DNA of 64,000 nt from a virus (Duplodnaviria; Heunggongvirae; Uroviricota; Caudoviricetes): IMG/VR virus record IMGVR_UViG_3300029305_003072. The stretch is one strand, 5' to 3'. Made by a program: the position numbers and the translations under genes. Below the pieces are notes generated by a model. That model made no database searches, was not told the origin of the DNA, and saw only the letters and a list, made by a program, of their open reading frames with translations. This document shows, one piece after another, positions 1-64,000 of the stretch. Numbering within the stretch: position 1 is the stretch's first letter; every line of letters starts with the position of its first letter.

Positions 1-1576
1 ACCAATATAACCCATAGCCAAAGTACCATGCTTCAAAGCCTCATAGTTAGATACTCGGCAGCTTTGAGAATCCTTCATTGTACCATTCTGATACATAAAA
101 GGTGCGGCCTCGGGTGGCTGATTAACCATAATATCGAAACGCTCCAAAAGACCTTGCTCACAAAGCATCAATAAATCCTCGAATGCAGACCAGAAGCCGT
201 CTAAATCCGGGGTCTCACGCTTGCCTAAACAAATTCCGTATTCAATACCTAATTTGGGCAAAATCATAGTATCAGGAACAAGGTTTCCACGACCGACACG
301 ATTATAAGAATCACTATGTCTGTCATAACCAAGCATTGTGCGGCAACCCATAGTTGCGAAATATGTGTCTGGATTACTTAAATCTTCATGTGCTTCAGAA
401 TAATCACAATTGACAAAGTTAGGATAAATGCGCTTACTCAAAGACTCAATAGCTAATTTCTTTAAATCATAGTTAGGGTCTTCGGGATTAGCATTGCAGC
501 CCTGCTTATATTGGAAAATACTAATTGGGAAAATAGGAGTTAAGTGATGTTTACCAATACCAGCCAAAGAAGCCTTTAACATATGTTCACTTACAAAGCG
601 ACCCTCAGTAGAAGTATCACGACCGAAGTTAATAGAAGTGAAAGGAACCTGGCTGCCCGCACGGGACTCCAAAGTATTTAAGTTATGATACATAGCCTCA
701 GAAGCTTGAGTTCCCTCACGCTCTAACTGCTTCAACGCATAGGTGAAAGCCGCAGGCATCTCTTCTCTTAGCTTATGATTATCCATAACGATAGGACCAT
801 GCTGACCAAGAATAATATCTGCATTTTCATCAGTCTGACCTTCAACATCAGTTAGATAATTGTGCATATGCTTACGGAAGCTCTTGGCTACAAAAGGTGC
901 TAAGTCATAGTCTGCGTGAACAGTTCCAACACCGCCGAACTGAACCTGAGACTGACACTGATAAACAACTGCATATTGCTGACAAGCAGTAGAGTAAGAT
1001 GCGGGTGGACGAATATCGCCGTTACGAGTTACGAAACCATCTTTAAATACTTTACCAAAATCAACAAACAAACAGTTATGTTCACCAATATTTGTCTTTT
1101 CCATATCATGCTGATATAATAGCATATCTTTGTGAGCAGAAGCTACTTCTGGAGATAAAGTATAATCCAAAGCGATAATCTTCTGAATGTCAGCAGAAGC
1201 TTCCTTCTCACGACCTGAGAAGCTCTTTTCATCAACATTTGCATTTGCATTTTCAACAGCAGTAGCGTCAATACGCTTCATAACTGCTTTGATTAATTTA
1301 CTGCGACGAGTGCGCTCTTTACTGCGCTGGTCACGATAAATAATATATGATTTGGCTACTTCTGGATATTCACTCTTCATTAAGTAGCCTTCTACTAAAT
1401 CTTGAATTTGTTCGACAGTCATATCGACCCCGCGACTACCAATCAAATCTGCAATTTCCTCTGCAGTGTCGGATTCATACACGGAGCCATATGCACTGAC
1501 CATTGCTTTGTTAATGGCACGGACAATCTTGTTAGGGTCAAACAAAACGCGAGTGCCGTCTCTCTTAATTACATGC
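1..1576 (-). CDS. nrdD: Anaerobic ribonucleoside-triphosphate reductase (class III RNR), N-terminal ~525 aa; the C-terminus runs past the window start
   Basis: Own translation of the minus strand from the ATG at 1576: MHVIKRDGTRVLFDPNKIVRAINKA is an ATP-cone, and a long uninterrupted reading frame follows. It is absent from the ORF track because it is truncated by the window edge. Confidence 0.8.
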
Positions 1577-1663
1577 ATAATAAAACCTCCATTTAAAAAA
1601 CTATATTTTGTGTGGGCGTAAAAAACCTCTTACTAAATATAGTGTTTGTGCTTAATCAATTAA

Positions 1664-2233
1664 TTACTTTTGTCCTTGAGCGAATCTGCGTCCGCTCTGG
1701 ACCAAAATCTCCTTGACGTTGTCTTCTAAGTCGCCTTCAGTATTGTTGATAAGACCGATATAACTAAAATCAATATCTTCAAAATCATTGTAATCAGCCT
1801 AAAAACGTCTTACAACTTCTCTAACGTCAGGGTCTTCTTCTCTGTTTAACTGGCGCAATAAACGAATCTTGTCATTGGTTTGAATCCAAAAGACAATTAC
1901 ATCACAATCCGGACGAGCCAAGAGAGACTCAACGCCTGTGGGATTGAATACGCCAATATTGATTACTCCATCGCTGCGGACGGAGTCATAGCTGGTGCCA
2001 TAGAACCAGTCGTTGAAAACGGTACACTCTAGCATCTCTCCATCAAGAACTTTCTATCCAAATTTTTCTGGAGTATAATAAAAATAATTGACACCATGTG
2101 CCTCACCCTAGCGCATAGGGCGAGTGGTACAGCTAATAATTTCATGGAGGTCAGGGTTGGCTTCTATTACCGCCTACATTGTACGGTCTTTGCCAGACCC
2201 AGCTTCGCCCATTAAGGCAATAATTTTGTACAT
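1664..2233 (-). CDS. Guanylate/nucleoside-monophosphate kinase-like protein, 189 aa, with 4 in-frame TAG codons
   Basis: P-loop GEAGSGKD and a TTRPMR*GEAHGVNYFYY block matching the GMP-kinase signature TTRxPRxGExxGxxY. Reading through the TAGs at 2170-2172, 2101-2103, 2047-2049 and 1799-1801 joins ORF 1799..2035 to its upstream and downstream pieces in one frame. Confidence 0.6.
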
Positions 2234-2457
2234 ATGTCAACTTCCTCCTCAAATTCGTATTCTAATTTGCCGGGAAGTTCACCCTCCCAGAATGTTGCAT
2301 GACCATCGCAATCGGGATTCTCACACTTATAAGGATATTGTGCTGGATAAGTAGTGAGACAAATGCCAGTGGGGATTAACTCCCCACCGCACTTATCACA
2401 AATTGCTCTGGTTGTATAAATATTTTTTACCTTATATCGTTTAAGCATCTTCCTCAA
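2212..2457 (-). CDS. Zn-ribbon protein, 81 aa
   Basis: CDKCGG...CENPDCDG cysteine pairs. Confidence 0.4.
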   Translation of the reverse strand: MRKMLKRYKVKNIYTTRAICDKCGGELIPTGICLTTYPAQYPYKCENPDCDGHATFWEGELPGKLEYEFEEEVDICTKLLP

Positions 2458-5400
2458 TGCCTCCTTGATAACGAGAGTCTTTCAAAATCAATTCTCCATT
2501 AGGAAGAACTGCATCAATTTTATATAGCTGGTGACCGCCCGTAGAAGCATATTTCTTAGACACGAAATCATCACCAGAACGAATACCAGTAACCACAATC
2601 ATATTTCCACGATTAAACCAGGATTTCTCCATAATCTTCTTCGTACCATCTGCTTGACGCTCAGAAATCTGCTTATCAAACATTGTGAAATATTCTTTTC
2701 TAAACTTGACATTTACAACACCTGTTGTAGTCAAAATAGTTACCGTACTCTTTGTCTTATTCTTTGCAATGCAAGTGCCGCAGATACGATTCAGTTTAAA
2801 GATATGAATATCTTTGCCACCCTTTGTAAAAGTCTTTTCAATTACTGGGTCTTCTGGTAGACTATAAAAGTCTACAAAACCATATCTATCATTATTGATA
2901 TGCTCCAACTCATGCTCGTGATAATAGAAACATAATACTTCCATTTCCCATGCGGAAATAGTTCCTTTAGCATATTTCTCCCAATCTTGCATAAAGATTT
3001 CAGTATTTAAAGCATCCAAGATAGCTTCCTTATCAGAGGCAATCCACTTTCTAAATACATCCATATGCTTCTGGTAGATATTATCCCAAGCCTTGGTTTT
3101 TACATACCAAGATAAGTTATCTGTTTCCATAATATCATCACATTCAATTTCATGTAAGAACGCAATCGCTCTTTCATCAAGACTATACATTCCTGCATAT
3201 GTATACTTATCAGCTTTTGTAATTGCTTTTAAGTATCTGTTGAACTCATATACTCTACGAGCCATAATCTGTTCAGGAGTCTTTTCAGGCAGAAGATTAT
3301 GTCTAATTAAACCACCCATATTCTGCAAAGTGATTCGACTCTTCTTATCACAAGTCTCCCAAATATACCAGGCCATAGTAAACTTTCTATCTTCCATACT
3401 ATCAAAGGCTCCACCCTTGATTAGAGAAATCATAGCTTGCTTACCAGGTTTAACCTTATTCAAGAAGTCCTTGGGTGAACTATATGGTCTATTCGCAATG
3501 ATTGCCGCAACCACATCATCACCTACATTTAACATACCCTTTAGACCGAATAGAATTCGATTGTTTTCAACATCGGGAGCGAAACCGAACTTAGACTTAT
3601 TAATGTCAGCTAAACTAACCTTAATGCCGGCGGCTTGGATGTCTCCAATCGCCTTTGCAATCTTACCATAATCGGTTGCCGCAGTTCTACGAATTTTCGC
3701 AGACTTATCGGGCAAGTCAATAAACTTAACTCCCTCTGCTAAATCTTGTGCTTCTGGAGCATAAATATCTACAATCTCTTCTTCACTATTATCTTCCAAA
3801 GAACCACTGTTAACAATCAAACAAGCAGTATTCCAATAAATTGGATTGAAATTAATAACGAAATAAATAGACTGAATACCTACGAATGAGTAAGGTAGAG
3901 AGTGGTTCAAGCTAAATGCATAACCCAACTGAGGTGCAATCGCATTCTCCCAGAAATAGTTTGCCACTCGAACGTCATCAAAGTTTCCATATACCTGCTC
4001 ACGCAATTGAGGAATCTTACTCATTTGTTTCTTACCAACAATCTTTCTTGCATTGTTAGCTTCACCCAGAGTGAAACTAGCTACATCCATTAGAAGTTCC
4101 ATCATCTGCTCCTGGAGAGCGCAACATCCCCAATACTGGTCACAATGCTTATGCATTAATGCTTTTTGTTCGGGAGTGAAGTTTGCTTTATCCATTTCTC
4201 GGTCGAAAACATCCAAACCTTGATGCTGAATACGAACATATCTATCCTGTTGAGACTCTTTATCTTTTTCAGACATAAGTCTCATCATAGCGTTCGCCGC
4301 AGTCATCTCCATAGGATTTTGAGGCTTTAATTTCTTCGCAATTGCCAAGCCGACGCCAGTACTGAACTGGAATACATCCAACACATCACCGGCCGCAAGA
4401 TGGTCCCAAATGCGTTGGTCGCTTGTATCAATCACTTCTGGATGAATATACTTATTATAAAGGTCACGCAGACCCATTTTTTCAATTACATTATCTTCAA
4501 CAAGTAACTCAAAACATTTGATAATCTTATCAGAAATTTCAGTTACCAGGAAGTCATACTTGGTATCACCGGCGGCCTCAGCCTTATGCAGGTCATAACA
4601 AGTAATTAAATCTCCACTTGGAGTTCTCATAAAACTTGCAGTTTCAAATGGGTCATCACCATATAGAATGACACCAGATGCGTGAGAGGAACGCTTATTA
4701 ACCAATCCTTCAATGGACATAATAATATCCAACAAACCAGGATAGTTGTTTACCTCACGTATGAACGGAGCCACGGGTCGTCTGTCTTTTTCTTCGTTTC
4801 CATAGACGACATCATTGATTGACCAAAGGAATCCTCGTTCCTGTGGCACCAGTGAAGACATGTATTGTGCGAGGTCGACATCGATTCCATCTGGGTAATC
4901 CTCGCTTCTATAACCGCGGCAAGCCGTGAGTATAGCTGATTTCGTACCCTCTGTTCCGAAGGTTGCAACCTGGACCAAACCAAGTTCTCCACGTTCTCTT
5001 CGAATTGCGTCAAAGATTGCGGGTCGCTTTGATGGTGCAAGGTCAATGTCGATGTCGGGCAATTCGGCTCTTTCCTTGTTAAGGAAACGCCAATAAGGTA
5101 AGCCCCATCTAACTGGGTCGAGCTGGGTAATGCCCAAGAGGTAGTTAGACAGAAATCCTGTGGCCGAGCCTCGACCTGGGCCAACAATTGAGCCACATTC
5201 CCAGAATAGGTCGATATAGTGTTTGAAGGTGTTAAAATAGGCGAACAAGCAGTCATCTAATTTCTCTCCAATATCTTTAATAACATCAGCCTCAGTCTCA
5301 AGACGAGTTAAGTATTCATCATATAATAATAAACCTTTTTCCTCTAAAGACTTTAGACACTCATTTATCCAATAACGCTCTTGAATATTATCGCTAGTTA

Positions 5401-6403
5401 AAAGTTCATTCAGTAATGGATGGCTAGAAAATCTCCATCGTTCATTTGATGCAGGATAATCAGGCAAATCAATCTTAGGAATCATTTGTTTTCTTTCAAG
5501 AGAATACTCTTGATATTTTAATCTCAATTGATGAGAATTATTTAGAATTTGCTCTGCGATTGTGCCATCACCGAAGCAATCCTTTAATAAATCATAAACC
5601 TCATCATAGCTCATCAGATGAGCAAACTCATAGAAGCTATCAACCTCACGTTCGCCGCCTTTTGAATTCAAATAAGATTTATGAACAAATCTATCTGCTT
5701 TTGTCAGATAATGAGAGTCAGTGCCCACAATGATTGGAATATCATATGCCATTGCGATACGATATAACTTGCGATTCGTTGCACACTGGTCTTCCGCAGT
5801 TGAAGGCGCACACTCAATATAGAAATCATCACCAAAAATATCTCTACAAAAAGTGATGAAATCACAAATCTGGTCATAAAAAACTTTTGCAGAAGCCATA
5901 TCATTTACAGTTTCCGCACACACCATATTATAGGCGGCCGTAGATAACTCTCCGCCCATACACGCAGTTGATGCTACTACGTGTCCTTTATACTTGGACA
6001 TAATTTTTGTCAGTTCCTCTTTAGTAATCGGAACACGTTCCATTCCTCGGTCAACATAAGAATTATACCAGGCGATAGAACTCAATTCACGAAGTGCTTT
6101 ATGTCCAATAGCATCTTTCGCAGTCAAGATAAAGTGATAATATTTAATACCATTTTCTCGTTTATCTACTAAATAAACCTCATTGCCAAGAGCGATAATA
6201 AAGTCAGGATGTTTCTTTTTAATCTCCTTTGCATATTGATTTACTTCCATATGTGCAGATAAACACTCATGGTCAGTAATCGCAATGCCAGACAGACCTA
6301 ACTCAATCGCTTTGTCAATGAGGTCTTTTGGTCTATTGATACAATCGAGCAAACGGATATTCGAATACATCGTATGATTATGTATGTTGAAATATGTTCC
6401 CAT
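2441..6403 (-). CDS. dnaE: DNA polymerase III alpha subunit (DnaE-type, N-terminal PHP domain), 1320 aa
   Basis: PHP motif HTMYS...GIAITDHE, long polymerase core, and a C-terminal OB region. RBS AAAGGA is upstream. Confidence 0.9.
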   Translation of the reverse strand: MGTYFNIHNHTMYSNIRLLDCINRPKDLIDKAIELGLSGIAITDHECLSAHMEVNQYAKEIKKKHPDFIIALGNEVYLVDKRENGIKYYHFILTAKDAIGHKALRELSSIAWYNSYVDRGMERVPITKEELTKIMSKYKGHVVASTACMGGELSTAAYNMVCAETVNDMASAKVFYDQICDFITFCRDIFGDDFYIECAPSTAEDQCATNRKLYRIAMAYDIPIIVGTDSHYLTKADRFVHKSYLNSKGGEREVDSFYEFAHLMSYDEVYDLLKDCFGDGTIAEQILNNSHQLRLKYQEYSLERKQMIPKIDLPDYPASNERWRFSSHPLLNELLTSDNIQERYWINECLKSLEEKGLLLYDEYLTRLETEADVIKDIGEKLDDCLFAYFNTFKHYIDLFWECGSIVGPGRGSATGFLSNYLLGITQLDPVRWGLPYWRFLNKERAELPDIDIDLAPSKRPAIFDAIRRERGELGLVQVATFGTEGTKSAILTACRGYRSEDYPDGIDVDLAQYMSSLVPQERGFLWSINDVVYGNEEKDRRPVAPFIREVNNYPGLLDIIMSIEGLVNKRSSHASGVILYGDDPFETASFMRTPSGDLITCYDLHKAEAAGDTKYDFLVTEISDKIIKCFELLVEDNVIEKMGLRDLYNKYIHPEVIDTSDQRIWDHLAAGDVLDVFQFSTGVGLAIAKKLKPQNPMEMTAANAMMRLMSEKDKESQQDRYVRIQHQGLDVFDREMDKANFTPEQKALMHKHCDQYWGCCALQEQMMELLMDVASFTLGEANNARKIVGKKQMSKIPQLREQVYGNFDDVRVANYFWENAIAPQLGYAFSLNHSLPYSFVGIQSIYFVINFNPIYWNTACLIVNSGSLEDNSEEEIVDIYAPEAQDLAEGVKFIDLPDKSAKIRRTAATDYGKIAKAIGDIQAAGIKVSLADINKSKFGFAPDVENNRILFGLKGMLNVGDDVVAAIIANRPYSSPKDFLNKVKPGKQAMISLIKGGAFDSMEDRKFTMAWYIWETCDKKSRITLQNMGGLIRHNLLPEKTPEQIMARRVYEFNRYLKAITKADKYTYAGMYSLDERAIAFLHEIECDDIMETDNLSWYVKTKAWDNIYQKHMDVFRKWIASDKEAILDALNTEIFMQDWEKYAKGTISAWEMEVLCFYYHEHELEHINNDRYGFVDFYSLPEDPVIEKTFTKGGKDIHIFKLNRICGTCIAKNKTKSTVTILTTTGVVNVKFRKEYFTMFDKQISERQADGTKKIMEKSWFNRGNMIVVTGIRSGDDFVSKKYASTGGHQLYKIDAVLPNGELILKDSRYQGGIEEDA

Positions 6404-6436
6404 ATGAATATCCTTTCACTTATTTATTATATAATA

Positions 6437-6465
6437 ATTATACCAAAATTTTTATTATAAGTCAA
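6437..6465 (-). promoter_or_regulatory. Sigma-70-type promoter TTGACT-N17-TATAAT (extended TG) upstream of dnaE
   Basis: Reverse complement of the +strand 6437-6465. Exact hexamers with a 17-nt spacer. Confidence 0.6.
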
Positions 6466-6467
6466 CC

Positions 6468-7658
6468 TTACGGTCTCACCCAAACGAGTTTTTCACTGGC
6501 ACGGGTTGCCGCAGTATATGCCCAGCGTGCATGCTCGGTCTTTTCATAAGGAAAACCTTCTTCATAGACCATTACCTTACCCCACTCAGAGCCTTGTGCT
6601 TTATGACAAGTAATACCATAGGCATAGGCGAATTCGAATGGAGGGTCAGGACATTTAGGATTTTTACGCATCTGGAACTCTTGCTTACCAGTTAAGAATT
6701 TCTCACCAGTAGTCAAAGAGGTATAATCGACGGGAATATAATTAAATACATCACCATTCTCGTCAATCATGTTTGTATATAAAATAGGAATTTTTTTCTC
6801 ACTAATCCAGAATGGAAGACTCATATCATAACGGTCAGTGCGCTGGATAACTCCAATAGTGCCATTAGTTAAAGGAGCTGGGTCTACAACTCCATTAGAG
6901 AAGAACTCCCATTGATTTCTCAAACTAATAATCTTATCACCAACTGCGGGTTCGGGTCCGAATCCTTTAATCTGGCGCATATTCATATTAATCGCATTTC
7001 TCTTTGCGTTAGTCGCACAAAGAATTTGGTCTGCCCAATCGTACATTCCAGTTACGATTTCTTCTGGCTTTACAAACATTACTTGTTGACCGGATGCAGG
7101 GAATTCGTTAAGAGGCTTGCCTTCACGAATCCACATAGAGAAACGAATAATTTCACTATCATATGCCTGTCGCATAATTTCATCCAAGAAAATATGCGGA
7201 TGGTCAAGTACATGATTATCACTATCCTTGTCGATGGGAGGTAACTGGAAGGGGTCGCCGCACGCAATAACATGAATGCGATGTGACAACAATCTCAACC
7301 ACATTTCTTTTGGAAGCATAGAAACCTCATCAACAATAATAACTTCCAACCCATCATCCAAGGAGGGTTTTGGTTCAAATTTAAAAGTGCCATTTGGCAT
7401 GGGTTTTGCTTTATAAAGCAATTTGTGAGCAGTAAAAGGATTAGGACACCCCTTCTGCTTTAACACTTGTGCGGCCTTACCAGTATATGCCACATAACAC
7501 ACTTGCTCGGGTTCTAGACCAAGGGCCGCAATGATAAACTTAATCAATGTAGACTTACCTGTGCCAGCGTAGCCGGAGATACAAGTGTAGGCTTCATGCG
7601 ACTTATAACGAGAAACCGCAATCTTTAATCCCTCTTCTTGTTTAGCTGTTAAAATCAT
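6468..7658 (-). CDS. SF1 DNA helicase, Dda/RecD-like
   Basis: Walker A GYAGTGKST, Walker B IIVDEVSM, and GDPFQLPP. Confidence 0.75.
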   Translation of the reverse strand: MILTAKQEEGLKIAVSRYKSHEAYTCISGYAGTGKSTLIKFIIAALGLEPEQVCYVAYTGKAAQVLKQKGCPNPFTAHKLLYKAKPMPNGTFKFEPKPSLDDGLEVIIVDEVSMLPKEMWLRLLSHRIHVIACGDPFQLPPIDKDSDNHVLDHPHIFLDEIMRQAYDSEIIRFSMWIREGKPLNEFPASGQQVMFVKPEEIVTGMYDWADQILCATNAKRNAINMNMRQIKGFGPEPAVGDKIISLRNQWEFFSNGVVDPAPLTNGTIGVIQRTDRYDMSLPFWISEKKIPILYTNMIDENGDVFNYIPVDYTSLTTGEKFLTGKQEFQMRKNPKCPDPPFEFAYAYGITCHKAQGSEWGKVMVYEEGFPYEKTEHARWAYTAATRASEKLVWVRP

Positions 7659-7933
7659 TTTATATCATCCTCCTGGTCATGCGCATGAACCAGTTGCTCA
7701 AGAGTCATATAGAAATGTTGTTTACGACTATTCATACGACGCTTTTCTTCAATTGGGTCAGTGCGCTCAACACGAGCCTTATATATGGCTAATTCATCAC
7801 ATACCTCAGCAAATCTGAAGTAAATACTATCAAAGCCAAAATCAAGCCTATCTTTACAGACTCGATTTAATTCGTCTCGGTCAACATAAACCTTATTTAA
7901 TTTTTCTACTAATTTTTGTGCTTCTCTATTCAT
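7655..7933 (-). CDS. Hypothetical protein, 92 aa
   Basis: ORF with a consensus promoter directly upstream. Confidence 0.4.
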   Translation of the reverse strand: MNREAQKLVEKLNKVYVDRDELNRVCKDRLDFGFDSIYFRFAEVCDELAIYKARVERTDPIEEKRRMNSRKQHFYMTLEQLVHAHDQEDDIK

Positions 7934-7955
7934 TTACATTCACCTTTTTATTTTT

Positions 7956-7984
7956 ATTATACCAAAATTTATATTAAAAATCAA
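7956..7984 (-). promoter_or_regulatory. Promoter TTGATT-N17-TATAAT (extended TG)
   Basis: Same architecture. Upstream of gene 7655..7933. Confidence 0.6.
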
Positions 7985-8432
7985 CGGTAAAATCCCATAA
8001 GGGTCGCTGTTGTATAAAGTCCTCACTATCAAGGTCGACAAAACCAGGTAAAAATGGATTTTGCTCAATTTGGGAAAAAATTTCTAAATCCCCTTTTTGA
8101 TTTGGGTTTTCGGTCTTCTCGTCCAAGGCCGACCGGAGCTCGTCTATTTTTATTTCATCTATATCAATTATTGCTTGTAATGCAGCATCTCGACTTTCAC
8201 ACTCATATCGCAAATCATGCAAGTCATCTTTAATAGCAGTAATCTCACTACTATGATATTCTAGACGAGAAAGAACTTCATTCATTCTTTTAATTGCCTA
8301 AGTCATTTCATAAGCCGTAACCCCAGTAGATGACATAGCTCGAGCCAAATCTTGTATTTGACTTGAAAATTGATTCATTGATGGTAGTTCATATACGGTG
8401 CCATTCACCGCAATTGAATGTAACTGTGACAT
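7974..8432 (-). CDS. Hypothetical acidic coiled-coil protein, 152 aa, with one in-frame TAG
   Basis: ATG at 8432 with an AGGAG RBS. MSQLHSIAVNG...AYEMT*AIKRMNEVL is in frame with ORF 7974..8285. Confidence 0.45.
8101..8148. repeat. 48-nt repeat, copy A (inside a coding region); its partner is at 63400-63447
   Basis: The two copies share 39/48 identities. Each contains a 5-bp stem, cggtc/gaccg here and cggcc/ggccg in copy B, with compensatory changes. Confidence 0.5.
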
Positions 8433-8460
8433 CTTATTTTCTCCTATAAATGAAAATAAT

Positions 8461-8487
8461 GGGAACATAATATTAAATTATGTTCCC
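8461..8487 (-). terminator. Hairpin (11-bp stem gggaacataat/attatgttccc) after the lysozyme gene
   Basis: Perfect inverted repeat with a U-rich tract on the minus strand. Confidence 0.45.
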
Positions 8488-8495
8488 TATTTATA

Positions 8496-9383
8496 TTAGC
8501 CTACGAAATACTCGTAAGCACGTCTTGCGTAATCTCTACGCACCCAACGATGTCCTTCGCCACAACGCTCATAATAACAAGCGAAAGCATAAGCACAATC
8601 TTCAGGAGTTTCTGCATTTATAATCTTATCGAGCTGACTGTCAGTAACCTGCTTAGTCACTCCATTAGTTCCATATAATTCGTCTTTTACGAAGTCAAGC
8701 TGGTTTTCAACACTGGGATTATTTCCATAGATTGAAAATAACTGCTGTTTGCGGCCGCCTAACCACTGAATCATACCAAAACCACTAGAACTACTTACGT
8801 CCCAGTCAAGGTCGGAAGTCCAGCAACCGCCGCATTCTGCCATCATGTTACCCATGATACCAGCGCAAACAATATCACTAAAACCAAGTTCATTCTTCAT
8901 ATAGAGCCAAGCTTGAGTGGCGACCGGATATTCCTCTGCGCGCCCTCTCCAATTCTCTTCCTCTTGGCGAATTAACTGTTGTTCGGTATAATACTCAACA
9001 TCTGCTTCAGCATTCTCGAAATCAGTTTTAGCCATGACTACCGCCGGGTGTTCTGTATCATAGCCCAAGAGCAATAATCCTTCATACACTGATTTTGTTG
9101 TATCTTTGCGAAAGATGGCATCTTCTAATGCAGTATTAGCCTCGTCTAATGTAGCAGGTTCGACACGCTCGACCTCTACAACTTCTAATATAATTATCTC
9201 TTCTTCTGGTTCGGTTTCAAGAACCGGTTCAGAAGGCTCAGAAGGGATGTAAGCTTCCGAAATAGTAGCAACTGGTTCAGTTGGTATAGATTGATTTGCA
9301 CTGGCAGTGATGGCAATCGTAGCAGCCAATCCTGCGAATAACAAGCTCAATATAGCAACTAAACAAATAATTTTTCTTTTCAT
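8496..9383 (-). CDS. Membrane-anchored phage lysozyme-like peptidoglycan hydrolase
   Basis: N-terminal TM/signal MKRKIICLVAILSLLFAGLA. C-terminal GIMGNMMAECGG...GMIQW resembles the phage tail-lysozyme family. Confidence 0.55.
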   Translation of the reverse strand: MKRKIICLVAILSLLFAGLAATIAITASANQSIPTEPVATISEAYIPSEPSEPVLETEPEEEIIILEVVEVERVEPATLDEANTALEDAIFRKDTTKSVYEGLLLLGYDTEHPAVVMAKTDFENAEADVEYYTEQQLIRQEEENWRGRAEEYPVATQAWLYMKNELGFSDIVCAGIMGNMMAECGGCWTSDLDWDVSSSSGFGMIQWLGGRKQQLFSIYGNNPSVENQLDFVKDELYGTNGVTKQVTDSQLDKIINAETPEDCAYAFACYYERCGEGHRWVRRDYARRAYEYFVG

Positions 9384-9422
9384 AATTTCCTCCTAATATT
9401 TCTATCAGGCCGTCATTATTTA

Positions 9423-11159
9423 TTAGAAATAGTATTTCTGTTCTCCTACGATTTCGTAATCTTCAATAATAATTTGTGGTGTTACCGTTCCATTCCAAAC
9501 GTTGCGCTCACATTTACCCACAACGTTGATAGTAATGCATCCGGATTCGGAGCGGAGTTTTTCATACTCTTCTTGTGACGACTTGAATTTGATTAAACTC
9601 GTGCCATTTGGCAAGGTTATCTTCAGAGTCGGACTCTTATCGGGCGACATTAAAACTACATTACCTGCATATACATTAATGTATTCAATCGCCACATAAG
9701 GTTCATCGACTCCTTGGCCCCATAAAGATTTGAGTTCAGCGATTTCAACAATATCTTTTCCACGGAAATCAGCACCATTGAAAATGAAATCAACTTTATA
9801 ACATGGGGTAAAGTCAAATTCTGCGAGTTCTCGATTAGAGTATTCAATAAAGGTTTTAAATGCTTCATCAGTAATGCCAACACCCAATGCGTTAGCATGG
9901 CCTTCGGCATACATGACTAAATCACTTTCCTTTAAGAATTCTCTTAGGTTATCAAATTTCGATTTATCGTATCCTCTTCCTGAACCCTCCCAGCCATCTA
10001 CTGTCTTATTTAGTAGCAGAACTGGTCGTTGATATTTCGCCATTAGTTGGTTTGCAATCAAACCAGTAAGGTTTCTATCGGCCGCAAAAGTATCTAATTT
10101 GACAACCAAAATCTTATTCTCTAACAGATTTTTTTCTTTGATTATGCGTTCAATGTTCTCCAAGGCTGCGTCTCTTGCTTTTGTCTGTCTATTTTTAATG
10201 TTTGTGCAATTACGACAAGCCTGCTCTACTCTTGTCTCCTGCTGACCCTTACATCCTCTCTTGGTTGATGGGACTAGTTCATATCCCCGATAGTCAAGCA
10301 TAGACTCGAATAGCATGAGCTTTTCTTCTTGCGTTCCCATTCGAATAGTGGCATTTACATAGGGAGCAATATAGAAAGCTACTCCAATAGGTGTGATTTC
10401 ACCTTTCAGCGAATACGCTTGTTTGTCTACCATACCTTTGAAGTATGGATTACGAATATTTTCAAGACCGCGTGTAATCAGATGTCTCGTTTCAAAATCT
10501 CGTAAGTCCATCATGTCGGCCACCATGCCCAGTGCGACCAAATCCAAATAATCATCTGCGTAATCAACATTGAGGAGTTCATCCATATAAGAACAGAACT
10601 TATATACCATTCCAACTCCAGACAAAGACTTGGTGGGATAATCACAAAGTTGATTGTTAATAATCACAGCATTTTCGGAAATTTTATCTGCTTCATGGTG
10701 GTCAATTACCAACACATCCACTCCTTTGGACTTCAACTGTTGATGTTCATCATAGTCATTAGAACTAGAGTCTGGTGCGATAACCAGTTTTACATCATCA
10801 GGGATGGTTTCCAAAAGAATTCCGTGTTGTTTCCCCGTATGGATACGATAGTAAATATTAGATTGCACAAAGCCGGGGAAAAGACGATTTAAATAGTTGA
10901 TTAAAGCGGCGGCTGAAGTATAACCATCACAGTCGCTATCAATCTAAATTAGAACTTTGTCACCTTGTGCAATGTGTTTCACGAGGACTTTTGCGCCCTC
11001 TGCGACATTCATAATCATCTATGGATTAAGAATATCTTCATCTGTTGTGTTTAAATAGTGTTCTACATTTTCGGGGTCAATACCTCGATTAAACAGCACC
11101 TGTTCGACCGCACTTAATTCTCTAGGCGGGATGCGAGATGCTAAAAGTTGATATTCCAT
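9423..11159 (-). CDS. recJ: RecJ-like DHH-family ssDNA exonuclease, 578 aa, with 2 in-frame TAGs
   Basis: DHH motif I KVLI*IDSDCDGYTSAAAL and VIDHHE. ATG at 11159 with an AAGGAGG RBS. The TAGs at 11018-11020 and 10946-10948 are in frame with ORF 9423..10868. Confidence 0.6.
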
Positions 11160-11223
11160 AGAATTCAACCTCCTTTCATGTAGACCACCAACTATTTATT
11201 TGAAAAATGTTTCAAATCAATTA

Positions 11224-11541
11224 TCACTCCTTGGCATGAAAAAATTCATAATGTCGAGGACCGTTATAACAAATCAAGGTTCTTTTAATAACGCAATCGA
11301 CGAATTCTTCACTGCACCGGGAGTCAATCCAAGCATAATTGGAGCGAATACCTCTACTAGACTCGCTAGCACTAGCAACTCTCCATATGTCGCCATTCTC
11401 AAACTCAACCCAAGAATTTTGACGAGAATAAACTTCTCTAGTAGGATTAATACCAGACCAAATATATCTATCTCTGATATATTTTAGTTTTTCAATTCCA
11501 TCACCCGCTCTATCATAAGACCAGATAACACCTTTCATCAT
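11224..11541 (-). CDS. Hypothetical protein, 105 aa
   Basis: ORF only. Confidence 0.35.
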   Translation of the reverse strand: MMKGVIWSYDRAGDGIEKLKYIRDRYIWSGINPTREVYSRQNSWVEFENGDIWRVASASESSRGIRSNYAWIDSRCSEEFVDCVIKRTLICYNGPRHYEFFHAKE

Positions 11542-12641
11542 AAAACAATCCTCTCTTTAAATAGCTTTAAAAATGTATCGGGGCCGCAGTCAATCGGACT
11601 GTCCTTATAACCAGTAATCATGTTCTTATCAAAAATAAATGAAATCAAAACAAAGGTCTTATATTTATCTCTTAATCTTACTAAATTAGTCTTTAAATGT
11701 TTAAATTCTTCATCACCGATTTCTTGGAACTGTCTATCAAATGCGACAATAATTTCTTCGGCGCCAGCTTCTATGAGCATTTGTATCTGGTATGATGACA
11801 CACTCGACCCGCAGCACGCAACCGAAATATCATTTTCCAATCCAAAATATGATTGATATAACAAACAAGATTTTTCACCTTCAAAAATAATCGCTTTCTT
11901 CATCAGTTTGATATTATCTTTACTATTGTTGAAATTATATAAATTCATTCCAAGAGGATGATTATATAACTCACGATTAATTCTCATAGGTCTATACTTG
12001 CCGAATCGCTCGCCCTCTTCCGCACATAGTGTTCGCCCACGCAAACCTATAAATCGACCATCTTTGTCGAAGTGCGGAATTGTGATTTGGTCTCCTCCTG
12101 GATAATAACCAATTCTTGCTTGGTCAAGTGCGGCTTGGGTAATACCCTCCCGCAACCAGGGACCTATCTTCACAGAGTAGTTGAAGCGTTCCAATATATC
12201 ATTTTCATATTCTTTTAAGACGACCGTGTTGGTTTTCACAACAACATCTTGAATACGCTCGTAGTTAGCAAGGTATTTCCAATCGTCTAATGCTTCATCT
12301 TCTGGACGGTCTTCATGGTCGCCAGAAAATCCAAATCGTTGGGCAATCCACCTAACTGCGTCATTTAGGTCGAACTCTTTATCCCATTGGATTTTAGCGA
12401 CCTTAGTAGTTAGTTCGAAAATATCAAAGTAGCTATCACAACCTGTATAACAACGAAACAACCCAGTATTTTCATAGTAATATAATTTTCTACTTCCTTC
12501 ACCGGGAGGGTTGTGGCAGATGGTAGTGGAGGTAAACCCGAACACTTCACGTCCAGGGTCTCCACCCCATTCCTGCAACAAATCGTATATATTTTCGTCT
12601 GTTAGAGCTTCTCTGATTTTCGTTTTGTCAAATACTAACAT
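11538..12641 (-). CDS. dnaG: DNA primase (DnaG-like: zinc ribbon plus Toprim)
   Basis: CHNPPGEGSRKLYYYENTGLFRCYTGC zinc ribbon and a Toprim IIFEGEKS motif. Confidence 0.8.
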   Translation of the reverse strand: MLVFDKTKIREALTDENIYDLLQEWGGDPGREVFGFTSTTICHNPPGEGSRKLYYYENTGLFRCYTGCDSYFDIFELTTKVAKIQWDKEFDLNDAVRWIAQRFGFSGDHEDRPEDEALDDWKYLANYERIQDVVVKTNTVVLKEYENDILERFNYSVKIGPWLREGITQAALDQARIGYYPGGDQITIPHFDKDGRFIGLRGRTLCAEEGERFGKYRPMRINRELYNHPLGMNLYNFNNSKDNIKLMKKAIIFEGEKSCLLYQSYFGLENDISVACCGSSVSSYQIQMLIEAGAEEIIVAFDRQFQEIGDEEFKHLKTNLVRLRDKYKTFVLISFIFDKNMITGYKDSPIDCGPDTFLKLFKERIVL

Positions 12642-13075
12642 TAATTAATATCAACAAGAACCTTGACGCAGAATCCTTTCAAACCGCACTCGCGGTTTAC
12701 ATAATCACACAGAATCTCCTGTGCGGGCTTGGGCAACTTACCGCTCTTAGTCTTGGCGTCATTGAGAATCTGCTCAGCCATGACCTTGCCCATCTTGTAC
12801 TCGAAAGTGCCGGCGCAAACATCAGGAGCGGGAATGGTGTCACGCTTCTTGTTAAAAGCTCCGTCCAAACGAGGTGTATTGTTATTGGGCTTGCGGTTAT
12901 TGTTTCTCTTGCCGTTATTATTCTTCTTTACAAACTCTGCCATATCATTAATCTCCTTTTTATCAATAATTCCAAAATCGGAATCGTGTAACAAATTTAA
13001 TTTACTTCTTGAGCCACGCTCAATCTTCGCACTCGAAAGCTGACTCTTCATCGATTCTAATACGAACATCATCAA
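12641..13075 (-). CDS. Hypothetical basic protein
   Basis: ORF with an Asn/Lys/Arg-rich segment. Confidence 0.35.
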   Translation of the reverse strand: MMMFVLESMKSQLSSAKIERGSRSKLNLLHDSDFGIIDKKEINDMAEFVKKNNNGKRNNNRKPNNNTPRLDGAFNKKRDTIPAPDVCAGTFEYKMGKVMAEQILNDAKTKSGKLPKPAQEILCDYVNRECGLKGFCVKVLVDIN

Positions 13076-14561
13076 TACTCACCATTTCATAATCATATGT
13101 GGTGCAGAACATTGGTTTAATTCGGCAAACACCCAAATCAGCCTTACACCACAAAATTACACCCTTGTATCGTCCTCGTCTATTTTTATAAATAGACATC
13201 TTAATTGTAGGTCTTTCAAAAATATTAGAGGACAATATATTTTCCAGAGATACCAAATCATCATCTTTTACAGACAACAAAATAGAACCATAGTCAATCT
13301 TATCCGCAATGGCTTTCGCACCACGCAGTAAGTTCTGGTCGGGAGTTTTACTATCTTGGTAATCACCGTTCAACTGGGTTGCTGACATAATAAACACACC
13401 ATACTGATTACAAATGTCTTTTAAACGAGTTGACAGCATGAATAGAATATTATCTTCTCTCAACTTAACGCCACCAGAACGCTTTGTGATTTCTTCCAAG
13501 ATTTTCAAACTTGTATGAATATAATCGTGGAACACATATTTTACATCATGTTCACGAATATTCTTTTTGATTTTATTTTCAACATCCTGTAGAGAGAAGT
13601 CAGGCAACTCTTCTACATAAATAGGACTTTCTTTTAATAACTTTGCCGCTTGAAGAATTCGTTCCTCTTCGCCTTCGCCATATTCGCCATTAAGAATATG
13701 TTCCTCGTTAACGTTAGATAAGAACGCAAGCATCATAGTTTGAATTTCTTCAAGTTCCTGCTCTGTTGTGATGAATAAAACTGGCTCGGCAGGGCCACTA
13801 CCAATCCATCCAAAAGTTTCATCGTAAATCTTATTACAACCAATATAGCAGCAGTCCGCAATCATTGAACGAGTTTTACCGATACCGGTTGCCGCAGAAC
13901 GAAGATAGAATTTCTTCAATCTTGCGCCACGAGTAACTGTATTAATAAGCGGGCCATATAGAGGTACACCGACTTCTGGATGCTCTTTGAATTTTTCAAT
14001 CAAATCAAAAATTCCATCACCGGCTTGCTGTGCTTCTCCAAAAGCGTCATCAACATATTGAAGTCGAATATCATCAATCTTTTTATCAACTTTATCAGCA
14101 ATTTCTTCCAAAGTTGAATTATCTAATTGGTCCTCTTGGAGTTGCTTTTTCTTTGTATCTAAAATATTATCTGCGTCATAAATATCGGTAACATCAATTC
14201 CGCAGTTATCAAATGCACGAAGTAAAGAGAATTTCTTTAATCGTCCATAATAGTAATCAAATGCTGATGGCATTGCGTTTTCTGAAATCTTCAGTAACCA
14301 CTCTTCGCCCTTGCCTTGCTTATATACCGCAGCACTCTTGGGTCTTGACGATAAGAAATCGGAGATACTCTCCAATGTGATTTTATTCGCACCCAATTCA
14401 TGGATTTTATAAATCGCACCAAAAACAGTTTTATGGAAAGGGTCTGCGAAATCTTCATCGACAATTGAATATCTATCAGTCGCTTCCAGAAGCTGAGGGG
14501 TATTAAACACGCAGCCAATTACCTGCATAATCGCAGTTGTATCTACATACTTACTGCCCAT
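13020..14561 (-). CDS. dnaB: Replicative DNA helicase DnaB-like
   Basis: N-terminal DnaB fold and RecA-like core LRSAATGIGKTRSM. Confidence 0.8.
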   Translation of the reverse strand: MGSKYVDTTAIMQVIGCVFNTPQLLEATDRYSIVDEDFADPFHKTVFGAIYKIHELGANKITLESISDFLSSRPKSAAVYKQGKGEEWLLKISENAMPSAFDYYYGRLKKFSLLRAFDNCGIDVTDIYDADNILDTKKKQLQEDQLDNSTLEEIADKVDKKIDDIRLQYVDDAFGEAQQAGDGIFDLIEKFKEHPEVGVPLYGPLINTVTRGARLKKFYLRSAATGIGKTRSMIADCCYIGCNKIYDETFGWIGSGPAEPVLFITTEQELEEIQTMMLAFLSNVNEEHILNGEYGEGEEERILQAAKLLKESPIYVEELPDFSLQDVENKIKKNIREHDVKYVFHDYIHTSLKILEEITKRSGGVKLREDNILFMLSTRLKDICNQYGVFIMSATQLNGDYQDSKTPDQNLLRGAKAIADKIDYGSILLSVKDDDLVSLENILSSNIFERPTIKMSIYKNRRGRYKGVILWCKADLGVCRIKPMFCTTYDYEMVSIDDVRIRIDEESAFECED

Positions 14562-14564
14562 TAT

Positions 14565-15224
14565 TTACTCCTCCTCGTCTAAAAATGTGAATAACGGACG
14601 CTTTTTAACTTTTCTCTGCGGCCTGGGGATAACAATCTCCTTGACCTTTGGAGTATATTGTTCGACTTCAACATCTTTATTTTTCTGCTTGGCAAGCCAT
14701 AAATTATAATAGTAGTTATAAGCATTTTCATACACATAAGGTACAATACCAATACCACCATTTGCTTTTGACTTGTCTCCGCCTTTTATTTCATAATGAT
14801 ATACTAATGCTTTGCGAATGCCCGAATATGTATAATTGAATTCCTCAACATACTTTTTAATCTGCGCTCTAACTCTTGGGTCAATGTAAGTTGTATTAAA
14901 TAATTCTTTAATATAATCTTCCAACTGTTCCTTATCAGTTTTTTCACGCTTCTCTTCAAGCTCTTGACAAGCCTTATGAACATATTTATTATTTCCAATC
15001 ATAACGCAATCTGCGTCTTTCTTGGACATTGGTTTTTGACAATATGCACACTTAACATTATCAAGTGGGTCAATGATTTCTTTCTTTACATAGTTTGGGT
15101 CTTTCTCTGCTTCACGAAGCATACAGGCGGCGTGTGCATAGCGACGCGCACCGATTAACGCATATTCTTCCTTATCTCTGTCAAACTTCTATTTACAATA
15201 AGGACAGAGAACCATATGTGCCAT
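14565..15224 (-). CDS. Zn-finger protein, 219 aa, with one in-frame TAG
   Basis: MAHMVLCPYCK*KFDRD... is in frame with ORF 14565..15122 (CAYCQ...HKACQ). An AAAGGAG RBS precedes the ATG at 15224. Confidence 0.5.
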
Positions 15225-15258
15225 ACCTTATGCTCCTTTCTTACATTTCTTATAATAT

Positions 15259-15287
15259 ATTATACCATAAAAAATAAAAAAAATCAA
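15259..15287 (-). promoter_or_regulatory. Promoter TTGATT-N17-TATAAT
   Basis: Upstream of the Zn-finger/dnaB operon. Overlaps a terminator T-run. Confidence 0.6.
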
Positions 15288-15308
15288 GTCGGAGCGGAAC
15301 GCCCCGAC
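15270..15308 (-). terminator. Rho-independent terminator
   Basis: GC-rich hairpin gtcgg...ccgac followed by a T-run on the minus strand. Confidence 0.55.
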
Positions 15309-15321
15309 CTGATACAAATTC

Positions 15322-16293
15322 TTACATTAGGTCAGACTTAATGTCAGCAACAATCAAGCTAACGAATTCAGCCTGCTCAGGAGTGGTGTCTCCTACCTTC
15401 TTGCCCTTGCCAAGATATCTCTCAACAATAGCAGTAATCTTGGGGCCGTTGGTAGTACCCTTACTCATTAGCTGACCGACCAAGTCCTGGAATTCAGCCA
15501 TCAGAGCATCGTAATCATAAGTTACCGCAGTAGGAGCAACAATGCGCTCGCTAGTTACGAACTGACCAGCAGTTTCAGCGGCTTCCTTGTCAATAGCTTC
15601 ATTCAAAGCATTAACAAGATTCTTGTAGCTCATAACAATTTCAGTAGGCATATACTTGAAACGGCAGCCGCACTCAATAGTACCAGAAGCATCACGCAGA
15701 GTCAGAACAGACATCTCACCTGCGGCCTTCTGATGAGCATAACCGTAAATATCAGCCATACCAGCGATAACAGTCTTGGTGGAGTTGCTTAGAGTAGGAC
15801 GAATCTTCAAAGTCTTAGTACCATCGGGATTATCAATGGATTCGGGCTTATCGTGTCCAATGAAGAATACTGCATAACCCAACTGAGTCAAGCCACGGAA
15901 TACTTCATTAAACTCTTCCTTGAACTTAGTCCAACCTTTACCGTAGCCAAGGTCACCTAAGTCCTCAATGCCATTCTGATTGCAGATATACTTCTTACAA
16001 CGGTCGGCAGCGATGTCAATAGTGTCAATAATAACACAGCGATACATCTCCTGAACACGAGGGTCCTTCAACTGACGGTACAGCTGCTTCATTTCGGCCC
16101 AGGAAGTAACATCCTGTGCCATAACACCAGGCAATGCGTGATAACCAGGTTCGAAAGCAACTAGAAGGGCCTTATCCATCTGTACGGCAAGAGTAGTCTT
16201 GCCGCACTTAGGAGCGCCGTAAATATATGTGATGTAACCACTTAGGTCACGAGAAACTTTATGAGGCTGTAGAGCCAATAAATCAATTGCCAT
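15322..16293 (-). CDS. Sak4-like RecA-family ATPase (phage recombination/annealing)
   Basis: Walker A YIYGAPKCGKTTLA. Confidence 0.6.
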   Translation of the reverse strand: MAIDLLALQPHKVSRDLSGYITYIYGAPKCGKTTLAVQMDKALLVAFEPGYHALPGVMAQDVTSWAEMKQLYRQLKDPRVQEMYRCVIIDTIDIAADRCKKYICNQNGIEDLGDLGYGKGWTKFKEEFNEVFRGLTQLGYAVFFIGHDKPESIDNPDGTKTLKIRPTLSNSTKTVIAGMADIYGYAHQKAAGEMSVLTLRDASGTIECGCRFKYMPTEIVMSYKNLVNALNEAIDKEAAETAGQFVTSERIVAPTAVTYDYDALMAEFQDLVGQLMSKGTTNGPKITAIVERYLGKGKKVGDTTPEQAEFVSLIVADIKSDLM

Positions 16294-16316
16294 GTTTATG
16301 TCCTCCTCAGTTTAAA

Positions 16317-17255
16317 TTAGAAATTAAATCCGCCCTGAGCAGGAGCTGCGGCCTTAGGAGCAGCGTTACGAGATGCCTTATATTCATCCTGACGCTTCTT
16401 CATAGCAGCCAAATCAACCTCACGCTTCTGGATAGCTTCATTCAGCTCAGCAGCAGTGATAGAACTCTCGTCGTCCCATACGTAAGGCTCCTTAGCTGCG
16501 CCAGTGATGACGAAATCACGACGAGTATTCTTAACCTCACGAACCTCGTCCTCACCGAATGCGGACTCAGTTACAATCTGACGAACAACGACTTCAGATA
16601 CCTGACGTCCCCAAACACAAGTGAACACAGGATTCTTCTGAGAAGCCTCAAGACTCTCAAAATATCTCATAGCGTTAGGATTAGTAGCGCTGAACTCAAT
16701 AGGAAGCAAACTCTTACGGAAGTCGAAGATAGCACCCTTAACAATGCACTTCTCAGGCAGGTTCTTCTCATCGTCAGCATCAATATGCTTTACAGAAGTG
16801 ATAACCATATCAGCCTTGAAAGTGTTACGAACCTTTTCATCTTCGTCCAAGGCATCAACCTTATGAACGAAACCGCCTTCGTTACGCTTTGCAGAAACAA
16901 GCTCTTCCTTACCATTACGGTCGGTATAGAACTCATTTAGACCCAATGCAGAGTCAACGCGAAGCTTAACGGCCTTATCAGCACCATCCTTCATATAAGA
17001 ACCGAAAGTGCCATTAATGATATTACTCAAAGTAGTGAAAGTATCATTGGGCTTGCCGGAACCGAAAGTTGCAGTCACATAAGTGAAATGAACTGGAACA
17101 ATATTAGTCATAGCATCATCAGTTGCAATGCTGATAGTACCAGAAATGAACTTGGTTCCAGGATTCTTGGAGGTCTCTCCAGACTCCTTCAAAGTTAAGT
17201 CATGCTCATACAAAATACCCTCAATGTGAGTCTGATTAATCATAGTCTTTTTCAT
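16317..17255 (-). CDS. Putative ssDNA-binding protein (the usual partner of Sak4)
   Basis: It sits directly downstream of the Sak4-like gene. It has a C-terminal AAPKAAAPAQGGFNF tail ending in Phe, as in gp2.5-like SSBs. The domain assignment is weak. Confidence 0.35.
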   Translation of the reverse strand: MKKTMINQTHIEGILYEHDLTLKESGETSKNPGTKFISGTISIATDDAMTNIVPVHFTYVTATFGSGKPNDTFTTLSNIINGTFGSYMKDGADKAVKLRVDSALGLNEFYTDRNGKEELVSAKRNEGGFVHKVDALDEDEKVRNTFKADMVITSVKHIDADDEKNLPEKCIVKGAIFDFRKSLLPIEFSATNPNAMRYFESLEASQKNPVFTCVWGRQVSEVVVRQIVTESAFGEDEVREVKNTRRDFVITGAAKEPYVWDDESSITAAELNEAIQKREVDLAAMKKRQDEYKASRNAAPKAAAPAQGGFNF

Positions 17256-17272
17256 AATTAAATTAAATCTCC

Positions 17273-17626
17273 TTATTCAATCTCAATATTTTTTCCATTG
17301 TCAGTGATAGAGTAGATAACCGGGTCCTGACCAACCTTTTCGACGAAACCATCAGTGACTAGCTTACGCATCGCACCGGAGACTGCACGAGAACTGATAA
17401 ACAGACCTTCAGCAATATCTCTTGCCTTCCACATAGGTGTTTCCTGATGCTCCTGGAGGAACTTCAGAATTAACTTACCATTATCGGTAAACAAAGGTTT
17501 TTCGCCATTTTCGTCCAGTCCACAGAACGCAGACCAATAAAGACTTGCATCTTCATTCGGCTGAATATTCGGAGCCGCGACAATCAACTCATTTACATAC
17601 TTAATAAATTCTTGCTTTTTACTCAT
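17273..17626 (-). CDS. Winged-helix transcriptional regulator
   Basis: SSRAVSGAMRKLVTDGFVEK helix-turn-helix-like segment. Confidence 0.45.
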   Translation of the reverse strand: MSKKQEFIKYVNELIVAAPNIQPNEDASLYWSAFCGLDENGEKPLFTDNGKLILKFLQEHQETPMWKARDIAEGLFISSRAVSGAMRKLVTDGFVEKVGQDPVIYSITDNGKNIEIE

Positions 17627-17670
17627 TTTTACAGATAACTCACTTTCTTTTTTATTTACCTTGTATATAT

Positions 17671-17699
17671 ATTATAACAAATTTAATTTAAAAAATCAA
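17671..17699 (-). promoter_or_regulatory. Promoter TTGATT-N17-TATAAT
   Basis: Upstream of the wHTH regulator gene. Confidence 0.6.
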
Positions 17700-18193
17700 C
17701 TAATTCTGTCATATTGCCAGAACTGATAAGTTAAGTCGTTATATGTTAGTAGCTGTCCGCACGCAGCAGGCGCCCACTCTTCCGATTCATCTAGATTCGG
17801 AAAATAAGTATCAACATTATCGTGGTCTTTATAAATTTTTGTCACATAAACACGGTCACAAACAGAAAGGAATTCTTGGTATATTGAGCCACCGCCAATA
17901 ATAAACCATTCTTCATCATCATCAGACAAAGAAACTCGTACTTTAGCTTCATCCATTGGAATGCTAAAAGTCATGTTTCCAAGAGGACCTCTTGGCTATC
18001 TGGAGATAACAATATTTAGTCTATCTTTAAGTGGCTTTTGGGGTAATGAATCCCAGGTTTTTCTTCCCATCACTACAACATGGCCAGTAGTGAGTGCCTT
18101 GAAATACTTCAAATCTTCTGGAATATGTTCCAATAGGTCTCCATTATAACCAATTCCCCAATTATTATCAACAGCAACAATTGCAGAAATCAT
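17696..18193 (-). CDS. folA: Dihydrofolate reductase, 165 aa, joined across a single in-frame TAG
   Basis: ORFs 17996..18193 and 17696..17974 are in the same frame, separated by TAG at 17996-17998. NIVISR*PRGPLGN aligns to E. coli NIILSSQPGTDDR, with the TAG at the Gln position. IIGGGSIYQEF is present. Confidence 0.75.
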
Positions 18194-18194
18194 T

Positions 18195-19100
18195 TTAAAT
18201 TCCCAACTCCAATTTCAATTGTGGCTTCATAGGTTCATAATTCTCCATAGTGAAGTCATCAATTGTCATTTCAAAAAAGTTAGTTGCGTTTGGATTCAAT
18301 ACGAGCATTGGCTTGCGTTGCTTTTTCCATTCTTCGGGGTCTGACTGGAATTTCTCCCAATCAGCGTTAGATTTTTCATCAAAGCGACGAAGCATTTCAT
18401 CAGCAGCCTCAAGATGACGGTCATAAATCTGCTCATTAGCAACAACGTGAGTAAAAACGCCGGGCTGATAACCAGTATGACGAGCAATCATCATTAGTAA
18501 TGCAGCATATTGAATTTCATTAATTCCACCGGGGCCAGAAGCAGTAAGCATATCACCACTACGCTGAACAAGCATCATATCCAGGTACTCGCCACGAACA
18601 TTCCAAATAGTAAGGAACGCACATGGAGCTAAGCCAGGAGTCTCATGCAAGTCAGTTTCTTGCCATAGTGAAACAATCTTGCGGCGACCATATGGGTCAT
18701 TTTTAATATCTTCAATCAAATTATTGATTAAATCATAGCGGTCTACGGTTGCACCATATCGTTGTCCGATAGTGCCATCGCCAATATCCCATTCATCCCA
18801 CCAGGTAACTCCACGCTCATGCATCTCTTTGATGTTATTGGTTGGATGCTGATAAATCGTGAAAATTTCTCTAATACCAGTTTTCCAAGCCTGGGGTCTT
18901 AGAGTGCAAATGGGGAAATTACCTCTACTCAAATCATAAGTTCTAAAAGTATGATTTACAGAGTAGGTGTGTGCGGGAGTGCCGTCCGCATAATGAGGGC
19001 GGGGATTTTCATCCTTATATCCGTATTCTTTGATTTCCTTAATCATTGAATACATATACTGGTCAGCATTAGAAATAATTTTCATATTCTCAATCCTCAT
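18195..19100 (-). CDS. thyA: Thymidylate synthase ThyA
   Basis: Canonical ThyA length and motifs (PCHxxxQ-like region, RRKIVSLWQ). Confidence 0.9.
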   Translation of the reverse strand: MRIENMKIISNADQYMYSMIKEIKEYGYKDENPRPHYADGTPAHTYSVNHTFRTYDLSRGNFPICTLRPQAWKTGIREIFTIYQHPTNNIKEMHERGVTWWDEWDIGDGTIGQRYGATVDRYDLINNLIEDIKNDPYGRRKIVSLWQETDLHETPGLAPCAFLTIWNVRGEYLDMMLVQRSGDMLTASGPGGINEIQYAALLMMIARHTGYQPGVFTHVVANEQIYDRHLEAADEMLRRFDEKSNADWEKFQSDPEEWKKQRKPMLVLNPNATNFFEMTIDDFTMENYEPMKPQLKLELGI

Positions 19101-19362
19101 TTGACAAACTATATCCAGTTAATTTACAATCAATGTAATTTTGAACAAAAACTTCCAGTTCATCAATCATTACATCACCTTCGTACTCGCCATTAAAGAG
19201 CTGACTATAACTGATAAATTCAATACCAGTAATGCCATATGCGTGAGCTTTTGCTCTCATGGCATGTGGATTCATACAGGCAATTGCGGAATTAGTTTCC
19301 TTTGCCAAAAGCATCAATCTACTTGTCTTGCCGGAACTACGGCTATCAATAATACGATACAT
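19090..19362 (-). CDS. Hypothetical protein, 90 aa
   Basis: ORF. Its RBS AAAGGAG overlaps the stop codon of the upstream gene. Confidence 0.35.
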   Translation of the reverse strand: MYRIIDSRSSGKTSRLMLLAKETNSAIACMNPHAMRAKAHAYGITGIEFISYSQLFNGEYEGDVMIDELEVFVQNYIDCKLTGYSLSNED

Positions 19363-19375
19363 AAATTAACTCCTT

Positions 19376-20368
19376 TTATTTAATACTATATCCAAACTCT
19401 TTTGCTTTAAAATAATCTTGCCAGTAATCTTCTCTCTCGTCCAGTCTGGAACGGTCGCACTCTTCAACAACCTCGAAAGTGAAGTTCTCGGGTCCGGCCG
19501 CAATCATTGCAGGATATAATTTATTACGAGTGGGTGCGTCTGCACCTACACCTCGTTTAATATGCTATTTCCAGCGGTCTGCTAAATTGGCAGCCTAACC
19601 AACATAACATTTTCCAGAAGAGATTTCAGTAATTTTATAAATTCCAGTATGAACACCAGAACCAATAACTCTACCAATCATATCTGTCGTTGGTTTTTCA
19701 TAATAGCATTTCCAAATAACCTTATTTAAAGGTTCTTTATCACGCAAATAAGGTTCTACCTCACGCAGAAGCTCAATTTCGTGGAGGTCTGCGGCAGAAA
19801 GCTAAATGCGATAGTAGTCTTGTTGGTCTTTCATTTCTTCTGCTCTCTTGGCTGCGGCAACTGCGGCATCGTTTGTAGCACGCATAATAGCCACATTTCC
19901 TTCAAGAGCTTTATACTATTCCATCAAGCCAGCTACGGTTTCTTGATACTATACTTCAAAAGAAGCGACATTCTTTTGATATTTCTATGCTTCAAGCTCC
20001 AAAGAGCGAGCCAGATTTTCTTGAGCGACTTCCATTTTTGAACTATAAAATAAATCTGCGGCTTCTTGAGCCTGCTTTTCCATAGCTGTAATACTACTAT
20101 TTAATGTGTTAATCTATTCAATGGTTGAGTCCTTTTGGAGCAACAACCTACTATTTTCTTCTGTTAGTCGTTTAGTTTCAGCTTCAAGCCATATGCGGCC
20201 CTCTTCGGCTAAACGATTCTACTCCTAAATTCTTTCGTTCTCTTTGGCAGTCTGCGCATCCAACTCCAGCGCCGCGTGAATGCGGGGACGCAGAATGCGA
20301 TATACAACATATCCCGTAATAAGGGACGACAAGATGAACGAAATTAGAAAAATAAGTAATTCCACCAT
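19376..20368 (-). CDS. Membrane-anchored coiled-coil GIY-YIG nuclease-domain protein, 330 aa, with 9 in-frame TAG codons
   Basis: Own translation: an N-terminal TM helix (MVELLIFLISFILSSLITGYVVYRIL), then about 200 aa of coiled coil, then a C-terminal GIY-YIG domain: GIYKITEISSGKCYVG*AANLADRWK*HI...ENFTFEVVEECDRSRLDEREDYWQ...GYSIK. Stop is TAA at 19376-19378. Confidence 0.6.
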
Positions 20369-20424
20369 ATGGAAGAAAAATGGGGTAAGATATTTAATAT
20401 CTTACCCCTTAGTATATGTCAAAA

Positions 20425-20700
20425 TTACTCAGCAGCTTCTTCAGTTGCGTCAGGGTCGAAGCTCATGCCTGCAGGAGTCAGAGACAGGAACTTAACCTGC
20501 TTGTGAGTACCATCCTCTAGCTCGATTTCAGCGGGAGTACGAACACCCAAGCCCTTACGCTGAATAGCGGAAGTAAAGATGCCATCAACAGAGCGCTTCT
20601 CTAGACCCAGAGCAGCAGCAACGTCAGCAGCAGTTACGTTCTCGCCGTTAATCTCCTTCAAATAATTCAGAACCTTCTTGGAATTTTCCTTCATAGCCAT
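20425..20700 (-). CDS. Hypothetical small DNA-binding-like protein
   Basis: ORF with its own promoter. Confidence 0.35.
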   Translation of the reverse strand: MAMKENSKKVLNYLKEINGENVTAADVAAALGLEKRSVDGIFTSAIQRKGLGVRTPAEIELEDGTHKQVKFLSLTPAGMSFDPDATEEAAE

Positions 20701-20771
20701 AGTAAATAATCTCCTTCTTAATAAATAATATTTTTTTAGTTTATATTTTCTAACCTCTCGGTTATGTAAAT

Positions 20772-20800
20772 ATTATATCAAAAAATTTTTGAAAAGTCAA
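20772..20800 (-). promoter_or_regulatory. Promoter TTGACT-N17-TATAAT
   Basis: Upstream of gene 20425..20700. Confidence 0.6.
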
Positions 20801-20809
20801 GAATTTTTT

Positions 20810-21001
20810 TTAATTTTTCTCAAGCAGTTCCATCACAAGCTCGTCAATAGCGACCATATCTTCCAGTCTATCGACGGAACTTGAGAGACGCATAATTTCT
20901 TCTTCTGCTTGATGAACGGCTTTCTTATCATCGCTCGTTTGAATGATTCGTTCGCACTTAGCGATTTTTACAGCCAGATTCTTGAGTTCTTTTTTCTTCA
21001 T
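20810..21001 (-). CDS. Hypothetical coiled-coil protein, 63 aa
   Basis: ORF with its own TTGACA promoter. Confidence 0.3.
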   Translation of the reverse strand: MKKKELKNLAVKIAKCERIIQTSDDKKAVHQAEEEIMRLSSSVDRLEDMVAIDELVMELLEKN

Positions 21002-21033
21002 TGAAAATTTTCATCCTTAATCTTTACGATTTT

Positions 21034-21062
21034 ATTATACAAAATTTTTTTCTTTTTGTCAA
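21034..21062 (-). promoter_or_regulatory. Promoter TTGACA-N17-TATAAT (perfect consensus)
   Basis: Upstream of gene 20810..21001. Confidence 0.6.
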
Positions 21063-23054
21063 TTACTCGATTCCAAAAGTCTGAATGAAGTCAGATTCTG
21101 ACAAGATTGGAATCCCCAATGACTTGGCAGTCATGTTCTTAGAGGAAGTGGAATTCACATCATTGTTAATGAGGAAATTTGTGTTCTTAGAAACAGAACC
21201 AGTTACCTTTCCTCCAAGAGCCTCAATTCGTGCCTTGATTTCATCACGGTTCTTGAAATGAGTGAGTTTTCCAGTAATTACAAAAGTTTTTCCAGTTAAA
21301 CTCTCGCCGACCGGGGCGGGAGCGACTTCAGGTGCATTAAAGTGAATATAATGGTCAGCAAGTAGTTTTGCTTCGGCATAATTAAAGCTAACTAAACTAT
21401 TATGCATTTCACCACCGAAATTAGGAAGAGTGTAGAAAGCGAAACCACCTTCCGCTGCCTCGACAAACTTTTCCCAAGTTTCAAAGTGCTTTGCCAATTC
21501 TTTCGATGCCGTTGAGCCAATCAACGGAATACCGAGGGCCGCAATGAACTGATGTAGTTCACAATTTGCGCCAGTATTAATAGCGTTCAGAACCTTCTCG
21601 ACGGATTTGGCTCCAAATCCAGGCTTCTGGACCCATTCACTTCTACGAATGGAAAGTTCAAAAATGTCAGTAAAATCATTGACCCAACCCCAATCAATCA
21701 GTTTCTCTAAAGTTGCCTTTGAGATACCCTTCATATCAAGACCTTTCTTACCGCAGAAGTGGTCCAGACGATTGATTAGTTTACCAGGACAAGTTGGAGA
21801 GACACAGGTCAGATTCATAGAGTCATTCAACTTACTATACTTGACCTCACCGCCGCACACAGGACAACAATTGGGGCGTTCAAACCAAGGATAATCATAC
21901 TGAGGTAAATCCTCGGGTTCTTCCGCAGACGCAATCTGAGGAATAATCATATTAGCCTTAAAGACGTCCACCTTTTGGCCTTTATAACCCCAACCATGTA
22001 AAGTTTCATTTAGAATACTTACATTGTGTAAGCTAGCTCTTTCTACGGTCGAACCATCTACGTCGATTGGTTCAAAGACAGCAACGGGAGTAAGGACACC
22101 GGTTCTACCCATCGTCCATTCAATATCCAACAAGCTAGTCTGGTAAGTTTCATCATAGAATTTATATGCCAGAGCATTTTTGAAATGATGCGTTGTTTCT
22201 CCAAGAGAACGACCATAAGCACAATCATTAAACTTAATAACTACACCATCAATTGGATAACTATATCCTTGAGCCATTTGAGTCACTTGCTCAATAAACA
22301 TATCCATTTCAACCTCAGTATCATCTGCGTAATAAGCAGGACCAGTCGCATATGGAACTATAGTAAATCCAAAAGGTACAAGATAATTAAGTTTTTGGCT
22401 AAGTTTGTACTCGGTACCATCATCAAACATCATTGGAGTGAGAACATCCCACGCAACAAATGTAAGATTGCGGCTTGCACATTCTTTGGAGTCTAAAAGA
22501 CGAATACTGCCTGCGGCGAAATTTCTAGGGTTCTTATATTCTGAACTGAATTTTTCAAAATCAGTATAGGTGCAAATGATTTCTCCATCAATAACCAATT
22601 CATCCATATAAGGAATTTTACTTGGAATTGAAGGAAGAACTCTTGCATTATGCAGGATATCTTCACCGACAAGACCATTTCCCCTAGTCTCCGCAGAAAC
22701 TAATTCTCCGTTGCGGTAAGTAAGAGAACAAGTTAAACCGTCCATCTTACACATAGCCAAGAAGTCCTTTTTACCTACAAAAGCAGAAACTTCATCAACG
22801 GATTTAGTTTTTTCAAGAGATAACATCTTATGAGAATGTTCAACTTTTTTCAAAGCATTTACAACTTCATAAGAAATAGATTGAGTAGGAGAATTAGATA
22901 AAATCAAACCTGTTTCTTTTTCTAATTCTTGTAACTCAAAATATTTATTATCCCATTCTTCGTCCGTAATTTTTGGATTACCTTCATCGTATGCTTTTGT
23001 ACATTCGTTAAGGTATCTTACAAGAAACTTGATTTTATCATAGATACTATCCAT
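21063..23054 (-). CDS. ligA: NAD-dependent DNA ligase LigA
   Basis: Adenylation motif KMDGL, OB fold, the Zn finger CPVCGGEVKY, HhH, and a C-terminal BRCT. Confidence 0.9.
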   Translation of the reverse strand: MDSIYDKIKFLVRYLNECTKAYDEGNPKITDEEWDNKYFELQELEKETGLILSNSPTQSISYEVVNALKKVEHSHKMLSLEKTKSVDEVSAFVGKKDFLAMCKMDGLTCSLTYRNGELVSAETRGNGLVGEDILHNARVLPSIPSKIPYMDELVIDGEIICTYTDFEKFSSEYKNPRNFAAGSIRLLDSKECASRNLTFVAWDVLTPMMFDDGTEYKLSQKLNYLVPFGFTIVPYATGPAYYADDTEVEMDMFIEQVTQMAQGYSYPIDGVVIKFNDCAYGRSLGETTHHFKNALAYKFYDETYQTSLLDIEWTMGRTGVLTPVAVFEPIDVDGSTVERASLHNVSILNETLHGWGYKGQKVDVFKANMIIPQIASAEEPEDLPQYDYPWFERPNCCPVCGGEVKYSKLNDSMNLTCVSPTCPGKLINRLDHFCGKKGLDMKGISKATLEKLIDWGWVNDFTDIFELSIRRSEWVQKPGFGAKSVEKVLNAINTGANCELHQFIAALGIPLIGSTASKELAKHFETWEKFVEAAEGGFAFYTLPNFGGEMHNSLVSFNYAEAKLLADHYIHFNAPEVAPAPVGESLTGKTFVITGKLTHFKNRDEIKARIEALGGKVTGSVSKNTNFLINNDVNSTSSKNMTAKSLGIPILSESDFIQTFGIE

Positions 23055-23079
23055 TTCTATTCTCCTTAATTACATATAT

Positions 23080-23108
23080 ATTATAGAAAAAATTTTTTAT
23101 TTTGTCAA
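23080..23108 (-). promoter_or_regulatory. Promoter TTGACA-N17-TATAAT
   Basis: Upstream of ligA. Confidence 0.6.
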
Positions 23109-23380
23109 CTCCAGAAATCACTGAAGTCAAATATATTGACATAAAAATCTGGAACATCTTCTACTAATTGGACTCTATAACCATATACAAACATAGGTTC
23201 ATCAAAAAACATAATTTTATCATTTGGATTTATATTAATTCGATGTAAAATTTGAGCAAAAGTAAAATCGTTCATTCTGATTTCAATACCATTTTGTTCG
23301 CCAAACCACTCATAGAGTCGGGACATTTCTCGTCCCGACTCAACGATAGGCATACTTGGTCTGAAATAAATCGTTCTCAT
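23105..23380 (-). CDS. Hypothetical protein, 91 aa
   Basis: ORF only. Confidence 0.3.
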   Translation of the reverse strand: MRTIYFRPSMPIVESGREMSRLYEWFGEQNGIEIRMNDFTFAQILHRININPNDKIMFFDEPMFVYGYRVQLVEDVPDFYVNIFDFSDFWS

Positions 23381-25752
23381 ACCTTACTTACAGATAGAAC
23401 TTTACTATTCTTGATAACAACATTGCCAATAGAAGCTCTACCAAGGTTTGGAATTTCGGATGCTTCGATACAAATACTGCTCTTATCACCCAAAATCAAT
23501 ACACAATCACTATCTTCAACAAGGGTTGCCGCAACCACTTTACCAGTAGTATCAGTAGGCTTATAACACATCAGACCCTTACCTGCTCTCTTCTGGAGAG
23601 GAAGTTCGTCAAGACCAAACTTCTTACAGTATCCACCATTAACGAAGATTGCCAATTTATCATTTGTATTACGGACAGGAATTGCGGCGACAATTTCATC
23701 ATCGGCACCCAAGTTAATACCCTTTACACCAGAAGTGGCACGAGAAGTAGGACTTACTTCCTTAGAATCAAATCTAATTGCCATACCATTCTTAGTTACC
23801 AGGATTAACTGTTCGTCCTTAACCAAAGATACTGCGGCAAGCTCATCACCATCTTTAATGGTAATTGCTGCAATGCCAGTCTTTTTCTTAGTCTTAACAT
23901 ATTCTTCAAGACTTGTTTTCTTAACTAATCCATTTTTAGTTACGAACAATACATATGCAGCATCAGTATCTCTATAAATAGAATACATTACAGCAGGCTG
24001 TTCATCCATATCCATATTGATTAGGGACTTGATAGACTGACCCTTACTTACATTGGTTCCTACTGGAACATCATTGACAAGTAGACGATACATCTTGCCC
24101 TTATCAGAGAAAATCATCAAAGAGTCAATCGTATTAGTACGAATTACTGCATGAGTAATATCATCTTGAGTTTTTACACCCTTACCATTTCGCTTCTGGG
24201 TACGGAAGCTAGTTGCAGGAATTCTCTTAACGAGACCACCCTCAGTCATAATAACAACACACTTCTCTGGCTCGACGAATTCGATTTCCTTCTCTTCCTT
24301 AGTGGAAGCAACCTGAGTTATAGTGCTTCTGCGAGCGTCGCCATAAGTCTTTTTAAGTTCTGTAAAACCCTTAACTAACTCTGGCGTTGGATTTTGCAGA
24401 ATTCCCTGTAGTCTCTCTAACTCAGATATAAGCTCAGCTCTTTCATTTTCAATCTCAACTTTCTCTAATTTTGCCAACTTAGAAAGCTTCATATCAAGAA
24501 TCGCCTTAGCCTGGGCTTCAGAGAAACCATACTGGTTCATAAGAACAACCTTAGCAGCTGCCGCAGACTCGCTCTTCTTAATAAGAGCAATGATATTGTC
24601 AATATCTTCAAGAGCCTTCAACAGACCTTCCAAGATATGAATACGAGCCGCAACTTTATTAGCTTCATATTTAGTTTTTCTCAACAGAACATCTTTCTGG
24701 TGAGCAATATAAATTTCCAAAAGTTGCTTAATATTCAAAAGCTGAGGTTTCTTCTCAACCAGAGCAACCTGATTGAAACTATAAGTATCCTCTAAGCGAG
24801 TTAATTTAAACAACTTTGCGATAATAGGTTCAGCAGAAATTCCCTTTGCTAATTCAATAACGAAACGCACACCATCTTTGTTACTTTCGTCTCGGATGGT
24901 AGTAATTCCTTCCAATTTACCTTCCTCACAAAGCTTATCAATTTCCTTTACAAGGTCTTCTTTAGATACCTTATAAGGAATGGAAGTAAAGACGATACTA
25001 TCGCCACGTTTATCAGATTCAATTTTGTACTCTCCTCTGATTCTTGCTCTGCCCTTACCTGTTAGATAAGCTGCGGGTAATTCGTCTTTGTTAATAATTA
25101 ATCCGCCAGTTGGGAAATCAGGTCCGGAAATGTAATTCAAAATTTCCTTAATATCACAATTAGGGTTTTGAGTTACATGGATTGCCGCATCCATAACTTC
25201 ATTTAAATTGTGAGGTGCGAAGCTACAAGCCATCGCAACTGCGATACCAGAAGTACCATTCACAATCAAATTGGGAATACGACCAGGCAGATAGACTGGC
25301 TCTTCTTCCACATCGGTATATGCTAATTGCCAATCGACAGTATCTTTCTTAATATCAGCAAGCATTTCTTCGCCTGCTTTAGATAGTTTACATTCAGTAT
25401 AACGATAAGCTGCAGCCTCGTATCCATCACGTGAACCATTATTACCATGGAAAGAGATAAGAGGGTATCTCATATTCCAAGGTTGACTCAACCACACTAA
25501 CGCACCATAAATAGAAGCATCGCCGTGAGGATGGAAACGACCCATCGTATCACCGACTGGTTGAGCACATTTTACAAACTTTTTATTATTATGATAACCC
25601 TTATCGAACATATCCCAAAGAATACGACGAGCAACAGGTTTCAAACCATCTTCCGCTGAAGGGATGGCTCTATCGGTAATAACACTCAAACTATAATCAA
25701 GGAAACTTTGCTCAACTTCCCCGATAATCGGAGTCTGAATTATATCTCCCAT
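23377..25752 (-). CDS. Type II topoisomerase A subunit (GyrA/ParC-like)
   Basis: Active-site region AAAYRYTECKLS around the catalytic Tyr, plus C-terminal beta-pinwheel repeats. Confidence 0.85.
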   Translation of the reverse strand: MGDIIQTPIIGEVEQSFLDYSLSVITDRAIPSAEDGLKPVARRILWDMFDKGYHNNKKFVKCAQPVGDTMGRFHPHGDASIYGALVWLSQPWNMRYPLISFHGNNGSRDGYEAAAYRYTECKLSKAGEEMLADIKKDTVDWQLAYTDVEEEPVYLPGRIPNLIVNGTSGIAVAMACSFAPHNLNEVMDAAIHVTQNPNCDIKEILNYISGPDFPTGGLIINKDELPAAYLTGKGRARIRGEYKIESDKRGDSIVFTSIPYKVSKEDLVKEIDKLCEEGKLEGITTIRDESNKDGVRFVIELAKGISAEPIIAKLFKLTRLEDTYSFNQVALVEKKPQLLNIKQLLEIYIAHQKDVLLRKTKYEANKVAARIHILEGLLKALEDIDNIIALIKKSESAAAAKVVLMNQYGFSEAQAKAILDMKLSKLAKLEKVEIENERAELISELERLQGILQNPTPELVKGFTELKKTYGDARRSTITQVASTKEEKEIEFVEPEKCVVIMTEGGLVKRIPATSFRTQKRNGKGVKTQDDITHAVIRTNTIDSLMIFSDKGKMYRLLVNDVPVGTNVSKGQSIKSLINMDMDEQPAVMYSIYRDTDAAYVLFVTKNGLVKKTSLEEYVKTKKKTGIAAITIKDGDELAAVSLVKDEQLILVTKNGMAIRFDSKEVSPTSRATSGVKGINLGADDEIVAAIPVRNTNDKLAIFVNGGYCKKFGLDELPLQKRAGKGLMCYKPTDTTGKVVAATLVEDSDCVLILGDKSSICIEASEIPNLGRASIGNVVIKNSKVLSVSKV

Positions 25753-26146
25753 AAGGAACCTCCTTTATCTCTACAAAATCTTTCAAAAAATTTTCTTCTG
25801 TCCAATTCGATTTCATTGTATTACTAATAACTTCCTCAACTAAATCAAAAATACTACACTTATCTTCTGGTGTCATATATGAATATTGAGTAGGAAGTTC
25901 TCGTAACCTCTCAAGCATATAAGGTGGAATAGCTAAGGCACGAACTGCAGTATGTGCGGCTTCTGCTACGCCTTCTGGAATCCGCACATATTTTCGTTCC
26001 AAATCTTCTTTCCATAACTTATCTATTGGAGGTTTAATACATTGCATTTTTTCTGAATACTTAGTTATATGTGGCATATGCTTCTTCCTCAGAAATATAA
26101 CCAGTAGCAAGCTGGTCAGCAAGTTCATTCCATTCATGTCCAGCAT
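25712..26146 (-). CDS. Hypothetical protein (true start may be internal)
   Basis: ORF overlapping the topo A start. Confidence 0.3.
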   Translation of the reverse strand: MLDMNGMNLLTSLLLVIFLRKKHMPHITKYSEKMQCIKPPIDKLWKEDLERKYVRIPEGVAEAAHTAVRALAIPPYMLERLRELPTQYSYMTPEDKCSIFDLVEEVISNTMKSNWTEENFLKDFVEIKEVPYGRYNSDSDYRGS

Positions 26147-26537
26147 GACCTTTGATTTTTCTCAAATCAATACGAAAACCTTGCTTATACCAATCATAAT
26201 AGGCTTGAATTAAATCAAGATTTTCGGGAACTTTTTTATCACTTTTAACCCAACCATTTCTTGCCCAATTAAACATCCATTCATTGAAAGTATTTACACA
26301 ATATGCGGAGTCGCTATATACAATCGGAGGCTGGCCCCAATCATCGCATTTTTCTCCATAATTAAGCATAACATATAGAATAGCTTTCAATTCTTCTCTA
26401 TTATTGGTAGTTCCATTTGTTCTCTTGGCACGGACGAACTGAACACAATCATTTTCGTCAACGCCAACAATGCCGTAACCACCACTTGCGTTCACTTTTC
26501 CGTTCCCAACGCAGGAACCATCAGTATAGAAAATCAT
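26061..26537 (-). CDS. rnhA: Ribonuclease HI
   Basis: TDGSC...NNREELKA...YSDSAY...KGHAGHEWNELADQLA. Confidence 0.8.
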   Translation of the reverse strand: MIFYTDGSCVGNGKVNASGGYGIVGVDENDCVQFVRAKRTNGTTNNREELKAILYVMLNYGEKCDDWGQPPIVYSDSAYCVNTFNEWMFNWARNGWVKSDKKVPENLDLIQAYYDWYKQGFRIDLRKIKGHAGHEWNELADQLATGYISEEEAYATYN

Positions 26538-26925
26538 TCGGGTTTCCTTTCAATAGTTCTTCAAACATTTTATCTACATCAATTGTTGATAAAATATCAA
26601 CTGTATCACTAATTTTTTCAGTTTCGCCTCGTAGAACTGTAATACCCTTCAAAATGTGGTCATTACATAAAATTACTGTATTATTTGGAAAAGTTTCATT
26701 CATTTCTTTTTGAATTGTTTGACACTCTCTCAAACTTAAATTATCAGCAATTTTAAGTAAAATTACATCATTTGGTTGAATATTTACAACCTGGAAAGGA
26801 TAACCAGTATACTTACCGATTACCCCACCAAAAATAGATGCTTTATTTGTATCAGCATAAGTATATTGTCTACGATTCTCCATAGAGATTACATTAGTAG
26901 CGTTGGTCATAAATATAACCTCCAT
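26521..26925 (-). CDS. Hypothetical protein, paralogous to the next gene
   Basis: Shares an NVI..GD.IL..I.D...N.VIL...K.ITVL pattern with ORF 26894..27130. Confidence 0.4.
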   Translation of the reverse strand: MEVIFMTNATNVISMENRRQYTYADTNKASIFGGVIGKYTGYPFQVVNIQPNDVILLKIADNLSLRECQTIQKEMNETFPNNTVILCNDHILKGITVLRGETEKISDTVDILSTIDVDKMFEELLKGNPNDFLY

Positions 26926-27130
26926 CTAAAAACATATTACTTGTTCCTGTTAGTTCACGCTTAAATACAGTCACATCTTTAATTGCATATTCAGGCATTA
27001 AAACTATATTAGGAGTATTTAATAGGCTAATTAGCTTTTCACTAATCGCCTTATATTCATCAATATCAACATCATCACCAATGGTGAATAAAATTGTATC
27101 ACCAGGAGCAACTTTAATTACATTCGCCAT
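26894..27130 (-). CDS. Hypothetical protein, paralog of 26521..26925
   Basis: Same pattern as the previous gene; a tandem duplicate. Confidence 0.4.
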   Translation of the reverse strand: MANVIKVAPGDTILFTIGDDVDIDEYKAISEKLISLLNTPNIVLMPEYAIKDVTVFKRELTGTSNMFLDGGYIYDQRY

Positions 27131-27374
27131 AATAAAATTCCTCCATATCTTTCAACATTTCATTGAATTTTTTACTTTCATCGGGATGTGCGGCTTTATA
27201 TAAATTGACACTAGCCTCTGTCTTAAATGGGCCAATAACACTTTGAGGGCAATTTAATAGACAATATTCATCCATTAAATCTTGAGCTTGGATGATTTTA
27301 TCATCGCCCAAATCCCAAAACCAATATCCATGATACTCAGACATCGATATTTGCCCTCCAAGCGTTATCTTCAA
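27114..27374 (-). CDS. Hypothetical protein, 86 aa
   Basis: ORF only. Confidence 0.3.
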   Translation of the reverse strand: MKITLGGQISMSEYHGYWFWDLGDDKIIQAQDLMDEYCLLNCPQSVIGPFKTEASVNLYKAAHPDESKKFNEMLKDMEEFYYGECN

Positions 27375-29232
27375 TAAACTTCTTACGAGGAGTTACAGAC
27401 TCACCCATTAAGCTCATAAAGACATTTGCCACGGCGGCCGCATCTTCCATGGTAATCTGCTTTAAAGTACGAGTCTCCGCACTCATAACAGTTTCAGCCA
27501 TTTCATCAGGGTCCATTTCACCTAGACCCTTCATACGACCAAGTTCAAATTTCTTACTATTGGTTTTGCGGAATTCTTCAAGAGCAGCATCATCCTTTAA
27601 ATACTGGATTTTAGTTCCAATAGTTGCTTTATATAGTGGAGGTACAGCGGCATAAATATATCCCTTATCCAGTAGGTCTGGACAGAACTTCCAAATAAAA
27701 GTTAGGAATAGAACACGAATATGAGAACCATCAACATCAGCATCTGCGGTAATGATGAATTTACCATATCTCAACTTAGTTTCATCAACGATAATCTTAC
27801 CGTCCTTAACTTCTAAACCAAAAGCATCAACCATACCGCTGATTTCTTTATTCTGAAGAGCCTTATGTAGGTCGCACTTCAAAACATTTAGCGGCTTACC
27901 ACGAAGTTGGAATACTGCTTGAGTACCTCTGTCACGAGCTTCAATTGTTGTACCTGCAGCAGATTTACCCTCAACAATAAAGACTTCACATTTGTGACGC
28001 TCTTTAGAGCTGGCATCCGCAAGTACGTCAGGCATAATCACACGACGCTTGTTGTCAACTTTACGAACGGTTTCCTTGGCCTTTTTAGCTTTTTCACGGG
28101 CTGCACGTGCCAAAAGTGCTTTATCAACAATGGCTTTTGCGTCTTTGGGATTTGCGTCGAGCCATACTCGGATTTCACGGGCGGTTAAACGCTGAACCGC
28201 AGTTCTTGCTTCACTACTGGAAAGAACATCTTTCGTCTGGCCGGAGAAAACAGGGTCAGGCATAATGAAGGATAGAACCAGAACCAAACCTTCCTTCAAT
28301 TCTTCACCAGTAATATTAGCATCTTTCTCCTTTAGGAGCTTATTATCACGAGCATAGTCATTCATAGTTTGCGTGAGTGCGGTTCTAAAACCGGTTAAGT
28401 GGGTTCCCGCACTATTAGGAATAGAGTTGGTATAGAGCTTATACATATCAGTATAAGTATCATTATACTGCATAGCAATCTTAACACCAATTCTATCTTC
28501 CATATTTTCAGTATAGAATACGGAAGTTACCTTATTTTTATCTTTATTTAAATCATTGATATAATCTCGAATACCATTTTGAGAAGTGATAACTTCTTCT
28601 TCTTTATCTTCATATTTGAAGTTAAACACCATACCAGGAGATAGATAAGCTAGCTCTTGGATTTGTTTCTTTAGTGGGGCATATTCAAGACGAATTCCTT
28701 CTTTGAAGATAGTCTCATCGGGCTTGAAACTGATTGTAGTTCCGTGTAGTCCCTTTGTAAAAGGTTGCTCTTCATAAGATTTCAATTCACCTTTTTCAAA
28801 AACTGCGTAAGCAGATTTTCCATCACGCACAGATTCAACAGCAAAATAAGAAGATAGAGCATTTGTAGCCTTGGCACCGACACCGTTCATACCACCAGAA
28901 GTGTTATAACCAGTTTTACCATCACTATCAAATTTTGCGCCTGTATGAAGTTTTGTATAAACATTCACCAGAGTTTCACTACCATCTTCAGCTTTTCCAA
29001 ACGGAACACCACGACCATTATCTGCGATACGAATAACTCCATCGGAGCCAACCGTAATAATACAGTTAGTGCAATGTCCGTTTAAGTATTCATCAACTGC
29101 GTTAGAAATGATTTCGAGTGTGATGTGTCTAACACCATCAGGTCCAACTGAACCGATATACATACCTGGACGTAGTCGGATAGCTTCGATACCTTCTAGT
29201 GTTTTTATGTCTTTTACACCATAATCTGACAT
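27337..29232 (-). CDS. Type II topoisomerase B subunit (GyrB-like ATPase plus Toprim)
   Basis: GHKL ATPase motifs (EIISNAVDE, GLHGTT-like region) and a Toprim EGKSA motif. Confidence 0.85.
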   Translation of the reverse strand: MSDYGVKDIKTLEGIEAIRLRPGMYIGSVGPDGVRHITLEIISNAVDEYLNGHCTNCIITVGSDGVIRIADNGRGVPFGKAEDGSETLVNVYTKLHTGAKFDSDGKTGYNTSGGMNGVGAKATNALSSYFAVESVRDGKSAYAVFEKGELKSYEEQPFTKGLHGTTISFKPDETIFKEGIRLEYAPLKKQIQELAYLSPGMVFNFKYEDKEEEVITSQNGIRDYINDLNKDKNKVTSVFYTENMEDRIGVKIAMQYNDTYTDMYKLYTNSIPNSAGTHLTGFRTALTQTMNDYARDNKLLKEKDANITGEELKEGLVLVLSFIMPDPVFSGQTKDVLSSSEARTAVQRLTAREIRVWLDANPKDAKAIVDKALLARAAREKAKKAKETVRKVDNKRRVIMPDVLADASSKERHKCEVFIVEGKSAAGTTIEARDRGTQAVFQLRGKPLNVLKCDLHKALQNKEISGMVDAFGLEVKDGKIIVDETKLRYGKFIITADADVDGSHIRVLFLTFIWKFCPDLLDKGYIYAAVPPLYKATIGTKIQYLKDDAALEEFRKTNSKKFELGRMKGLGEMDPDEMAETVMSAETRTLKQITMEDAAAVANVFMSLMGESVTPRKKFIEDNAWRANIDV

Positions 29233-29276
29233 ATCGTTCTCCTTTCAAATTTCTTAAGATTTTTTCTTATGTGTAT

Positions 29277-29305
29277 ATTATACCAAAGATTTTTTAGAAA
29301 ATCAA
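29277..29305 (-). promoter_or_regulatory. Promoter TTGATT-N17-TATAAT (TGg extended -10)
   Basis: Upstream of the topo II B gene. Preceded by a terminator at 29321-29366. Confidence 0.6.
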
Positions 29306-29320
29306 CTAAAATTTCTTTAT

Positions 29321-29366
29321 TGGACAAAAAAAATAAGGGCGAGACAACCATATGATTGTCTCGCCC
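29321..29366 (-). terminator. Rho-independent terminator after the holin-like gene
   Basis: Stem gggcgagacaa/ttgtctcgccc followed by an 8-T run. Confidence 0.7.
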
Positions 29367-29373
29367 AAAAAAA

Positions 29374-29778
29374 TTATTCAACAGGAACGATTTTGCTAAT
29401 ATTTACTTCAGCTTCAATCTTGTTGGTAATATAAGTAGATACATCGCCATAGATTTCAGCCAAATATTCTTTAGCTTCATCAGTCAAAATAGCCATAACA
29501 GCATTATATGTTAATTGAAAAGCCTCTTTTTGTGCTTCAGCAGTGAAAGCATTTTCTTTCTTTAATGCTTCAACATAAGTTTGATTGGTAGCAATAACAC
29601 AAGCAGACACAGTATCAGCGACCATGGCAATATACTTGTCAGCCATATCATTATCTACACCTGCTTGAATTTCAACGCTCTTTACCTTGATGTATTTAAC
29701 AATGTAAGCAGTTAAAACACCCAATAGAGGAATTACACAAACTTGCAAAATTTCATATAATAGTGGTAACCATTCCAT
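29374..29778 (-). CDS. Holin-like membrane protein
   Basis: N-terminal TM helix and small size, next to the hydrolase gene. Confidence 0.4.
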   Translation of the reverse strand: MEWLPLLYEILQVCVIPLLGVLTAYIVKYIKVKSVEIQAGVDNDMADKYIAMVADTVSACVIATNQTYVEALKKENAFTAEAQKEAFQLTYNAVMAILTDEAKEYLAEIYGDVSTYITNKIEAEVNISKIVPVE

Positions 29779-29793
29779 AATTTATCCTCCTTA

Positions 29794-30120
29794 TTATCCA
29801 TTTGCGGACGCATCAAACTGTTCGGGAGGAATTTCTTCACAATAATCCGCCATAACAGTTTCATATTTAATTCCGCCTTTAGTATTTTCTTTTTCCGCTT
29901 TTTTGAAATAAAAAGCTTGACTTGCTCCATATGCGGTCCAGGGGAAGCCGCACATAGCAGCTAACCAAGGTAGTTCACCAAAGAATTGGTTTGCTACGCA
30001 TACGAAAGCTAAAATAATAAATGCGATTGTAATAATCCAAATCAACAATGACTCTTGGAGTAATAGTCGTTTAGAAAATTCCATTTTATTTTCAGTCTTT
30101 TTCTTTTTCATTTTCATCAC
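29794..30120 (-). CDS. Holin-like membrane protein (two TM segments)
   Basis: Two hydrophobic segments and a Lys-rich N-terminus, in the lysis cassette. Confidence 0.4.
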   Translation of the reverse strand: MMKMKKKKTENKMEFSKRLLLQESLLIWIITIAFIILAFVCVANQFFGELPWLAAMCGFPWTAYGASQAFYFKKAEKENTKGGIKYETVMADYCEEIPPEQFDASANG

Positions 30121-30282
30121 CTTTTATAAAAATAACTCATTCCTACTTGTCTTATAATATTTTTTCATCTATATTATCTTACATGGTATTATCTTGCTCG
30201 CTACTACTTTCACATGCGCCCACACATGCTATAAAATAGAATAGAAATATTAAAAACTTTCAGAATGAGTTATAATAAACGA

Positions 30283-32616
30283 TTAGAGCTTCTTGGTATA
30301 ATCCAAGTGAATCCAGCCTGCGCCAGACTTTAATTTACCCCACTTGCCATCTTCAGCTACAATAGTGAAAACTCCACCATTTTTAATCTGAGTGGTAATT
30401 GGAGAAGAGGTAGTTGCCTTCTGGCGGACATTTAATACATCAGCAGTAACTTTTACCAAATAAGGAGTAAAAGTAGAACCACCGCTATTAGTACCTTCAA
30501 TTACTGTGTCATAGGGAACTACAAACTTAGGAGCAACAACACCAGTTACGGCACCTGTTTTTTGGGTAGAGAATACATAACTACCAGTATTAGCACGGAT
30601 TTCTCTCAAATATAATTTAGATTTGAACACCCAGTTAGGAATTGCTTTACCAGAAGTGTAAGTTGCACCAGGCAACAGCTTAATAGCATCGCCAACTTTT
30701 AAAGTATTAGTTGGAGTTTCAGGAGTTGGTTTTACAACAACAGCAGATTCAGGATAAACAACAAAACCATTGCCATCAAATACAAAATAGTCTTTACCAG
30801 CCTTATCACAAGCAGCCTTTGCATTACTTAATTTAGTATATGCACCAATTTGAGACTTAGCATCAGCCCAACTCTTACGTACACGATATAGCTGAGTTAC
30901 TACTTCTGGCTCATCCTCTTCTTCTGGAGGAGTAATTTGAGAAGTACTTCCCATTAAAGCGGCAACGTCATTGCGGACATCATCCATAGTTTTACCGTAT
31001 TTCTTAAACCAATGTAATACATCTCCGTGATTAGAACCCAATCCTAATTTATGAGAATCAGCATGACATAAAATAACAGGAACAGTTGCTCCAGCATAAC
31101 TTACAGTGCCTTTTGGGTCTAATCCATACATTTTGCATAGATAAGCAGTAATTTCACAAGCTTCTTTATAAGTCTCTTCAAAATAAGCCTTACTTGTCAA
31201 GCTATCTTCACAAATTTCAAATTGAATCCAACCATTATTACAAGAACCACGAGAACCAGAACCACAACCCCAAGGCTTATAATCCCAAGGCATAGTTTGA
31301 ACAGTAGTTACTGTACCATCAGCTAATTTACCAATCCAGCAGTTTAATCCTGCTTGTACAGATACATGGTTCCAGTCGTTTTTATAAGTATTAGTTCCTA
31401 ATAGTTTTAACATGGCTGCTTTGTCAGAAGCATTATCGCTTGGCTGAACATAGCGTTTTAAATTAGGATTATTAGCACCAGTAGAGTGCCACAGTACACC
31501 CTTAACAGTCATTTTAGATGTGCCCTTGTAGCAAGTGCTCTGTGTCTGCATACATACAAGGGGCTTATTAGATGCGGAATATTTCATCTTACCAGTTCCT
31601 CCTTGACTTGGTACTGTTGGAGCCACAACAGTATCGTTAACATGATATTTATTATAGTATCCCTGTCCAAAAGAGGCTCGTTTATTTTGTACAGCGGTAC
31701 TTTGGTCAGCAGGACGCTCAAACTTCAACAATACTGCATTAGATGCTTCTAAAACAGATTTTGCTGATTTTAGAACTTCCCAAACTGAACTCTTATAACT
31801 TGTAGTTAATTCATGAACTAAAAACTCTAATTGAGTATTTAAATCACCAATTGACTTACCTTTTTTAGTATGGAAGGTTAACATATTTTGTTTGCGGGAG
31901 TAATAAGTCCATTGAGCTAGACCATATCCAGCACTATCATTTACGAAATTCTTATAAATTTTTTGGTCAACTGCGGCAGTGTATTCAGCATCAGTATATC
32001 CAAGTTTCTTTTCATAAGTATTTTGTAAATTAGTTGGTTTTAATCCAGATTCAGCATATAAATTACCCATTAATCCAGCAATACCATAATCATTTAATCC
32101 TTGAGATTTTAAGAAATCCCAAATAACTTTTGGGTCAGCAGCTTTATCTACAATTTTACTTGTATCAATAGTAGGAGTGGTATCTTCTTCCACAAAGCTT
32201 CCACCAAAAGTTTTTACATTACTTGCGCCACCATCATACCAAAAGTATTTAGATGTACGAGTATCAACATGAACACCCCAGCTATAAACACCGATACCCA
32301 ACATACCGATATGTTCAGCATATTGAGCGATTTCTAATGGGGTTACTCCATCAATTCTAATATCTGCGGCTTCGCCGTCCATATGATTGGACTTGGATGC
32401 GCCACCAACATTAGCGTTGTGGGTCTTACATCTAAAACCACTATTGATATGCACTGATTTACCAAAATGATTTCTGATTTTTTGGAGATATTTAACCAAA
32501 TTTTCATCAACTAAAGTTGAAGAGCAACAACCAGAGCCATGACAGTCAAATTCAGTAGATTTAAAATTTGTACTCAATTGAGTAGCAGTTCCCTTTTTAT
32601 AGGTTTTAATCGCCAT
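30283..32616 (-). CDS. Multidomain peptidoglycan hydrolase (M15 peptidase + lysozyme-like + SH3b-like), 777 aa
   Basis: HINSGFRCKTHN...NHMDGEAAD is an M15/VanY-like peptidase. GLMGNLYAESGL...GYGLAQWT is the phage lysozyme family. The C-terminal beta-rich region is SH3b-like. Confidence 0.7.
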   Translation of the reverse strand: MAIKTYKKGTATQLSTNFKSTEFDCHGSGCCSSTLVDENLVKYLQKIRNHFGKSVHINSGFRCKTHNANVGGASKSNHMDGEAADIRIDGVTPLEIAQYAEHIGMLGIGVYSWGVHVDTRTSKYFWYDGGASNVKTFGGSFVEEDTTPTIDTSKIVDKAADPKVIWDFLKSQGLNDYGIAGLMGNLYAESGLKPTNLQNTYEKKLGYTDAEYTAAVDQKIYKNFVNDSAGYGLAQWTYYSRKQNMLTFHTKKGKSIGDLNTQLEFLVHELTTSYKSSVWEVLKSAKSVLEASNAVLLKFERPADQSTAVQNKRASFGQGYYNKYHVNDTVVAPTVPSQGGTGKMKYSASNKPLVCMQTQSTCYKGTSKMTVKGVLWHSTGANNPNLKRYVQPSDNASDKAAMLKLLGTNTYKNDWNHVSVQAGLNCWIGKLADGTVTTVQTMPWDYKPWGCGSGSRGSCNNGWIQFEICEDSLTSKAYFEETYKEACEITAYLCKMYGLDPKGTVSYAGATVPVILCHADSHKLGLGSNHGDVLHWFKKYGKTMDDVRNDVAALMGSTSQITPPEEEDEPEVVTQLYRVRKSWADAKSQIGAYTKLSNAKAACDKAGKDYFVFDGNGFVVYPESAVVVKPTPETPTNTLKVGDAIKLLPGATYTSGKAIPNWVFKSKLYLREIRANTGSYVFSTQKTGAVTGVVAPKFVVPYDTVIEGTNSGGSTFTPYLVKVTADVLNVRQKATTSSPITTQIKNGGVFTIVAEDGKWGKLKSGAGWIHLDYTKKL

Positions 32617-32644
32617 TTATTTCTCTCCTTTCCAAATTTTCATA

Positions 32645-32675
32645 TGAAAAAACCCTGGCGAAAAATTCGCCAGGG
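32645..32675 (-). terminator. Rho-independent terminator after phoH
   Basis: Stem ccctggcgaa/ttcgccaggg followed by a T-run. Confidence 0.7.
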
Positions 32676-32691
32676 CGCAACATATATTAAG

Positions 32692-33942
32692 TTACATTTT
32701 TTCAGCAATTTGTGCAATACGAGAACGATGAATATTTTTCAAAGTAATCTCGCCATACACATCTTCGCCTCGATATACTTGAGAGGCTCTACGCATACCG
32801 TTATTACTTCCAGAGAAGTGAATATCGTCAACCTATGTCTTACAGTCACCATCAATAATACAGATACTATCTTCGCCAATACGCTGTAAAGTCAATTTCA
32901 TTAACTCCACATCCATATTTTGTGCTTCTGAAATATAAATACCAGCGCACATACCAGATGTATCGTATCCACGAATGTCAGACAAAGGTAATAAAACTAA
33001 TTTTTCTTGCTGAATCATTTGTTCAACAGCAAGTCTTCCACCAAATTTACTAATTAATAGATTACCGATTTGAGAGTCTAAAAGCTTTTCATCTCGTGTG
33101 CCAGGGTAATATCCTAATTTAGCAGAATTCTTAGTGGCAACAGTATTACAGAACACAATGATTCTATCAATCTTATTTCTCTCCAGTTTGTGCATCAAGA
33201 AGGCCAGACTCAAGAATGTTTTACCGGAACCCGCAGGTCCTTTAACTAAGGTAATCTTGTTATTCATCAAGCTATCGGCCGCAAGTGACTGGTAAACGTC
33301 TCCCTTCATGGGTTTAACGTCTCCGAACCAGCGAGAATTAAAACTGTTATAACTCAAATGTCTATATCCATTACCTGTCCAGCATAGTCGGTCCACGCAT
33401 TCGCCATCAGTATTATATACCAACAAGTATTCATTAATATGTAGGTCATATAGATTGGCTTCTGGATTGGAATAAAATTCAGTCATTCCATCTTCATCCA
33501 AGAATACTTCTTTATAACCATCATAATTATATTCCTCCTCAACAACCTTTTCAGTTGTGAAATACATACTTGCGATATGACGGCAGATTAAGTCATTAGT
33601 TACAAAGATAACTTCATCTTCTGGATGTGTGGCTGCAAAATGACGAGCGCAAGCGATGATTTTGGCGTCGTTAGTTAGGCTGATACCATCTTTAAGCATT
33701 TTCTCGCCATATAGGTCATTGTAAAGAACAATTTCAAATGAGCCATAGTGTTCGTCGAGGTCAGTTAGAACTTTGCGGGCCGCAAACTTCACATCGGCGT
33801 CTTTGTTGGAAGCGGTTTTAATATGCTCCAATTCTTCTAAAGTAATTGAAGTAATTACTAAAGCGTACTCGTCAGATGTGAATAAATGCCCAGCTTGTTC
33901 TAAAAGACTACAAGTGTCATAGCATTTAAACTTCATCTTCAT
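32692..33942 (-). CDS. phoH: PIN-PhoH (PhoH2-like) ATPase, 416 aa, with one in-frame TAG
   Basis: N-terminal PIN domain, then Walker A GPAGSGKTF. IIDGDCKT*VDD aligns to the PhoH signature GDxTQxDLP with the TAG at the conserved Gln. Stop is TAA at 32692-32694. Confidence 0.7.
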
Positions 33943-34180
33943 TCTCCTCTTCGTCGTAATCTTCTGGGTCAGGCATGCGGAAACCGATTGGTCTACGAGG
34001 TGGGTCCTCTTCCGCAGAGGCGGCTGCCTAACGCATTTTAATATTGGTTTGGTTTATAATCTCACTTTGTTTGGCTTTTTTTGCTTCAACCCAAGTTAAA
34101 AACCAAGCTGAAAGTCCATCCAGCAAAGGAATAACATAAGTTACAAAAATAATACCAAGGATAAAATATAATAACTCCAT
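33926..34180 (-). CDS. Small membrane protein, 84 aa, with one in-frame TAG
   Basis: MELLYFILGIIFVTYVIPLL TM helix. TAG at 34030-34032. The 3-prime end overlaps the phoH start. Confidence 0.4.
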
Positions 34181-34223
34181 GTATATCTCCTCCCTACCAA
34201 ATATAAGAATTAGGGATTATGAA

Positions 34224-34652
34224 TTACTGGCTTTTGGCCCGAAGTCTTTTATATAGTTTGTCCTTTCCTTCAATATAATCTTTAATAAACTTTTGTTCGT
34301 CAGCTATATCGTTGTTAATTGCAGCTAATTCTTTTTCAATCACGCGAATCTAACTACGCATCATTTTCGCTTCGTAAGAATAAGCATTATGATGGGTACT
34401 GGACCTCATGTTATCATATAGGTGCTTTAAAATTTTTAACTGAGGTTTAATCTCACAATCGCGGATATGACGCAATACTTTAATATTGGCACGAGATTCA
34501 GCCAATGTTAGACCAACTCGTTCACTTTCAAAATCTAAATCGTCGGGATGACAAGTTGCTTCACCGACAAAACGATAACCATTATATTCAATAATATATA
34601 CGGCACTTCCATTAACATAGCCGTAATTGGGTTCTTTTGTAAAAGATTGCAT
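34224..34652 (-). CDS. Hypothetical protein, 142 aa, with one in-frame TAG
   Basis: ORF 34350..34652 ends on TAG and continues in frame to TAA at 34224-34226. A consensus promoter sits upstream. Confidence 0.4.
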
Positions 34653-34684
34653 AGGATTTCTCCTCCTTATTTAAATTATAATAA

Positions 34685-34713
34685 ATTATACCCAAAAAAT
34701 ATGGAAAAGTCAA
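34685..34713 (-). promoter_or_regulatory. Promoter TTGACT-N17-TATAAT
   Basis: Upstream of gene 34224..34652. Confidence 0.55.
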
Positions 34714-34833
34714 TTAGTGGCATTTTGGAGAAAAAATTTGTATAGGCGGTCGGAATTCCAAACTCGGAGCCGAACGAGAACCACGACAAATAGCCCCAGG
34801 AATTTCTTCCTGGGGCTAGAATTTATTCACTTA

Positions 34834-36342
34834 TTAGCTGTTGTTGTCGGCAATCTTGGCGCCAATCATACCACTGATGACAGACATGGGGTCTACACCA
34901 GTTGCGCCCTTGAAGCCTTCGATAATCTGGGTCATGTTACCCATCATGTTGCCAGCCAGCTGACCGGAATCGTTACCAATCAGGTGGATGTCAGCACCGG
35001 CGTAACCCTTACCGATAGCTTCGGCAATTGCAGGCAGCTGCTCATACAGCACCTTAACTGCATCCAGTTCCATCTGCTGCTTAGCGGCGTCGCCGTACTG
35101 CTTCAGAGCTTCAGCCTTCTCCAGCATACCCTTTGCTTCAGCCTCAGCCTTAGCACGGATAGCCTCTGCTTCTGCCAGACCCTTTGCCTGTTCAGCAGCA
35201 GCTTCTGCTTCACCCTGTGCCTTGATAGCGGCAGCCAGTGCCTTCTTAGCTTCTGCCTCAGCAGTAGCCAGAGCCAGGTCAGCCGCAGCCTTCTTTTCAG
35301 CCTCGATACGAGCAGCTTCAGCCAGCTTCTCACGCTCATACAGGTCAGCTTCCGCAGCCTTCTGAGCGGCGTATGCCTTAGCATCAGCAACCTGCTGTGC
35401 AGCGTACTTGTCAGCGTCAGCCTTCTTCTTAATCTCAGCTTCCAGCTTACGCTCGGTGATAGCAACCTCGCGCTCCTTCAGCTCGATTTCCTTCTCCTGA
35501 CGAGCCAGGTTTGCGTTTGCCACAGCGATTTCGTGTTCCTTACGCTGGTGCTCGGCCTCGATAGCCTTAGCAGCGTCAGCCTTTGCCTGAGCGGTGTCAG
35601 CCTGCTCCTGCATGGCTGCCTTTTCAACAGCGAACTCGGTCTGCTTCTTAGCAATCTCGGTAGCAGCCTTGACCTTTGCGTCGTTAGCTGCCTTGTCGTT
35701 CTCAGCCTCGGCAACGGCGATTTCACGCTGAGCATTGGACTTCGCAATGGCAGCGCCCTTACGAATCTGCTCGACGTTGTCGATACCAAGGTTGTCAATT
35801 ACGCCACCCTCGTCGGAGAAGTTCTGAACATTGAAGGATACCAGTTCCAGACCGAACTTAGCCAGGTCAGGAACGACGTTTGCCTGAACCTTATCAGAGA
35901 ATGCCTTACGGTCAGAAACCATTTCAGTCAGCTTCATCTGACCAACGATTTCACGCACATTACCTTCCAGAAGGTCATTAATCTTGGCACCAATGGTATC
36001 TCGATTGATGTTCAGGAAGTTCTGAGCGGCAAGAGCAATCATTTCATCGGAACGGCCAACACGAACAGCAACAGTAGAGTCAACACGGACGTTGATATAC
36101 TCGGCGGTAGGAACCGCAGTCTTGGTCTTTACGTCAATCTGAATCGCACCAAGAGACAGCTTATCAAGACGCTCGAAGAAAGGAATCTTGATGCCGGCCT
36201 GGCCAATCAGGATACGGGGCTTCTTGCGGACACCGGAAATGATATAAGCCATATCAGGGGGTGCCTTGGTATAACCAGAAGCAAGCAGGATGATGACTGC
36301 CAGAGCAATCAGTGCGGGAACAATCAGACTAAGAATTTCCAT
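34834..36342 (-). CDS. SPFH/band-7 (flotillin-like) protein with a long Ala/Glu/Lys-rich coiled coil, 502 aa
   Basis: N-terminal TM, SPFH core, and a C-terminal EA-repeat coiled coil. The antisense +strand ORF 34717..36411 is an artefact of low-complexity codons. Confidence 0.75.
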   Translation of the reverse strand: MEILSLIVPALIALAVIILLASGYTKAPPDMAYIISGVRKKPRILIGQAGIKIPFFERLDKLSLGAIQIDVKTKTAVPTAEYINVRVDSTVAVRVGRSDEMIALAAQNFLNINRDTIGAKINDLLEGNVREIVGQMKLTEMVSDRKAFSDKVQANVVPDLAKFGLELVSFNVQNFSDEGGVIDNLGIDNVEQIRKGAAIAKSNAQREIAVAEAENDKAANDAKVKAATEIAKKQTEFAVEKAAMQEQADTAQAKADAAKAIEAEHQRKEHEIAVANANLARQEKEIELKEREVAITERKLEAEIKKKADADKYAAQQVADAKAYAAQKAAEADLYEREKLAEAARIEAEKKAAADLALATAEAEAKKALAAAIKAQGEAEAAAEQAKGLAEAEAIRAKAEAEAKGMLEKAEALKQYGDAAKQQMELDAVKVLYEQLPAIAEAIGKGYAGADIHLIGNDSGQLAGNMMGNMTQIIEGFKGATGVDPMSVISGMIGAKIADNNS

Positions 36343-36381
36343 TTGTTGTTTCTCCTTTTACTCATTAAAATATATATTTTT

Positions 36382-36591
36382 TCAAGGTTCATAACCGAGT
36401 TTTTTGAGTAAATCAATTAACTCGGCTCGCTCTTGTAAGAGCCGTTTTGTTTGCTCCCAAGAGATAAAGTAATCTCTCAAAGCATAATCAATTTCAGTCA
36501 GTCTTTTGAAAATTTCTAAAGCTGACTTTTCTTCATGAGGTAGCATTGTCCATCTTGTTGTCAACAGTGCCACTCCACTTTCACAAGCCAA
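36382..36591 (-). CDS. Hypothetical protein, 69 aa
   Basis: ORF only. Confidence 0.3.
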   Translation of the reverse strand: MACESGVALLTTRWTMLPHEEKSALEIFKRLTEIDYALRDYFISWEQTKRLLQERAELIDLLKKLGYEP

Positions 36592-36830
36592 AAGATTTTT
36601 CGTCCATCGCGATATCTTACCGCGTGGTCATCATACCAGCCATTATCCATTTTTTCGATGGCTTTTTCGGCTTCTTCTCTGTTTTTATAAACAGGTTCTT
36701 TATGGAACTTTAGGTTTCCATGATATCCACTTGTTTCTTGCGGGTCATAAGCGAAGCTATTTAATTCTTTCAGAATTGCTTTTTCACTTACTGAACAGTG
36801 ATAGTCTAGGTGTCGGATTGCGTGACTCAT
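36561..36830 (-). CDS. Hypothetical protein (start MSHAIRHL with an AAAGGAGG RBS)
   Basis: The RBS-supported internal start is at 36830; the longer track ORF is probably over-extended. Confidence 0.35.
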   Translation of the reverse strand: MSHAIRHLDYHCSVSEKAILKELNSFAYDPQETSGYHGNLKFHKEPVYKNREEAEKAIEKMDNGWYDDHAVRYRDGRKIFWLVKVEWHC

Positions 36831-36970
36831 GTCATTTCCTCCTTTCACCCATAATATCCGCCGTCGGGAGCATCTCTTTTGTAAGAAGGACAGGGAAACT
36901 CTTTTAGAAGACCCCTCGTCGCACATCCTACTTCATAGACGCACTTCGCACATTTGGTTTCTTGTTCAGC

Positions 36971-37558
36971 CTAAAGCATCGCAAGACACTTGGCGGTTTC
37001 TTCTCTCATCATTTCAATTGCATCATCCAAGAGGATAGGAGTGCAATTATTGGAGTCCATGCCCACATGGAACATATAAGGCATATCCTCATAAAATCTC
37101 TTCTGTTGATGAGTATGACCGAAGAGATTGATTAGATGCATTCTCAAATAAGGAGCTTTCTCCAAATTGGAAGTCATTGTAGGATGGTGGCTCAAATAGA
37201 AGTTGTACTTCTTGTACTTCATCATAGCCGCCGCAGGCTGAAGACCATTTGCAAGAGGCTCCAGCACAGTCACATTGGGCAACTGCTTATACAACTCAAT
37301 GCGGGCCGCAGTATCGTGGTTGCCAGGGATGATGGTAATGTGACCATTCAATCTCTTCAAGCAACTAATACCATGAGCATTGTCATTAAGCATTACATCG
37401 CCCAAATGGAAAACTTCATCTTCGGGATTGACCACAGAGTTCCATCTTCGGATTACCTCTTCATCATGCTCCTGGATGGAGGTGAAGCCACGAGGTCCGT
37501 AGAGGAATTCTCGGTCATGACCGAAGTGAGTATCACTCGTTACAAAAGTTCTACTCAT
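36971..37558 (-). CDS. Calcineurin-like metallophosphoesterase (probable phosphatase partner of the Pnk kinase)
   Basis: DTHFGH...GDVMLNDNAH...GNHD motifs. The start overlaps the kinase stop (ATGA coupling). Confidence 0.65.
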   Translation of the reverse strand: MSRTFVTSDTHFGHDREFLYGPRGFTSIQEHDEEVIRRWNSVVNPEDEVFHLGDVMLNDNAHGISCLKRLNGHITIIPGNHDTAARIELYKQLPNVTVLEPLANGLQPAAAMMKYKKYNFYLSHHPTMTSNLEKAPYLRMHLINLFGHTHQQKRFYEDMPYMFHVGMDSNNCTPILLDDAIEMMREETAKCLAML

Positions 37559-38100
37559 ACATTTACCTCCTTTGTGACACCCTCTGCGTTAACCGCGTAG
37601 ACGTGGGTGAAACCCTCTTCCGCAGTGGGATACGCAAAGGACTTAAACATATTATCAATCGCACTCACGGGAACTCTTGCTCGACCGGAGCGGAGTGAAT
37701 TTCTTGCCTGGCAAAGCTCACGAGGCGTTGTGAAACACACACAGTTAAGCTCACCAATATTATTTTTCTTGACTCGATTAAGAGTTTTGTTACGAGAACG
37801 CTTATTCAAATGAGTAGCGTCGATGTAAATAGTGTGAATATCTTCTCTTTCAAGGGTCTGATTGATGTAGTTAATGAAAGTGTCGAATACTTCATCCTCA
37901 TGGGAGAAATACTCTTCATCTTCACCAACAATGGCAAATCTCACATTGTCGCGAGAAATCCATTCAGAACCAGGCGTAATATTCGCACGCACCCACGTGG
38001 ACTTACCCGACGCAGGAGGCCCCGACAAAAGATAAACTTTCTTTAGCTTCATCCTTATACACCCCATTAGCAAAATTTTCACGAAACTCTTCAACTTCAT
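37555..38100 (-). CDS. P-loop polynucleotide 5-prime-kinase-like protein
   Basis: LLSGPPASGKSTW Walker A, small size, and T4-Pnk-kinase-like order of motifs. Confidence 0.55.
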   Translation of the reverse strand: MKLKSFVKILLMGCIRMKLKKVYLLSGPPASGKSTWVRANITPGSEWISRDNVRFAIVGEDEEYFSHEDEVFDTFINYINQTLEREDIHTIYIDATHLNKRSRNKTLNRVKKNNIGELNCVCFTTPRELCQARNSLRSGRARVPVSAIDNMFKSFAYPTAEEGFTHVYAVNAEGVTKEVNV

Positions 38101-38269
38101 CGAATGTCTTACACTCGATATGATTTACTTCGCATTTGCAGTGAACACAGTAGAGTTTCTTTCGGTGCATCCCCTCGTGCTTGAAACCTTGCTTACGCAT
38201 CAAGGGGATGCCCTTATTACCGCAGTTAATACAGTAAAAACTATGTTCTGCATAGCCCCTGCGGGCCAT
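38003..38269 (-). CDS. Zn-ribbon protein, 88 aa
   Basis: CINCGNKG...CVHCKC. Confidence 0.35.
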   Translation of the reverse strand: MARRGYAEHSFYCINCGNKGIPLMRKQGFKHEGMHRKKLYCVHCKCEVNHIECKTFDEVEEFRENFANGVYKDEAKESLSFVGASCVG

Positions 38270-38511
38270 TAAGACTTACTCCTTACAGTCACAGTATGAC
38301 CGAACAGGATATGGCACAGCCACTGGAGACCAAAAGCCTGCCAGTAACCAATCACCGGGAGTCCAAACAGACTCACAGCAATCCAGTTCCACAGCCACAT
38401 CGTAATAGCAGGACCCAGGAACAACAGGGCAATCAGACCGATGATGATGAGAATTGCGGCACCGCAACCAATTTCATCATGACTTGACCAAGCATTTCTA
38501 CTCATTTTCAT
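38269..38511 (-). CDS. Small membrane protein
   Basis: Two TM segments, with a promoter upstream. Confidence 0.35.
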   Translation of the reverse strand: MKMSRNAWSSHDEIGCGAAILIIIGLIALLFLGPAITMWLWNWIAVSLFGLPVIGYWQAFGLQWLCHILFGHTVTVRSKS

Positions 38512-38538
38512 TTCATTCCTTTCTTTATCTTACATATA

Positions 38539-38567
38539 TATTATATCATATTTTTTTATAAAAATCA
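38539..38567 (-). promoter_or_regulatory. Promoter cassette TTGATTTTTATAAAAAAATATGATATAAT
   Basis: Member of the near-identical 34-bp cassette family. Confidence 0.65.
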
Positions 38568-38568
38568 A

Positions 38569-39285
38569 TTAAGACAAATAGGGGTCAGAGCAGAAGACCT
38601 CTTCATCCCAAGTATCCAGGTTCAACAGAACACAGTAGCCAGTAAAGACGGCGCCGCAATCAATGCAGCATTTCTTTCCACCAGCGTACCAAAGTGCACC
38701 AGGTTCGATTTCTCCCATGCGGCAAGCAGGGTCAATATCTTCCAAAAGATATGGAATTGGAGTGTGTCCGTGAACAATAATCGCCTTTTGGAAGATTTCA
38801 TCTTCGGGCCAGGGGTCAAGGAAATGGTCTCTATCCCAAATTAAATCTTCAGTCCACACCCAGCGCATTTGACCTTGGTGGTCAGTTTGTGGAGTGAAAC
38901 CAGCATGAGAGAGATATACAGTTTCACCTTGTGTGTTGACATATGTTGCCTTATCAGGCAGTCCAGCAAGGCGGCCTTTCCAATTTTGCCAATCAGGCTC
39001 TTCCATAGCTTCCTCAAAGGTTTTCTTACCTCCGTTGCTACGAAGCAAAGCAAATGCAGAGCCATAGCCACGGCCCATTGCTTTAACTAGCATATCTTCA
39101 TGGTTGCCTTTTAAATAAATAAATTGGGGGTCATCAAGAATGGTTTTGATGCATTCCCAAGGGTGCGGTCCGCGGTCACCAGCGTCACCAAGGAAGTAAA
39201 CTACATCTTCTGGCTGAAGCATATCCTTAATAGCCTTATAGAAGTGTAGCATACCATGTAAATCAGAACAAGCATATACAGCCAT
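38569..39285 (-). CDS. PPP-family Ser/Thr protein phosphatase (lambda-PPase-like)
   Basis: GDLHG-like DLHG, GDAGDRG, GNHE and GHTP motifs. The start at 39285 has an AGGAGG RBS and overlaps the upstream stop (TAATG). Confidence 0.75.
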   Translation of the reverse strand: MAVYACSDLHGMLHFYKAIKDMLQPEDVVYFLGDAGDRGPHPWECIKTILDDPQFIYLKGNHEDMLVKAMGRGYGSAFALLRSNGGKKTFEEAMEEPDWQNWKGRLAGLPDKATYVNTQGETVYLSHAGFTPQTDHQGQMRWVWTEDLIWDRDHFLDPWPEDEIFQKAIIVHGHTPIPYLLEDIDPACRMGEIEPGALWYAGGKKCCIDCGAVFTGYCVLLNLDTWDEEVFCSDPYLS

Positions 39286-39506
39286 TATTTTACCTCCTTC
39301 TCTGGAATTAATACGAACATATAGCCCGTACATTTAGGAGGTTCACCCTCCTTAATCATTTTTGCAAGACTTTTTTCAAGGGATTCGATAGTTGTTTGCA
39401 TATATTCATGACCCTTTTCGTAGCCTGTAATCGCTGCGAAAGGAGGGTTATTAATTGGCATTTTCATACCATCTATAAAAATATATCCCTTAATTCCAAA
39501 CATCAA
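39285..39506 (-). CDS. Hypothetical protein, 73 aa
   Basis: ORF only. Confidence 0.3.
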   Translation of the reverse strand: MMFGIKGYIFIDGMKMPINNPPFAAITGYEKGHEYMQTTIESLEKSLAKMIKEGEPPKCTGYMFVLIPEKEVK

Positions 39507-40081
39507 CCTTTCGCCTCGCTTAAATAGTTTCTAATTTCTTCTCGATAATTATAAACATATCGAGGAACAAGTTTTTCAATCATCGGGTCGCTATTAGGCA
39601 TCTGAAAAGCCTGGCGAACCAATGTTGCACTAATACCTTCGAATCTATCAAGAAATTTAAATCGAAGTAACCATCTTTCATCTTGGGCAAACCAACCGAG
39701 CATAATACGGGGGTCATCACTGTAATAGATAGTCATATCAGAATCTTTGGTTTTACTAAACATCTTGATATAAAGATATCGGCCCCATGCGTGGCTATTG
39801 TCAGCTTCATCAGTCATATCAGCTAAAGGAAAAATATGAATATATTTCATTTGTTCTGTTGTAAAATGTTCGTGAAGAGAGCCTTCCAAAAGCATGATAC
39901 GAAAATCAATGGGTAGAGGATTGCGGACAGTGCCGCTCTTATCGGCAGAGCCAACGAAGATATAAAGGTCGCAATTATTTGCGGCGCAATCTTCATAAGC
40001 CTTTTGAACCATATTTAAATGTCCTCTATGAAAAGGCTGTGCTCTAAATAAAATAACACCTGTCATAATAATTCTCCTCAC
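39503..40081 (-). CDS. Nicotinamide-nucleotide adenylyltransferase (NadM-type cytidylyltransferase fold)
   Basis: GVILFRAQPFHRGHLNMV carries the (H/T)xGH motif. Size is about 190 aa. Confidence 0.7.
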   Translation of the reverse strand: MRRIIMTGVILFRAQPFHRGHLNMVQKAYEDCAANNCDLYIFVGSADKSGTVRNPLPIDFRIMLLEGSLHEHFTTEQMKYIHIFPLADMTDEADNSHAWGRYLYIKMFSKTKDSDMTIYYSDDPRIMLGWFAQDERWLLRFKFLDRFEGISATLVRQAFQMPNSDPMIEKLVPRYVYNYREEIRNYLSEAKG

Positions 40082-40395
40082 TTAATCACTAAATCTTTTG
40101 CTTCTTCTTGAGTGATACCGAAATAGTCTTCAAAAATTTCCATATCACCAGGGTCACAAGCCCCAGAACAGATACATTTTCCCTCATGCAACACCCAATA
40201 CCACATACCATCGGGGTATTTAATTAAATGCTCTATTAAAGCAAAAAAATCTTTAATATTGGGACAACCATATACAGCAACTAAACCCTCACCGGTAAAT
40301 TCATCTGTGAAATAAATATAAGGGTCTGCTACGACACGGTCTCGAATTTTATCTGTAAAAGCTACAATGATAGGAGCATCAATATTCACAGTCAT
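40078..40395 (-). CDS. Hypothetical protein, 105 aa
   Basis: ORF with a promoter upstream. Confidence 0.3.
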   Translation of the reverse strand: MTVNIDAPIIVAFTDKIRDRVVADPYIYFTDEFTGEGLVAVYGCPNIKDFFALIEHLIKYPDGMWYWVLHEGKCICSGACDPGDMEIFEDYFGITQEEAKDLVIK

Positions 40396-40428
40396 TTATA
40401 TCAATTCCTTTCTTAACTTTATATATAT

Positions 40429-40457
40429 ATTATAACATATTTTTTAATAAAAATCAA
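40429..40457 (-). promoter_or_regulatory. Promoter cassette (TTGATT-N17-TATAAT)
   Basis: Member of the conserved cassette family. Confidence 0.65.
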
Positions 40458-40467
40458 AGAGGAAGCA

Positions 40468-40995
40468 TTAAGCTTCCTCTAAGATATGGAGAATGTCGTC
40501 AACAATAGCATCATAACCAACTATATCGCCAGTGGAAATTGTATAAGGGAGTTGCTCCTTATTGAGCAATTCCAAAATTTCATCAGCAATCTTATCAGAT
40601 TCTTCTTCAGTCTGGAATCGTCCTACTGGATTATATTCTTTGGTGCGAACTAGGAAATAGTTTTTACAATTGTAGCTGTTCATTACTTTGCGGACGACAT
40701 TATTAAAATCTTCGCCCAAAACGGGGTCATGGTTATAAACTAAAGATAGAAGTAAGGGAGAGTCAGTAATAACAACATCAACTTTATCAGCACAACGGCT
40801 GATGCGGAAATATTGCTTACCAAAGATGTAAGCCTGATTATTGAAAACAGCTTTACTCTCTTCCCATACCTTATCCTTAGCGAACTCAGTTACCAGCTCT
40901 GCGTTAATACCACGCATTTTGAGCTGGCTGAAGATATATGCGGCACCAGTAGACTTACCAGTACCAGGAGAACCAAAAAGATTAACTAAAATCAT
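40468..40995 (-). CDS. P-loop kinase/ATPase (possibly a ribosylnicotinamide-kinase-like enzyme)
   Basis: LFGSPGTGKSTGA Walker A. Its position inside the NAD island is the only basis for the suggested substrate. Confidence 0.4.
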   Translation of the reverse strand: MILVNLFGSPGTGKSTGAAYIFSQLKMRGINAELVTEFAKDKVWEESKAVFNNQAYIFGKQYFRISRCADKVDVVITDSPLLLSLVYNHDPVLGEDFNNVVRKVMNSYNCKNYFLVRTKEYNPVGRFQTEEESDKIADEILELLNKEQLPYTISTGDIVGYDAIVDDILHILEEA

Positions 40996-41511
40996 TTATT
41001 TTCCTCCATATGATAATTTGAAATCAGTTTTTTCTGTTTTTTTATAAGTAGATGCATTTTTAGCATAGGTACTTTCTGCTTCGCGCAATTCTTGGCGCAC
41101 ATCCATTAAAATTTTACCAAGAATATTTTTACCTTCGATTTCTGCACACTTGGGGCAAACACAATTACCCCAAGTATTATCATGCCAAGTATTGCCTTCT
41201 ACTAATTCTTCATCACCAGTGTCTAAAAGTTTTTGTTTTAAATCGGGGTCAGAAAATTTGTATTTCAAACCATCATGCATTACACTAATCTTAATACGCT
41301 CCCAGTCAGGGCGCAAAGAGCAGTGTCGCCCCATTCGCTTTGCCTGTCCAGGTGTTTTTGCTTTTGCAATAGCTTTAAATTCACTTTCACTCTTGGTTTT
41401 CCAAGCTTGGAACCAGTGTTCCACAGTAGGAAAAGTTACACCATCTACAGTAAAAGGAGAGGGGAAAAAGTTGCTTAGGAAAGCGTACTTTCCATCAAAC
41501 ATCGCAATCAT
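40996..41511 (-). CDS. NADAR (YbiA/DUF1768) domain protein
   Basis: FLSNFFPSPF...HWFQAWK is the NADAR signature. Confidence 0.7.
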   Translation of the reverse strand: MIAMFDGKYAFLSNFFPSPFTVDGVTFPTVEHWFQAWKTKSESEFKAIAKAKTPGQAKRMGRHCSLRPDWERIKISVMHDGLKYKFSDPDLKQKLLDTGDEELVEGNTWHDNTWGNCVCPKCAEIEGKNILGKILMDVRQELREAESTYAKNASTYKKTEKTDFKLSYGGK

Positions 41512-41523
41512 AGCGATACCTCC

Positions 41524-42330
41524 TTAGAAACTAAATGGACTTTCTTCTTTGTTGCTGTTTTCGTGCCAAGCACGAGTCTTGATACGAATATAGGGCATGC
41601 AAATATCTCTTTTATGGAGATTTCTGGTGTGGCGCTCTTCAATCTTGCGAAGAGTCTCATAGTCGGGAAGTACTTCATCCAAAAGATAAGCATCCAGTAC
41701 ATCATAAGGAATACCAGTGTTATCTTCATCGGTCTTACCACTCATACCATCACCAGGTGCCTTATGAACCAGGTGTGCGGGCAACTCATCCAGATTGTCG
41801 CCAATCTCAATGACCTCACGGACGCAGTAATCCTTTAAGATAGCGAAGTCGCCAGCCAGGTCACCATACTTGGTAGTGTAGCCGATATACAGTTCGGATT
41901 TATTGCCAGTATTGATTACTCGACCGCCCATATCTGCGGCAACTGCGTAAAGAGTTGCCATACGGATACGAGCAGGCGTATTTGTATTAACTGCGGGATT
42001 TTTATAGGCGTCACCCACCATTCCCGCAAACATCTTGGTGATAGGGCCAATATTGTAGGCTCTATAGGGAATATGAAGAATGTTGCATACTTCCACAGAG
42101 TCCTTAATATCCTTCTGGTCACCATCGGGCATCAGCACACCAAAAACTCTTTCGGGACCCAGTGCTCGGACAAGCAGGGCGGCCGCAATCGTGGAATCCT
42201 TACCACCGGAAATACCAATAACTGCCTTGGTATTCTCATTACCATTCTTGACAAAATATTTCTTAATTTCATCAACAATGTGCTGGATTTCCTCTTCAAC
42301 ATCAATTACTTTGAAATCAAAATCACCCAT
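41524..42330 (-). CDS. nadE: NH3-dependent NAD+ synthetase NadE
   Basis: PP-loop GISGGKDSTIAAAL and the correct length. Confidence 0.85.
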   Translation of the reverse strand: MGDFDFKVIDVEEEIQHIVDEIKKYFVKNGNENTKAVIGISGGKDSTIAAALLVRALGPERVFGVLMPDGDQKDIKDSVEVCNILHIPYRAYNIGPITKMFAGMVGDAYKNPAVNTNTPARIRMATLYAVAADMGGRVINTGNKSELYIGYTTKYGDLAGDFAILKDYCVREVIEIGDNLDELPAHLVHKAPGDGMSGKTDEDNTGIPYDVLDAYLLDEVLPDYETLRKIEERHTRNLHKRDICMPYIRIKTRAWHENSNKEESPFSF

Positions 42331-42332
42331 AT

Positions 42333-42839
42333 TTACGCCTCCAGTTTGTAAATATATACATCATAGTCCTCAGAAAGGGCTTCCCAAATCATCGTTTTAA
42401 TTACTTCCCAATTTGCGCCACCAAGGCCGCAGCCAATATGGTCAGGAAAGCCAATTTTACTGCCGTGGGGTACCTGGTCCCTAATCTTACCAAGACAAGA
42501 CCAGAAGCCATCATAAGAAGTATATCTCTTACCATCATAGCCATAATATTGCTGTGCAAACATATTTATCACAGTCTTGTCTACATCAACAGGAACTAAC
42601 TGAATCTCGCCCAGAAGGGTATCAGTCCAGTCGGGTCCGTTTTCCATCCCGCCGCACATTTGATAGATTTCTTCTTCTCTCTTGGTGCAGAGGGCAATAT
42701 AATCTTCATATACTCGATGCCATCTTGTTTTAATGTTCTTGGCGATGCCAGAGGCCATGCGCCCCTGGCAATTCACCTGATGGCAGTAATAATCCAATTT
42801 CGCTTCGAGCATATCACCTTTAATAAAGTGAATACTCAT
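42333..42839 (-). CDS. Macro domain protein (ADP-ribose/O-acetyl-ADP-ribose processing)
   Basis: HQVNCQGRMASGIA and a later GCGLGG motif. Confidence 0.75.
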   Translation of the reverse strand: MSIHFIKGDMLEAKLDYYCHQVNCQGRMASGIAKNIKTRWHRVYEDYIALCTKREEEIYQMCGGMENGPDWTDTLLGEIQLVPVDVDKTVINMFAQQYYGYDGKRYTSYDGFWSCLGKIRDQVPHGSKIGFPDHIGCGLGGANWEVIKTMIWEALSEDYDVYIYKLEA

Positions 42840-44386
42840 TACGCAATCTCCGGATACAGACGAGCACGAATTTCGTGGAAATTTTCAATATTCTTCAGAA
42901 AACCATCTGCGAAGGAGGTGCGAAGCAGGGTTTCATCATCGGGAACCCATTCGCCATAGCCGTCAATGCATACAAACTCATCCTTGTCGGGGTGAATCTG
43001 AACCGCGCAGCAACCTTTATGGGACTTCTTCAGTCCGCCCTCGTCAGTCTTGGGGTCCTTATAGATAGGAACTTCCTTGCCGCCAAAGATACCGTGAGTA
43101 GCCTTCATTGCCATGCCCCAGGTATCACGAGTCAGAACAGTGAACTTATTGTCGGGGCTGAACAGAGCGTGGAAGCAGAAAGCACCAACACCGAAGACCA
43201 CATTGGTAGCCGCGAAGCCCAGCTGAGCCAGAGTTTCGTAAATTTCACGAACCTTATTCAGAGTGCAGCCGTCACCATAAATCAGACCAATATGGGGGTC
43301 CAGAACCTTATAGCCAGCTTCATTGATGGTGCCACCAAACTCATCCCACAGTTTCTGGATAGTGCCGATGGTAATGGAAACCATGTCGCCAGAGTCAGGA
43401 CGGATAAGCAGCTTGCCATTGTGAGCCAAAATTTCAGCCTTGCAGGCAGGAATGATATTGTCTACCATATTCCAGTAGTCATAGGTATCAGATACCATAG
43501 AGAAACTGGTATTGGGGTAAATTTCAGTCAGCATACGCTTCACAAAAGTGATTTCATCGCCGTCGATTGCGAAATTCGCAGCCATAACAGAGTGTTCAGT
43601 GGAAACGGCACCCAGACCCAGCTTATGCTCGGCGCACTGTGCGTCGTAATAGTCGTCCAGGTAGGGTAGCGCAGGAATGGTAGAGGTCTTATTGAAAGAC
43701 AGGAGCCAAGAAGCGGAGCAACGAGTTGCGTCTTCCAGGCAGCTCATACCACGGAAACCGAAGTCAGCCATTGCCATAAAGGGGTCGGCGCCGGGGGCAG
43801 TCATATCGTAATACTTCTTTGCAATCTTGTGGTATTCCCAACCAACGGTCGCATATGCACACATAGGCCACACTTCAGTCTGGAGCAGGCACTCAACCCA
43901 CTGAACCAGCCATGCGAAACGAGGGTGAGTATTTCTCATCTCAACGATGGGAACACCCATATTGACAACAGTGCCTTCGGGCAAGGCGCGGATTTCCAGG
44001 GGCAGATAACCCAGCTCATGCAGTTCAACGATGCGATTACGAGCGACATTGTTGATACCCAGGTGAGCATCAATATAATGGTCATACTCATACATCACCC
44101 AGTCCAGAGGAGTGGCGAAGAAGCTGTCGAAGCCTTCCTTCATATCAGTGAGGAAAGGATGAACGCCCCAAACGACCATCTTGGGGAAATTCTCATTCAT
44201 AGCCTTTCGAGGAGTCAGGTAAGAAGCCAGAAACTCCTGATTGTCAGGATACATCAGGGGGTGGCACTGCTTGTAAGAGTCGCTGTACAGCATAATCATT
44301 CTACGAAAATCCATATTATCAATTTCCTTTCTTTTTTCTCGCAATGCGGATTCGTTTACTTTCCATCTTGTTAGGAATATGCTCAC
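42839..44386 (-). CDS. nadV: Nicotinamide phosphoribosyltransferase (NAMPT/NadV), 515 aa
   Basis: YSDSYKQCH (DSYK motif), plus length and overall NAPRTase-superfamily layout. Confidence 0.85.
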   Translation of the reverse strand: MSIFLTRWKVNESALREKRKEIDNMDFRRMIMLYSDSYKQCHPLMYPDNQEFLASYLTPRKAMNENFPKMVVWGVHPFLTDMKEGFDSFFATPLDWVMYEYDHYIDAHLGINNVARNRIVELHELGYLPLEIRALPEGTVVNMGVPIVEMRNTHPRFAWLVQWVECLLQTEVWPMCAYATVGWEYHKIAKKYYDMTAPGADPFMAMADFGFRGMSCLEDATRCSASWLLSFNKTSTIPALPYLDDYYDAQCAEHKLGLGAVSTEHSVMAANFAIDGDEITFVKRMLTEIYPNTSFSMVSDTYDYWNMVDNIIPACKAEILAHNGKLLIRPDSGDMVSITIGTIQKLWDEFGGTINEAGYKVLDPHIGLIYGDGCTLNKVREIYETLAQLGFAATNVVFGVGAFCFHALFSPDNKFTVLTRDTWGMAMKATHGIFGGKEVPIYKDPKTDEGGLKKSHKGCCAVQIHPDKDEFVCIDGYGEWVPDDETLLRTSFADGFLKNIENFHEIRARLYPEIA

Positions 44387-44567
44387 GGGTCGCCAGTTCA
44401 GCTTTTACACGAGCCTGGTAGGCTCTCTTGGCGGAATAATCTGCATCTTCCCAGTCATAATCGCCCCAGCGATATGTATGTCGCAGATGTGCCAGAAGCT
44501 GGCGAGTTTTCAGATTTTTCATCTGCTCTTCGGAGAGGATTCCGCAGTCTCTTTCAAAGTTACTCAT
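44319..44567 (-). CDS. Hypothetical basic protein, 82 aa
   Basis: ORF with a promoter upstream. Confidence 0.3.
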   Translation of the reverse strand: MSNFERDCGILSEEQMKNLKTRQLLAHLRHTYRWGDYDWEDADYSAKRAYQARVKAELATREHIPNKMESKRIRIARKKKGN

Positions 44568-44595
44568 TTAATCACTTCCTTTACTTTCTATATAT

Positions 44596-44624
44596 ATTAT
44601 ATCATATTTTTTTATAAAAATCAA
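44596..44624 (-). promoter_or_regulatory. Promoter cassette (TTGATT-N17-TATAAT)
   Basis: Conserved cassette. A hairpin terminator lies immediately 5-prime on the minus strand. Confidence 0.65.
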
Positions 44625-44655
44625 AAAAGCCCCTTGAGTCTCAAGGGGCTTTTAC
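44623..44655 (-). terminator. Rho-independent terminator
   Basis: Stem agcccctt/aaggggct followed by a T-run. Confidence 0.65.
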
Positions 44656-45057
44656 TTATTCCACTCTATCTTCATATAAGGTGAGGCCGCATTCTCCAGA
44701 TTCGGGGAACCACTCGCAAATAGAAGTGATTTTACCATCATAATCAGTGAAAATAACATATTCCATTCCGTCACTCATTACGAGGAAATATGTCCAACAA
44801 GCGCACCTATACTCTTGGAGCATAAACACATCGGGAACGTGTGCAAGAACTGTGCCAATAAAATCTTCATTCCCAATTCTCGGACCAATCATATCCTCTA
44901 AAATGAGAATAGCGTTTTCGTTAAGGTCGGGAATGGATTCAACAATTGTTTCCGTAGACGATGGGGTTTCTTCATAAGGGGTGTCGCAAGCAATAAGTGA
45001 TACACAAAGGCAAATTGCCAAAACAAAGCAAATAAAAAGTTTAATCGCTTTCTTCAT
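44656..45057 (-). CDS. Putative lipoprotein
   Basis: Signal peptide with lipobox LIAC. Confidence 0.45.
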   Translation of the reverse strand: MKKAIKLFICFVLAICLCVSLIACDTPYEETPSSTETIVESIPDLNENAILILEDMIGPRIGNEDFIGTVLAHVPDVFMLQEYRCACWTYFLVMSDGMEYVIFTDYDGKITSICEWFPESGECGLTLYEDRVE

Positions 45058-45827
45058 TTCACTTCTCCTTCGGGAATTTCAATTAAATTGAAGACATCTT
45101 GAATATCTTCATGGAAGACCAGCTCAGCTCTGAAATCTGCTACTGTAGGGTCTCTGTTAATGACAACCAGATGACTATCATCGCAGTAGAATGGCAGGCT
45201 TGCGGCAGGTTGAACTACCAGGGAGCTACCAACCACAATCATCAGGTCGGCTTGAGCAGCTGCCACCTGGGCATTGCTCCAAGCAGGAAATGCCAGCCCT
45301 TCACCATACAGGACAATATCGGGTCGGATAGTGCCTTCGCCGCACAGAGGGCATTTAGGAATATCATTTAGATTATTGTAGTTTCCATCCAATACATCTT
45401 CTGGAATAAACAAGTCGTGACCACAATCCTGGCAATACCAACGACTCATAGTACCGTGGACAGCATATATCCTATCCATGCCAGTGTCTTCGTGTAAACC
45501 ATCAATATTTTGTGTAATCACAGACACTTTTCTTGCTTCCTGCAGCTCAGAAATTCTTTGATGGGCGATGGTTGGCTTAGCTCCACGAAAATCCATTTTT
45601 TCACGCAGATACTCGAAAAAAGCCTGTTCGTGCTTCTGAAGGCAGGTGCTGCTCAGCATATATTCCGGACTCTTGCCTCCAATATACGGACTTGCGTACA
45701 GACCATCCGCACTGCGGAAATCCGGAATACCGGAGCCAGTTGAGATACCGGCTCCGGTAAAAAACACGATATGCCGAGCGTCCGCAATTATCTTATTTAG
45801 TTTCGCAATACGCTCATTAAAATCCAT
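45054..45827 (-). CDS. Sir2-family NAD-dependent deacylase (sirtuin/CobB-like)
   Basis: FFTGAGISTGSGIPDFRS, Zn ribbon CQDCG...CPLCG, and catalytic HG. Confidence 0.8.
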   Translation of the reverse strand: MDFNERIAKLNKIIADARHIVFFTGAGISTGSGIPDFRSADGLYASPYIGGKSPEYMLSSTCLQKHEQAFFEYLREKMDFRGAKPTIAHQRISELQEARKVSVITQNIDGLHEDTGMDRIYAVHGTMSRWYCQDCGHDLFIPEDVLDGNYNNLNDIPKCPLCGEGTIRPDIVLYGEGLAFPAWSNAQVAAAQADLMIVVGSSLVVQPAASLPFYCDDSHLVVINRDPTVADFRAELVFHEDIQDVFNLIEIPEGEVK

Positions 45828-45830
45828 ATC

Positions 45831-46349
45831 TTACTCTCCCATTTGTGCCTTGACGCAAGCATCGCCTGCAGCCATAGCTTCTTTCAGTGCCTCTTGGGCA
45901 ACCTTCATATCGCAGCCCTCTTTCTTCAAGAAAGGCATCACATTCTTCATAATGACACCCTTATTACCAGAGCAGATAGAAACTGCGTTACAAACTCCCC
46001 AGTAGTTAATCATCTTGACAATTTCATCCTTGTCGTCGATAACCTTAGGAGCATACTCCAAAGCGATAGAGAGCTTCATCAGATATTCAGCCTTACGAGC
46101 CTTCAATTCTGCATCTCTCTTGGGGTCTGTTGCCCCATCGGGACAGGTATCGACCATCTCTTGGACAGTCTTCTTATACTTCAACATCACTTCATCGACA
46201 AAAGCATCTGTGATTTCTACTCTCTTTTTACCAGAGGTAGCAGCTTTGTCGATTGTGGCGACCATATCAGCCAGAGTCAAACGTCTCAGCTTATCGCCGT
46301 TTTTCAAGGCAGTTGTCATATCTGCCTTAATAGACTCATACTTATTCAT
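45831..46349 (-). CDS. YqeY/GatB-like domain protein
   Basis: Loose similarity to the GatB_Yqey family (ALKNGDKLRRLTL). Confidence 0.4.
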   Translation of the reverse strand: MNKYESIKADMTTALKNGDKLRRLTLADMVATIDKAATSGKKRVEITDAFVDEVMLKYKKTVQEMVDTCPDGATDPKRDAELKARKAEYLMKLSIALEYAPKVIDDKDEIVKMINYWGVCNAVSICSGNKGVIMKNVMPFLKKEGCDMKVAQEALKEAMAAGDACVKAQMGE

Positions 46350-46367
46350 TGGAGTCTACTCCTTTCT

Positions 46368-47195
46368 TTAATGATATACAGTAATCCATTCCTTCCAGTA
46401 AGGGTCATAACCTTCGTTGAATAACTCTTCGGGGAAAATGGACTTAGTGGTATAGACATGGTCAACAAGACCATCAGTGCTGGCCATTTCACCCAAAATA
46501 ATAGTCTTTTCGCAATGGGTGACATACAGACTTACGCTCTTGGCGCCAGCAGCCTTAAGAGCTTTAGCAGAATGGTAGAAAGTACCACCACGAGAACAGA
46601 TATCGTCAACGATAAGAACATTCTTATCCTTAACTGCTTCGGCGTTGATAATATCCAGGCCCTGAATCTGACCGGTCTTCCAATCTCGCTTTTTCATTCC
46701 AAAAGCGTAAGGAATATCAAACCCACCAGAATAACGCTTCATAGCACCTTCATCGGGGAAGAAGAGTACATCAGCCTGAGCCTCAAAAATTGCATCCAGA
46801 ACATAATTAGTAATGGGCATTTCTTCTACATTGTTCAGAAGGGCCAGGCTTACGTTGCTATGTGCGTCACGCACATGAACAACCTTGAAATTCAGAGAGT
46901 TGATAACTTCGCAGAAATACTTGAGAGTGAAAACATCTTCATCAGACTTCACTCGGTCCATGCGGGCATGGGGGATGTAAGGCATTTCCAGAACAACATC
47001 GCTGTAAGAATAGACGCGGTCCAGATGGCGCTTTACGCAAATCAAAGAGAAAAGCTCTGCATCATTTTCATAATACCACTCGACCAGAATATTACCGCGA
47101 GTGTCAAATTCATCCCCATTGGGGTCAAACTTCATCAACAGAGTGCCATCGGGGAACTGACCCTGCTTAATTTCGACATTACCTACTTTAATCAT
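46368..47195 (-). CDS. prs: Ribose-phosphate pyrophosphokinase (PRPP synthetase)-like
   Basis: N-terminal FPDGT and the PRTase motif VLIVDDICSRGGTF. Confidence 0.7.
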   Translation of the reverse strand: MIKVGNVEIKQGQFPDGTLLMKFDPNGDEFDTRGNILVEWYYENDAELFSLICVKRHLDRVYSYSDVVLEMPYIPHARMDRVKSDEDVFTLKYFCEVINSLNFKVVHVRDAHSNVSLALLNNVEEMPITNYVLDAIFEAQADVLFFPDEGAMKRYSGGFDIPYAFGMKKRDWKTGQIQGLDIINAEAVKDKNVLIVDDICSRGGTFYHSAKALKAAGAKSVSLYVTHCEKTIILGEMASTDGLVDHVYTTKSIFPEELFNEGYDPYWKEWITVYH

Positions 47196-47484
47196 ACATT
47201 TTCCTCCATGTTTCTCCCATTCCGAGTTCTAAATCGGCACTTCCATTCCAACCGAATACTCGGAAAGCTCGTAATTTGATATATGCTTTATATCTTTTGA
47301 AATTGCCCTCGCAGTATAGAAAAGCTGAAGGACAATATGGCAAATCTTCTTCTTTCAATTCTGAAAGCTGTTCACGCGACATTAAGCAGCTTTCTCGCAA
47401 AGAGTTTAGATGATGTTGACCTGGCACAGCTTCATCGCCTCCAGAGCAGTCTTGTGGCTCTCGGGGGTAACACAGGCGCAGCAA
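47188..47484 (-). CDS. Hypothetical protein (overlaps the pncA 3-prime end; doubtful)
   Basis: ORF only. Confidence 0.2.
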   Translation of the reverse strand: MLRLCYPREPQDCSGGDEAVPGQHHLNSLRESCLMSREQLSELKEEDLPYCPSAFLYCEGNFKRYKAYIKLRAFRVFGWNGSADLELGMGETWRKMYD

Positions 47485-47996
47485 TCAGCAATCACATTCA
47501 CAGGAACCTCGGGCAGCGTAGCCTTAGCCAGAATGGCATTGGACATAACACAGATTCCGGTACACAGACCCATCAGAGTAACCTCTTCAACACCCAGACG
47601 CTCATTGATATCGAACAAAATGTTCTGCAGTTCGACAGAGCCAAAAGTAGGCTTTTCAACCTTGATAGGGTTAATGTCGGTCATGGGGTAGACCTCATAA
47701 GCGTCGGCATAGGTGTCGATAACATTGATGTAAGCCTTGAACACTTCATCAACAATGGAATGACCGGCAGTGCCCTTGATGCAATGACGAACCGGCAGAT
47801 TTTTACCCTCCAGGGTATCCATGTAATTTTCGGGATGAGTATCCTTGGTGAAGATAACCACAGTATCGGGAGCTGCCATCTGCTCAATGGTCTCTGCGAC
47901 CAGCGGAACGATAGCCTGCGCCTCCTTGGTGCCCAGGGAACCATCAACGAAATCCTTCTGCATATCTACGACAATAAGAACTTTCATATAATTCAT
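47406..47996 (-). CDS. pncA: Nicotinamidase/isochorismatase-family hydrolase (PncA-like)
   Basis: VLIVVDMQKDF and the catalytic Cys region GLCTGICV. Confidence 0.75.
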   Translation of the reverse strand: MNYMKVLIVVDMQKDFVDGSLGTKEAQAIVPLVAETIEQMAAPDTVVIFTKDTHPENYMDTLEGKNLPVRHCIKGTAGHSIVDEVFKAYINVIDTYADAYEVYPMTDINPIKVEKPTFGSVELQNILFDINERLGVEEVTLMGLCTGICVMSNAILAKATLPEVPVNVIADCCACVTPESHKTALEAMKLCQVNII

Positions 47997-48020
47997 ATCC
48001 TTTCCTTTATCTTACATATA

Positions 48021-48049
48021 TATTATAACATATTTTTTTATAAAAATCA
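48021..48049 (-). promoter_or_regulatory. Promoter cassette upstream of pncA
   Basis: Conserved cassette with terminator hairpin 48054-48074. Confidence 0.65.
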
Positions 48050-48074
48050 AAAAAGGGATGGGTTGCCCCATCCC
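48048..48074 (-). terminator. Rho-independent terminator after the MVP-like gene
   Basis: Stem gggatgggg/ccccatccc followed by a T-run. Confidence 0.7.
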
Positions 48075-48088
48075 TTAGAAATTTTTAA

Positions 48089-64000: not shown

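Follow-up and report, generated by a model that had tools for sequence, protein, structure and literature searches.

A TAG-dense gene among the replication genes of a recoded phage lineage encodes a predicted membrane-anchored GIY-YIG nuclease

Introduction

Gut phages that recode the stop codon TAG to glutamine have been described, as has the split in their genomes between TAG-rich late genes and TAG-free replication genes (PMC10607447). The type of the 'Caudoviricetes code 15 clade' is phAss-1, whose virion genes were placed among the recoded ORFs (Babkin et al., 2023; PMC10607447). Recoded genes have also been proposed to serve as translational timers. In Agate phages, a TGA-rich group I intron endonuclease lies in an early gene, and its recoded stops were suggested to delay a nuclease encoded among early genes (10.1101/2021.08.26.457843). 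Proteomic data on recoded TAG exist for crAss-like phages only (PMC9523058).

Here we describe a gene that brings these themes together, found in a 64,000-nucleotide stretch of Caudoviricetes DNA (IMG/VR record IMGVR_UViG_3300029305_003072), referred to throughout as the window. The window phage shares with the phAss-1 clade the alignment of TAG with Gln, a phage-encoded tRNA(CUA) and an SPbeta-like replication module, and phAss-1 and its kin likewise combine TAG-rich virion genes with TAG-free core replication enzymes. The two phages are nonetheless distant: their polymerases are 38% identical, contigs of the window lineage reach about 200 kb versus 136 kb for phAss-1, there is no nucleotide match between them, and the phAss-1 paper does not mention a gene of the kind described here (PMC10607447). 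Like the Agate endonuclease, the gene specifies a predicted nuclease among early or replication genes and carries recoded stops far in excess of its neighbors. It differs in using TAG for Gln rather than TGA for Trp, in being a core gene with conserved synteny where the Agate gene is an intron passenger, and in specifying a membrane anchor and stalk where that protein has a DNA-binding tail.

Results

A TAG-dense gene in an SPbeta-type replication module

Nearly all genes of the window lie on the minus strand, and we called its ORFs with TAG read through. A first-pass annotation of the sequence had drawn attention to one gene with nine TAGs in 331 codons, without stating its strand. The count holds, as 330 sense codons and a terminal TAA on the minus strand (Table 1), and scanning the whole ORF revealed no internal TAA or TGA. 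Translation that stopped at the first TAG would yield a 47-residue transmembrane peptide. Six of the nine TAGs fall in the region encoding a long helical stalk, and a seventh, codon 189, lies just past it.

Table 1. Coordinates of the TAG-dense gene, its parts and its flanking features in the window
Feature	Codons	Position	Strand	Basis or remark
TAG-dense coding sequence		19376..20368	-	330 sense codons plus TAA, TAG read as Gln; ATG at 20368-20366, TAA at 19378-19376
N-terminal TM helix (LLIFLISFILSSLITGYVV)	4-22	20303..20359	-	Kyte-Doolittle
Alpha-helical stalk, predicted cytoplasmic, A/E/L/Q-rich	25-185	19814..20296	-	AlphaFold2
Two conserved pre-nuclease helices	192-234	19667..19795	-	AlphaFold2 and alignment
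GIY-YIG nuclease domain (predicted)	242-330	19379..19645	-	Profiles, alignment, structure
TAG codon	48	20225..20227	-	
TAG codon	50	20219..20221	-	
TAG codon	85	20114..20116	-	TAG in L001 and L004 too
TAG codon	128	19985..19987	-	
TAG codon	140	19949..19951	-	TAG in L001 and L004 too
TAG codon	151	19916..19918	-	TAG in L001 and L004 too
TAG codon	189	19802..19804	-	TAG in L001 and L004 too
TAG codon	258	19595..19597	-	Gln after the Y-V-G motif; CAA in L004
TAG codon (RWK-Q-H)	268	19565..19567	-	TAG in L001 and L004 too
T-rich tail and 13-nt leader (ATTTTTCTTCCAT)		20369..20381	-	No Shine-Dalgarno
Perfect 12-bp hairpin, GGGGTAAGATAT-TAA-ATATCTTACCCC		20382..20408	-	-16.4 kcal/mol; unique in window
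TTGACA (-35-like)		20417..20422	-	Conserved; 17 nt upstream of TATTAA (20394-20399, inside hairpin)
91-aa upstream neighbor		20425..20700	-	Conserved; homologues winged-helix or MarR-like
90-aa downstream gene (phrog_1828)		19090..19362	-	Begins 13 nt after the stop of the TAG-dense gene

The surrounding genes run in the order GyrB, RNase H, GyrA, NAD ligase, two small genes, the TAG-dense gene, the 90-aa gene, ThyA and DHFR, followed by YorF, YorG (AAA_24), YorH, DnaB, a RecJ-like protein, a PIF1-like helicase and Pol III alpha. By its gene content, this neighborhood is an SPbeta-type replication module. The slot itself, comprising the ligase, small genes, the TAG-dense gene, thymidylate synthase and YorF, is kept as identity falls from 98% to about 29%.

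A nucleotide search of GenBank phages with the region returned no match. The best full-length GenBank relatives of the polymerase, at about 38% identity, are those of SPbeta-type Bacillus and Enterococcus phages and of phAss-1, and among these only phAss-1 has a homologue of the TAG-dense gene (39% identity over its C-terminal 44%). These relationships place the window phage within the 'Caudoviricetes code 15 clade', distantly related to phAss-1. Read with TAG as Gln, the phAss-1 orthologue is 326 aa long, with eight TAGs and the same build of transmembrane helix, stalk and GIY-YIG domain, and it forms a TAG-rich island among core replication enzymes, with two tRNA(CUA) genes immediately downstream. 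The TAG-rich ORFs of phAss-1 lie mostly in a plus-strand block at about 3.6-35.4 kb, and in the larger of these TAG makes up 29-75% of the Gln codons, versus 0% in the core replication enzymes. In the relative L017, PHROGs assigned no function to the large TAG-rich proteins adjoining the window-equivalent region, which may be tail proteins.

The hosts are probably Clostridia, with which the binned contigs found in a scan of bacterial genomes agree. That scan yielded contigs from metagenome-derived bins alone, many in the range of 100-176 kb, and gave neither a cultured host nor a clear prophage.

Homologues are full length and align TAG with glutamine

Searching with the TAG-to-Gln translation brought up over 100 full-length homologues (319-338 aa, 71-98% identity), and an exhaustive search recovered 493 clusters (at 50% identity) with E <= 1e-30. 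All family sequences from that search come from metagenome assemblies. Ten distant cluster representatives yielded no useful name for the family; 'chromosome segregation ATPase' and 'hypothetical protein' were the sole names, attached to two truncated fragments.

The homologous DNA cannot be translated in full with the standard code: we counted 11 TAGs in L001-L003 (95% identical) and 12 in L004-L006 (75% identical). There were no frameshifts and no stops other than TAG in these six or in phAss-1. The window gene and L004 have five of the nine TAG sites in common, and elsewhere TAG faces CAA, CAG or another residue. Codon 258 is the best conserved of the TAG sites: 78 of the 83 family members have Gln there, among them the TAG-free homologues P0344 and P0380, in which a sense codon specifies it. 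Together, these alignments indicate that TAG is read as Gln (code 15) in the window phage, and that the gene is intact and under purifying selection. The first-pass annotation would have been overturned by a locus decayed in related genomes through frameshifts as well as stops; since the homologues have recoded stops but neither frameshifts nor any other kind of stop, it stands on this point.

TAG is concentrated in this gene and its homologues

The window ORFs together contain 30 in-frame TAGs and 594 CAG and CAA codons, and nine of the 30 TAGs are in this one gene. TAG accounts for 9/19 of its TAG, CAG and CAA codons (47%), versus 21/605 (3.5%) for the rest of the minus-strand ORFs in the window (Fisher P = 2.6e-8; binomial P = 5e-9). 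The earlier claim that essential replication genes have no TAG is essentially right, as Pol III alpha, DnaB, the PIF1-like helicase, NAD ligase, GyrA, GyrB and ThyA have none. DHFR has one and the RecJ-like gene two, near its 5' end. The only other window gene with a comparable share is that for guanylate kinase (1664-2233), with TAG at four of nine Gln-type codons. As guanylate kinase and DHFR both carry TAG, its use is not confined to classic late functions.

We asked whether the same pattern holds at 80 IMG/VR loci with homologues at 29-60% identity, in which the homologue contains from 0 to 18 TAGs. Where it has at least three, its TAG share exceeds that of its same-strand neighbors in every distinct full-length case but one, L106, where the two tie at 14%. 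Examples are 11/29 versus 6/192 (L038), 9/30 versus 3/64 (L093), 18/30 versus 11/91 (L051) and, at a further locus, 16/32 versus 36/203. Loci with a TAG-free homologue are uninformative for this comparison, as their neighbor counts probably include genuine TAG stops merged by read-through ORF calling. Distant family members without TAG occur in relatives of the same synteny (L024-L026), phages that are possibly not recoded at all; the role of the protein therefore does not need TAG. Within recoded lineages, the family behaves like a virion gene and unlike its neighbors: it is preferentially recoded, with a significant excess in the window that recurs across the lineage.

A suppressor tRNA is encoded by the same genome

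There are no tRNA genes inside the window. Contig L107 is 100% identical to window positions 59834-64000 and extends 9 kb beyond them, and it carries a tRNA(CUA) at 2043-2117, about 7 kb past the window end. Besides this clean tRNA(CUA), the array there has another, odd tRNA that also contains CUA. As judged from these sequences, no full-length product could be made without a TAG suppressor, for which the same genome has a gene. This much of the suppressor gating suggested at first pass is borne out, and the idea itself is one already published. The suppressor tRNAs share a strand with the early and middle genes and may thus be expressed early, in which case any delay would be short.

A transmembrane helix, a stalk and a C-terminal GIY-YIG domain

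The first-pass annotation described an N-terminal transmembrane helix, a coiled coil of about 200 residues and a C-terminal GIY-YIG domain, and both ends of this architecture hold up. Residues 4-22, preceded only by M-V-E, have a Kyte-Doolittle 19-residue mean of 2.43, and nearly all of 68 distinct full-length IMG/VR homologues begin with a hydrophobic helix. Membrane topology can be predicted by the positive-inside rule, and since R24, R27 and R29 come after the helix, the predicted orientation is N-out, C-in. A spanin or holin reading of the protein was rejected.

We modeled the monomer with AlphaFold2 using 83 diverse sequences. The model has a single helix at residues 3-185, then helices at 192-203 and 212-234; in the latter region W219 is invariant and Y223 and K225 are nearly so. 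The middle of the earlier description is less secure. Heptad periodicity over residues 30-185 is modest, with power at period 3.5 exceeding that of 93% of shuffles (P about 0.07) and the strongest signal at residues 68-109, and for this reason a coiled coil is likely but unproven.

The GIY-YIG fold anticipated for the TAG-to-Gln translation was obtained. In the AlphaFold2 model (mean pLDDT 89), residues 242-319 form a beta-beta-alpha-alpha-beta-alpha arrangement that superposes on a solved GIY-YIG domain, with its three-stranded sheet and flanking helices, and the closest structure is I-TevI. Pfam PF01541 matches residues 242-322 with 37.5 bits against a threshold of 22.6 (E = 3e-9). The key residues are G242-I243-Y244, Y255-V256-G257, R265, H269, E313 and S328, of which G242, Y244, Y255, G257, R265, H269 and E313 are invariant across the 83 members. 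Motif alignment pairs Y244, Y255, R265 and E313 with I-TevI Y6, Y17, R27 and E75. The catalytic Tyr, Tyr, Arg and Glu thus appear intact in the alignment, and the domain is predicted to cleave DNA. No other GIY-YIG gene is present in the window.

The annotation had also judged the protein unlike a free-standing homing endonuclease, and comparison with characterized nucleases bears this out. In I-TevI (PDB 1ln0, 1mk0) the GIY-YIG domain is N-terminal, whereas here it is C-terminal and lacks the linker, zinc finger and HTH of I-TevI, has Ser at the position of N90 and is preceded by two extra conserved helices. Searches of Pfam, PHROGs and NCBIfam profiles identified no NUMOD, zinc-finger or HTH DNA-binding module. 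Similarity to T4 endonuclease II (DenA, PDB 2wsh) and to the defense nuclease PD-T4-3 (PDB 9u75) is much weaker than to I-TevI, and both of these, unlike the window protein, are soluble, with neither stalk nor transmembrane helix. Uzume, a single-gene defense system (UzuA), resembles the window protein in placing its GIY-YIG domain at the C-terminus, after a helical N-terminal part, and PADLOC UzuA profiles match residues 241-327 (E = 3.5e-8), though only at profile positions 184-275 of 278. We rejected membership in UzuA: the match is to the nuclease domain only, homing-endonuclease profiles score better, and the gene is a phage core gene rather than a bacterial defense gene.

A conserved hairpin and a missing ribosome-binding site precede the gene

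The hairpin listed in Table 1 lies between the 91-aa gene and the start of the TAG-dense gene, 13 nt before the ATG, and is followed by a T-rich tail. Both L001 and L004 keep it, and one relative conserves it in full amid diverged flanking coding sequence. A hairpin of <= -12 kcal/mol is present upstream at about 50 of 67 homologue loci, versus 7 of 58 window genes; at the homologue loci the hairpins lie 5-28 nt upstream of the start and their stem sequences differ. These features point to a conserved intrinsic terminator. The leader that follows has the weakest anti-SD pairing among 56 genes (+3.6 versus a median of -8.3 kcal/mol). As the 27-nt palindrome of the hairpin occurs once in the window, with no second copy, no operator family is supported.

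The TTGACA, 17-nt spacing and TATTAA upstream could, as a guess, be a candidate promoter, one that fails the -10 criterion of our scan. The 91-aa gene has its own TTGACT-17-TATAAT promoter and a strong Shine-Dalgarno sequence. Downstream, there is no gap or visible promoter between the TAG-dense gene and the 90-aa gene, ThyA and DHFR, which contain almost no TAG and are probably co-transcribed with it. Since the near-TAG-free ThyA and DHFR seem to be on its transcript, the terminator alone cannot define a late unit; if they are, the in-frame stops would be the control layer best suited to act on the nuclease alone.

In its codon usage the gene falls into the AT-biased class with weak codon adaptation. 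In a separate observation, some window genes nearly avoid AAA and CAA. We considered escape from an anticodon nuclease and dropped it: the same genes avoid most A-ending codons, as in ordinary codon adaptation.

Discussion

We favor, with moderate confidence, the reading that the gene encodes a membrane-tethered GIY-YIG nuclease that is weakly expressed and off until the code switch, most probably late. The transmembrane helix would sit in the membrane, with the stalk, the two helices and an I-TevI-type GIY-YIG head in the cytoplasm. Because nine Gln codons are written TAG, host ribosomes served by RF1 only would stop at codon 48, and full-length nuclease would appear only once the phage tRNA(CUA) had been made and charged. 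The nuclease would then cut DNA near the membrane. That expression is weak and kept off is suggested by the virion-level TAG share, the TAG-free replication neighbors, the terminator and the missing ribosome-binding site. We infer late timing from the codon signature and context, and we treat an adaptive delay, nuclease activity and the substrate as likewise presumptive. The degradation of host DNA and the anti-plasmid activity suggested at first pass are guesses.

A lesser but real possibility is that the TAG load is a passive by-product: a weakly expressed gene, required only when the suppressor is abundant, would drift to a mutational equilibrium of TAG, CAA and CAG while earlier-needed neighbors purged TAG, and the delay would not be selected. 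The TAG:CAA:CAG counts of the gene (9:8:2) resemble those of the 3150-aa virion protein of phAss-1 (110:114:25), and its codon class fits with drift. TAG positions turn over, as the comparison with L004 illustrates, and orthologues without TAG exist. Drift leaves unexplained why this gene alone amid replication genes tolerates TAG, in many lineages and at 38-66% identity to the window protein, and why its TAG load is paired with a conserved upstream terminator and a missing Shine-Dalgarno sequence. Even on a passive account, the product cannot precede suppression, and sequence alone cannot separate drift from gating.

A bolder version of the favored reading, which we think improbable, would make the gene a two-state reader of the code. 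Under the standard code it would give the 47-residue membrane peptide, and with tRNA(CUA) a stalk-held nuclease about 20 nm off the membrane, destroying host or competitor DNA that reaches the membrane or processing phage DNA there. The TAG load, terminator and missing ribosome-binding site would then have been selected as a triple lock on an enzyme that is toxic and core to a large group of Clostridia-infecting gut phages.

We give little credence to an inactive GIY-YIG head, with the protein acting as a scaffold in the membrane to which DNA of phage or host is tethered. The p16.7 protein of phi29 is a membrane protein of similar layout, and a transmembrane helix, coiled stalk and DNA-facing C-terminal domain encoded within a replication module recall it. 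Further, the terminal motif in the window clade is G326-Y327-S328, where the family consensus is GYN and I-TevI has N90; as most members keep the Asn that Ser328 replaces, nuclease activity could be altered. Against a scaffold, Tyr244, Tyr255, Arg265, His269 and Glu313 are invariant over 83 diverse members and the Asn is kept in most, a degree of conservation to be expected of a catalytic domain.

About as unlikely is a selfish element, a homing endonuclease like I-TevI, silenced by in-frame stops until late as proposed for the Agate intron endonuclease, which offers a published precedent. Besides the structural likeness to I-TevI, the protein matches TIGR01453 ('group I intron endonuclease') above cutoff, and L001 has a true GIY-YIG homing endonuclease inside gyrB. 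The TIGR01453 match, however, spans only the catalytic part of the profile (positions 2-87 of 215), and the nuclease domain lies behind a transmembrane helix and stalk. The gene also occupies a constant syntenic slot across hundreds of clusters and interrupts no gene.

A decayed pseudogene with nonsense mutations, as nine stops under the standard code and the 144-aa phAss-1 fragment in GenBank might suggest, is to our minds already refuted by stops that are all TAG, the lack of frameshifts, homologues at 39-98% identity that retain full length and motifs and align TAG with Gln, and a suppressor tRNA in the genome.

What is new here, beyond the published recoding and timing proposals, is a large unnamed family with an unusual GIY-YIG build, its recurrent TAG excess, and the conserved terminator and missing Shine-Dalgarno sequence that accompany it. 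We found no such combination of membrane anchor and stalk among characterized nucleases. The family comprises at least 493 clusters at 50% identity, from metagenomes only. Standard-code annotation breaks the gene, as in the phAss-1 GenBank record, which shows only the last 144 aa of the orthologue, as a hypothetical protein.

Recoded phages are common in the human gut, and the idea that stops set timing rests on gene-content statistics. The gene described here allows that idea to be tested sharply, as it specifies one enzyme, probably toxic, among TAG-free replication genes; its TAG load recurs over hundreds of related phages, and its TAG-free orthologues provide natural controls.

Codon usage and TAG-rich genes

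Besides the GIY-YIG gene with nine in-frame TAG codons, the only gene in the window with a similar TAG share is that for guanylate kinase, in which TAG accounts for four of the nine Gln-type codons (TAG, CAG and CAA). Many TAGs also occur in genes of a 176-kb relative (IMGVR_UViG_3300024270_000013; L017), where big repeat-rich proteins are coded on the opposite strand. One of 733 aa has nine TAG, seven CAA and no CAG codons, and another of 1244 aa has seven TAGs. These genes adjoin sequence that, in a closer contig (L010), sits just beyond the window's left end. A PHROGs search of the large TAG-rich proteins of L017 returned no assignment; they probably belong to the tail or fibres.

We observed that minus-strand genes of the window split into two sharply distinct codon-usage classes. 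The first (GC3 0.42-0.58) comprises YorG/YorF, a 502-aa gene, NAD salvage, a gene resembling that for major vault protein (MVP), RNA ligase, RNase T and a sigma factor; it uses AAG at 92%, CAG at 97% and CTG at 53%, with ACA, TCA, CCA, TTA and ATA nearly absent. The polymerase, helicases, ligase, gyrase, lysin and the GIY-YIG gene make up the second, AT-biased class, in which CAA and CAG are about equally used. Expression level or different origins could lie behind this split. The MVP-like gene, whose 838-aa product matches the MVP shoulder domain (PF11978), contains 36 CAG codons and no CAA, and is kept in relatives adjoining NAD-salvage genes (NAMPT, PncA-like, Prs, NadE, SIR2, NADAR).

Features of the window and related sequences
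Feature	Position	Strand	Basis
Guanylate kinase gene	window 1664-2233	-	
AT-biased class	window 2441-14561, 18195-33942	-	codon usage
GC3-higher class	window 15322-17255, 34834-36342, 41524-57756	-	codon usage
Perfect TTGACA-17-TATAAT promoters	window 21034-21062 and 23080-23108	-	consensus match
gyrB	window 27337-29232		
MVP-like gene	window 48089-50605	-	
Free-standing GIY-YIG gene in gyrB	L001 2845-3534		
TAG-rich genes	L017 136-9980		
Two tRNA calls	L107 2043-2214		
Methylase and nuclease genes	L107 5663-8073		
Orthologue and downstream tRNA region, phAss-1	L011 7443-9010 = OQ749652.1 62445-63985		

Promoters and neighboring loci

The window holds two perfect sigma-70 consensus promoters, against 0.07 expected by chance, one 5' of a 63-aa gene and the other 5' of a 91-aa gene adjoining the ligase gene. 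In the contig of a close relative (L001), a free-standing GIY-YIG homing endonuclease gene splits gyrB into pieces encoding 587 and 84 aa; gyrB is uninterrupted in the window.

Suppressor tRNAs

L107, a contig of the same genome that runs past the window, carries two adjoining tRNA calls with CUA anticodons about 7 kb beyond position 64000. The second, of 97 nt, has anticodon-loop motifs of both CUA and CUG (Gln) types; it could represent a long-arm suppressor or a tRNA-Gln(CUG) that carries an insertion. Adjoining the tRNA array are genes for an EcoRI-like methylase and a GmrSD_N+HNH nuclease, which may be relevant to DNA modification or counter-defence.

In phAss-1, a distant relative, the GenBank record annotates the orthologue of the GIY-YIG gene only as its last 144 aa. 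Downstream (3') of it on the same strand lie one small ORF, a tRNA-Leu gene and two tRNA(CUA) genes. This serial, single-strand arrangement suggests that the TAG-rich nuclease and the suppressor tRNAs of phAss-1 may share a transcript.

Follow-up and report, generated by a model that had tools for sequence, protein, structure and literature searches.

A large gut phage carries a gene island that may rebuild NAD+ by a NARP1-type route rewired through nicotinate

The window, a stretch of 64,000 nucleotides from a Caudoviricetes virus (IMG/VR record IMGVR_UViG_3300029305_003072), belongs to a large gut phage that carries genes for rebuilding NAD+. Profile searches with Pfam and NCBIfam recovered all ten gene families named in a preliminary description of this DNA, including NAPRTase, CTP_transf_like, Pribosyltran, NAD_synthase and Isochorismatase, as a contiguous set on the minus strand between positions 39503 and 47996 (Table 1). 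Three small ORFs of 82, 105 and 133 aa, for which neither Pfam nor PHROG gave a match, also lie inside the island. Given that most starts are accompanied by Shine-Dalgarno-like sequences and that the gaps between genes are short or overlapping, the island genes are intact and not non-functional fragments. A 35-nt promoter-like motif, present in nine copies in the window as against none in 100 shuffles, marks the predicted starts of transcription units together with hairpin terminators.

Table 1. Genes and predicted transcription signals of the island, with positions in the window
Feature	Position	Strand	Basis
Hairpin terminator preceding promoter-like motif 1	48053-48076	-	
Promoter-like motif 1 (TTGATT-17-TATAAT with TG), predicted start of unit 1	48016-48050	-	
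PncA-like nicotinamidase, 196 aa	47406-47996	-	Pfam Isochorismatase; PDB match
Adps-like Prs homologue, 275 aa	46368-47195	-	PHROG 619; Adps comparison
YqeY-like protein, 172 aa	45831-46349	-	Pfam YqeY
Sir2/CobB-type NAD-dependent deacylase, 257 aa	45054-45827	-	NF001752; SIR2
133-aa ORF, lipoprotein-like N-terminus (LIAC)	44656-45057	-	Translation
Hairpin terminator, then promoter-like motif 2 (unit 1/unit 2 boundary)	44625-44653, then 44590-44624	-	
82-aa ORF	44319-44567	-	Reading frame
Namat-like Nampt-family transferase, 491 aa	42839-44314	-	Profiles; PDB match; tree
Macro-domain protein, 168 aa, TARG1/DarG/Poa1p-like class	42333-42839	-	NCBIfam, PHROG, PDB
NH3-dependent NAD synthetase NadE, 268 aa	41524-42330	-	NAD_synthase; TIGR00552
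NADAR domain protein, 171 aa	40996-41511	-	Pfam NADAR
P-loop nucleoside/nucleotide kinase (AAA_28), 175 aa	40468-40995	-	Pfam; Foldseek
Hairpin terminator, then promoter-like motif 3 (unit 2/unit 3 boundary)	40458-40480, then 40423-40457	-	
105-aa ORF	40078-40395	-	Syntenic in close relatives
Archaeal/NadM-type NMN (or NaMN) adenylyltransferase, 187 aa	39503-40066	-	Profiles; PFHRGH and ISATLVR motifs

The 275-aa protein initially taken for a PRPP synthetase matches Pribosyltran in Pfam (36 bits) and PHROG 619 (256 bits), and fails the curated NCBIfam model of Prs (83.6 bits, with a cut-off of 113). Against Adps proteins of phages, among them the ICP1 type whose biochemistry has been validated, it scores from 73 to 186 bits, as against 37-53 bits with E. 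coli Prs, and it is 36.8% identical to the ICP1 Adps. Lys185, Asp212/213, Phe221 and the DDIC loop are all retained, and the C-terminal helices of Prs are missing; the features compared were taken from earlier work (PMC13586617). By sequence, its affinity is to the phage Adps enzymes, which serve NARP1 as ADP-ribose pyrophosphokinase, and not to canonical Prs.

A similar picture emerged for the supposed NAMPT. Comparison with 120 homologues of about 490 aa places the true start of its 515-aa ORF at the 25th codon, giving a protein of 491 aa. This matches the Pfam families NAPRTase (91 bits) and NAMPT_N (29.5 bits) as well as NF006629 (413 bits, above the cut-off of 405), and its best match in the PDB is the crystallised Namat of SpbetaL1 (9W5X, 338 bits; human NAMPT, 169 bits). 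It scores 135 bits with the Nampt of one T4-like phage as against more than 300 with the Namats of NARP1, and a neighbour-joining tree drawn without support values places it inside the Namat side. These affinities group it with Namat, the NARP1 ligase, rather than with KVP40-type Nampt. With the Prs-like protein grouping with Adps and the NAMPT-like one with Namat, the earlier proposal that NAMPT, NMNAT and Prs make up a NARP2 route with its own PRPP supply had to be abandoned.

The transferase has an altered pocket. The nicotinamide pocket of SpbetaL1 Namat has seven residues, Asp215 and Ala242 among them, and a D215A mutant has 8-fold lower activity (PMC12774641); the equivalent residue of human NAMPT, Asp219, defines substrate specificity (PMC7096376). 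In the island protein this amide-binding Asp is replaced by Ser211, and in two other clades by Ala. The Ala242 site is occupied by Ser238, and is Ser in all 16 representatives of these Ser/Ala-type proteins; the sites of His187 and Gly213 have become Ala and Lys, respectively, in the island protein. Its clamp helix bears a 10-aa insertion interrupting the GSxxxxxxTRD signature, and its SCL loop has Met in third place instead of Arg, Lys or Tyr. As the clamp departs in this way from the published Namat signature, the choice between ADPR-PP and PRPP as donor is less certain for the window than for the Phass-like clade, which retains a canonical adenine clamp (GAYTYQYVTRD). An AF2 model of the transferase (pLDDT 60) was too poor for inspection of the pocket.

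The change in the pocket goes together with two further genes. The PncA-like protein matches Isochorismatase (86 bits in Pfam), has the P. horikoshii nicotinamidase (1IM5) as its best PDB match and retains the Asp, the Cys and the DxH...H metal site. NadE matches NAD_synthase (173 bits in Pfam) and TIGR00552 (169.6 bits, above the cut-off); it is rare, being found in 45 of 50,697 phage records, and its best matches come from gut phages carrying the same module. Among 171 viral loci with a Ser/Ala-type transferase, PncA is present at 168, NadE at 164 and Adps at 170, whereas the 96 viral loci of the Asp/Glu type include 92 with Adps and none with PncA or NadE. All 80 loci from a bacterial collection are of the Ser/Ala type (PncA at 73, NadE at 71, Adps at 74), usually in the order PncA-Adps-Namat-NadE, and the single one inspected has a prophage-like appearance. 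Taking the 171 viral and the 80 bacterial loci of the Ser/Ala type together, a nicotinamidase and NadE are found no further than 8-10 kb away in 89-98%, though the counts represent few independent events, since all derive from three related clades reached with queries chosen for this analysis. In Phass-1 and in MT835544.1 the same genes form tight operons. The co-occurrence of PncA with Nampt is rare in bacterial genomes (PMC9316036), and a PncA sharing an operon with a nicotinamide-using enzyme would compete with it for substrate. The conserved core comprises the PncA, NadE, Adps-like and Namat-like genes; NadE and PncA do extend beyond NARP1 and NARP2 as described, but they belong to this core and are not the added branch they were first thought to be.

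The remaining genes are less uniformly linked. The macro gene follows directly after the Namat-like gene, its start overlapping the Namat stop, and is found near 137 of the 171 Ser/Ala-type viral loci. Its product has no Pfam match at E <= 0.01; it matches the DarG N-terminus in NCBIfam (53.5 bits), PHROG 335 'phosphatase' (112.8 bits) and macro proteins in the PDB, including an ADP-ribose 1''-phosphate phosphatase. We propose that it is an Adpp-like ADPR-1''-phosphate phosphatase or an ADP-ribosyl hydrolase feeding free ADPR. The accessory NADAR protein (113 bits in Pfam; near 40 of the 171 loci) is probably an ADP-ribosyl hydrolase. Sir2 (Pfam SIR2, 153 bits; CobB equivalog NF001752, 253.7 bits with a cut-off of 221), which shows the QNIDGLH motif and two Cys pairs, is an accessory NAD+ consumer linked at just five of the 171 loci. 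The YqeY-like protein scores exactly at the Pfam cut-off (27 bits), and its gene lies near the module in 5/80 window-like and 6/11 Phass-like loci. For the NMNAT, a later start, giving 187 aa, follows from the identical protein P0241; it matches CTP_transf_like (25.7 bits) and, below the cut-off, an archaeal NMNAT model (50.5 bits), and is present near only 11 of the 171 loci. The kinase matches AAA_28 (42.5 bits in Pfam), and its AF2 model (pLDDT 88.6) finds thymidylate and deoxynucleoside kinases as best Foldseek matches. An hhalign comparison with the E. coli NadR kinase domain gave no match; the fold is of generic nucleoside/nucleotide-kinase type, and its tentative labelling as an NR kinase finds no support. 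The NMNAT, kinase, NADAR and Sir2 genes are lineage-specific accessories.

The island retains its earlier interpretation as a set of NAD+-rebuilding and ADP-ribose genes, of the type used by phages against NAD+-depleting immunity. We lean towards the reading that it is a NARP1-type island which rebuilds NAD+ from the debris of immune NADases and has been rewired via nicotinate, with the substrates and products of every step predicted from the protein families, the altered residues and the conserved linkage of the genes observed above. The PncA-like nicotinamidase would convert released nicotinamide to nicotinate, the Adps-like kinase would form ADPR-PP from ADPR and ATP, the altered Namat-like transferase would make nicotinate adenine dinucleotide (NaAD) out of nicotinate and ADPR-PP, and NadE would amidate NaAD to NAD+. 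The macro and NADAR proteins are probable sources of free ADPR, released from ADPR-1''-phosphate or ADP-ribosylated targets. A side route dependent on PRPP, from NaMN to NaAD, could be completed by the NMNAT, which might alternatively turn NMN back into NAD+. This suggests a nicotinic acid route, as opposed to the known nicotinamide routes, that is not yet described; in the literature searched we found no report of an enzyme of the Nampt family that takes nicotinate and ADPR-PP as substrates. Against it, such a route is longer and costlier in ATP, with a benefit that is unexplained, and the Adps-like and Namat-like genes lie in separate predicted transcription units, 2 kb apart.

A possible, if unlikely, alternative is a Preiss-Handler route via PRPP, in which PRPP comes from the Prs-like protein, the Ser-type enzyme is a nicotinate phosphoribosyltransferase yielding NaMN from nicotinate supplied by PncA, the island NMNAT or host NadD forms NaAD, and NadE acts last. 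This would account equally for the pocket changes and the PncA/NadE linkage, and is consistent with the NMNAT encoded in the window, its remodelled adenine clamp, the PRPP activity of Namat, about half that of human NAMPT (PMC12774641), and the Preiss-Handler clusters annotated for gut jumbo phages (PMC11662467). However, the Prs-like protein is a member of the Adps clade that fails the Prs model, and the Phass-like clade keeps the canonical clamp. An ADPR-handling macro domain, linked at most of the related loci, would be useless to a PRPP route, and such a module would rarely be self-sufficient, as no adenylyltransferase is found near 160 of the 171 loci. PncA, Adps, Namat and NadE, by contrast, constitute a route with no missing step, for which an adenylyltransferase, usually unlinked, is not needed.

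It is also conceivable, but rather doubtful, that either chemistry serves housekeeping instead of defeating immunity, supplying the phage's own NAD+ consumers and recycling ADP-ribose. The previously noted NAD-dependent DNA ligase (LigA) is real, at 21063-23054, and is encoded along with Sir2; the 'NAD-jumbo phages' have been interpreted in this manner (PMC11662467), and NARP1-like modules occur in bacterial assemblies too (the present collection; PMC12774641). Yet Sir2 is seldom linked, the bacterial locus inspected is prophage-like, the core consumes both products of immune NADases, and the homologous NARP1 and NARP1-AP experimentally defeat Thoeris, DSR, SIR2-HerA, SEFIR and aRES. A NARP2-like route, from nicotinamide via NMN to NAD+ by NAMPT and NMNAT with PRPP from Prs and with PncA/NadE as a minor side branch, agrees with the family-level annotations, the encoded NMNAT and the known operation of KVP40 Nampt and Nmnat, but is very improbable given a transferase outside the Nampt/NARP2 clade and without the amide-binding Asp, a PncA of the same regulon that would remove its substrate, and an NMNAT that is single-domain, unlike KVP40 NatV, and is conserved least of all the members, with PncA and NadE conserved best.

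Among known systems, the 'NAD-jumbo phages' of animal guts (Microbiome 2024, PMC11662467) resemble the present phage in being large gut phages with clustered NAD+ genes, LigA and consumers; their annotation is at the KEGG level, and the routes given in the results sections are the standard ones, salvage and Preiss-Handler, with no mention of Adps or Namat, of substitutions in the pocket or of a linkage between PncA, Adps, Namat and NadE. The bacterial Preiss-Handler pathway (PncA, PncB, NadD, NadE) likewise deamidates nicotinamide first and re-amidates NaAD last, with homologous PncA and NadE, but in the island, which lacks a PncB-type NAPRTase and NadD, the Adps-like/Namat-like pair replaces its middle. 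The archaeal/NadR/NadM-type NMNAT, two genes from the AAA_28 kinase, superficially recalls a split NadR as in NARP3 (PnuC and NadR-like; Bas30); however, no similarity to the NadR kinase domain was detected for this kinase, which resembles thymidylate/deoxynucleoside kinases, and PnuC was not found in the island. NARP2 (KVP40 NadV Nampt and NatV Nmnat-Nudix) also combines Nampt-family and NMN adenylyltransferase-family enzymes in one phage, but the island transferase is on the Namat side, and the 187-aa single-domain NMNAT seldom accompanies the module at related loci. Closer is NARP1 (Adps and Namat; SpbetaL1, Bas63, Fado, ICP1), in which a Prs-derived kinase is encoded near a Nampt-derived transferase in phages. 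The island transferase shares with it the catalytic His, Arg306/Asp308, Phe189/Arg192 and the first clamp aromatic, and differs in the four pocket replacements (two to Ser, one each to Ala and Lys) and the clamp insertion; four other genes separate the Adps-like and Namat-like genes, and classical Asp/Glu-type loci lack the nicotinamidase and NadE so regularly present at Ser/Ala-type loci. In NARP1-AP (Adps, macro phosphatase Adpp and Namat; Vibrio phage Gary) a macro gene adjoins the transferase gene. The island macro domain is similar to Poa1p-type ADP-ribose 1''-phosphate phosphatases, but equally so to the de-ADP-ribosylases DarG and TARG1, and its phosphatase role is putative; its position next to the transferase nonetheless matches NARP1-AP, and we count this in favor of the NARP1-type reading of the island.

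The run of minus-strand genes spanning 36.9-50.6 kb of the window, in which gaps are short or genes overlap and most starts are preceded by a Shine-Dalgarno-like sequence, includes every gene family named in the preliminary description of the NAD+ island. Profile searches reproduced each of them (see table), with the macro protein lacking a match in Pfam-A and being supported by other libraries. As an observation the gene cluster is confirmed, and its interpretation was partly right: the pair of genes read as NAMPT and PRPP synthetase resembles NARP1 (Adps plus Namat) and not NARP2 (Nampt plus Nmnat). Four small ORFs of 82, 105, 133 and 73 aa gave no Pfam or PHROG matches, and nothing was found in support of the 105-aa ORF as an RyR-domain (RyDEP) accessory. 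The island had no megablast match among 50,697 phage records, the phage itself being absent from that collection; identical or near-identical island proteins are encoded by metagenomic contigs of 160-406 kb and by viral contigs in IMG/VR.

Features of the window discussed in the text
Feature	Coordinates	Strand	Assignment or content
Isochorismatase/PncA-like	47406-47996	-	profile search
Pribosyltran/Prs-like (Adps-like)	46368-47195	-	profile search
YqeY	45831-46349	-	profile search
SIR2/CobB	45054-45827	-	profile search
133-aa ORF	44656-45057	-	
NAPRTase + NAMPT_N (transferase)	42839-44386 (start corrected: 42839-44314, 491 aa)	-	profile search
Macro domain	42333-42839	-	DarG N-terminus (NCBIfam), PHROG 335, several PDB macro proteins
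NAD_synthase (NadE)	41524-42330	-	profile search
NADAR	40996-41511	-	profile search
AAA_28 kinase	40468-40995	-	profile search
Cytidylyltransferase-like NMNAT	39503-40081 (start corrected: 39503-40066, 187 aa)	-	profile search
Predicted unit 1	48050 to 44625	-	PncA, Adps, YqeY, Sir2, 133-aa ORF
Predicted unit 2	44624 to 40458	-	82-aa ORF, transferase, macro, NadE, NADAR, kinase
Predicted unit 3	40457 to 38569	-	105-aa ORF, NMNAT, 73-aa ORF, phosphoesterase
838-aa vault-like protein	48089-50605	-	
Putative RNA-repair set	36971-39333, 51348-52766, 55979-56869	-	
502-aa SPFH/Band 7/flotillin-like protein	34834-36342	-	
Sigma-70 factor	54596-55516	-	regions 1.2 to 4
Gyrase A and B	23377-25752, 27337-29232	-	
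PolIII alpha	2441-6403	-	
LigA	21063-23054		NAD-dependent DNA ligase

The supposed PRPP synthetase is, judged from its sequence, a member of the Adps clade and not a canonical Prs. It scores 83.6 bits against the curated Prs model TIGR01251, the cut-off of which is 113, and lies far under the cut-off of every equivalog model. In an all-against-all BLAST that took in seven phage Adps-type proteins and E. coli Prs, it reached 83-186 bits with the phage proteins, as against 37-53 bits with E. coli Prs; over all comparisons with phage Adps proteins, the ICP1 type among them, the range is 73-186 bits. By tblastn it matched 1,489 phage records, and in most of the records listed the gene is annotated as a ribose-phosphate pyrophosphokinase. 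The matches include the Felixounavirus, Kayvirus and Bastillevirinae groups, in which a Namat-like gene adjoins it, and ICP1, the source of the Adps that was crystallised and assayed (36.8% identity; PMC13586617). The hallmarks of Adps reported there are Lys185 on a beta-hairpin, Asp212/213, a remodelled PP loop and the loss of the C-terminal helices of Prs. The 275-aa window protein retains Phe18, Arg87, His121, Asp161, Lys185, Asp212/213, the DDIC loop and Phe221, and has neither a C-terminal extension nor the C-terminal helices of Prs.

The transferase, previously taken for a NARP2-like NAMPT, likewise appears from sequence comparison to belong to the Namat clade, outside the KVP40-type Nampt clade. 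Against solved structures it scores 338 bits with SpbetaL1 Namat (9W5X, 9W5W), 288 bits with 9KE8 and 169 bits with human NAMPT. Phage matches with a neighbouring Adps gene score about 300 bits (37% identity) and T4-like Nampt proteins about 135 bits (28% identity), while a neighbour-joining tree, which carries no support values, groups it with the Namats, Nampt serving as the outgroup. Given these bit scores and this tree, we regard the transferase and the Adps-like protein as a NARP1-like rather than a NARP2-like pair. PncB-type models gave 18-23 bits against the island, their cut-offs being 297-503. The clamp helix of NARP1 Namats is characterised by the signature GS-X-phi-X-phi-X-phi-TRD, in which positions 3 and 7 are aromatic. 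The clamp helix of the window transferase departs from this signature, consisting of GAFCFH, a 10-aa insertion and VLTRD, and its position-3 aromatic is the sole one that can be confidently aligned; a canonical-type clamp, GAYTYQYVTRD, is retained by the related Phass-like clade of viral loci. The SCL clamp loop reads Lys-Ala-Met, the third residue thus being Met as against Arg, Lys or Tyr in NARP1. An AF2 model of the protein (pLDDT 60, and below 50 over residues 377-437) was too poor for the pocket and the insertion.

Alignment of the nicotinamide pocket motif, FTGTDTIP in SpbetaL1 Namat and FKGTDTVA in human NAMPT, gave FNKTSTIP for the window protein, with Asp215 of Namat (Asp219 of human NAMPT) replaced by Ser211. 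Ala242, another of the seven pocket residues, is replaced by Ser238, and Phe189, Arg192 and Arg306 are retained. A D219S mutant of NAMPT reportedly accepts nicotinate. Asp215 of Namat hydrogen-bonds nicotinamide and activity drops 8-fold in D215A (PMC12774641); for Asp219, a review cites mutagenesis that makes it a determinant of NAMPT substrate specificity (PMC7096376). The KTSTIP motif and the clamp insertion are common to all 120 of the 120 readable close homologues. Ten further columns split 16 representatives with Ser or Ala at the Asp215 site from 40 with Asp or Glu, among them Ala242 to Ser, His187 to Gly/Ala/Ser and Gly213 to Lys/Asn/Arg. Ala occupies this site in both MT835544.1 and Phass-1, and Asp or Glu is retained in seven Namat proteins without PncA/NadE neighbours and in two Nampt proteins.

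NadE is scarce in phages (45 of 50,697 records), and the best matches of the window protein are human-gut phages, two of which have the same genes as compact operons: Adps, Namat, macro, NadE and PncA in MT835544.1, and PncA, Adps, Namat, a 140-aa ORF and NadE, with overlapping stops and starts, in Phass-1. The latter (L009, OQ749652.1), a gut phage of the genetic-code-15 clade, has the tightest module (8465-12903, all genes overlapping), which adjoins a large tRNA array and is separated by 6 kb from a NADAR gene (18748-19191). Among 267 viral-contig loci seeded from four Namat types, the 171 of the Ser/Ala type had PncA within 10 kb in 168 cases, NadE in 164, Adps in 170, macro in 137 and NMNAT in 11, whereas the 96 of the Asp/Glu type had PncA and NadE in none and Adps in 92 (macro in three and NMNAT in none of the 80 in which these were counted), the large counts resting on few independent lineages. 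The best 80 matches in a bacterial genome collection, also drawn from few independent lineages, were Ser- or Ala-type in 80 of 80 cases, usually in the order PncA-Adps-Namat-NadE, and within 8 kb had PncA in 73, NadE in 71, Adps in 74, macro in 11 and NMNAT in one. These loci are mostly from Clostridia, including the isolates Lachnospiraceae bacterium A4, Thomasclavelia cocleata, Pseudoruminococcus massiliensis and Ruminococcus sp.; the one isolate locus inspected has prophage-like surroundings, namely a DNA methylase, an AAA_24 ATPase and a TnpB transposase. The adps and namat genes are adjacent in most relatives; in the window both are on the same strand, but 2.0 kb separates them and they fall in different predicted transcription units.

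A related NadE occurs on five phage contigs (L010, L011, L012, L269, L270) on which neither a Namat nor an Adps gene was found up to 10 kb on either side; hence NadE alone is not diagnostic of the module, and phage NadE also occurs in other contexts. In the closest syntenic relatives of the window phage the same slot holds an Ala-type transferase allele: on contigs of about 200 kb (L265-L268) the other island genes are 57-97% identical, and gene calls on L265-L267 make the Ala-type transferase 594 aa long. Two contigs with an identical NMNAT (L369, L370) both end inside or beside NadE. The transferase slot seems particularly prone to allele exchange or to assembly breakage.

The best-supported reading of the island, which we hold to be moderately probable, is that of a NARP1-AP system (NARP1 with a macro phosphatase) rewired to nicotinate. 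PncA would deamidate nicotinamide to nicotinate, Adps would convert ADPR to ADPR-PP, the Ser/Ala-type Namat would join nicotinate and ADPR-PP to give NaAD, and NadE would turn NaAD into NAD+. For these four core enzymes to provide a gapless route from both NADase products to NAD+, the transferase has to ligate nicotinate and ADPR-PP. If a ligase using nicotinamide were encoded in one module with a nicotinamidase, it would be deprived of its substrate, which supports nicotinate as the base; the co-occurrence of PncA and Nampt is rare in bacterial genomes (PMC9316036). The frequent macro gene argues for ADPR, rather than ribose-5-phosphate, as the precursor of the sugar donor. The main rival, a PRPP-based Preiss-Handler route, requires an adenylyltransferase, which is usually unlinked, and we consider it unlikely; the window phage does carry an NMNAT, and has the most diverged clamp, with a Met in the SCL loop and 10 inserted residues in the clamp helix, and it is on these two grounds that we leave the rival a minor share of the probability. 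To return to the nicotinate-rewired NARP1-AP, we give about an even chance to the broader proposal that PncA, Adps, Ser/Ala-type Namat and NadE constitute an undescribed NAD+ reconstitution pathway, proceeding through an unreported Nampt-family reaction of nicotinate and ADPR-PP to NaAD, and occurring widely in phages and in prophage-like regions of gut Clostridia. The benefit of the longer route is a matter of speculation: hosts might deamidate nicotinamide fast, a charged base might be trapped within the cell, nicotinamide might be cleared as a sirtuin inhibitor, or an irreversible final step might pull the flux.

Aligned to 1IM5 and 3PL1, the PncA-like protein retains the catalytic Asp and Cys and the metal-binding DxH...H, with the Lys probable, and scores under the NCBIfam nicotinamidase equivalog cut-off. 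The macro protein matches 6LFU, an 'ADP-ribose 1''-phosphate phosphatase', at E = 5e-5 and the DarG macro domain 5M31 at E = 1e-6; its similarity to the phosphatase is no stronger than to DarG, and phosphatase activity is a candidate function. NADAR and macro are both ADP-ribosyl-processing families, which may reverse ADP-ribosylation of targets. Sir2 scores above the CobB equivalog cut-off and is linked in 5 of 171 Ser/Ala-type viral loci. It is translationally coupled, via a 4-nt overlap, to the 133-aa ORF of unit 1, which has a lipoprotein-type signal (…SLIAC) and no match in the profile libraries searched. Two phage lineages that are far apart, the window-like (5 of 80 loci) and the Phass-like (6 of 11 loci, L093-L103), have a YqeY-like gene close to the NAD module. 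The kinase, generic in fold, is retained in the closest relatives only; the suggestion that it might be an NR kinase, as in a split NadR, was rejected, since hhalign against E. coli NadR covered 24 columns at 7% probability and an AF2 model (pLDDT 88.6) resembles thymidylate/deoxynucleoside kinases (TM ~0.6). The archaeal-type NMNAT matches PDB NMNATs at E = 1e-8 and has HxGH and ISxTxxR motifs, with scores under the NCBIfam cut-offs; it could convert NaMN to NaAD, or NMN to NAD+ after cleavage of the pyrophosphate bond, by analogy to the Metis system. No NadD was found in the island, and no Pfam match to PnuC among all island ORFs and part of the other ORFs of the window.

A 35-nt promoter-like motif, TTGATTTTTATNAAAAAATATGNTATAATATATAT, has nine copies in the window and none in 100 shuffles; all are on the minus strand (38534-63034), with none in the replication-gene half (1-38 kb), which suggests a separately timed regulon of the NAD island, the sigma factor gene and the RNA-repair genes. 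Three copies, identified as consensus matches and each just after a hairpin terminator, set the three predicted units of the island. Elsewhere the window encodes PolIII alpha, DnaB, gyrase A and B, a tail-lysozyme multidomain lysin, a sigma-70 factor, an RNA ligase and a Thg1-like protein, and the NAD-dependent DNA ligase noted before is LigA; with these replication and other phage-type genes outside the island, the window looks like part of a large phage. Extended -10 promoters, GGAGG ribosome-binding sites and Clostridia-dominated homologues point to a Bacillota host. Flanking the island is a putative RNA-repair set, comprising an AAA_33 polynucleotide-kinase-like protein, at least three metallophosphoesterases, an RNA ligase with a PHA02142 OB domain and a Thg1-like tRNA-His guanylyltransferase homologue. 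The SPFH/Band 7/flotillin-like gene lies beside the island, and relatives have two such genes (11509-12453 and 15549-17078 on L265). Directly upstream of the island, the 838-aa protein has a Major Vault Protein shoulder (83 bits) and Vault_3 repeats, and no PHROG match; of the viral loci compared, 5 of the 80 window-like and 4 of the 11 Phass-like ones have a vault-protein homologue no more than 10 kb from the module. A connection to a preprint on a vault-related NADase was discarded, as MVP is not mentioned in it.

Few antiviral strategies of bacteria are as common as NAD+ depletion, and the rebuilding of NAD+ is, to our knowledge, the sole phage counter-measure effective across many NAD+-depleting systems. 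A nicotinate-based version would bring a new enzyme activity into the Nampt family, show that both halves of broken NAD+ can be recycled via the deamidated branch, and extend reconstitution to large, mostly uncultured phages of gut Clostridia. Current annotation lumps both kinds as 'nicotinamide phosphoribosyltransferase' and 'ribose-phosphate pyrophosphokinase'; Asp/Glu versus Ser/Ala at one pocket position offers a simple sequence rule for telling them apart.

NARP1, NARP1-AP, NARP2 and NARP3 (PnuC plus a NadR-like protein) have all been described already, and 'NAD-jumbo phages' with clustered NAD genes are treated at the level of annotation in PMC11662467. Nothing in the literature searched describes a variant in which Adps/Namat is linked to NadE, nicotinamidase or NaAD, nor a NARP4 or NARP5. 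The PncB-type NAPRTase and NadD of the Preiss-Handler pathway were not found in the island. NARP3 has a bifunctional NadR-like NMNAT and kinase, whereas the window has separate genes and a kinase that does not align to NadR. An Nmnat encoded by the same phage is shared with NARP2, but the transferase is not of the KVP40-type Nampt clade; Osterman et al. found no phage with NARP1 and NARP2 together, to which the window phage, with its single Nampt-family gene, is not a strict exception. With NARP1 the window shares the pair of Adps-clade and Namat-clade proteins, and differs in the clamp signature, the third SCL residue and the nicotinamide pocket. The layout of NARP1-AP, in which a macro phosphatase gene is at most two genes away from the NARP1 genes (bioRxiv 10.64898/2026.01.28.702374), is matched in the window, where the start of the macro gene overlaps the stop of the transferase gene.

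Follow-up and report, generated by a model that had tools for sequence, protein, structure and literature searches.

Several described systems resemble the locus reported here. In NARP1, released ADP-ribose and nicotinamide are rebuilt into NAD+ with the help of the ADP-ribose pyrophosphokinase Adps and of Namat, in which Arg306 is catalytic and Phe392/Tyr396 form an aromatic adenine clamp (PMC12774641). The extended version NARP1-AP, described for Vibrio phage Gary with the gene order Adps-macro-Namat, contains in addition Adpp, a macro-domain ADPR-1''-phosphate phosphatase. Osterman et al. (bioRxiv 2026, 10.64898/2026.01.28.702374) found a macro gene of this kind in 15% of NARP1 operons and demonstrated its ADPR-1P phosphatase activity. 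NARP2 (KVP40) consists of Nampt and Nmnat, and NARP3 (Bas30) of PnuC and a NadR-like protein. Orphan phage NADARs, called AdfN (T4 gp30.3, Bas32, Bas60), are experimentally established anti-DarTG1 factors, and rescue from DarTG1 by a phage NADAR is known in three cases (Johannesman et al. 2025, PMC11825919). In vitro, hydrolysis of guanine-linked ADP-ribose was seen with every NADAR examined to date. Among the ALC1-like macrodomains, to which DarG, BT1257 and SCO6735 belong, the Gln-type SCO6735 removes thymidine-linked ADP-ribose from DNA (PMC9411070). Finally, the prediction survey of Iyer, Burroughs and Aravind (2022, PMC9503650) reported phage neighbourhoods with NADAR beside NadV/NadM-type salvage genes, co-occurring macro and NADAR genes, and sirtuins near genes for RNA ligase, kinase and calcineurin-like phosphoesterase.

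We analysed a 64,000 nucleotide stretch of viral DNA, called the window in the following. The original prediction had taken a NADAR, a macro domain and a sirtuin (Sir2) gene between 40996, the final base of the NADAR stop codon, and 45827, where the Sir2 start codon begins, as a coordinated trio against DarTG inside an NAD-regenerating island. All three domain calls hold at these coordinates, for NADAR and Sir2 by Pfam and NCBIfam and for the macro domain by PDB, PHROG and AlphaFold2/Foldseek. The island was also borne out: at least 10 NAD-related genes, far above chance, lie within the surrounding 10 kb, and the whole gene set of this region is on the minus strand. The three genes themselves are not adjacent. 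NadE separates NADAR from the macro gene, which in turn is separated from Sir2 by a NAMPT-like gene, an 82-aa ORF and a lipoprotein-like ORF. The trio is interleaved with genes for a Prs-like Adps, a Namat-clade NAMPT, NadE, PncA, a NadR-type kinase and an NMNAT. The window contains 18 copies of a promoter motif, compared to 1.2 expected, and every copy lies on the minus strand. Three copies directly follow terminator-like hairpins: TTGATT-N17-TATAAT at 48050-48022 after the hairpin 48076-48053 (start of unit A), 44624-44596 after a 13-bp stem at 44653-44625 (boundary of units A and B), and 40457-40429 after the hairpin 40480-40458 (boundary of units B and C). The trio is spread across two such terminator- and promoter-bounded transcription units, with Sir2 outside the unit of the macro gene. 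It is not one discrete unit; its genes sit inside a larger NAD+ island.

We consider it somewhat more probable than otherwise that the locus is an expanded NAD+ reconstitution island around NARP1-AP, with NADAR as an autonomous accessory and the sirtuin in a separate sub-module. What follows draws on direct observations of domain identity, residue conservation, overlapping genes, transcription-unit signals and synteny.

The NAMPT homologue (491 aa, 42839..44314) starts from the ATG at 44314 after a AAAGGAAA ribosome-binding site. It matched the SpbetaL1 Namat (9w5x/9w5w) with 338 bits (7.8e-100) and human NAMPT with 170 bits, scores that place it in the Namat rather than the Nampt clade; the 593-aa homologue of the relatives similarly favours Namat over NAMPT. 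The equivalents of Arg306 and Phe392 are kept, as is the Thr-Arg-Asp 398-400 motif. At the expected Tyr396 position, however, the selectivity helix carries a 10-residue insertion, which we count against the NARP1 reading. The Prs-like protein (275 aa, 46368..47195; PHROG 619, 8.4e-76) is probably Adps. Against the NCBIfam PRPS model it scored 83.6, under the cut-off of 113, and against cellular PRPS structures only 33-55 bits were reached; its homologues comprise 1489 phage records, and its nearest relatives are phage proteins. Each gene has a small neighbour. An 82-aa ORF (44319..44567), kept upstream of Namat in relatives, is the first gene of unit B, and the stop of a 64-aa ORF read from the sequence (47188..47382) overlaps the Prs-like start (ATGATTAA), with a small ORF at the same position in the relative L067. 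Osterman et al. assign NARP1 where Adps lies within 10 genes of Namat; here the two are five genes apart. As in NARP1-AP, the Prs-like, Namat-clade and Poa1p-class macro genes are co-oriented, and the macro gene is attached directly to Namat. In contrast to NARP1-AP, Adps and Namat belong to different transcription units, the order is Namat-macro, and six further NAD-related genes are interleaved.

The macro gene (168 aa, 42333..42839) begins within the Namat stop codon (TAATG), such that base 42839 is common to both. The protein had no Pfam match at E<=0.01, but phmmer found BT1257 (7e-7) and the T. aquaticus DarG macro domain (1.2e-6) as well as Poa1p and TARG1 in the PDB. A profile of the family reached BT1257 (3e-32), SCO6735 (1.2e-27), M. 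tuberculosis DarG (1.3e-16) and Poa1p (2.5e-13), and PHROG 335, annotated 'phosphatase', matched at 4.3e-32. By its AlphaFold2 model (pLDDT 88.2), with DarG, Poa1p (6lfr, E 7e-9), TARG1, BT1257 and SCO6735 as top Foldseek matches, the fold is Poa1p/ALC1-like and of the TARG1/DarG/Poa1p class. An assignment as DarG-type eraser, as originally predicted, fits less well than Adpp. The catalytic lysine (Lys80 in T. aquaticus DarG) is absent: Gln96, invariant in the family, aligns with the corresponding lysine of M. tuberculosis DarG. The DarT-binding C-terminal domain is missing from this single-domain protein, there is no adjacent toxin, the NCBIfam DarG score is 53.5 at a cut-off of 250, and the PADLOC DarG match spans only profile positions 2-143 of 329. 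For SCO6735, His20, Asn23 and Gln96 correspond to its His24, Asn27 and Gln85, of which Asn27 and Gln85 are essential there, and its DNA-positioning Lys34 is replaced by Ser30. A thymidine-ADPr activity may therefore exist, as found for this Gln-type relative (PMC9411070). Vibrio phage RYC has, flanked by Adps and Namat, a macro gene whose product is 34% identical over 97% coverage, an arrangement also described for Gary; the invariant residues H20, N23, G31, Q96, G136, G141 and W144 are common to both proteins. As expected for Adpp, the window gene lies no more than two genes away from Adps or Namat. Its family scores, higher for SCO6735/BT1257 (1e-27 to 3e-32) than for Poa1p, count against Adpp. 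Overall, the macro protein is most likely a putative Adpp, i.e. a known helper of the NAD+ pathway, rather than an anti-DarTG eraser.

The NADAR (171 aa, 40996..41511) is of the YbiA type with Glu105. It exceeded the cut-offs of Pfam PF08719 (E 1.8e-32, 113 bits, cut-off 35) and NCBIfam TIGR02464 (108, cut-off 74), and E. coli YbiA (3.6e-19) and Phytophthora NADAR (5.7e-14) were its best solved structures. Every ADPr-contacting residue of the latter is kept: E31, K38, R62, W70, E105, D111 and W114 correspond to its E43, K50, R79, W89, E125, D130 and W133. Like the AdfN factors the protein is free-standing and keeps its catalytic residues intact; with the NADARs of T5-like phages, the source group of the Bas32 factor, it shares 42% identity. 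All ORFs of at least 150 aa between 37.5 and 48 kb were assigned to something other than a cognate DarT/ART, and PADLOC found no toxin among the small ORFs tested nearby. It differs from AdfN in being Glu-type, whereas T4-like phages have the His-type, in lying inside an NAD salvage operon and in bearing an extra His/Cys3 cluster. The N-terminal basic extension, by which DarT1-linked NADARs form their ssDNA groove, is lacking, with residue 8 aligning to YbiA residue 25. E. coli YbiA, a Glu-type NADAR too, gives no protection against DarT1 in vivo, which counts against an AdfN-like role. Nevertheless, stripping guanine ADP-ribose from phage DNA (AdfN-like, anti-DarT1) appears the most likely role, and the predicted ability of a phage NADAR to act as an anti-DarT1 eraser is now established for AdfN.

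The third gene (257 aa, 45054..45827) encodes, judged by its sequence, a canonical sirtuin of the NAD-dependent protein deacylase type. It matched PF02146 (E 9.2e-45), the Sir2-Af2 structure (7.6e-42) and the NCBIfam equivalog NF001752 'NAD-dependent protein deacylase' (253.7, cut-off 221), and contains GAGIS (25-29), QNIDGLH (106-112), the catalytic His124 and the zinc ligands Cys132/135/159/162. The PADLOC defence SIR2 models (ThsA, DSR, SIR2-HerA) gave no match at E<=0.01. Upstream lies a YqeY/GatB-tail-like gene (172 aa, 45831..46349; PF09424, E 5.5e-6, at the cut-off), which adjoins Sir2 in every Sir2-bearing relative. The Sir2 stop is overlapped by 4 bases by a lipoprotein-like ORF (133 aa, 44656..45057), called from its signal peptide and LIAC lipobox and matching no family in Pfam, PHROG or PADLOC. 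In the relatives YqeY accompanies Sir2, and usually Prs and PncA do so too, whereas macro and NADAR do not; PncA-Prs-YqeY-Sir2 forms a conserved block, to which we assign the sirtuin as a separate sub-module.

The remaining NAD genes extend the island beyond NARP1. The PncA-like nicotinamidase of isochorismatase fold (196 aa, 47406..47996; PF00857, E 3.6e-24) matched the NCBIfam nicotinamidase/pyrazinamidase model weakly. It would destroy the nicotinamide that Namat needs, which counts against the NARP1 reading. NadE, an NH3-dependent NAD+ synthetase (268 aa, 41524..42330), matched PF02540 (E 1e-50) and TIGR00552 (169.6, cut-off 63.65). An AAA_28 P-loop kinase resembling the NadR ribosylnicotinamide kinase domain (175 aa, 40468..40995; PF13521, E 1e-10) abuts NADAR, and an NMNAT-like adenylyltransferase (192 aa, 39503..40081; PF01467, E 1.4e-5, below cut-off for TIGR01527/NF002243) is preceded by a 105-aa ORF (40078-40395). 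The NMNAT-like gene beside a NAMPT homologue recalls NARP2, but the homologue is Namat-clade here. The kinase gene beside it recalls NARP3, but kinase and NMNAT are separate genes instead of one NadR, and the island contains no PnuC-like transporter, the sole membrane ORF nearby having 80 aa. The neighbourhoods of Iyer et al. differ by lacking an island of NadE, PncA, YqeY-Sir2 and a Namat-coupled macro gene. With their NADAR genes among NAD-salvage genes and their co-occurring macro and NADAR genes, and with the macro genes of NARP1 operons reported in 2026 (bioRxiv 10.64898/2026.01.28.702374), the combination that the original prediction was not aware of as a described phage unit is not undescribed.

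Among some two dozen contigs from related gut phages, the presence of one module at the shared hotspot is independent of that of the others. Sir2, macro and NADAR likewise vary independently of each other, which further speaks against the trio as one unit. The macro gene occurs without Sir2 in L004, L006, L014-18 and MT835544, while L077 contains Sir2 without macro and the Prs-like gene without Namat. The Namat-macro adjacency is repeated in MT835544, an unrelated human-faecal phage. Contigs L014-L018 keep macro and NADAR, here adjoining a T7 gp5.9-like RecBCD inhibitor; neither Adps nor Namat lies within 10 kb of them, and the macro protein must therefore have some use without NARP1. Like the Prs-like gene without Namat in L077, this counts against the NARP1 reading.

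For the NAD+ reconstitution island we infer the enzymatic activities, and the defence systems that would be countered, from sequence. The island would be expressed from the repeated identical sigma-70-type promoters. The Prs-like Adps would pyrophosphorylate ADP-ribose, and the Namat-clade enzyme would couple the product with nicotinamide, yielding NAD+. The macro protein (Adpp), translationally coupled to Namat, would convert ADPR-1''-phosphate, which RES-type immune NADases produce, into usable ADP-ribose. NadE, PncA, the ribosylnicotinamide-kinase-like protein and NMNAT would provide extra salvage routes. NADAR, as an intact ADP-ribosyl N-glycosidase, would act as an autonomous accessory and may also release ADP-ribose from other N-linked conjugates, and the sirtuin would be an NAD-dependent deacylase within its own sub-module. 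The locus would then represent a known type of counter-defence island in expanded form, rebuilding NAD+ destroyed by bacterial immunity. The idea that released ADP-ribose and nicotinamide can be recycled into NAD+ agrees with NARP1. An anti-DarTG function is plausible for NADAR, but it has weak support for the macro protein and none for Sir2.

An unlikely alternative that stays closer to the original prediction is a pair of DNA erasers, with NADAR acting on DarT1 guanine-ADPr and the macro protein on DarT2 thymidine-ADPr while NARP1 recycles the ADP-ribose. Orphan phage NADARs do neutralise DarTG1 (PMC11825919), DarG-like macro antitoxin mimics have been described in phage ICP1 and chimalliviruses, and thymidine-ADPr reversal is described as a unifying activity of the ALC1-like class, from which SCO6735 is the second-best solved relative of the macro protein. 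Macro and NADAR also remain together in L014-L018 in the absence of NAD genes, and Bacillus phage FADO has them two genes apart. However, the Lys80 and Lys34 replacements, the missing DarT-binding domain and the low DarG score all speak against a DarT2 eraser, as do the overlap with Namat and the homology to macro domains within NARP1 operons; the NADAR lacks the DNA-binding extension, and Sir2 is left without a role.

Still less likely, the trio serves the tRNA-repair genes nearby, among them RNA ligase, Thg1, a PNK-like kinase and phosphoesterases. Sir2, possibly targeted by YqeY (tRNA-binding-type), would remove 2'-phosphates with NAD+ in a KptA/Tpt1-like manner, a phosphoesterase and the Poa1p-like macro protein would convert ADPR>P via ADPR-1''P to ADPR, and NADAR would clear other adducts. 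The context contains an RNA ligase (51348-52766), Thg1 (55979-56869), an RNase T-like gene (53375-54283), an AAA_33 kinase and three calcineurin-like phosphoesterases, and the invariant backbone of the lineage runs from RNA ligase to NADAR-Metallophos-Zn88-AAA_33 kinase. Staphylococcus Kayvirus has NADAR near a metallophosphatase as well, yeast Poa1p acts downstream of Tpt1 (bioRxiv 10.64898/2026.01.28.702374), and Iyer et al. predicted an RNA-repair role for most viral sirtuins, NADAR and macro (PMC9503650). Yet Sir2 lies above the curated deacylase cut-off with a complete motif set. Only 4 Escherichia records match it, and it therefore probably falls outside the V5/SP15-type 'RNA-repair' sirtuin clade. 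We also know of no sirtuin that performs 2'-phosphotransfer, and wherever NARP1 is present the macro gene adjoins Namat and NadE, not RNA ligase. Least likely of all is a sirtuin cycle in which Sir2 deacylates host or phage proteins, PncA clears inhibitory nicotinamide and an OARD1/TARG1-like macro protein deacylates O-acyl-ADP-ribose; as NARP1 rebuilds NAD+, such an effector would work without net NAD+ cost. The canonical deacylase sequence, the conserved PncA-Prs-YqeY-Sir2 block and TARG1/OARD1 among the structural relatives of macro are in agreement with it, and in yeast nicotinamidase activates sirtuins. Macro and Sir2 nevertheless occur without each other in relatives and lie in separate transcription units here, and the Sir2 homologues of other phages stand alone.

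The carrier of the island is a large phage, probably of gut Clostridia. Downstream of the NMNAT-like gene a calcineurin-like phosphoesterase (38569..39333, minus strand; PF00149, E 1.8e-13) opens the conserved backbone Metallophos-TM80-Zn88-AAA_33 kinase. Since an NAD-dependent DNA ligase is also among its gene products, the phage needs NAD+.

The original prediction had read a macro domain, a NADAR domain and a Sir2 domain encoded between 40996 and 45827 as one candidate module that would reverse ADP-ribosylation and counter DarTG-type defence. All three domains are indeed encoded there, and these limits coincide exactly with gene boundaries, the NADAR gene (40996-41511) having its 3' end at 40996 and the Sir2 gene (45054-45827) its start codon at 45827. 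The macro gene lies at 42333-42839, and all genes of the 64 kb window are on the minus strand. NADAR (PF08719, 1.8e-32; above the TIGR02464 cut-off) and Sir2 (PF02146, 9.2e-45) were recognised by Pfam. For the macro gene no Pfam match was obtained at E<=0.01, such that Pfam by itself missed the domain and four other lines confirmed it. A PDB sequence search matched BT1257, DarG, Poa1p and TARG1. The family profile run against the PDB found BT1257 (3e-32), SCO6735 (1.2e-27), M. tuberculosis DarG (1.3e-16) and Poa1p (2.5e-13). PHROG 335 'phosphatase' matched at 4.3e-32, and the AlphaFold2 model (pLDDT 88.2) had as top Foldseek matches the ALC1-like-class macrodomains also found by the profile.

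The three genes are part of a larger NAD+ gene island. Running from 47996 to 39503 it comprises a PncA-like nicotinamidase, a 64-aa ORF, Prs-like, YqeY-like and Sir2 genes, a lipoprotein-like ORF, an 82-aa ORF, NAMPT-like, macro, NadE and NADAR genes, an AAA_28 (NadR-kinase-like) kinase, a 105-aa ORF and an NMNAT-like gene. We read it, with slightly better than even confidence, as an expanded NAD+ reconstitution island centred on NARP1-AP, for which we infer all enzymatic roles. The macro protein would be the ADPR-1''-phosphate phosphatase Adpp, the NADAR an autonomous ADP-ribosyl N-glycosidase (AdfN-like or a feeder), and Sir2 would belong to a separate module. The predicted counter-defence module thus survives in part: an anti-DarT1 role of the NADAR is credible, while the macro protein is best read as Adpp and Sir2 stands in another module.

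The transcriptional layout bears on this division. A promoter-like sequence, TTGATTTTTATAAAAAAATATGnTATAAT, is found in 18 copies in the window compared to 1.2 expected by chance, all of them on the coding (minus) strand (for example at 38540-38568, 40429-40457, 44596-44624, 48022-48050, 54322-54350 and 59538-59566). The copies are near-identical, of extended -10 type, and often directly follow a terminator hairpin. Within the island, a terminator-like hairpin followed by a copy occurs at 48076-48022, 44653-44596 and 40480-40429, and inside each block genes overlap or abut. Three putative transcription units can be delineated: unit A with PncA, the small ORF, Prs-like, YqeY, Sir2 and lipoprotein genes; unit B with the 82-aa ORF, Namat, macro, NadE, NADAR and kinase genes; and unit C with the 105-aa ORF, NMNAT, a possible 73-aa ORF (39285-39506) and a phosphoesterase. 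These predicted boundaries separate Sir2 from macro and NADAR. Since one promoter type is common to all three units, they are probably co-regulated. TTGATTTTTATAAAAAAATATGnTATAAT resembles an early or middle promoter class used across the phage, which has its own sigma-70-family factor gene (54596-55516). The lipoprotein-like ORF (44656-45057, minus strand; signal peptide and lipobox) is translationally coupled to the sirtuin, and in the related locus L078 a DUF5067 protein takes its place.

The core of the island would be NARP1, the pair of Adps and Namat that rebuilds NAD+ from ADP-ribose. The NAMPT-like protein scored 338 bits against SpbetaL1 Namat crystal structures, which we recognised by the residue numbering in PMC12774641, versus 170 bits against human NAMPT, and it keeps the equivalent of the catalytic Arg306. 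Started from the ATG at 44314, which has a good ribosome-binding site upstream, it is 491 aa long like SpbetaL1 Namat. The Prs-like protein has homologues in 1489 phage records and scores under the NCBI curated PRPS cut-off. With a Namat-clade protein and a Prs-like gene five genes away, the locus falls under the operational definition of NARP1 by Osterman et al. The PDB has no structure labelled Adps that could separate Adps from PRPS. Namat (42839-44314) has been exchanged among close relatives: the 491-aa version of the window is replaced by 581-593 aa versions with two insertions in L001, L064 and L066. Short and long versions share only 43% identity, with flanking genes 80-95% identical, and both are Namat-clade.

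The macro gene is tightly linked to this core, with its ATG and the stop codon of Namat overlapping as TAATG and its own stop two bases ahead of the NadE start. A total of 764 phage records contain a homologue. The one in Vibrio phage RYC, with 34% identity at 97% coverage, is flanked by Prs-like and NAMPT-like genes, matching the Adps-phosphatase-Namat order of Vibrio phage Gary. Gary Adpp removes the phosphate from ADPR-1''-phosphate and thereby enables NARP1 to overcome RES-domain NADases, and an Adpp-type macro gene is present in 15% of NARP1 operons (Osterman et al., 10.64898/2026.01.28.702374). Gary Adpp itself was absent among the top 60 matches, and comparisons with experimentally tested proteins use phage RYC and the T5-like phage Elw as proxies by synteny or family. 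In MT835544, a contig of an unrelated phage from human faeces, Prs, Namat, macro, NadE and PncA are consecutive genes, and both NADAR and Sir2 are absent from its 35 kb.

A DarG-type eraser, as proposed for the macro protein by the original prediction, is disfavoured. The family alignment has an invariant Gln96 at the position of the catalytic Lys80 of DarG (Lys84 of TARG1), the protein is a single domain, and it scores 53.5 bits on the NCBIfam DarG model against a cut-off of 250. By its sequence the protein is therefore not a DarG, and its gene is coupled to Namat. Activity on ADP-ribosylated DNA may exist nevertheless. SCO6735, which together with BT1257 is the nearest solved relative, also has Gln at the Lys80-equivalent position and is an efficient hydrolase of thymidine-linked ADP-ribose on DNA, able to rescue cells from DarT (PMC9411070). 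Its His24, Asn27 and Gln85 have equivalents in the window protein, whereas Ser30 replaces the DNA-positioning Lys34. Genomic context more strongly favours Adpp over a DNA eraser. Tempting as that reading is, a phage macro domain beside a NADAR is not necessarily a mimic of DarG.

For the NADAR, the proposed erasure of guanine-ADP-ribose against DarT1 has fared better, as a predicted activity. In the window protein the ADP-ribose contacts seen in the Phytophthora NADAR structure are all kept (E31, K38, R62, W70, E105, D111 and W114), with K74 as a conservative replacement of R93. Glu105 assigns it to the YbiA-type subfamily, in contrast to the Asp-type NADARs linked to DarT1 as antitoxins and the His-type NADARs of T4-like phages. 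It also lacks the N-terminal extension of DarT1-linked NADARs proposed to bind ssDNA. Homologues are found in 808 phage records, those of T5-like phages being 42% identical. Every NADAR assayed in published work, YbiA included, hydrolyses guanine-ADP-ribose on DNA in vitro, and none thymidine-ADP-ribose. E. coli YbiA or T4 gp30.3 expressed alone gave no protection from DarT1; the T4 AdfN acts in the infection context, and the NADARs of Bas32 (T5-like) and Bas60 neutralise DarT1 and rescue phages from DarTG1 (PMC11825919). These experiments make an anti-DarT1 role, an already known kind of function, credible for the window NADAR. NADARs of the lineage and some other phage NADARs share a WHDNTWGxCxCxxC motif (H110, C117, C119 and C122 in the window) that could bind zinc and is missing in T5-like and FADO NADARs.

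The sirtuin scores 253.7 against a cut-off of 221 on the curated equivalog 'NAD-dependent protein deacylase', and among solved structures it is closest to Archaeoglobus Sir2-Af2 and Thermotoga Sir2Tm. It has full NAD-binding motifs, the catalytic His124 and four zinc cysteines. With this complete deacylase motif set and no match to the PADLOC defence-system SIR2 models, a defence-type SIR2 NADase was rejected. Homologues occur in only 130 phage records; in Bacillus phages JL and KLEB27-3 and in one faecal phage contig the gene is solitary, with no other island genes nearby. A YqeY/GatB-tail-like gene (45831-46349) adjoins the sirtuin in every sirtuin-bearing relative, in either order (noted in L064, L066, L076, L077 and L078), which suggests a two-protein unit. 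In L077 the sirtuin frame (10001-10789) is split in two ORFs and may be a pseudogene or an assembly error; this relative is without Namat, macro, NadE and NADAR.

Co-localisation was followed in 59 IMG/VR loci fetched via NADAR, two via macro and two via Sir2, together with contigs from metagenomic homologues, all scanned with the island proteins; the sample covers +/-10 kb and is biased by its collection route. About two dozen contigs share the backbone of the window phage, with Thg1, sigma factor, RNase T-like and RNA ligase genes upstream and a phosphoesterase, an 80-aa membrane ORF, an 88-aa zinc-ribbon ORF and an AAA_33 kinase downstream. NADAR, macro, Sir2 and NAD genes occur together in eight contigs (Sir2 identity 56-86%), in one of which, L064, the Sir2-YqeY pair is relocated to the far island end. 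NARP1 genes, macro, NadE and NADAR are found without Sir2 in two (L004, L006), macro and NADAR only, with a T7 gp5.9-like RecBCD inhibitor between them, in five (L014-L018), and NADAR only in at least five. The single contig L077 has only PncA-Prs-YqeY-Sir2, with Namat through NADAR cleanly missing. Most NADAR loci outside the lineage have no island genes within 10 kb, in about nine NadE, NAMPT or PncA is close by, and in Bacillus phage FADO a macro gene lies two genes from NADAR. A Vequintavirus-like coliphage carries NARP1 alone, so NADAR, macro and Sir2 are not clustered with it there. For the refuting condition set by the original prediction, a co-localisation that relatives do not keep, the outcome is mixed, as the trio is together in the closest relatives and each gene is individually dispensable. 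The locus is clearly a hotspot whose modules are gained and lost independently, and no two of the three form an obligate pair. Such module swapping between close relatives is what changing selection on counter-defence genes would be expected to produce. A locus that collects counter-defence genes also agrees with the RecBCD inhibitor gene immediately next to NADAR (L014 9773-10000, L076 14810-15079).

A bolder joint reading, which we consider rather improbable, makes the NADAR a feeder enzyme of NARP1, the third one besides the macro phosphatase Adpp and the glycosidase RyDEP. Its predicted N-glycosidase activity would free linear ADP-ribose from N-linked species produced by host immunity (candidates being guanine-ADP-ribose on DNA, His-ADPR and N-linked cyclic ADPR signals), and Adps and Namat would convert it back to NAD+. 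The co-regulated PncA-Adps-YqeY-Sir2 block would then act as a phage effector that consumes NAD, with its by-products recycled by the island. The island has no unassigned ORF of sufficient size for a phage-borne DarT-NADAR or DarT-macro toxin-antitoxin pair, which was therefore rejected. Published functional systems (NARP1, NARP2, NARP1-AP, NARP3 and the NARP1-feeding RyDEP glycosidase) consist of 1-3 genes, mostly from phages of Proteobacteria, Bacillus and mycobacteria. A word search of the NARP1-AP and RyDEP papers returned no NADAR, the NARP3 paper contains one mention, and in our literature search no publication described a deacylase-type sirtuin of a phage within such an island. Phage versions were previously considered mostly aimed at soluble ADP-ribose derivatives, and most viral sirtuins were proposed to act in RNA repair (Iyer, Burroughs, Aravind 2022, PMC9503650). 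With NAD+ now viewed as a central battlefield of bacteria and phages, the reconstitution island would mean that a gut-Clostridia phage lineage stacks most of the published NAD+ routes in one, probably co-regulated, 10-kb hotspot. Two leads emerge: the repeated recruitment of NADAR beside NAD salvage genes, and a phage sirtuin of deacylase type that is tied to a YqeY-like protein and, in most relatives, also to a nicotinamidase.

The window is part of a large phage that encodes a Pol III-alpha-type polymerase, RecJ, DnaB, NAD-dependent DNA ligase, topoisomerase II, PhoH and a multidomain endolysin. A nucleotide search of cultured phages gave no close relative, only stretches of ~100-200 nt at ~75% identity. 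From the closest cellular relatives of the endolysin, in gut and rumen Clostridia MAGs (Oscillospiraceae, Faecousia, Faecalibacterium, Eubacterium), we infer gut Clostridia as hosts. With no Rfam match at gathering score and no tRNA, riboswitches and other known RNA elements were rejected. The lineage backbone keeps a 502-aa Band_7/SPFH flotillin-like protein (34834-36342, minus strand). RNA/tRNA-repair-type genes are dense around the island (51348-57756 and 36971-38100): a PHA02142-type RNA ligase, an RNase T-like exonuclease, a Thg1-like 3'-5' polymerase, an AAA_33 kinase and three calcineurin-like phosphoesterases. The variable hotspot also contains a Major Vault Protein-like gene of 838 aa (48089-50605, minus strand; MVP shoulder 2e-23, Vault_3 1.4e-8) with its own promoter and no PHROG or PADLOC match. 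Relatives carry homologues of 44-64% identity, directly upstream of NADAR in L007-L009. As eukaryotic vaults contain a NADase (TEP1) and PARP4, a link of this gene to NAD is conceivable.
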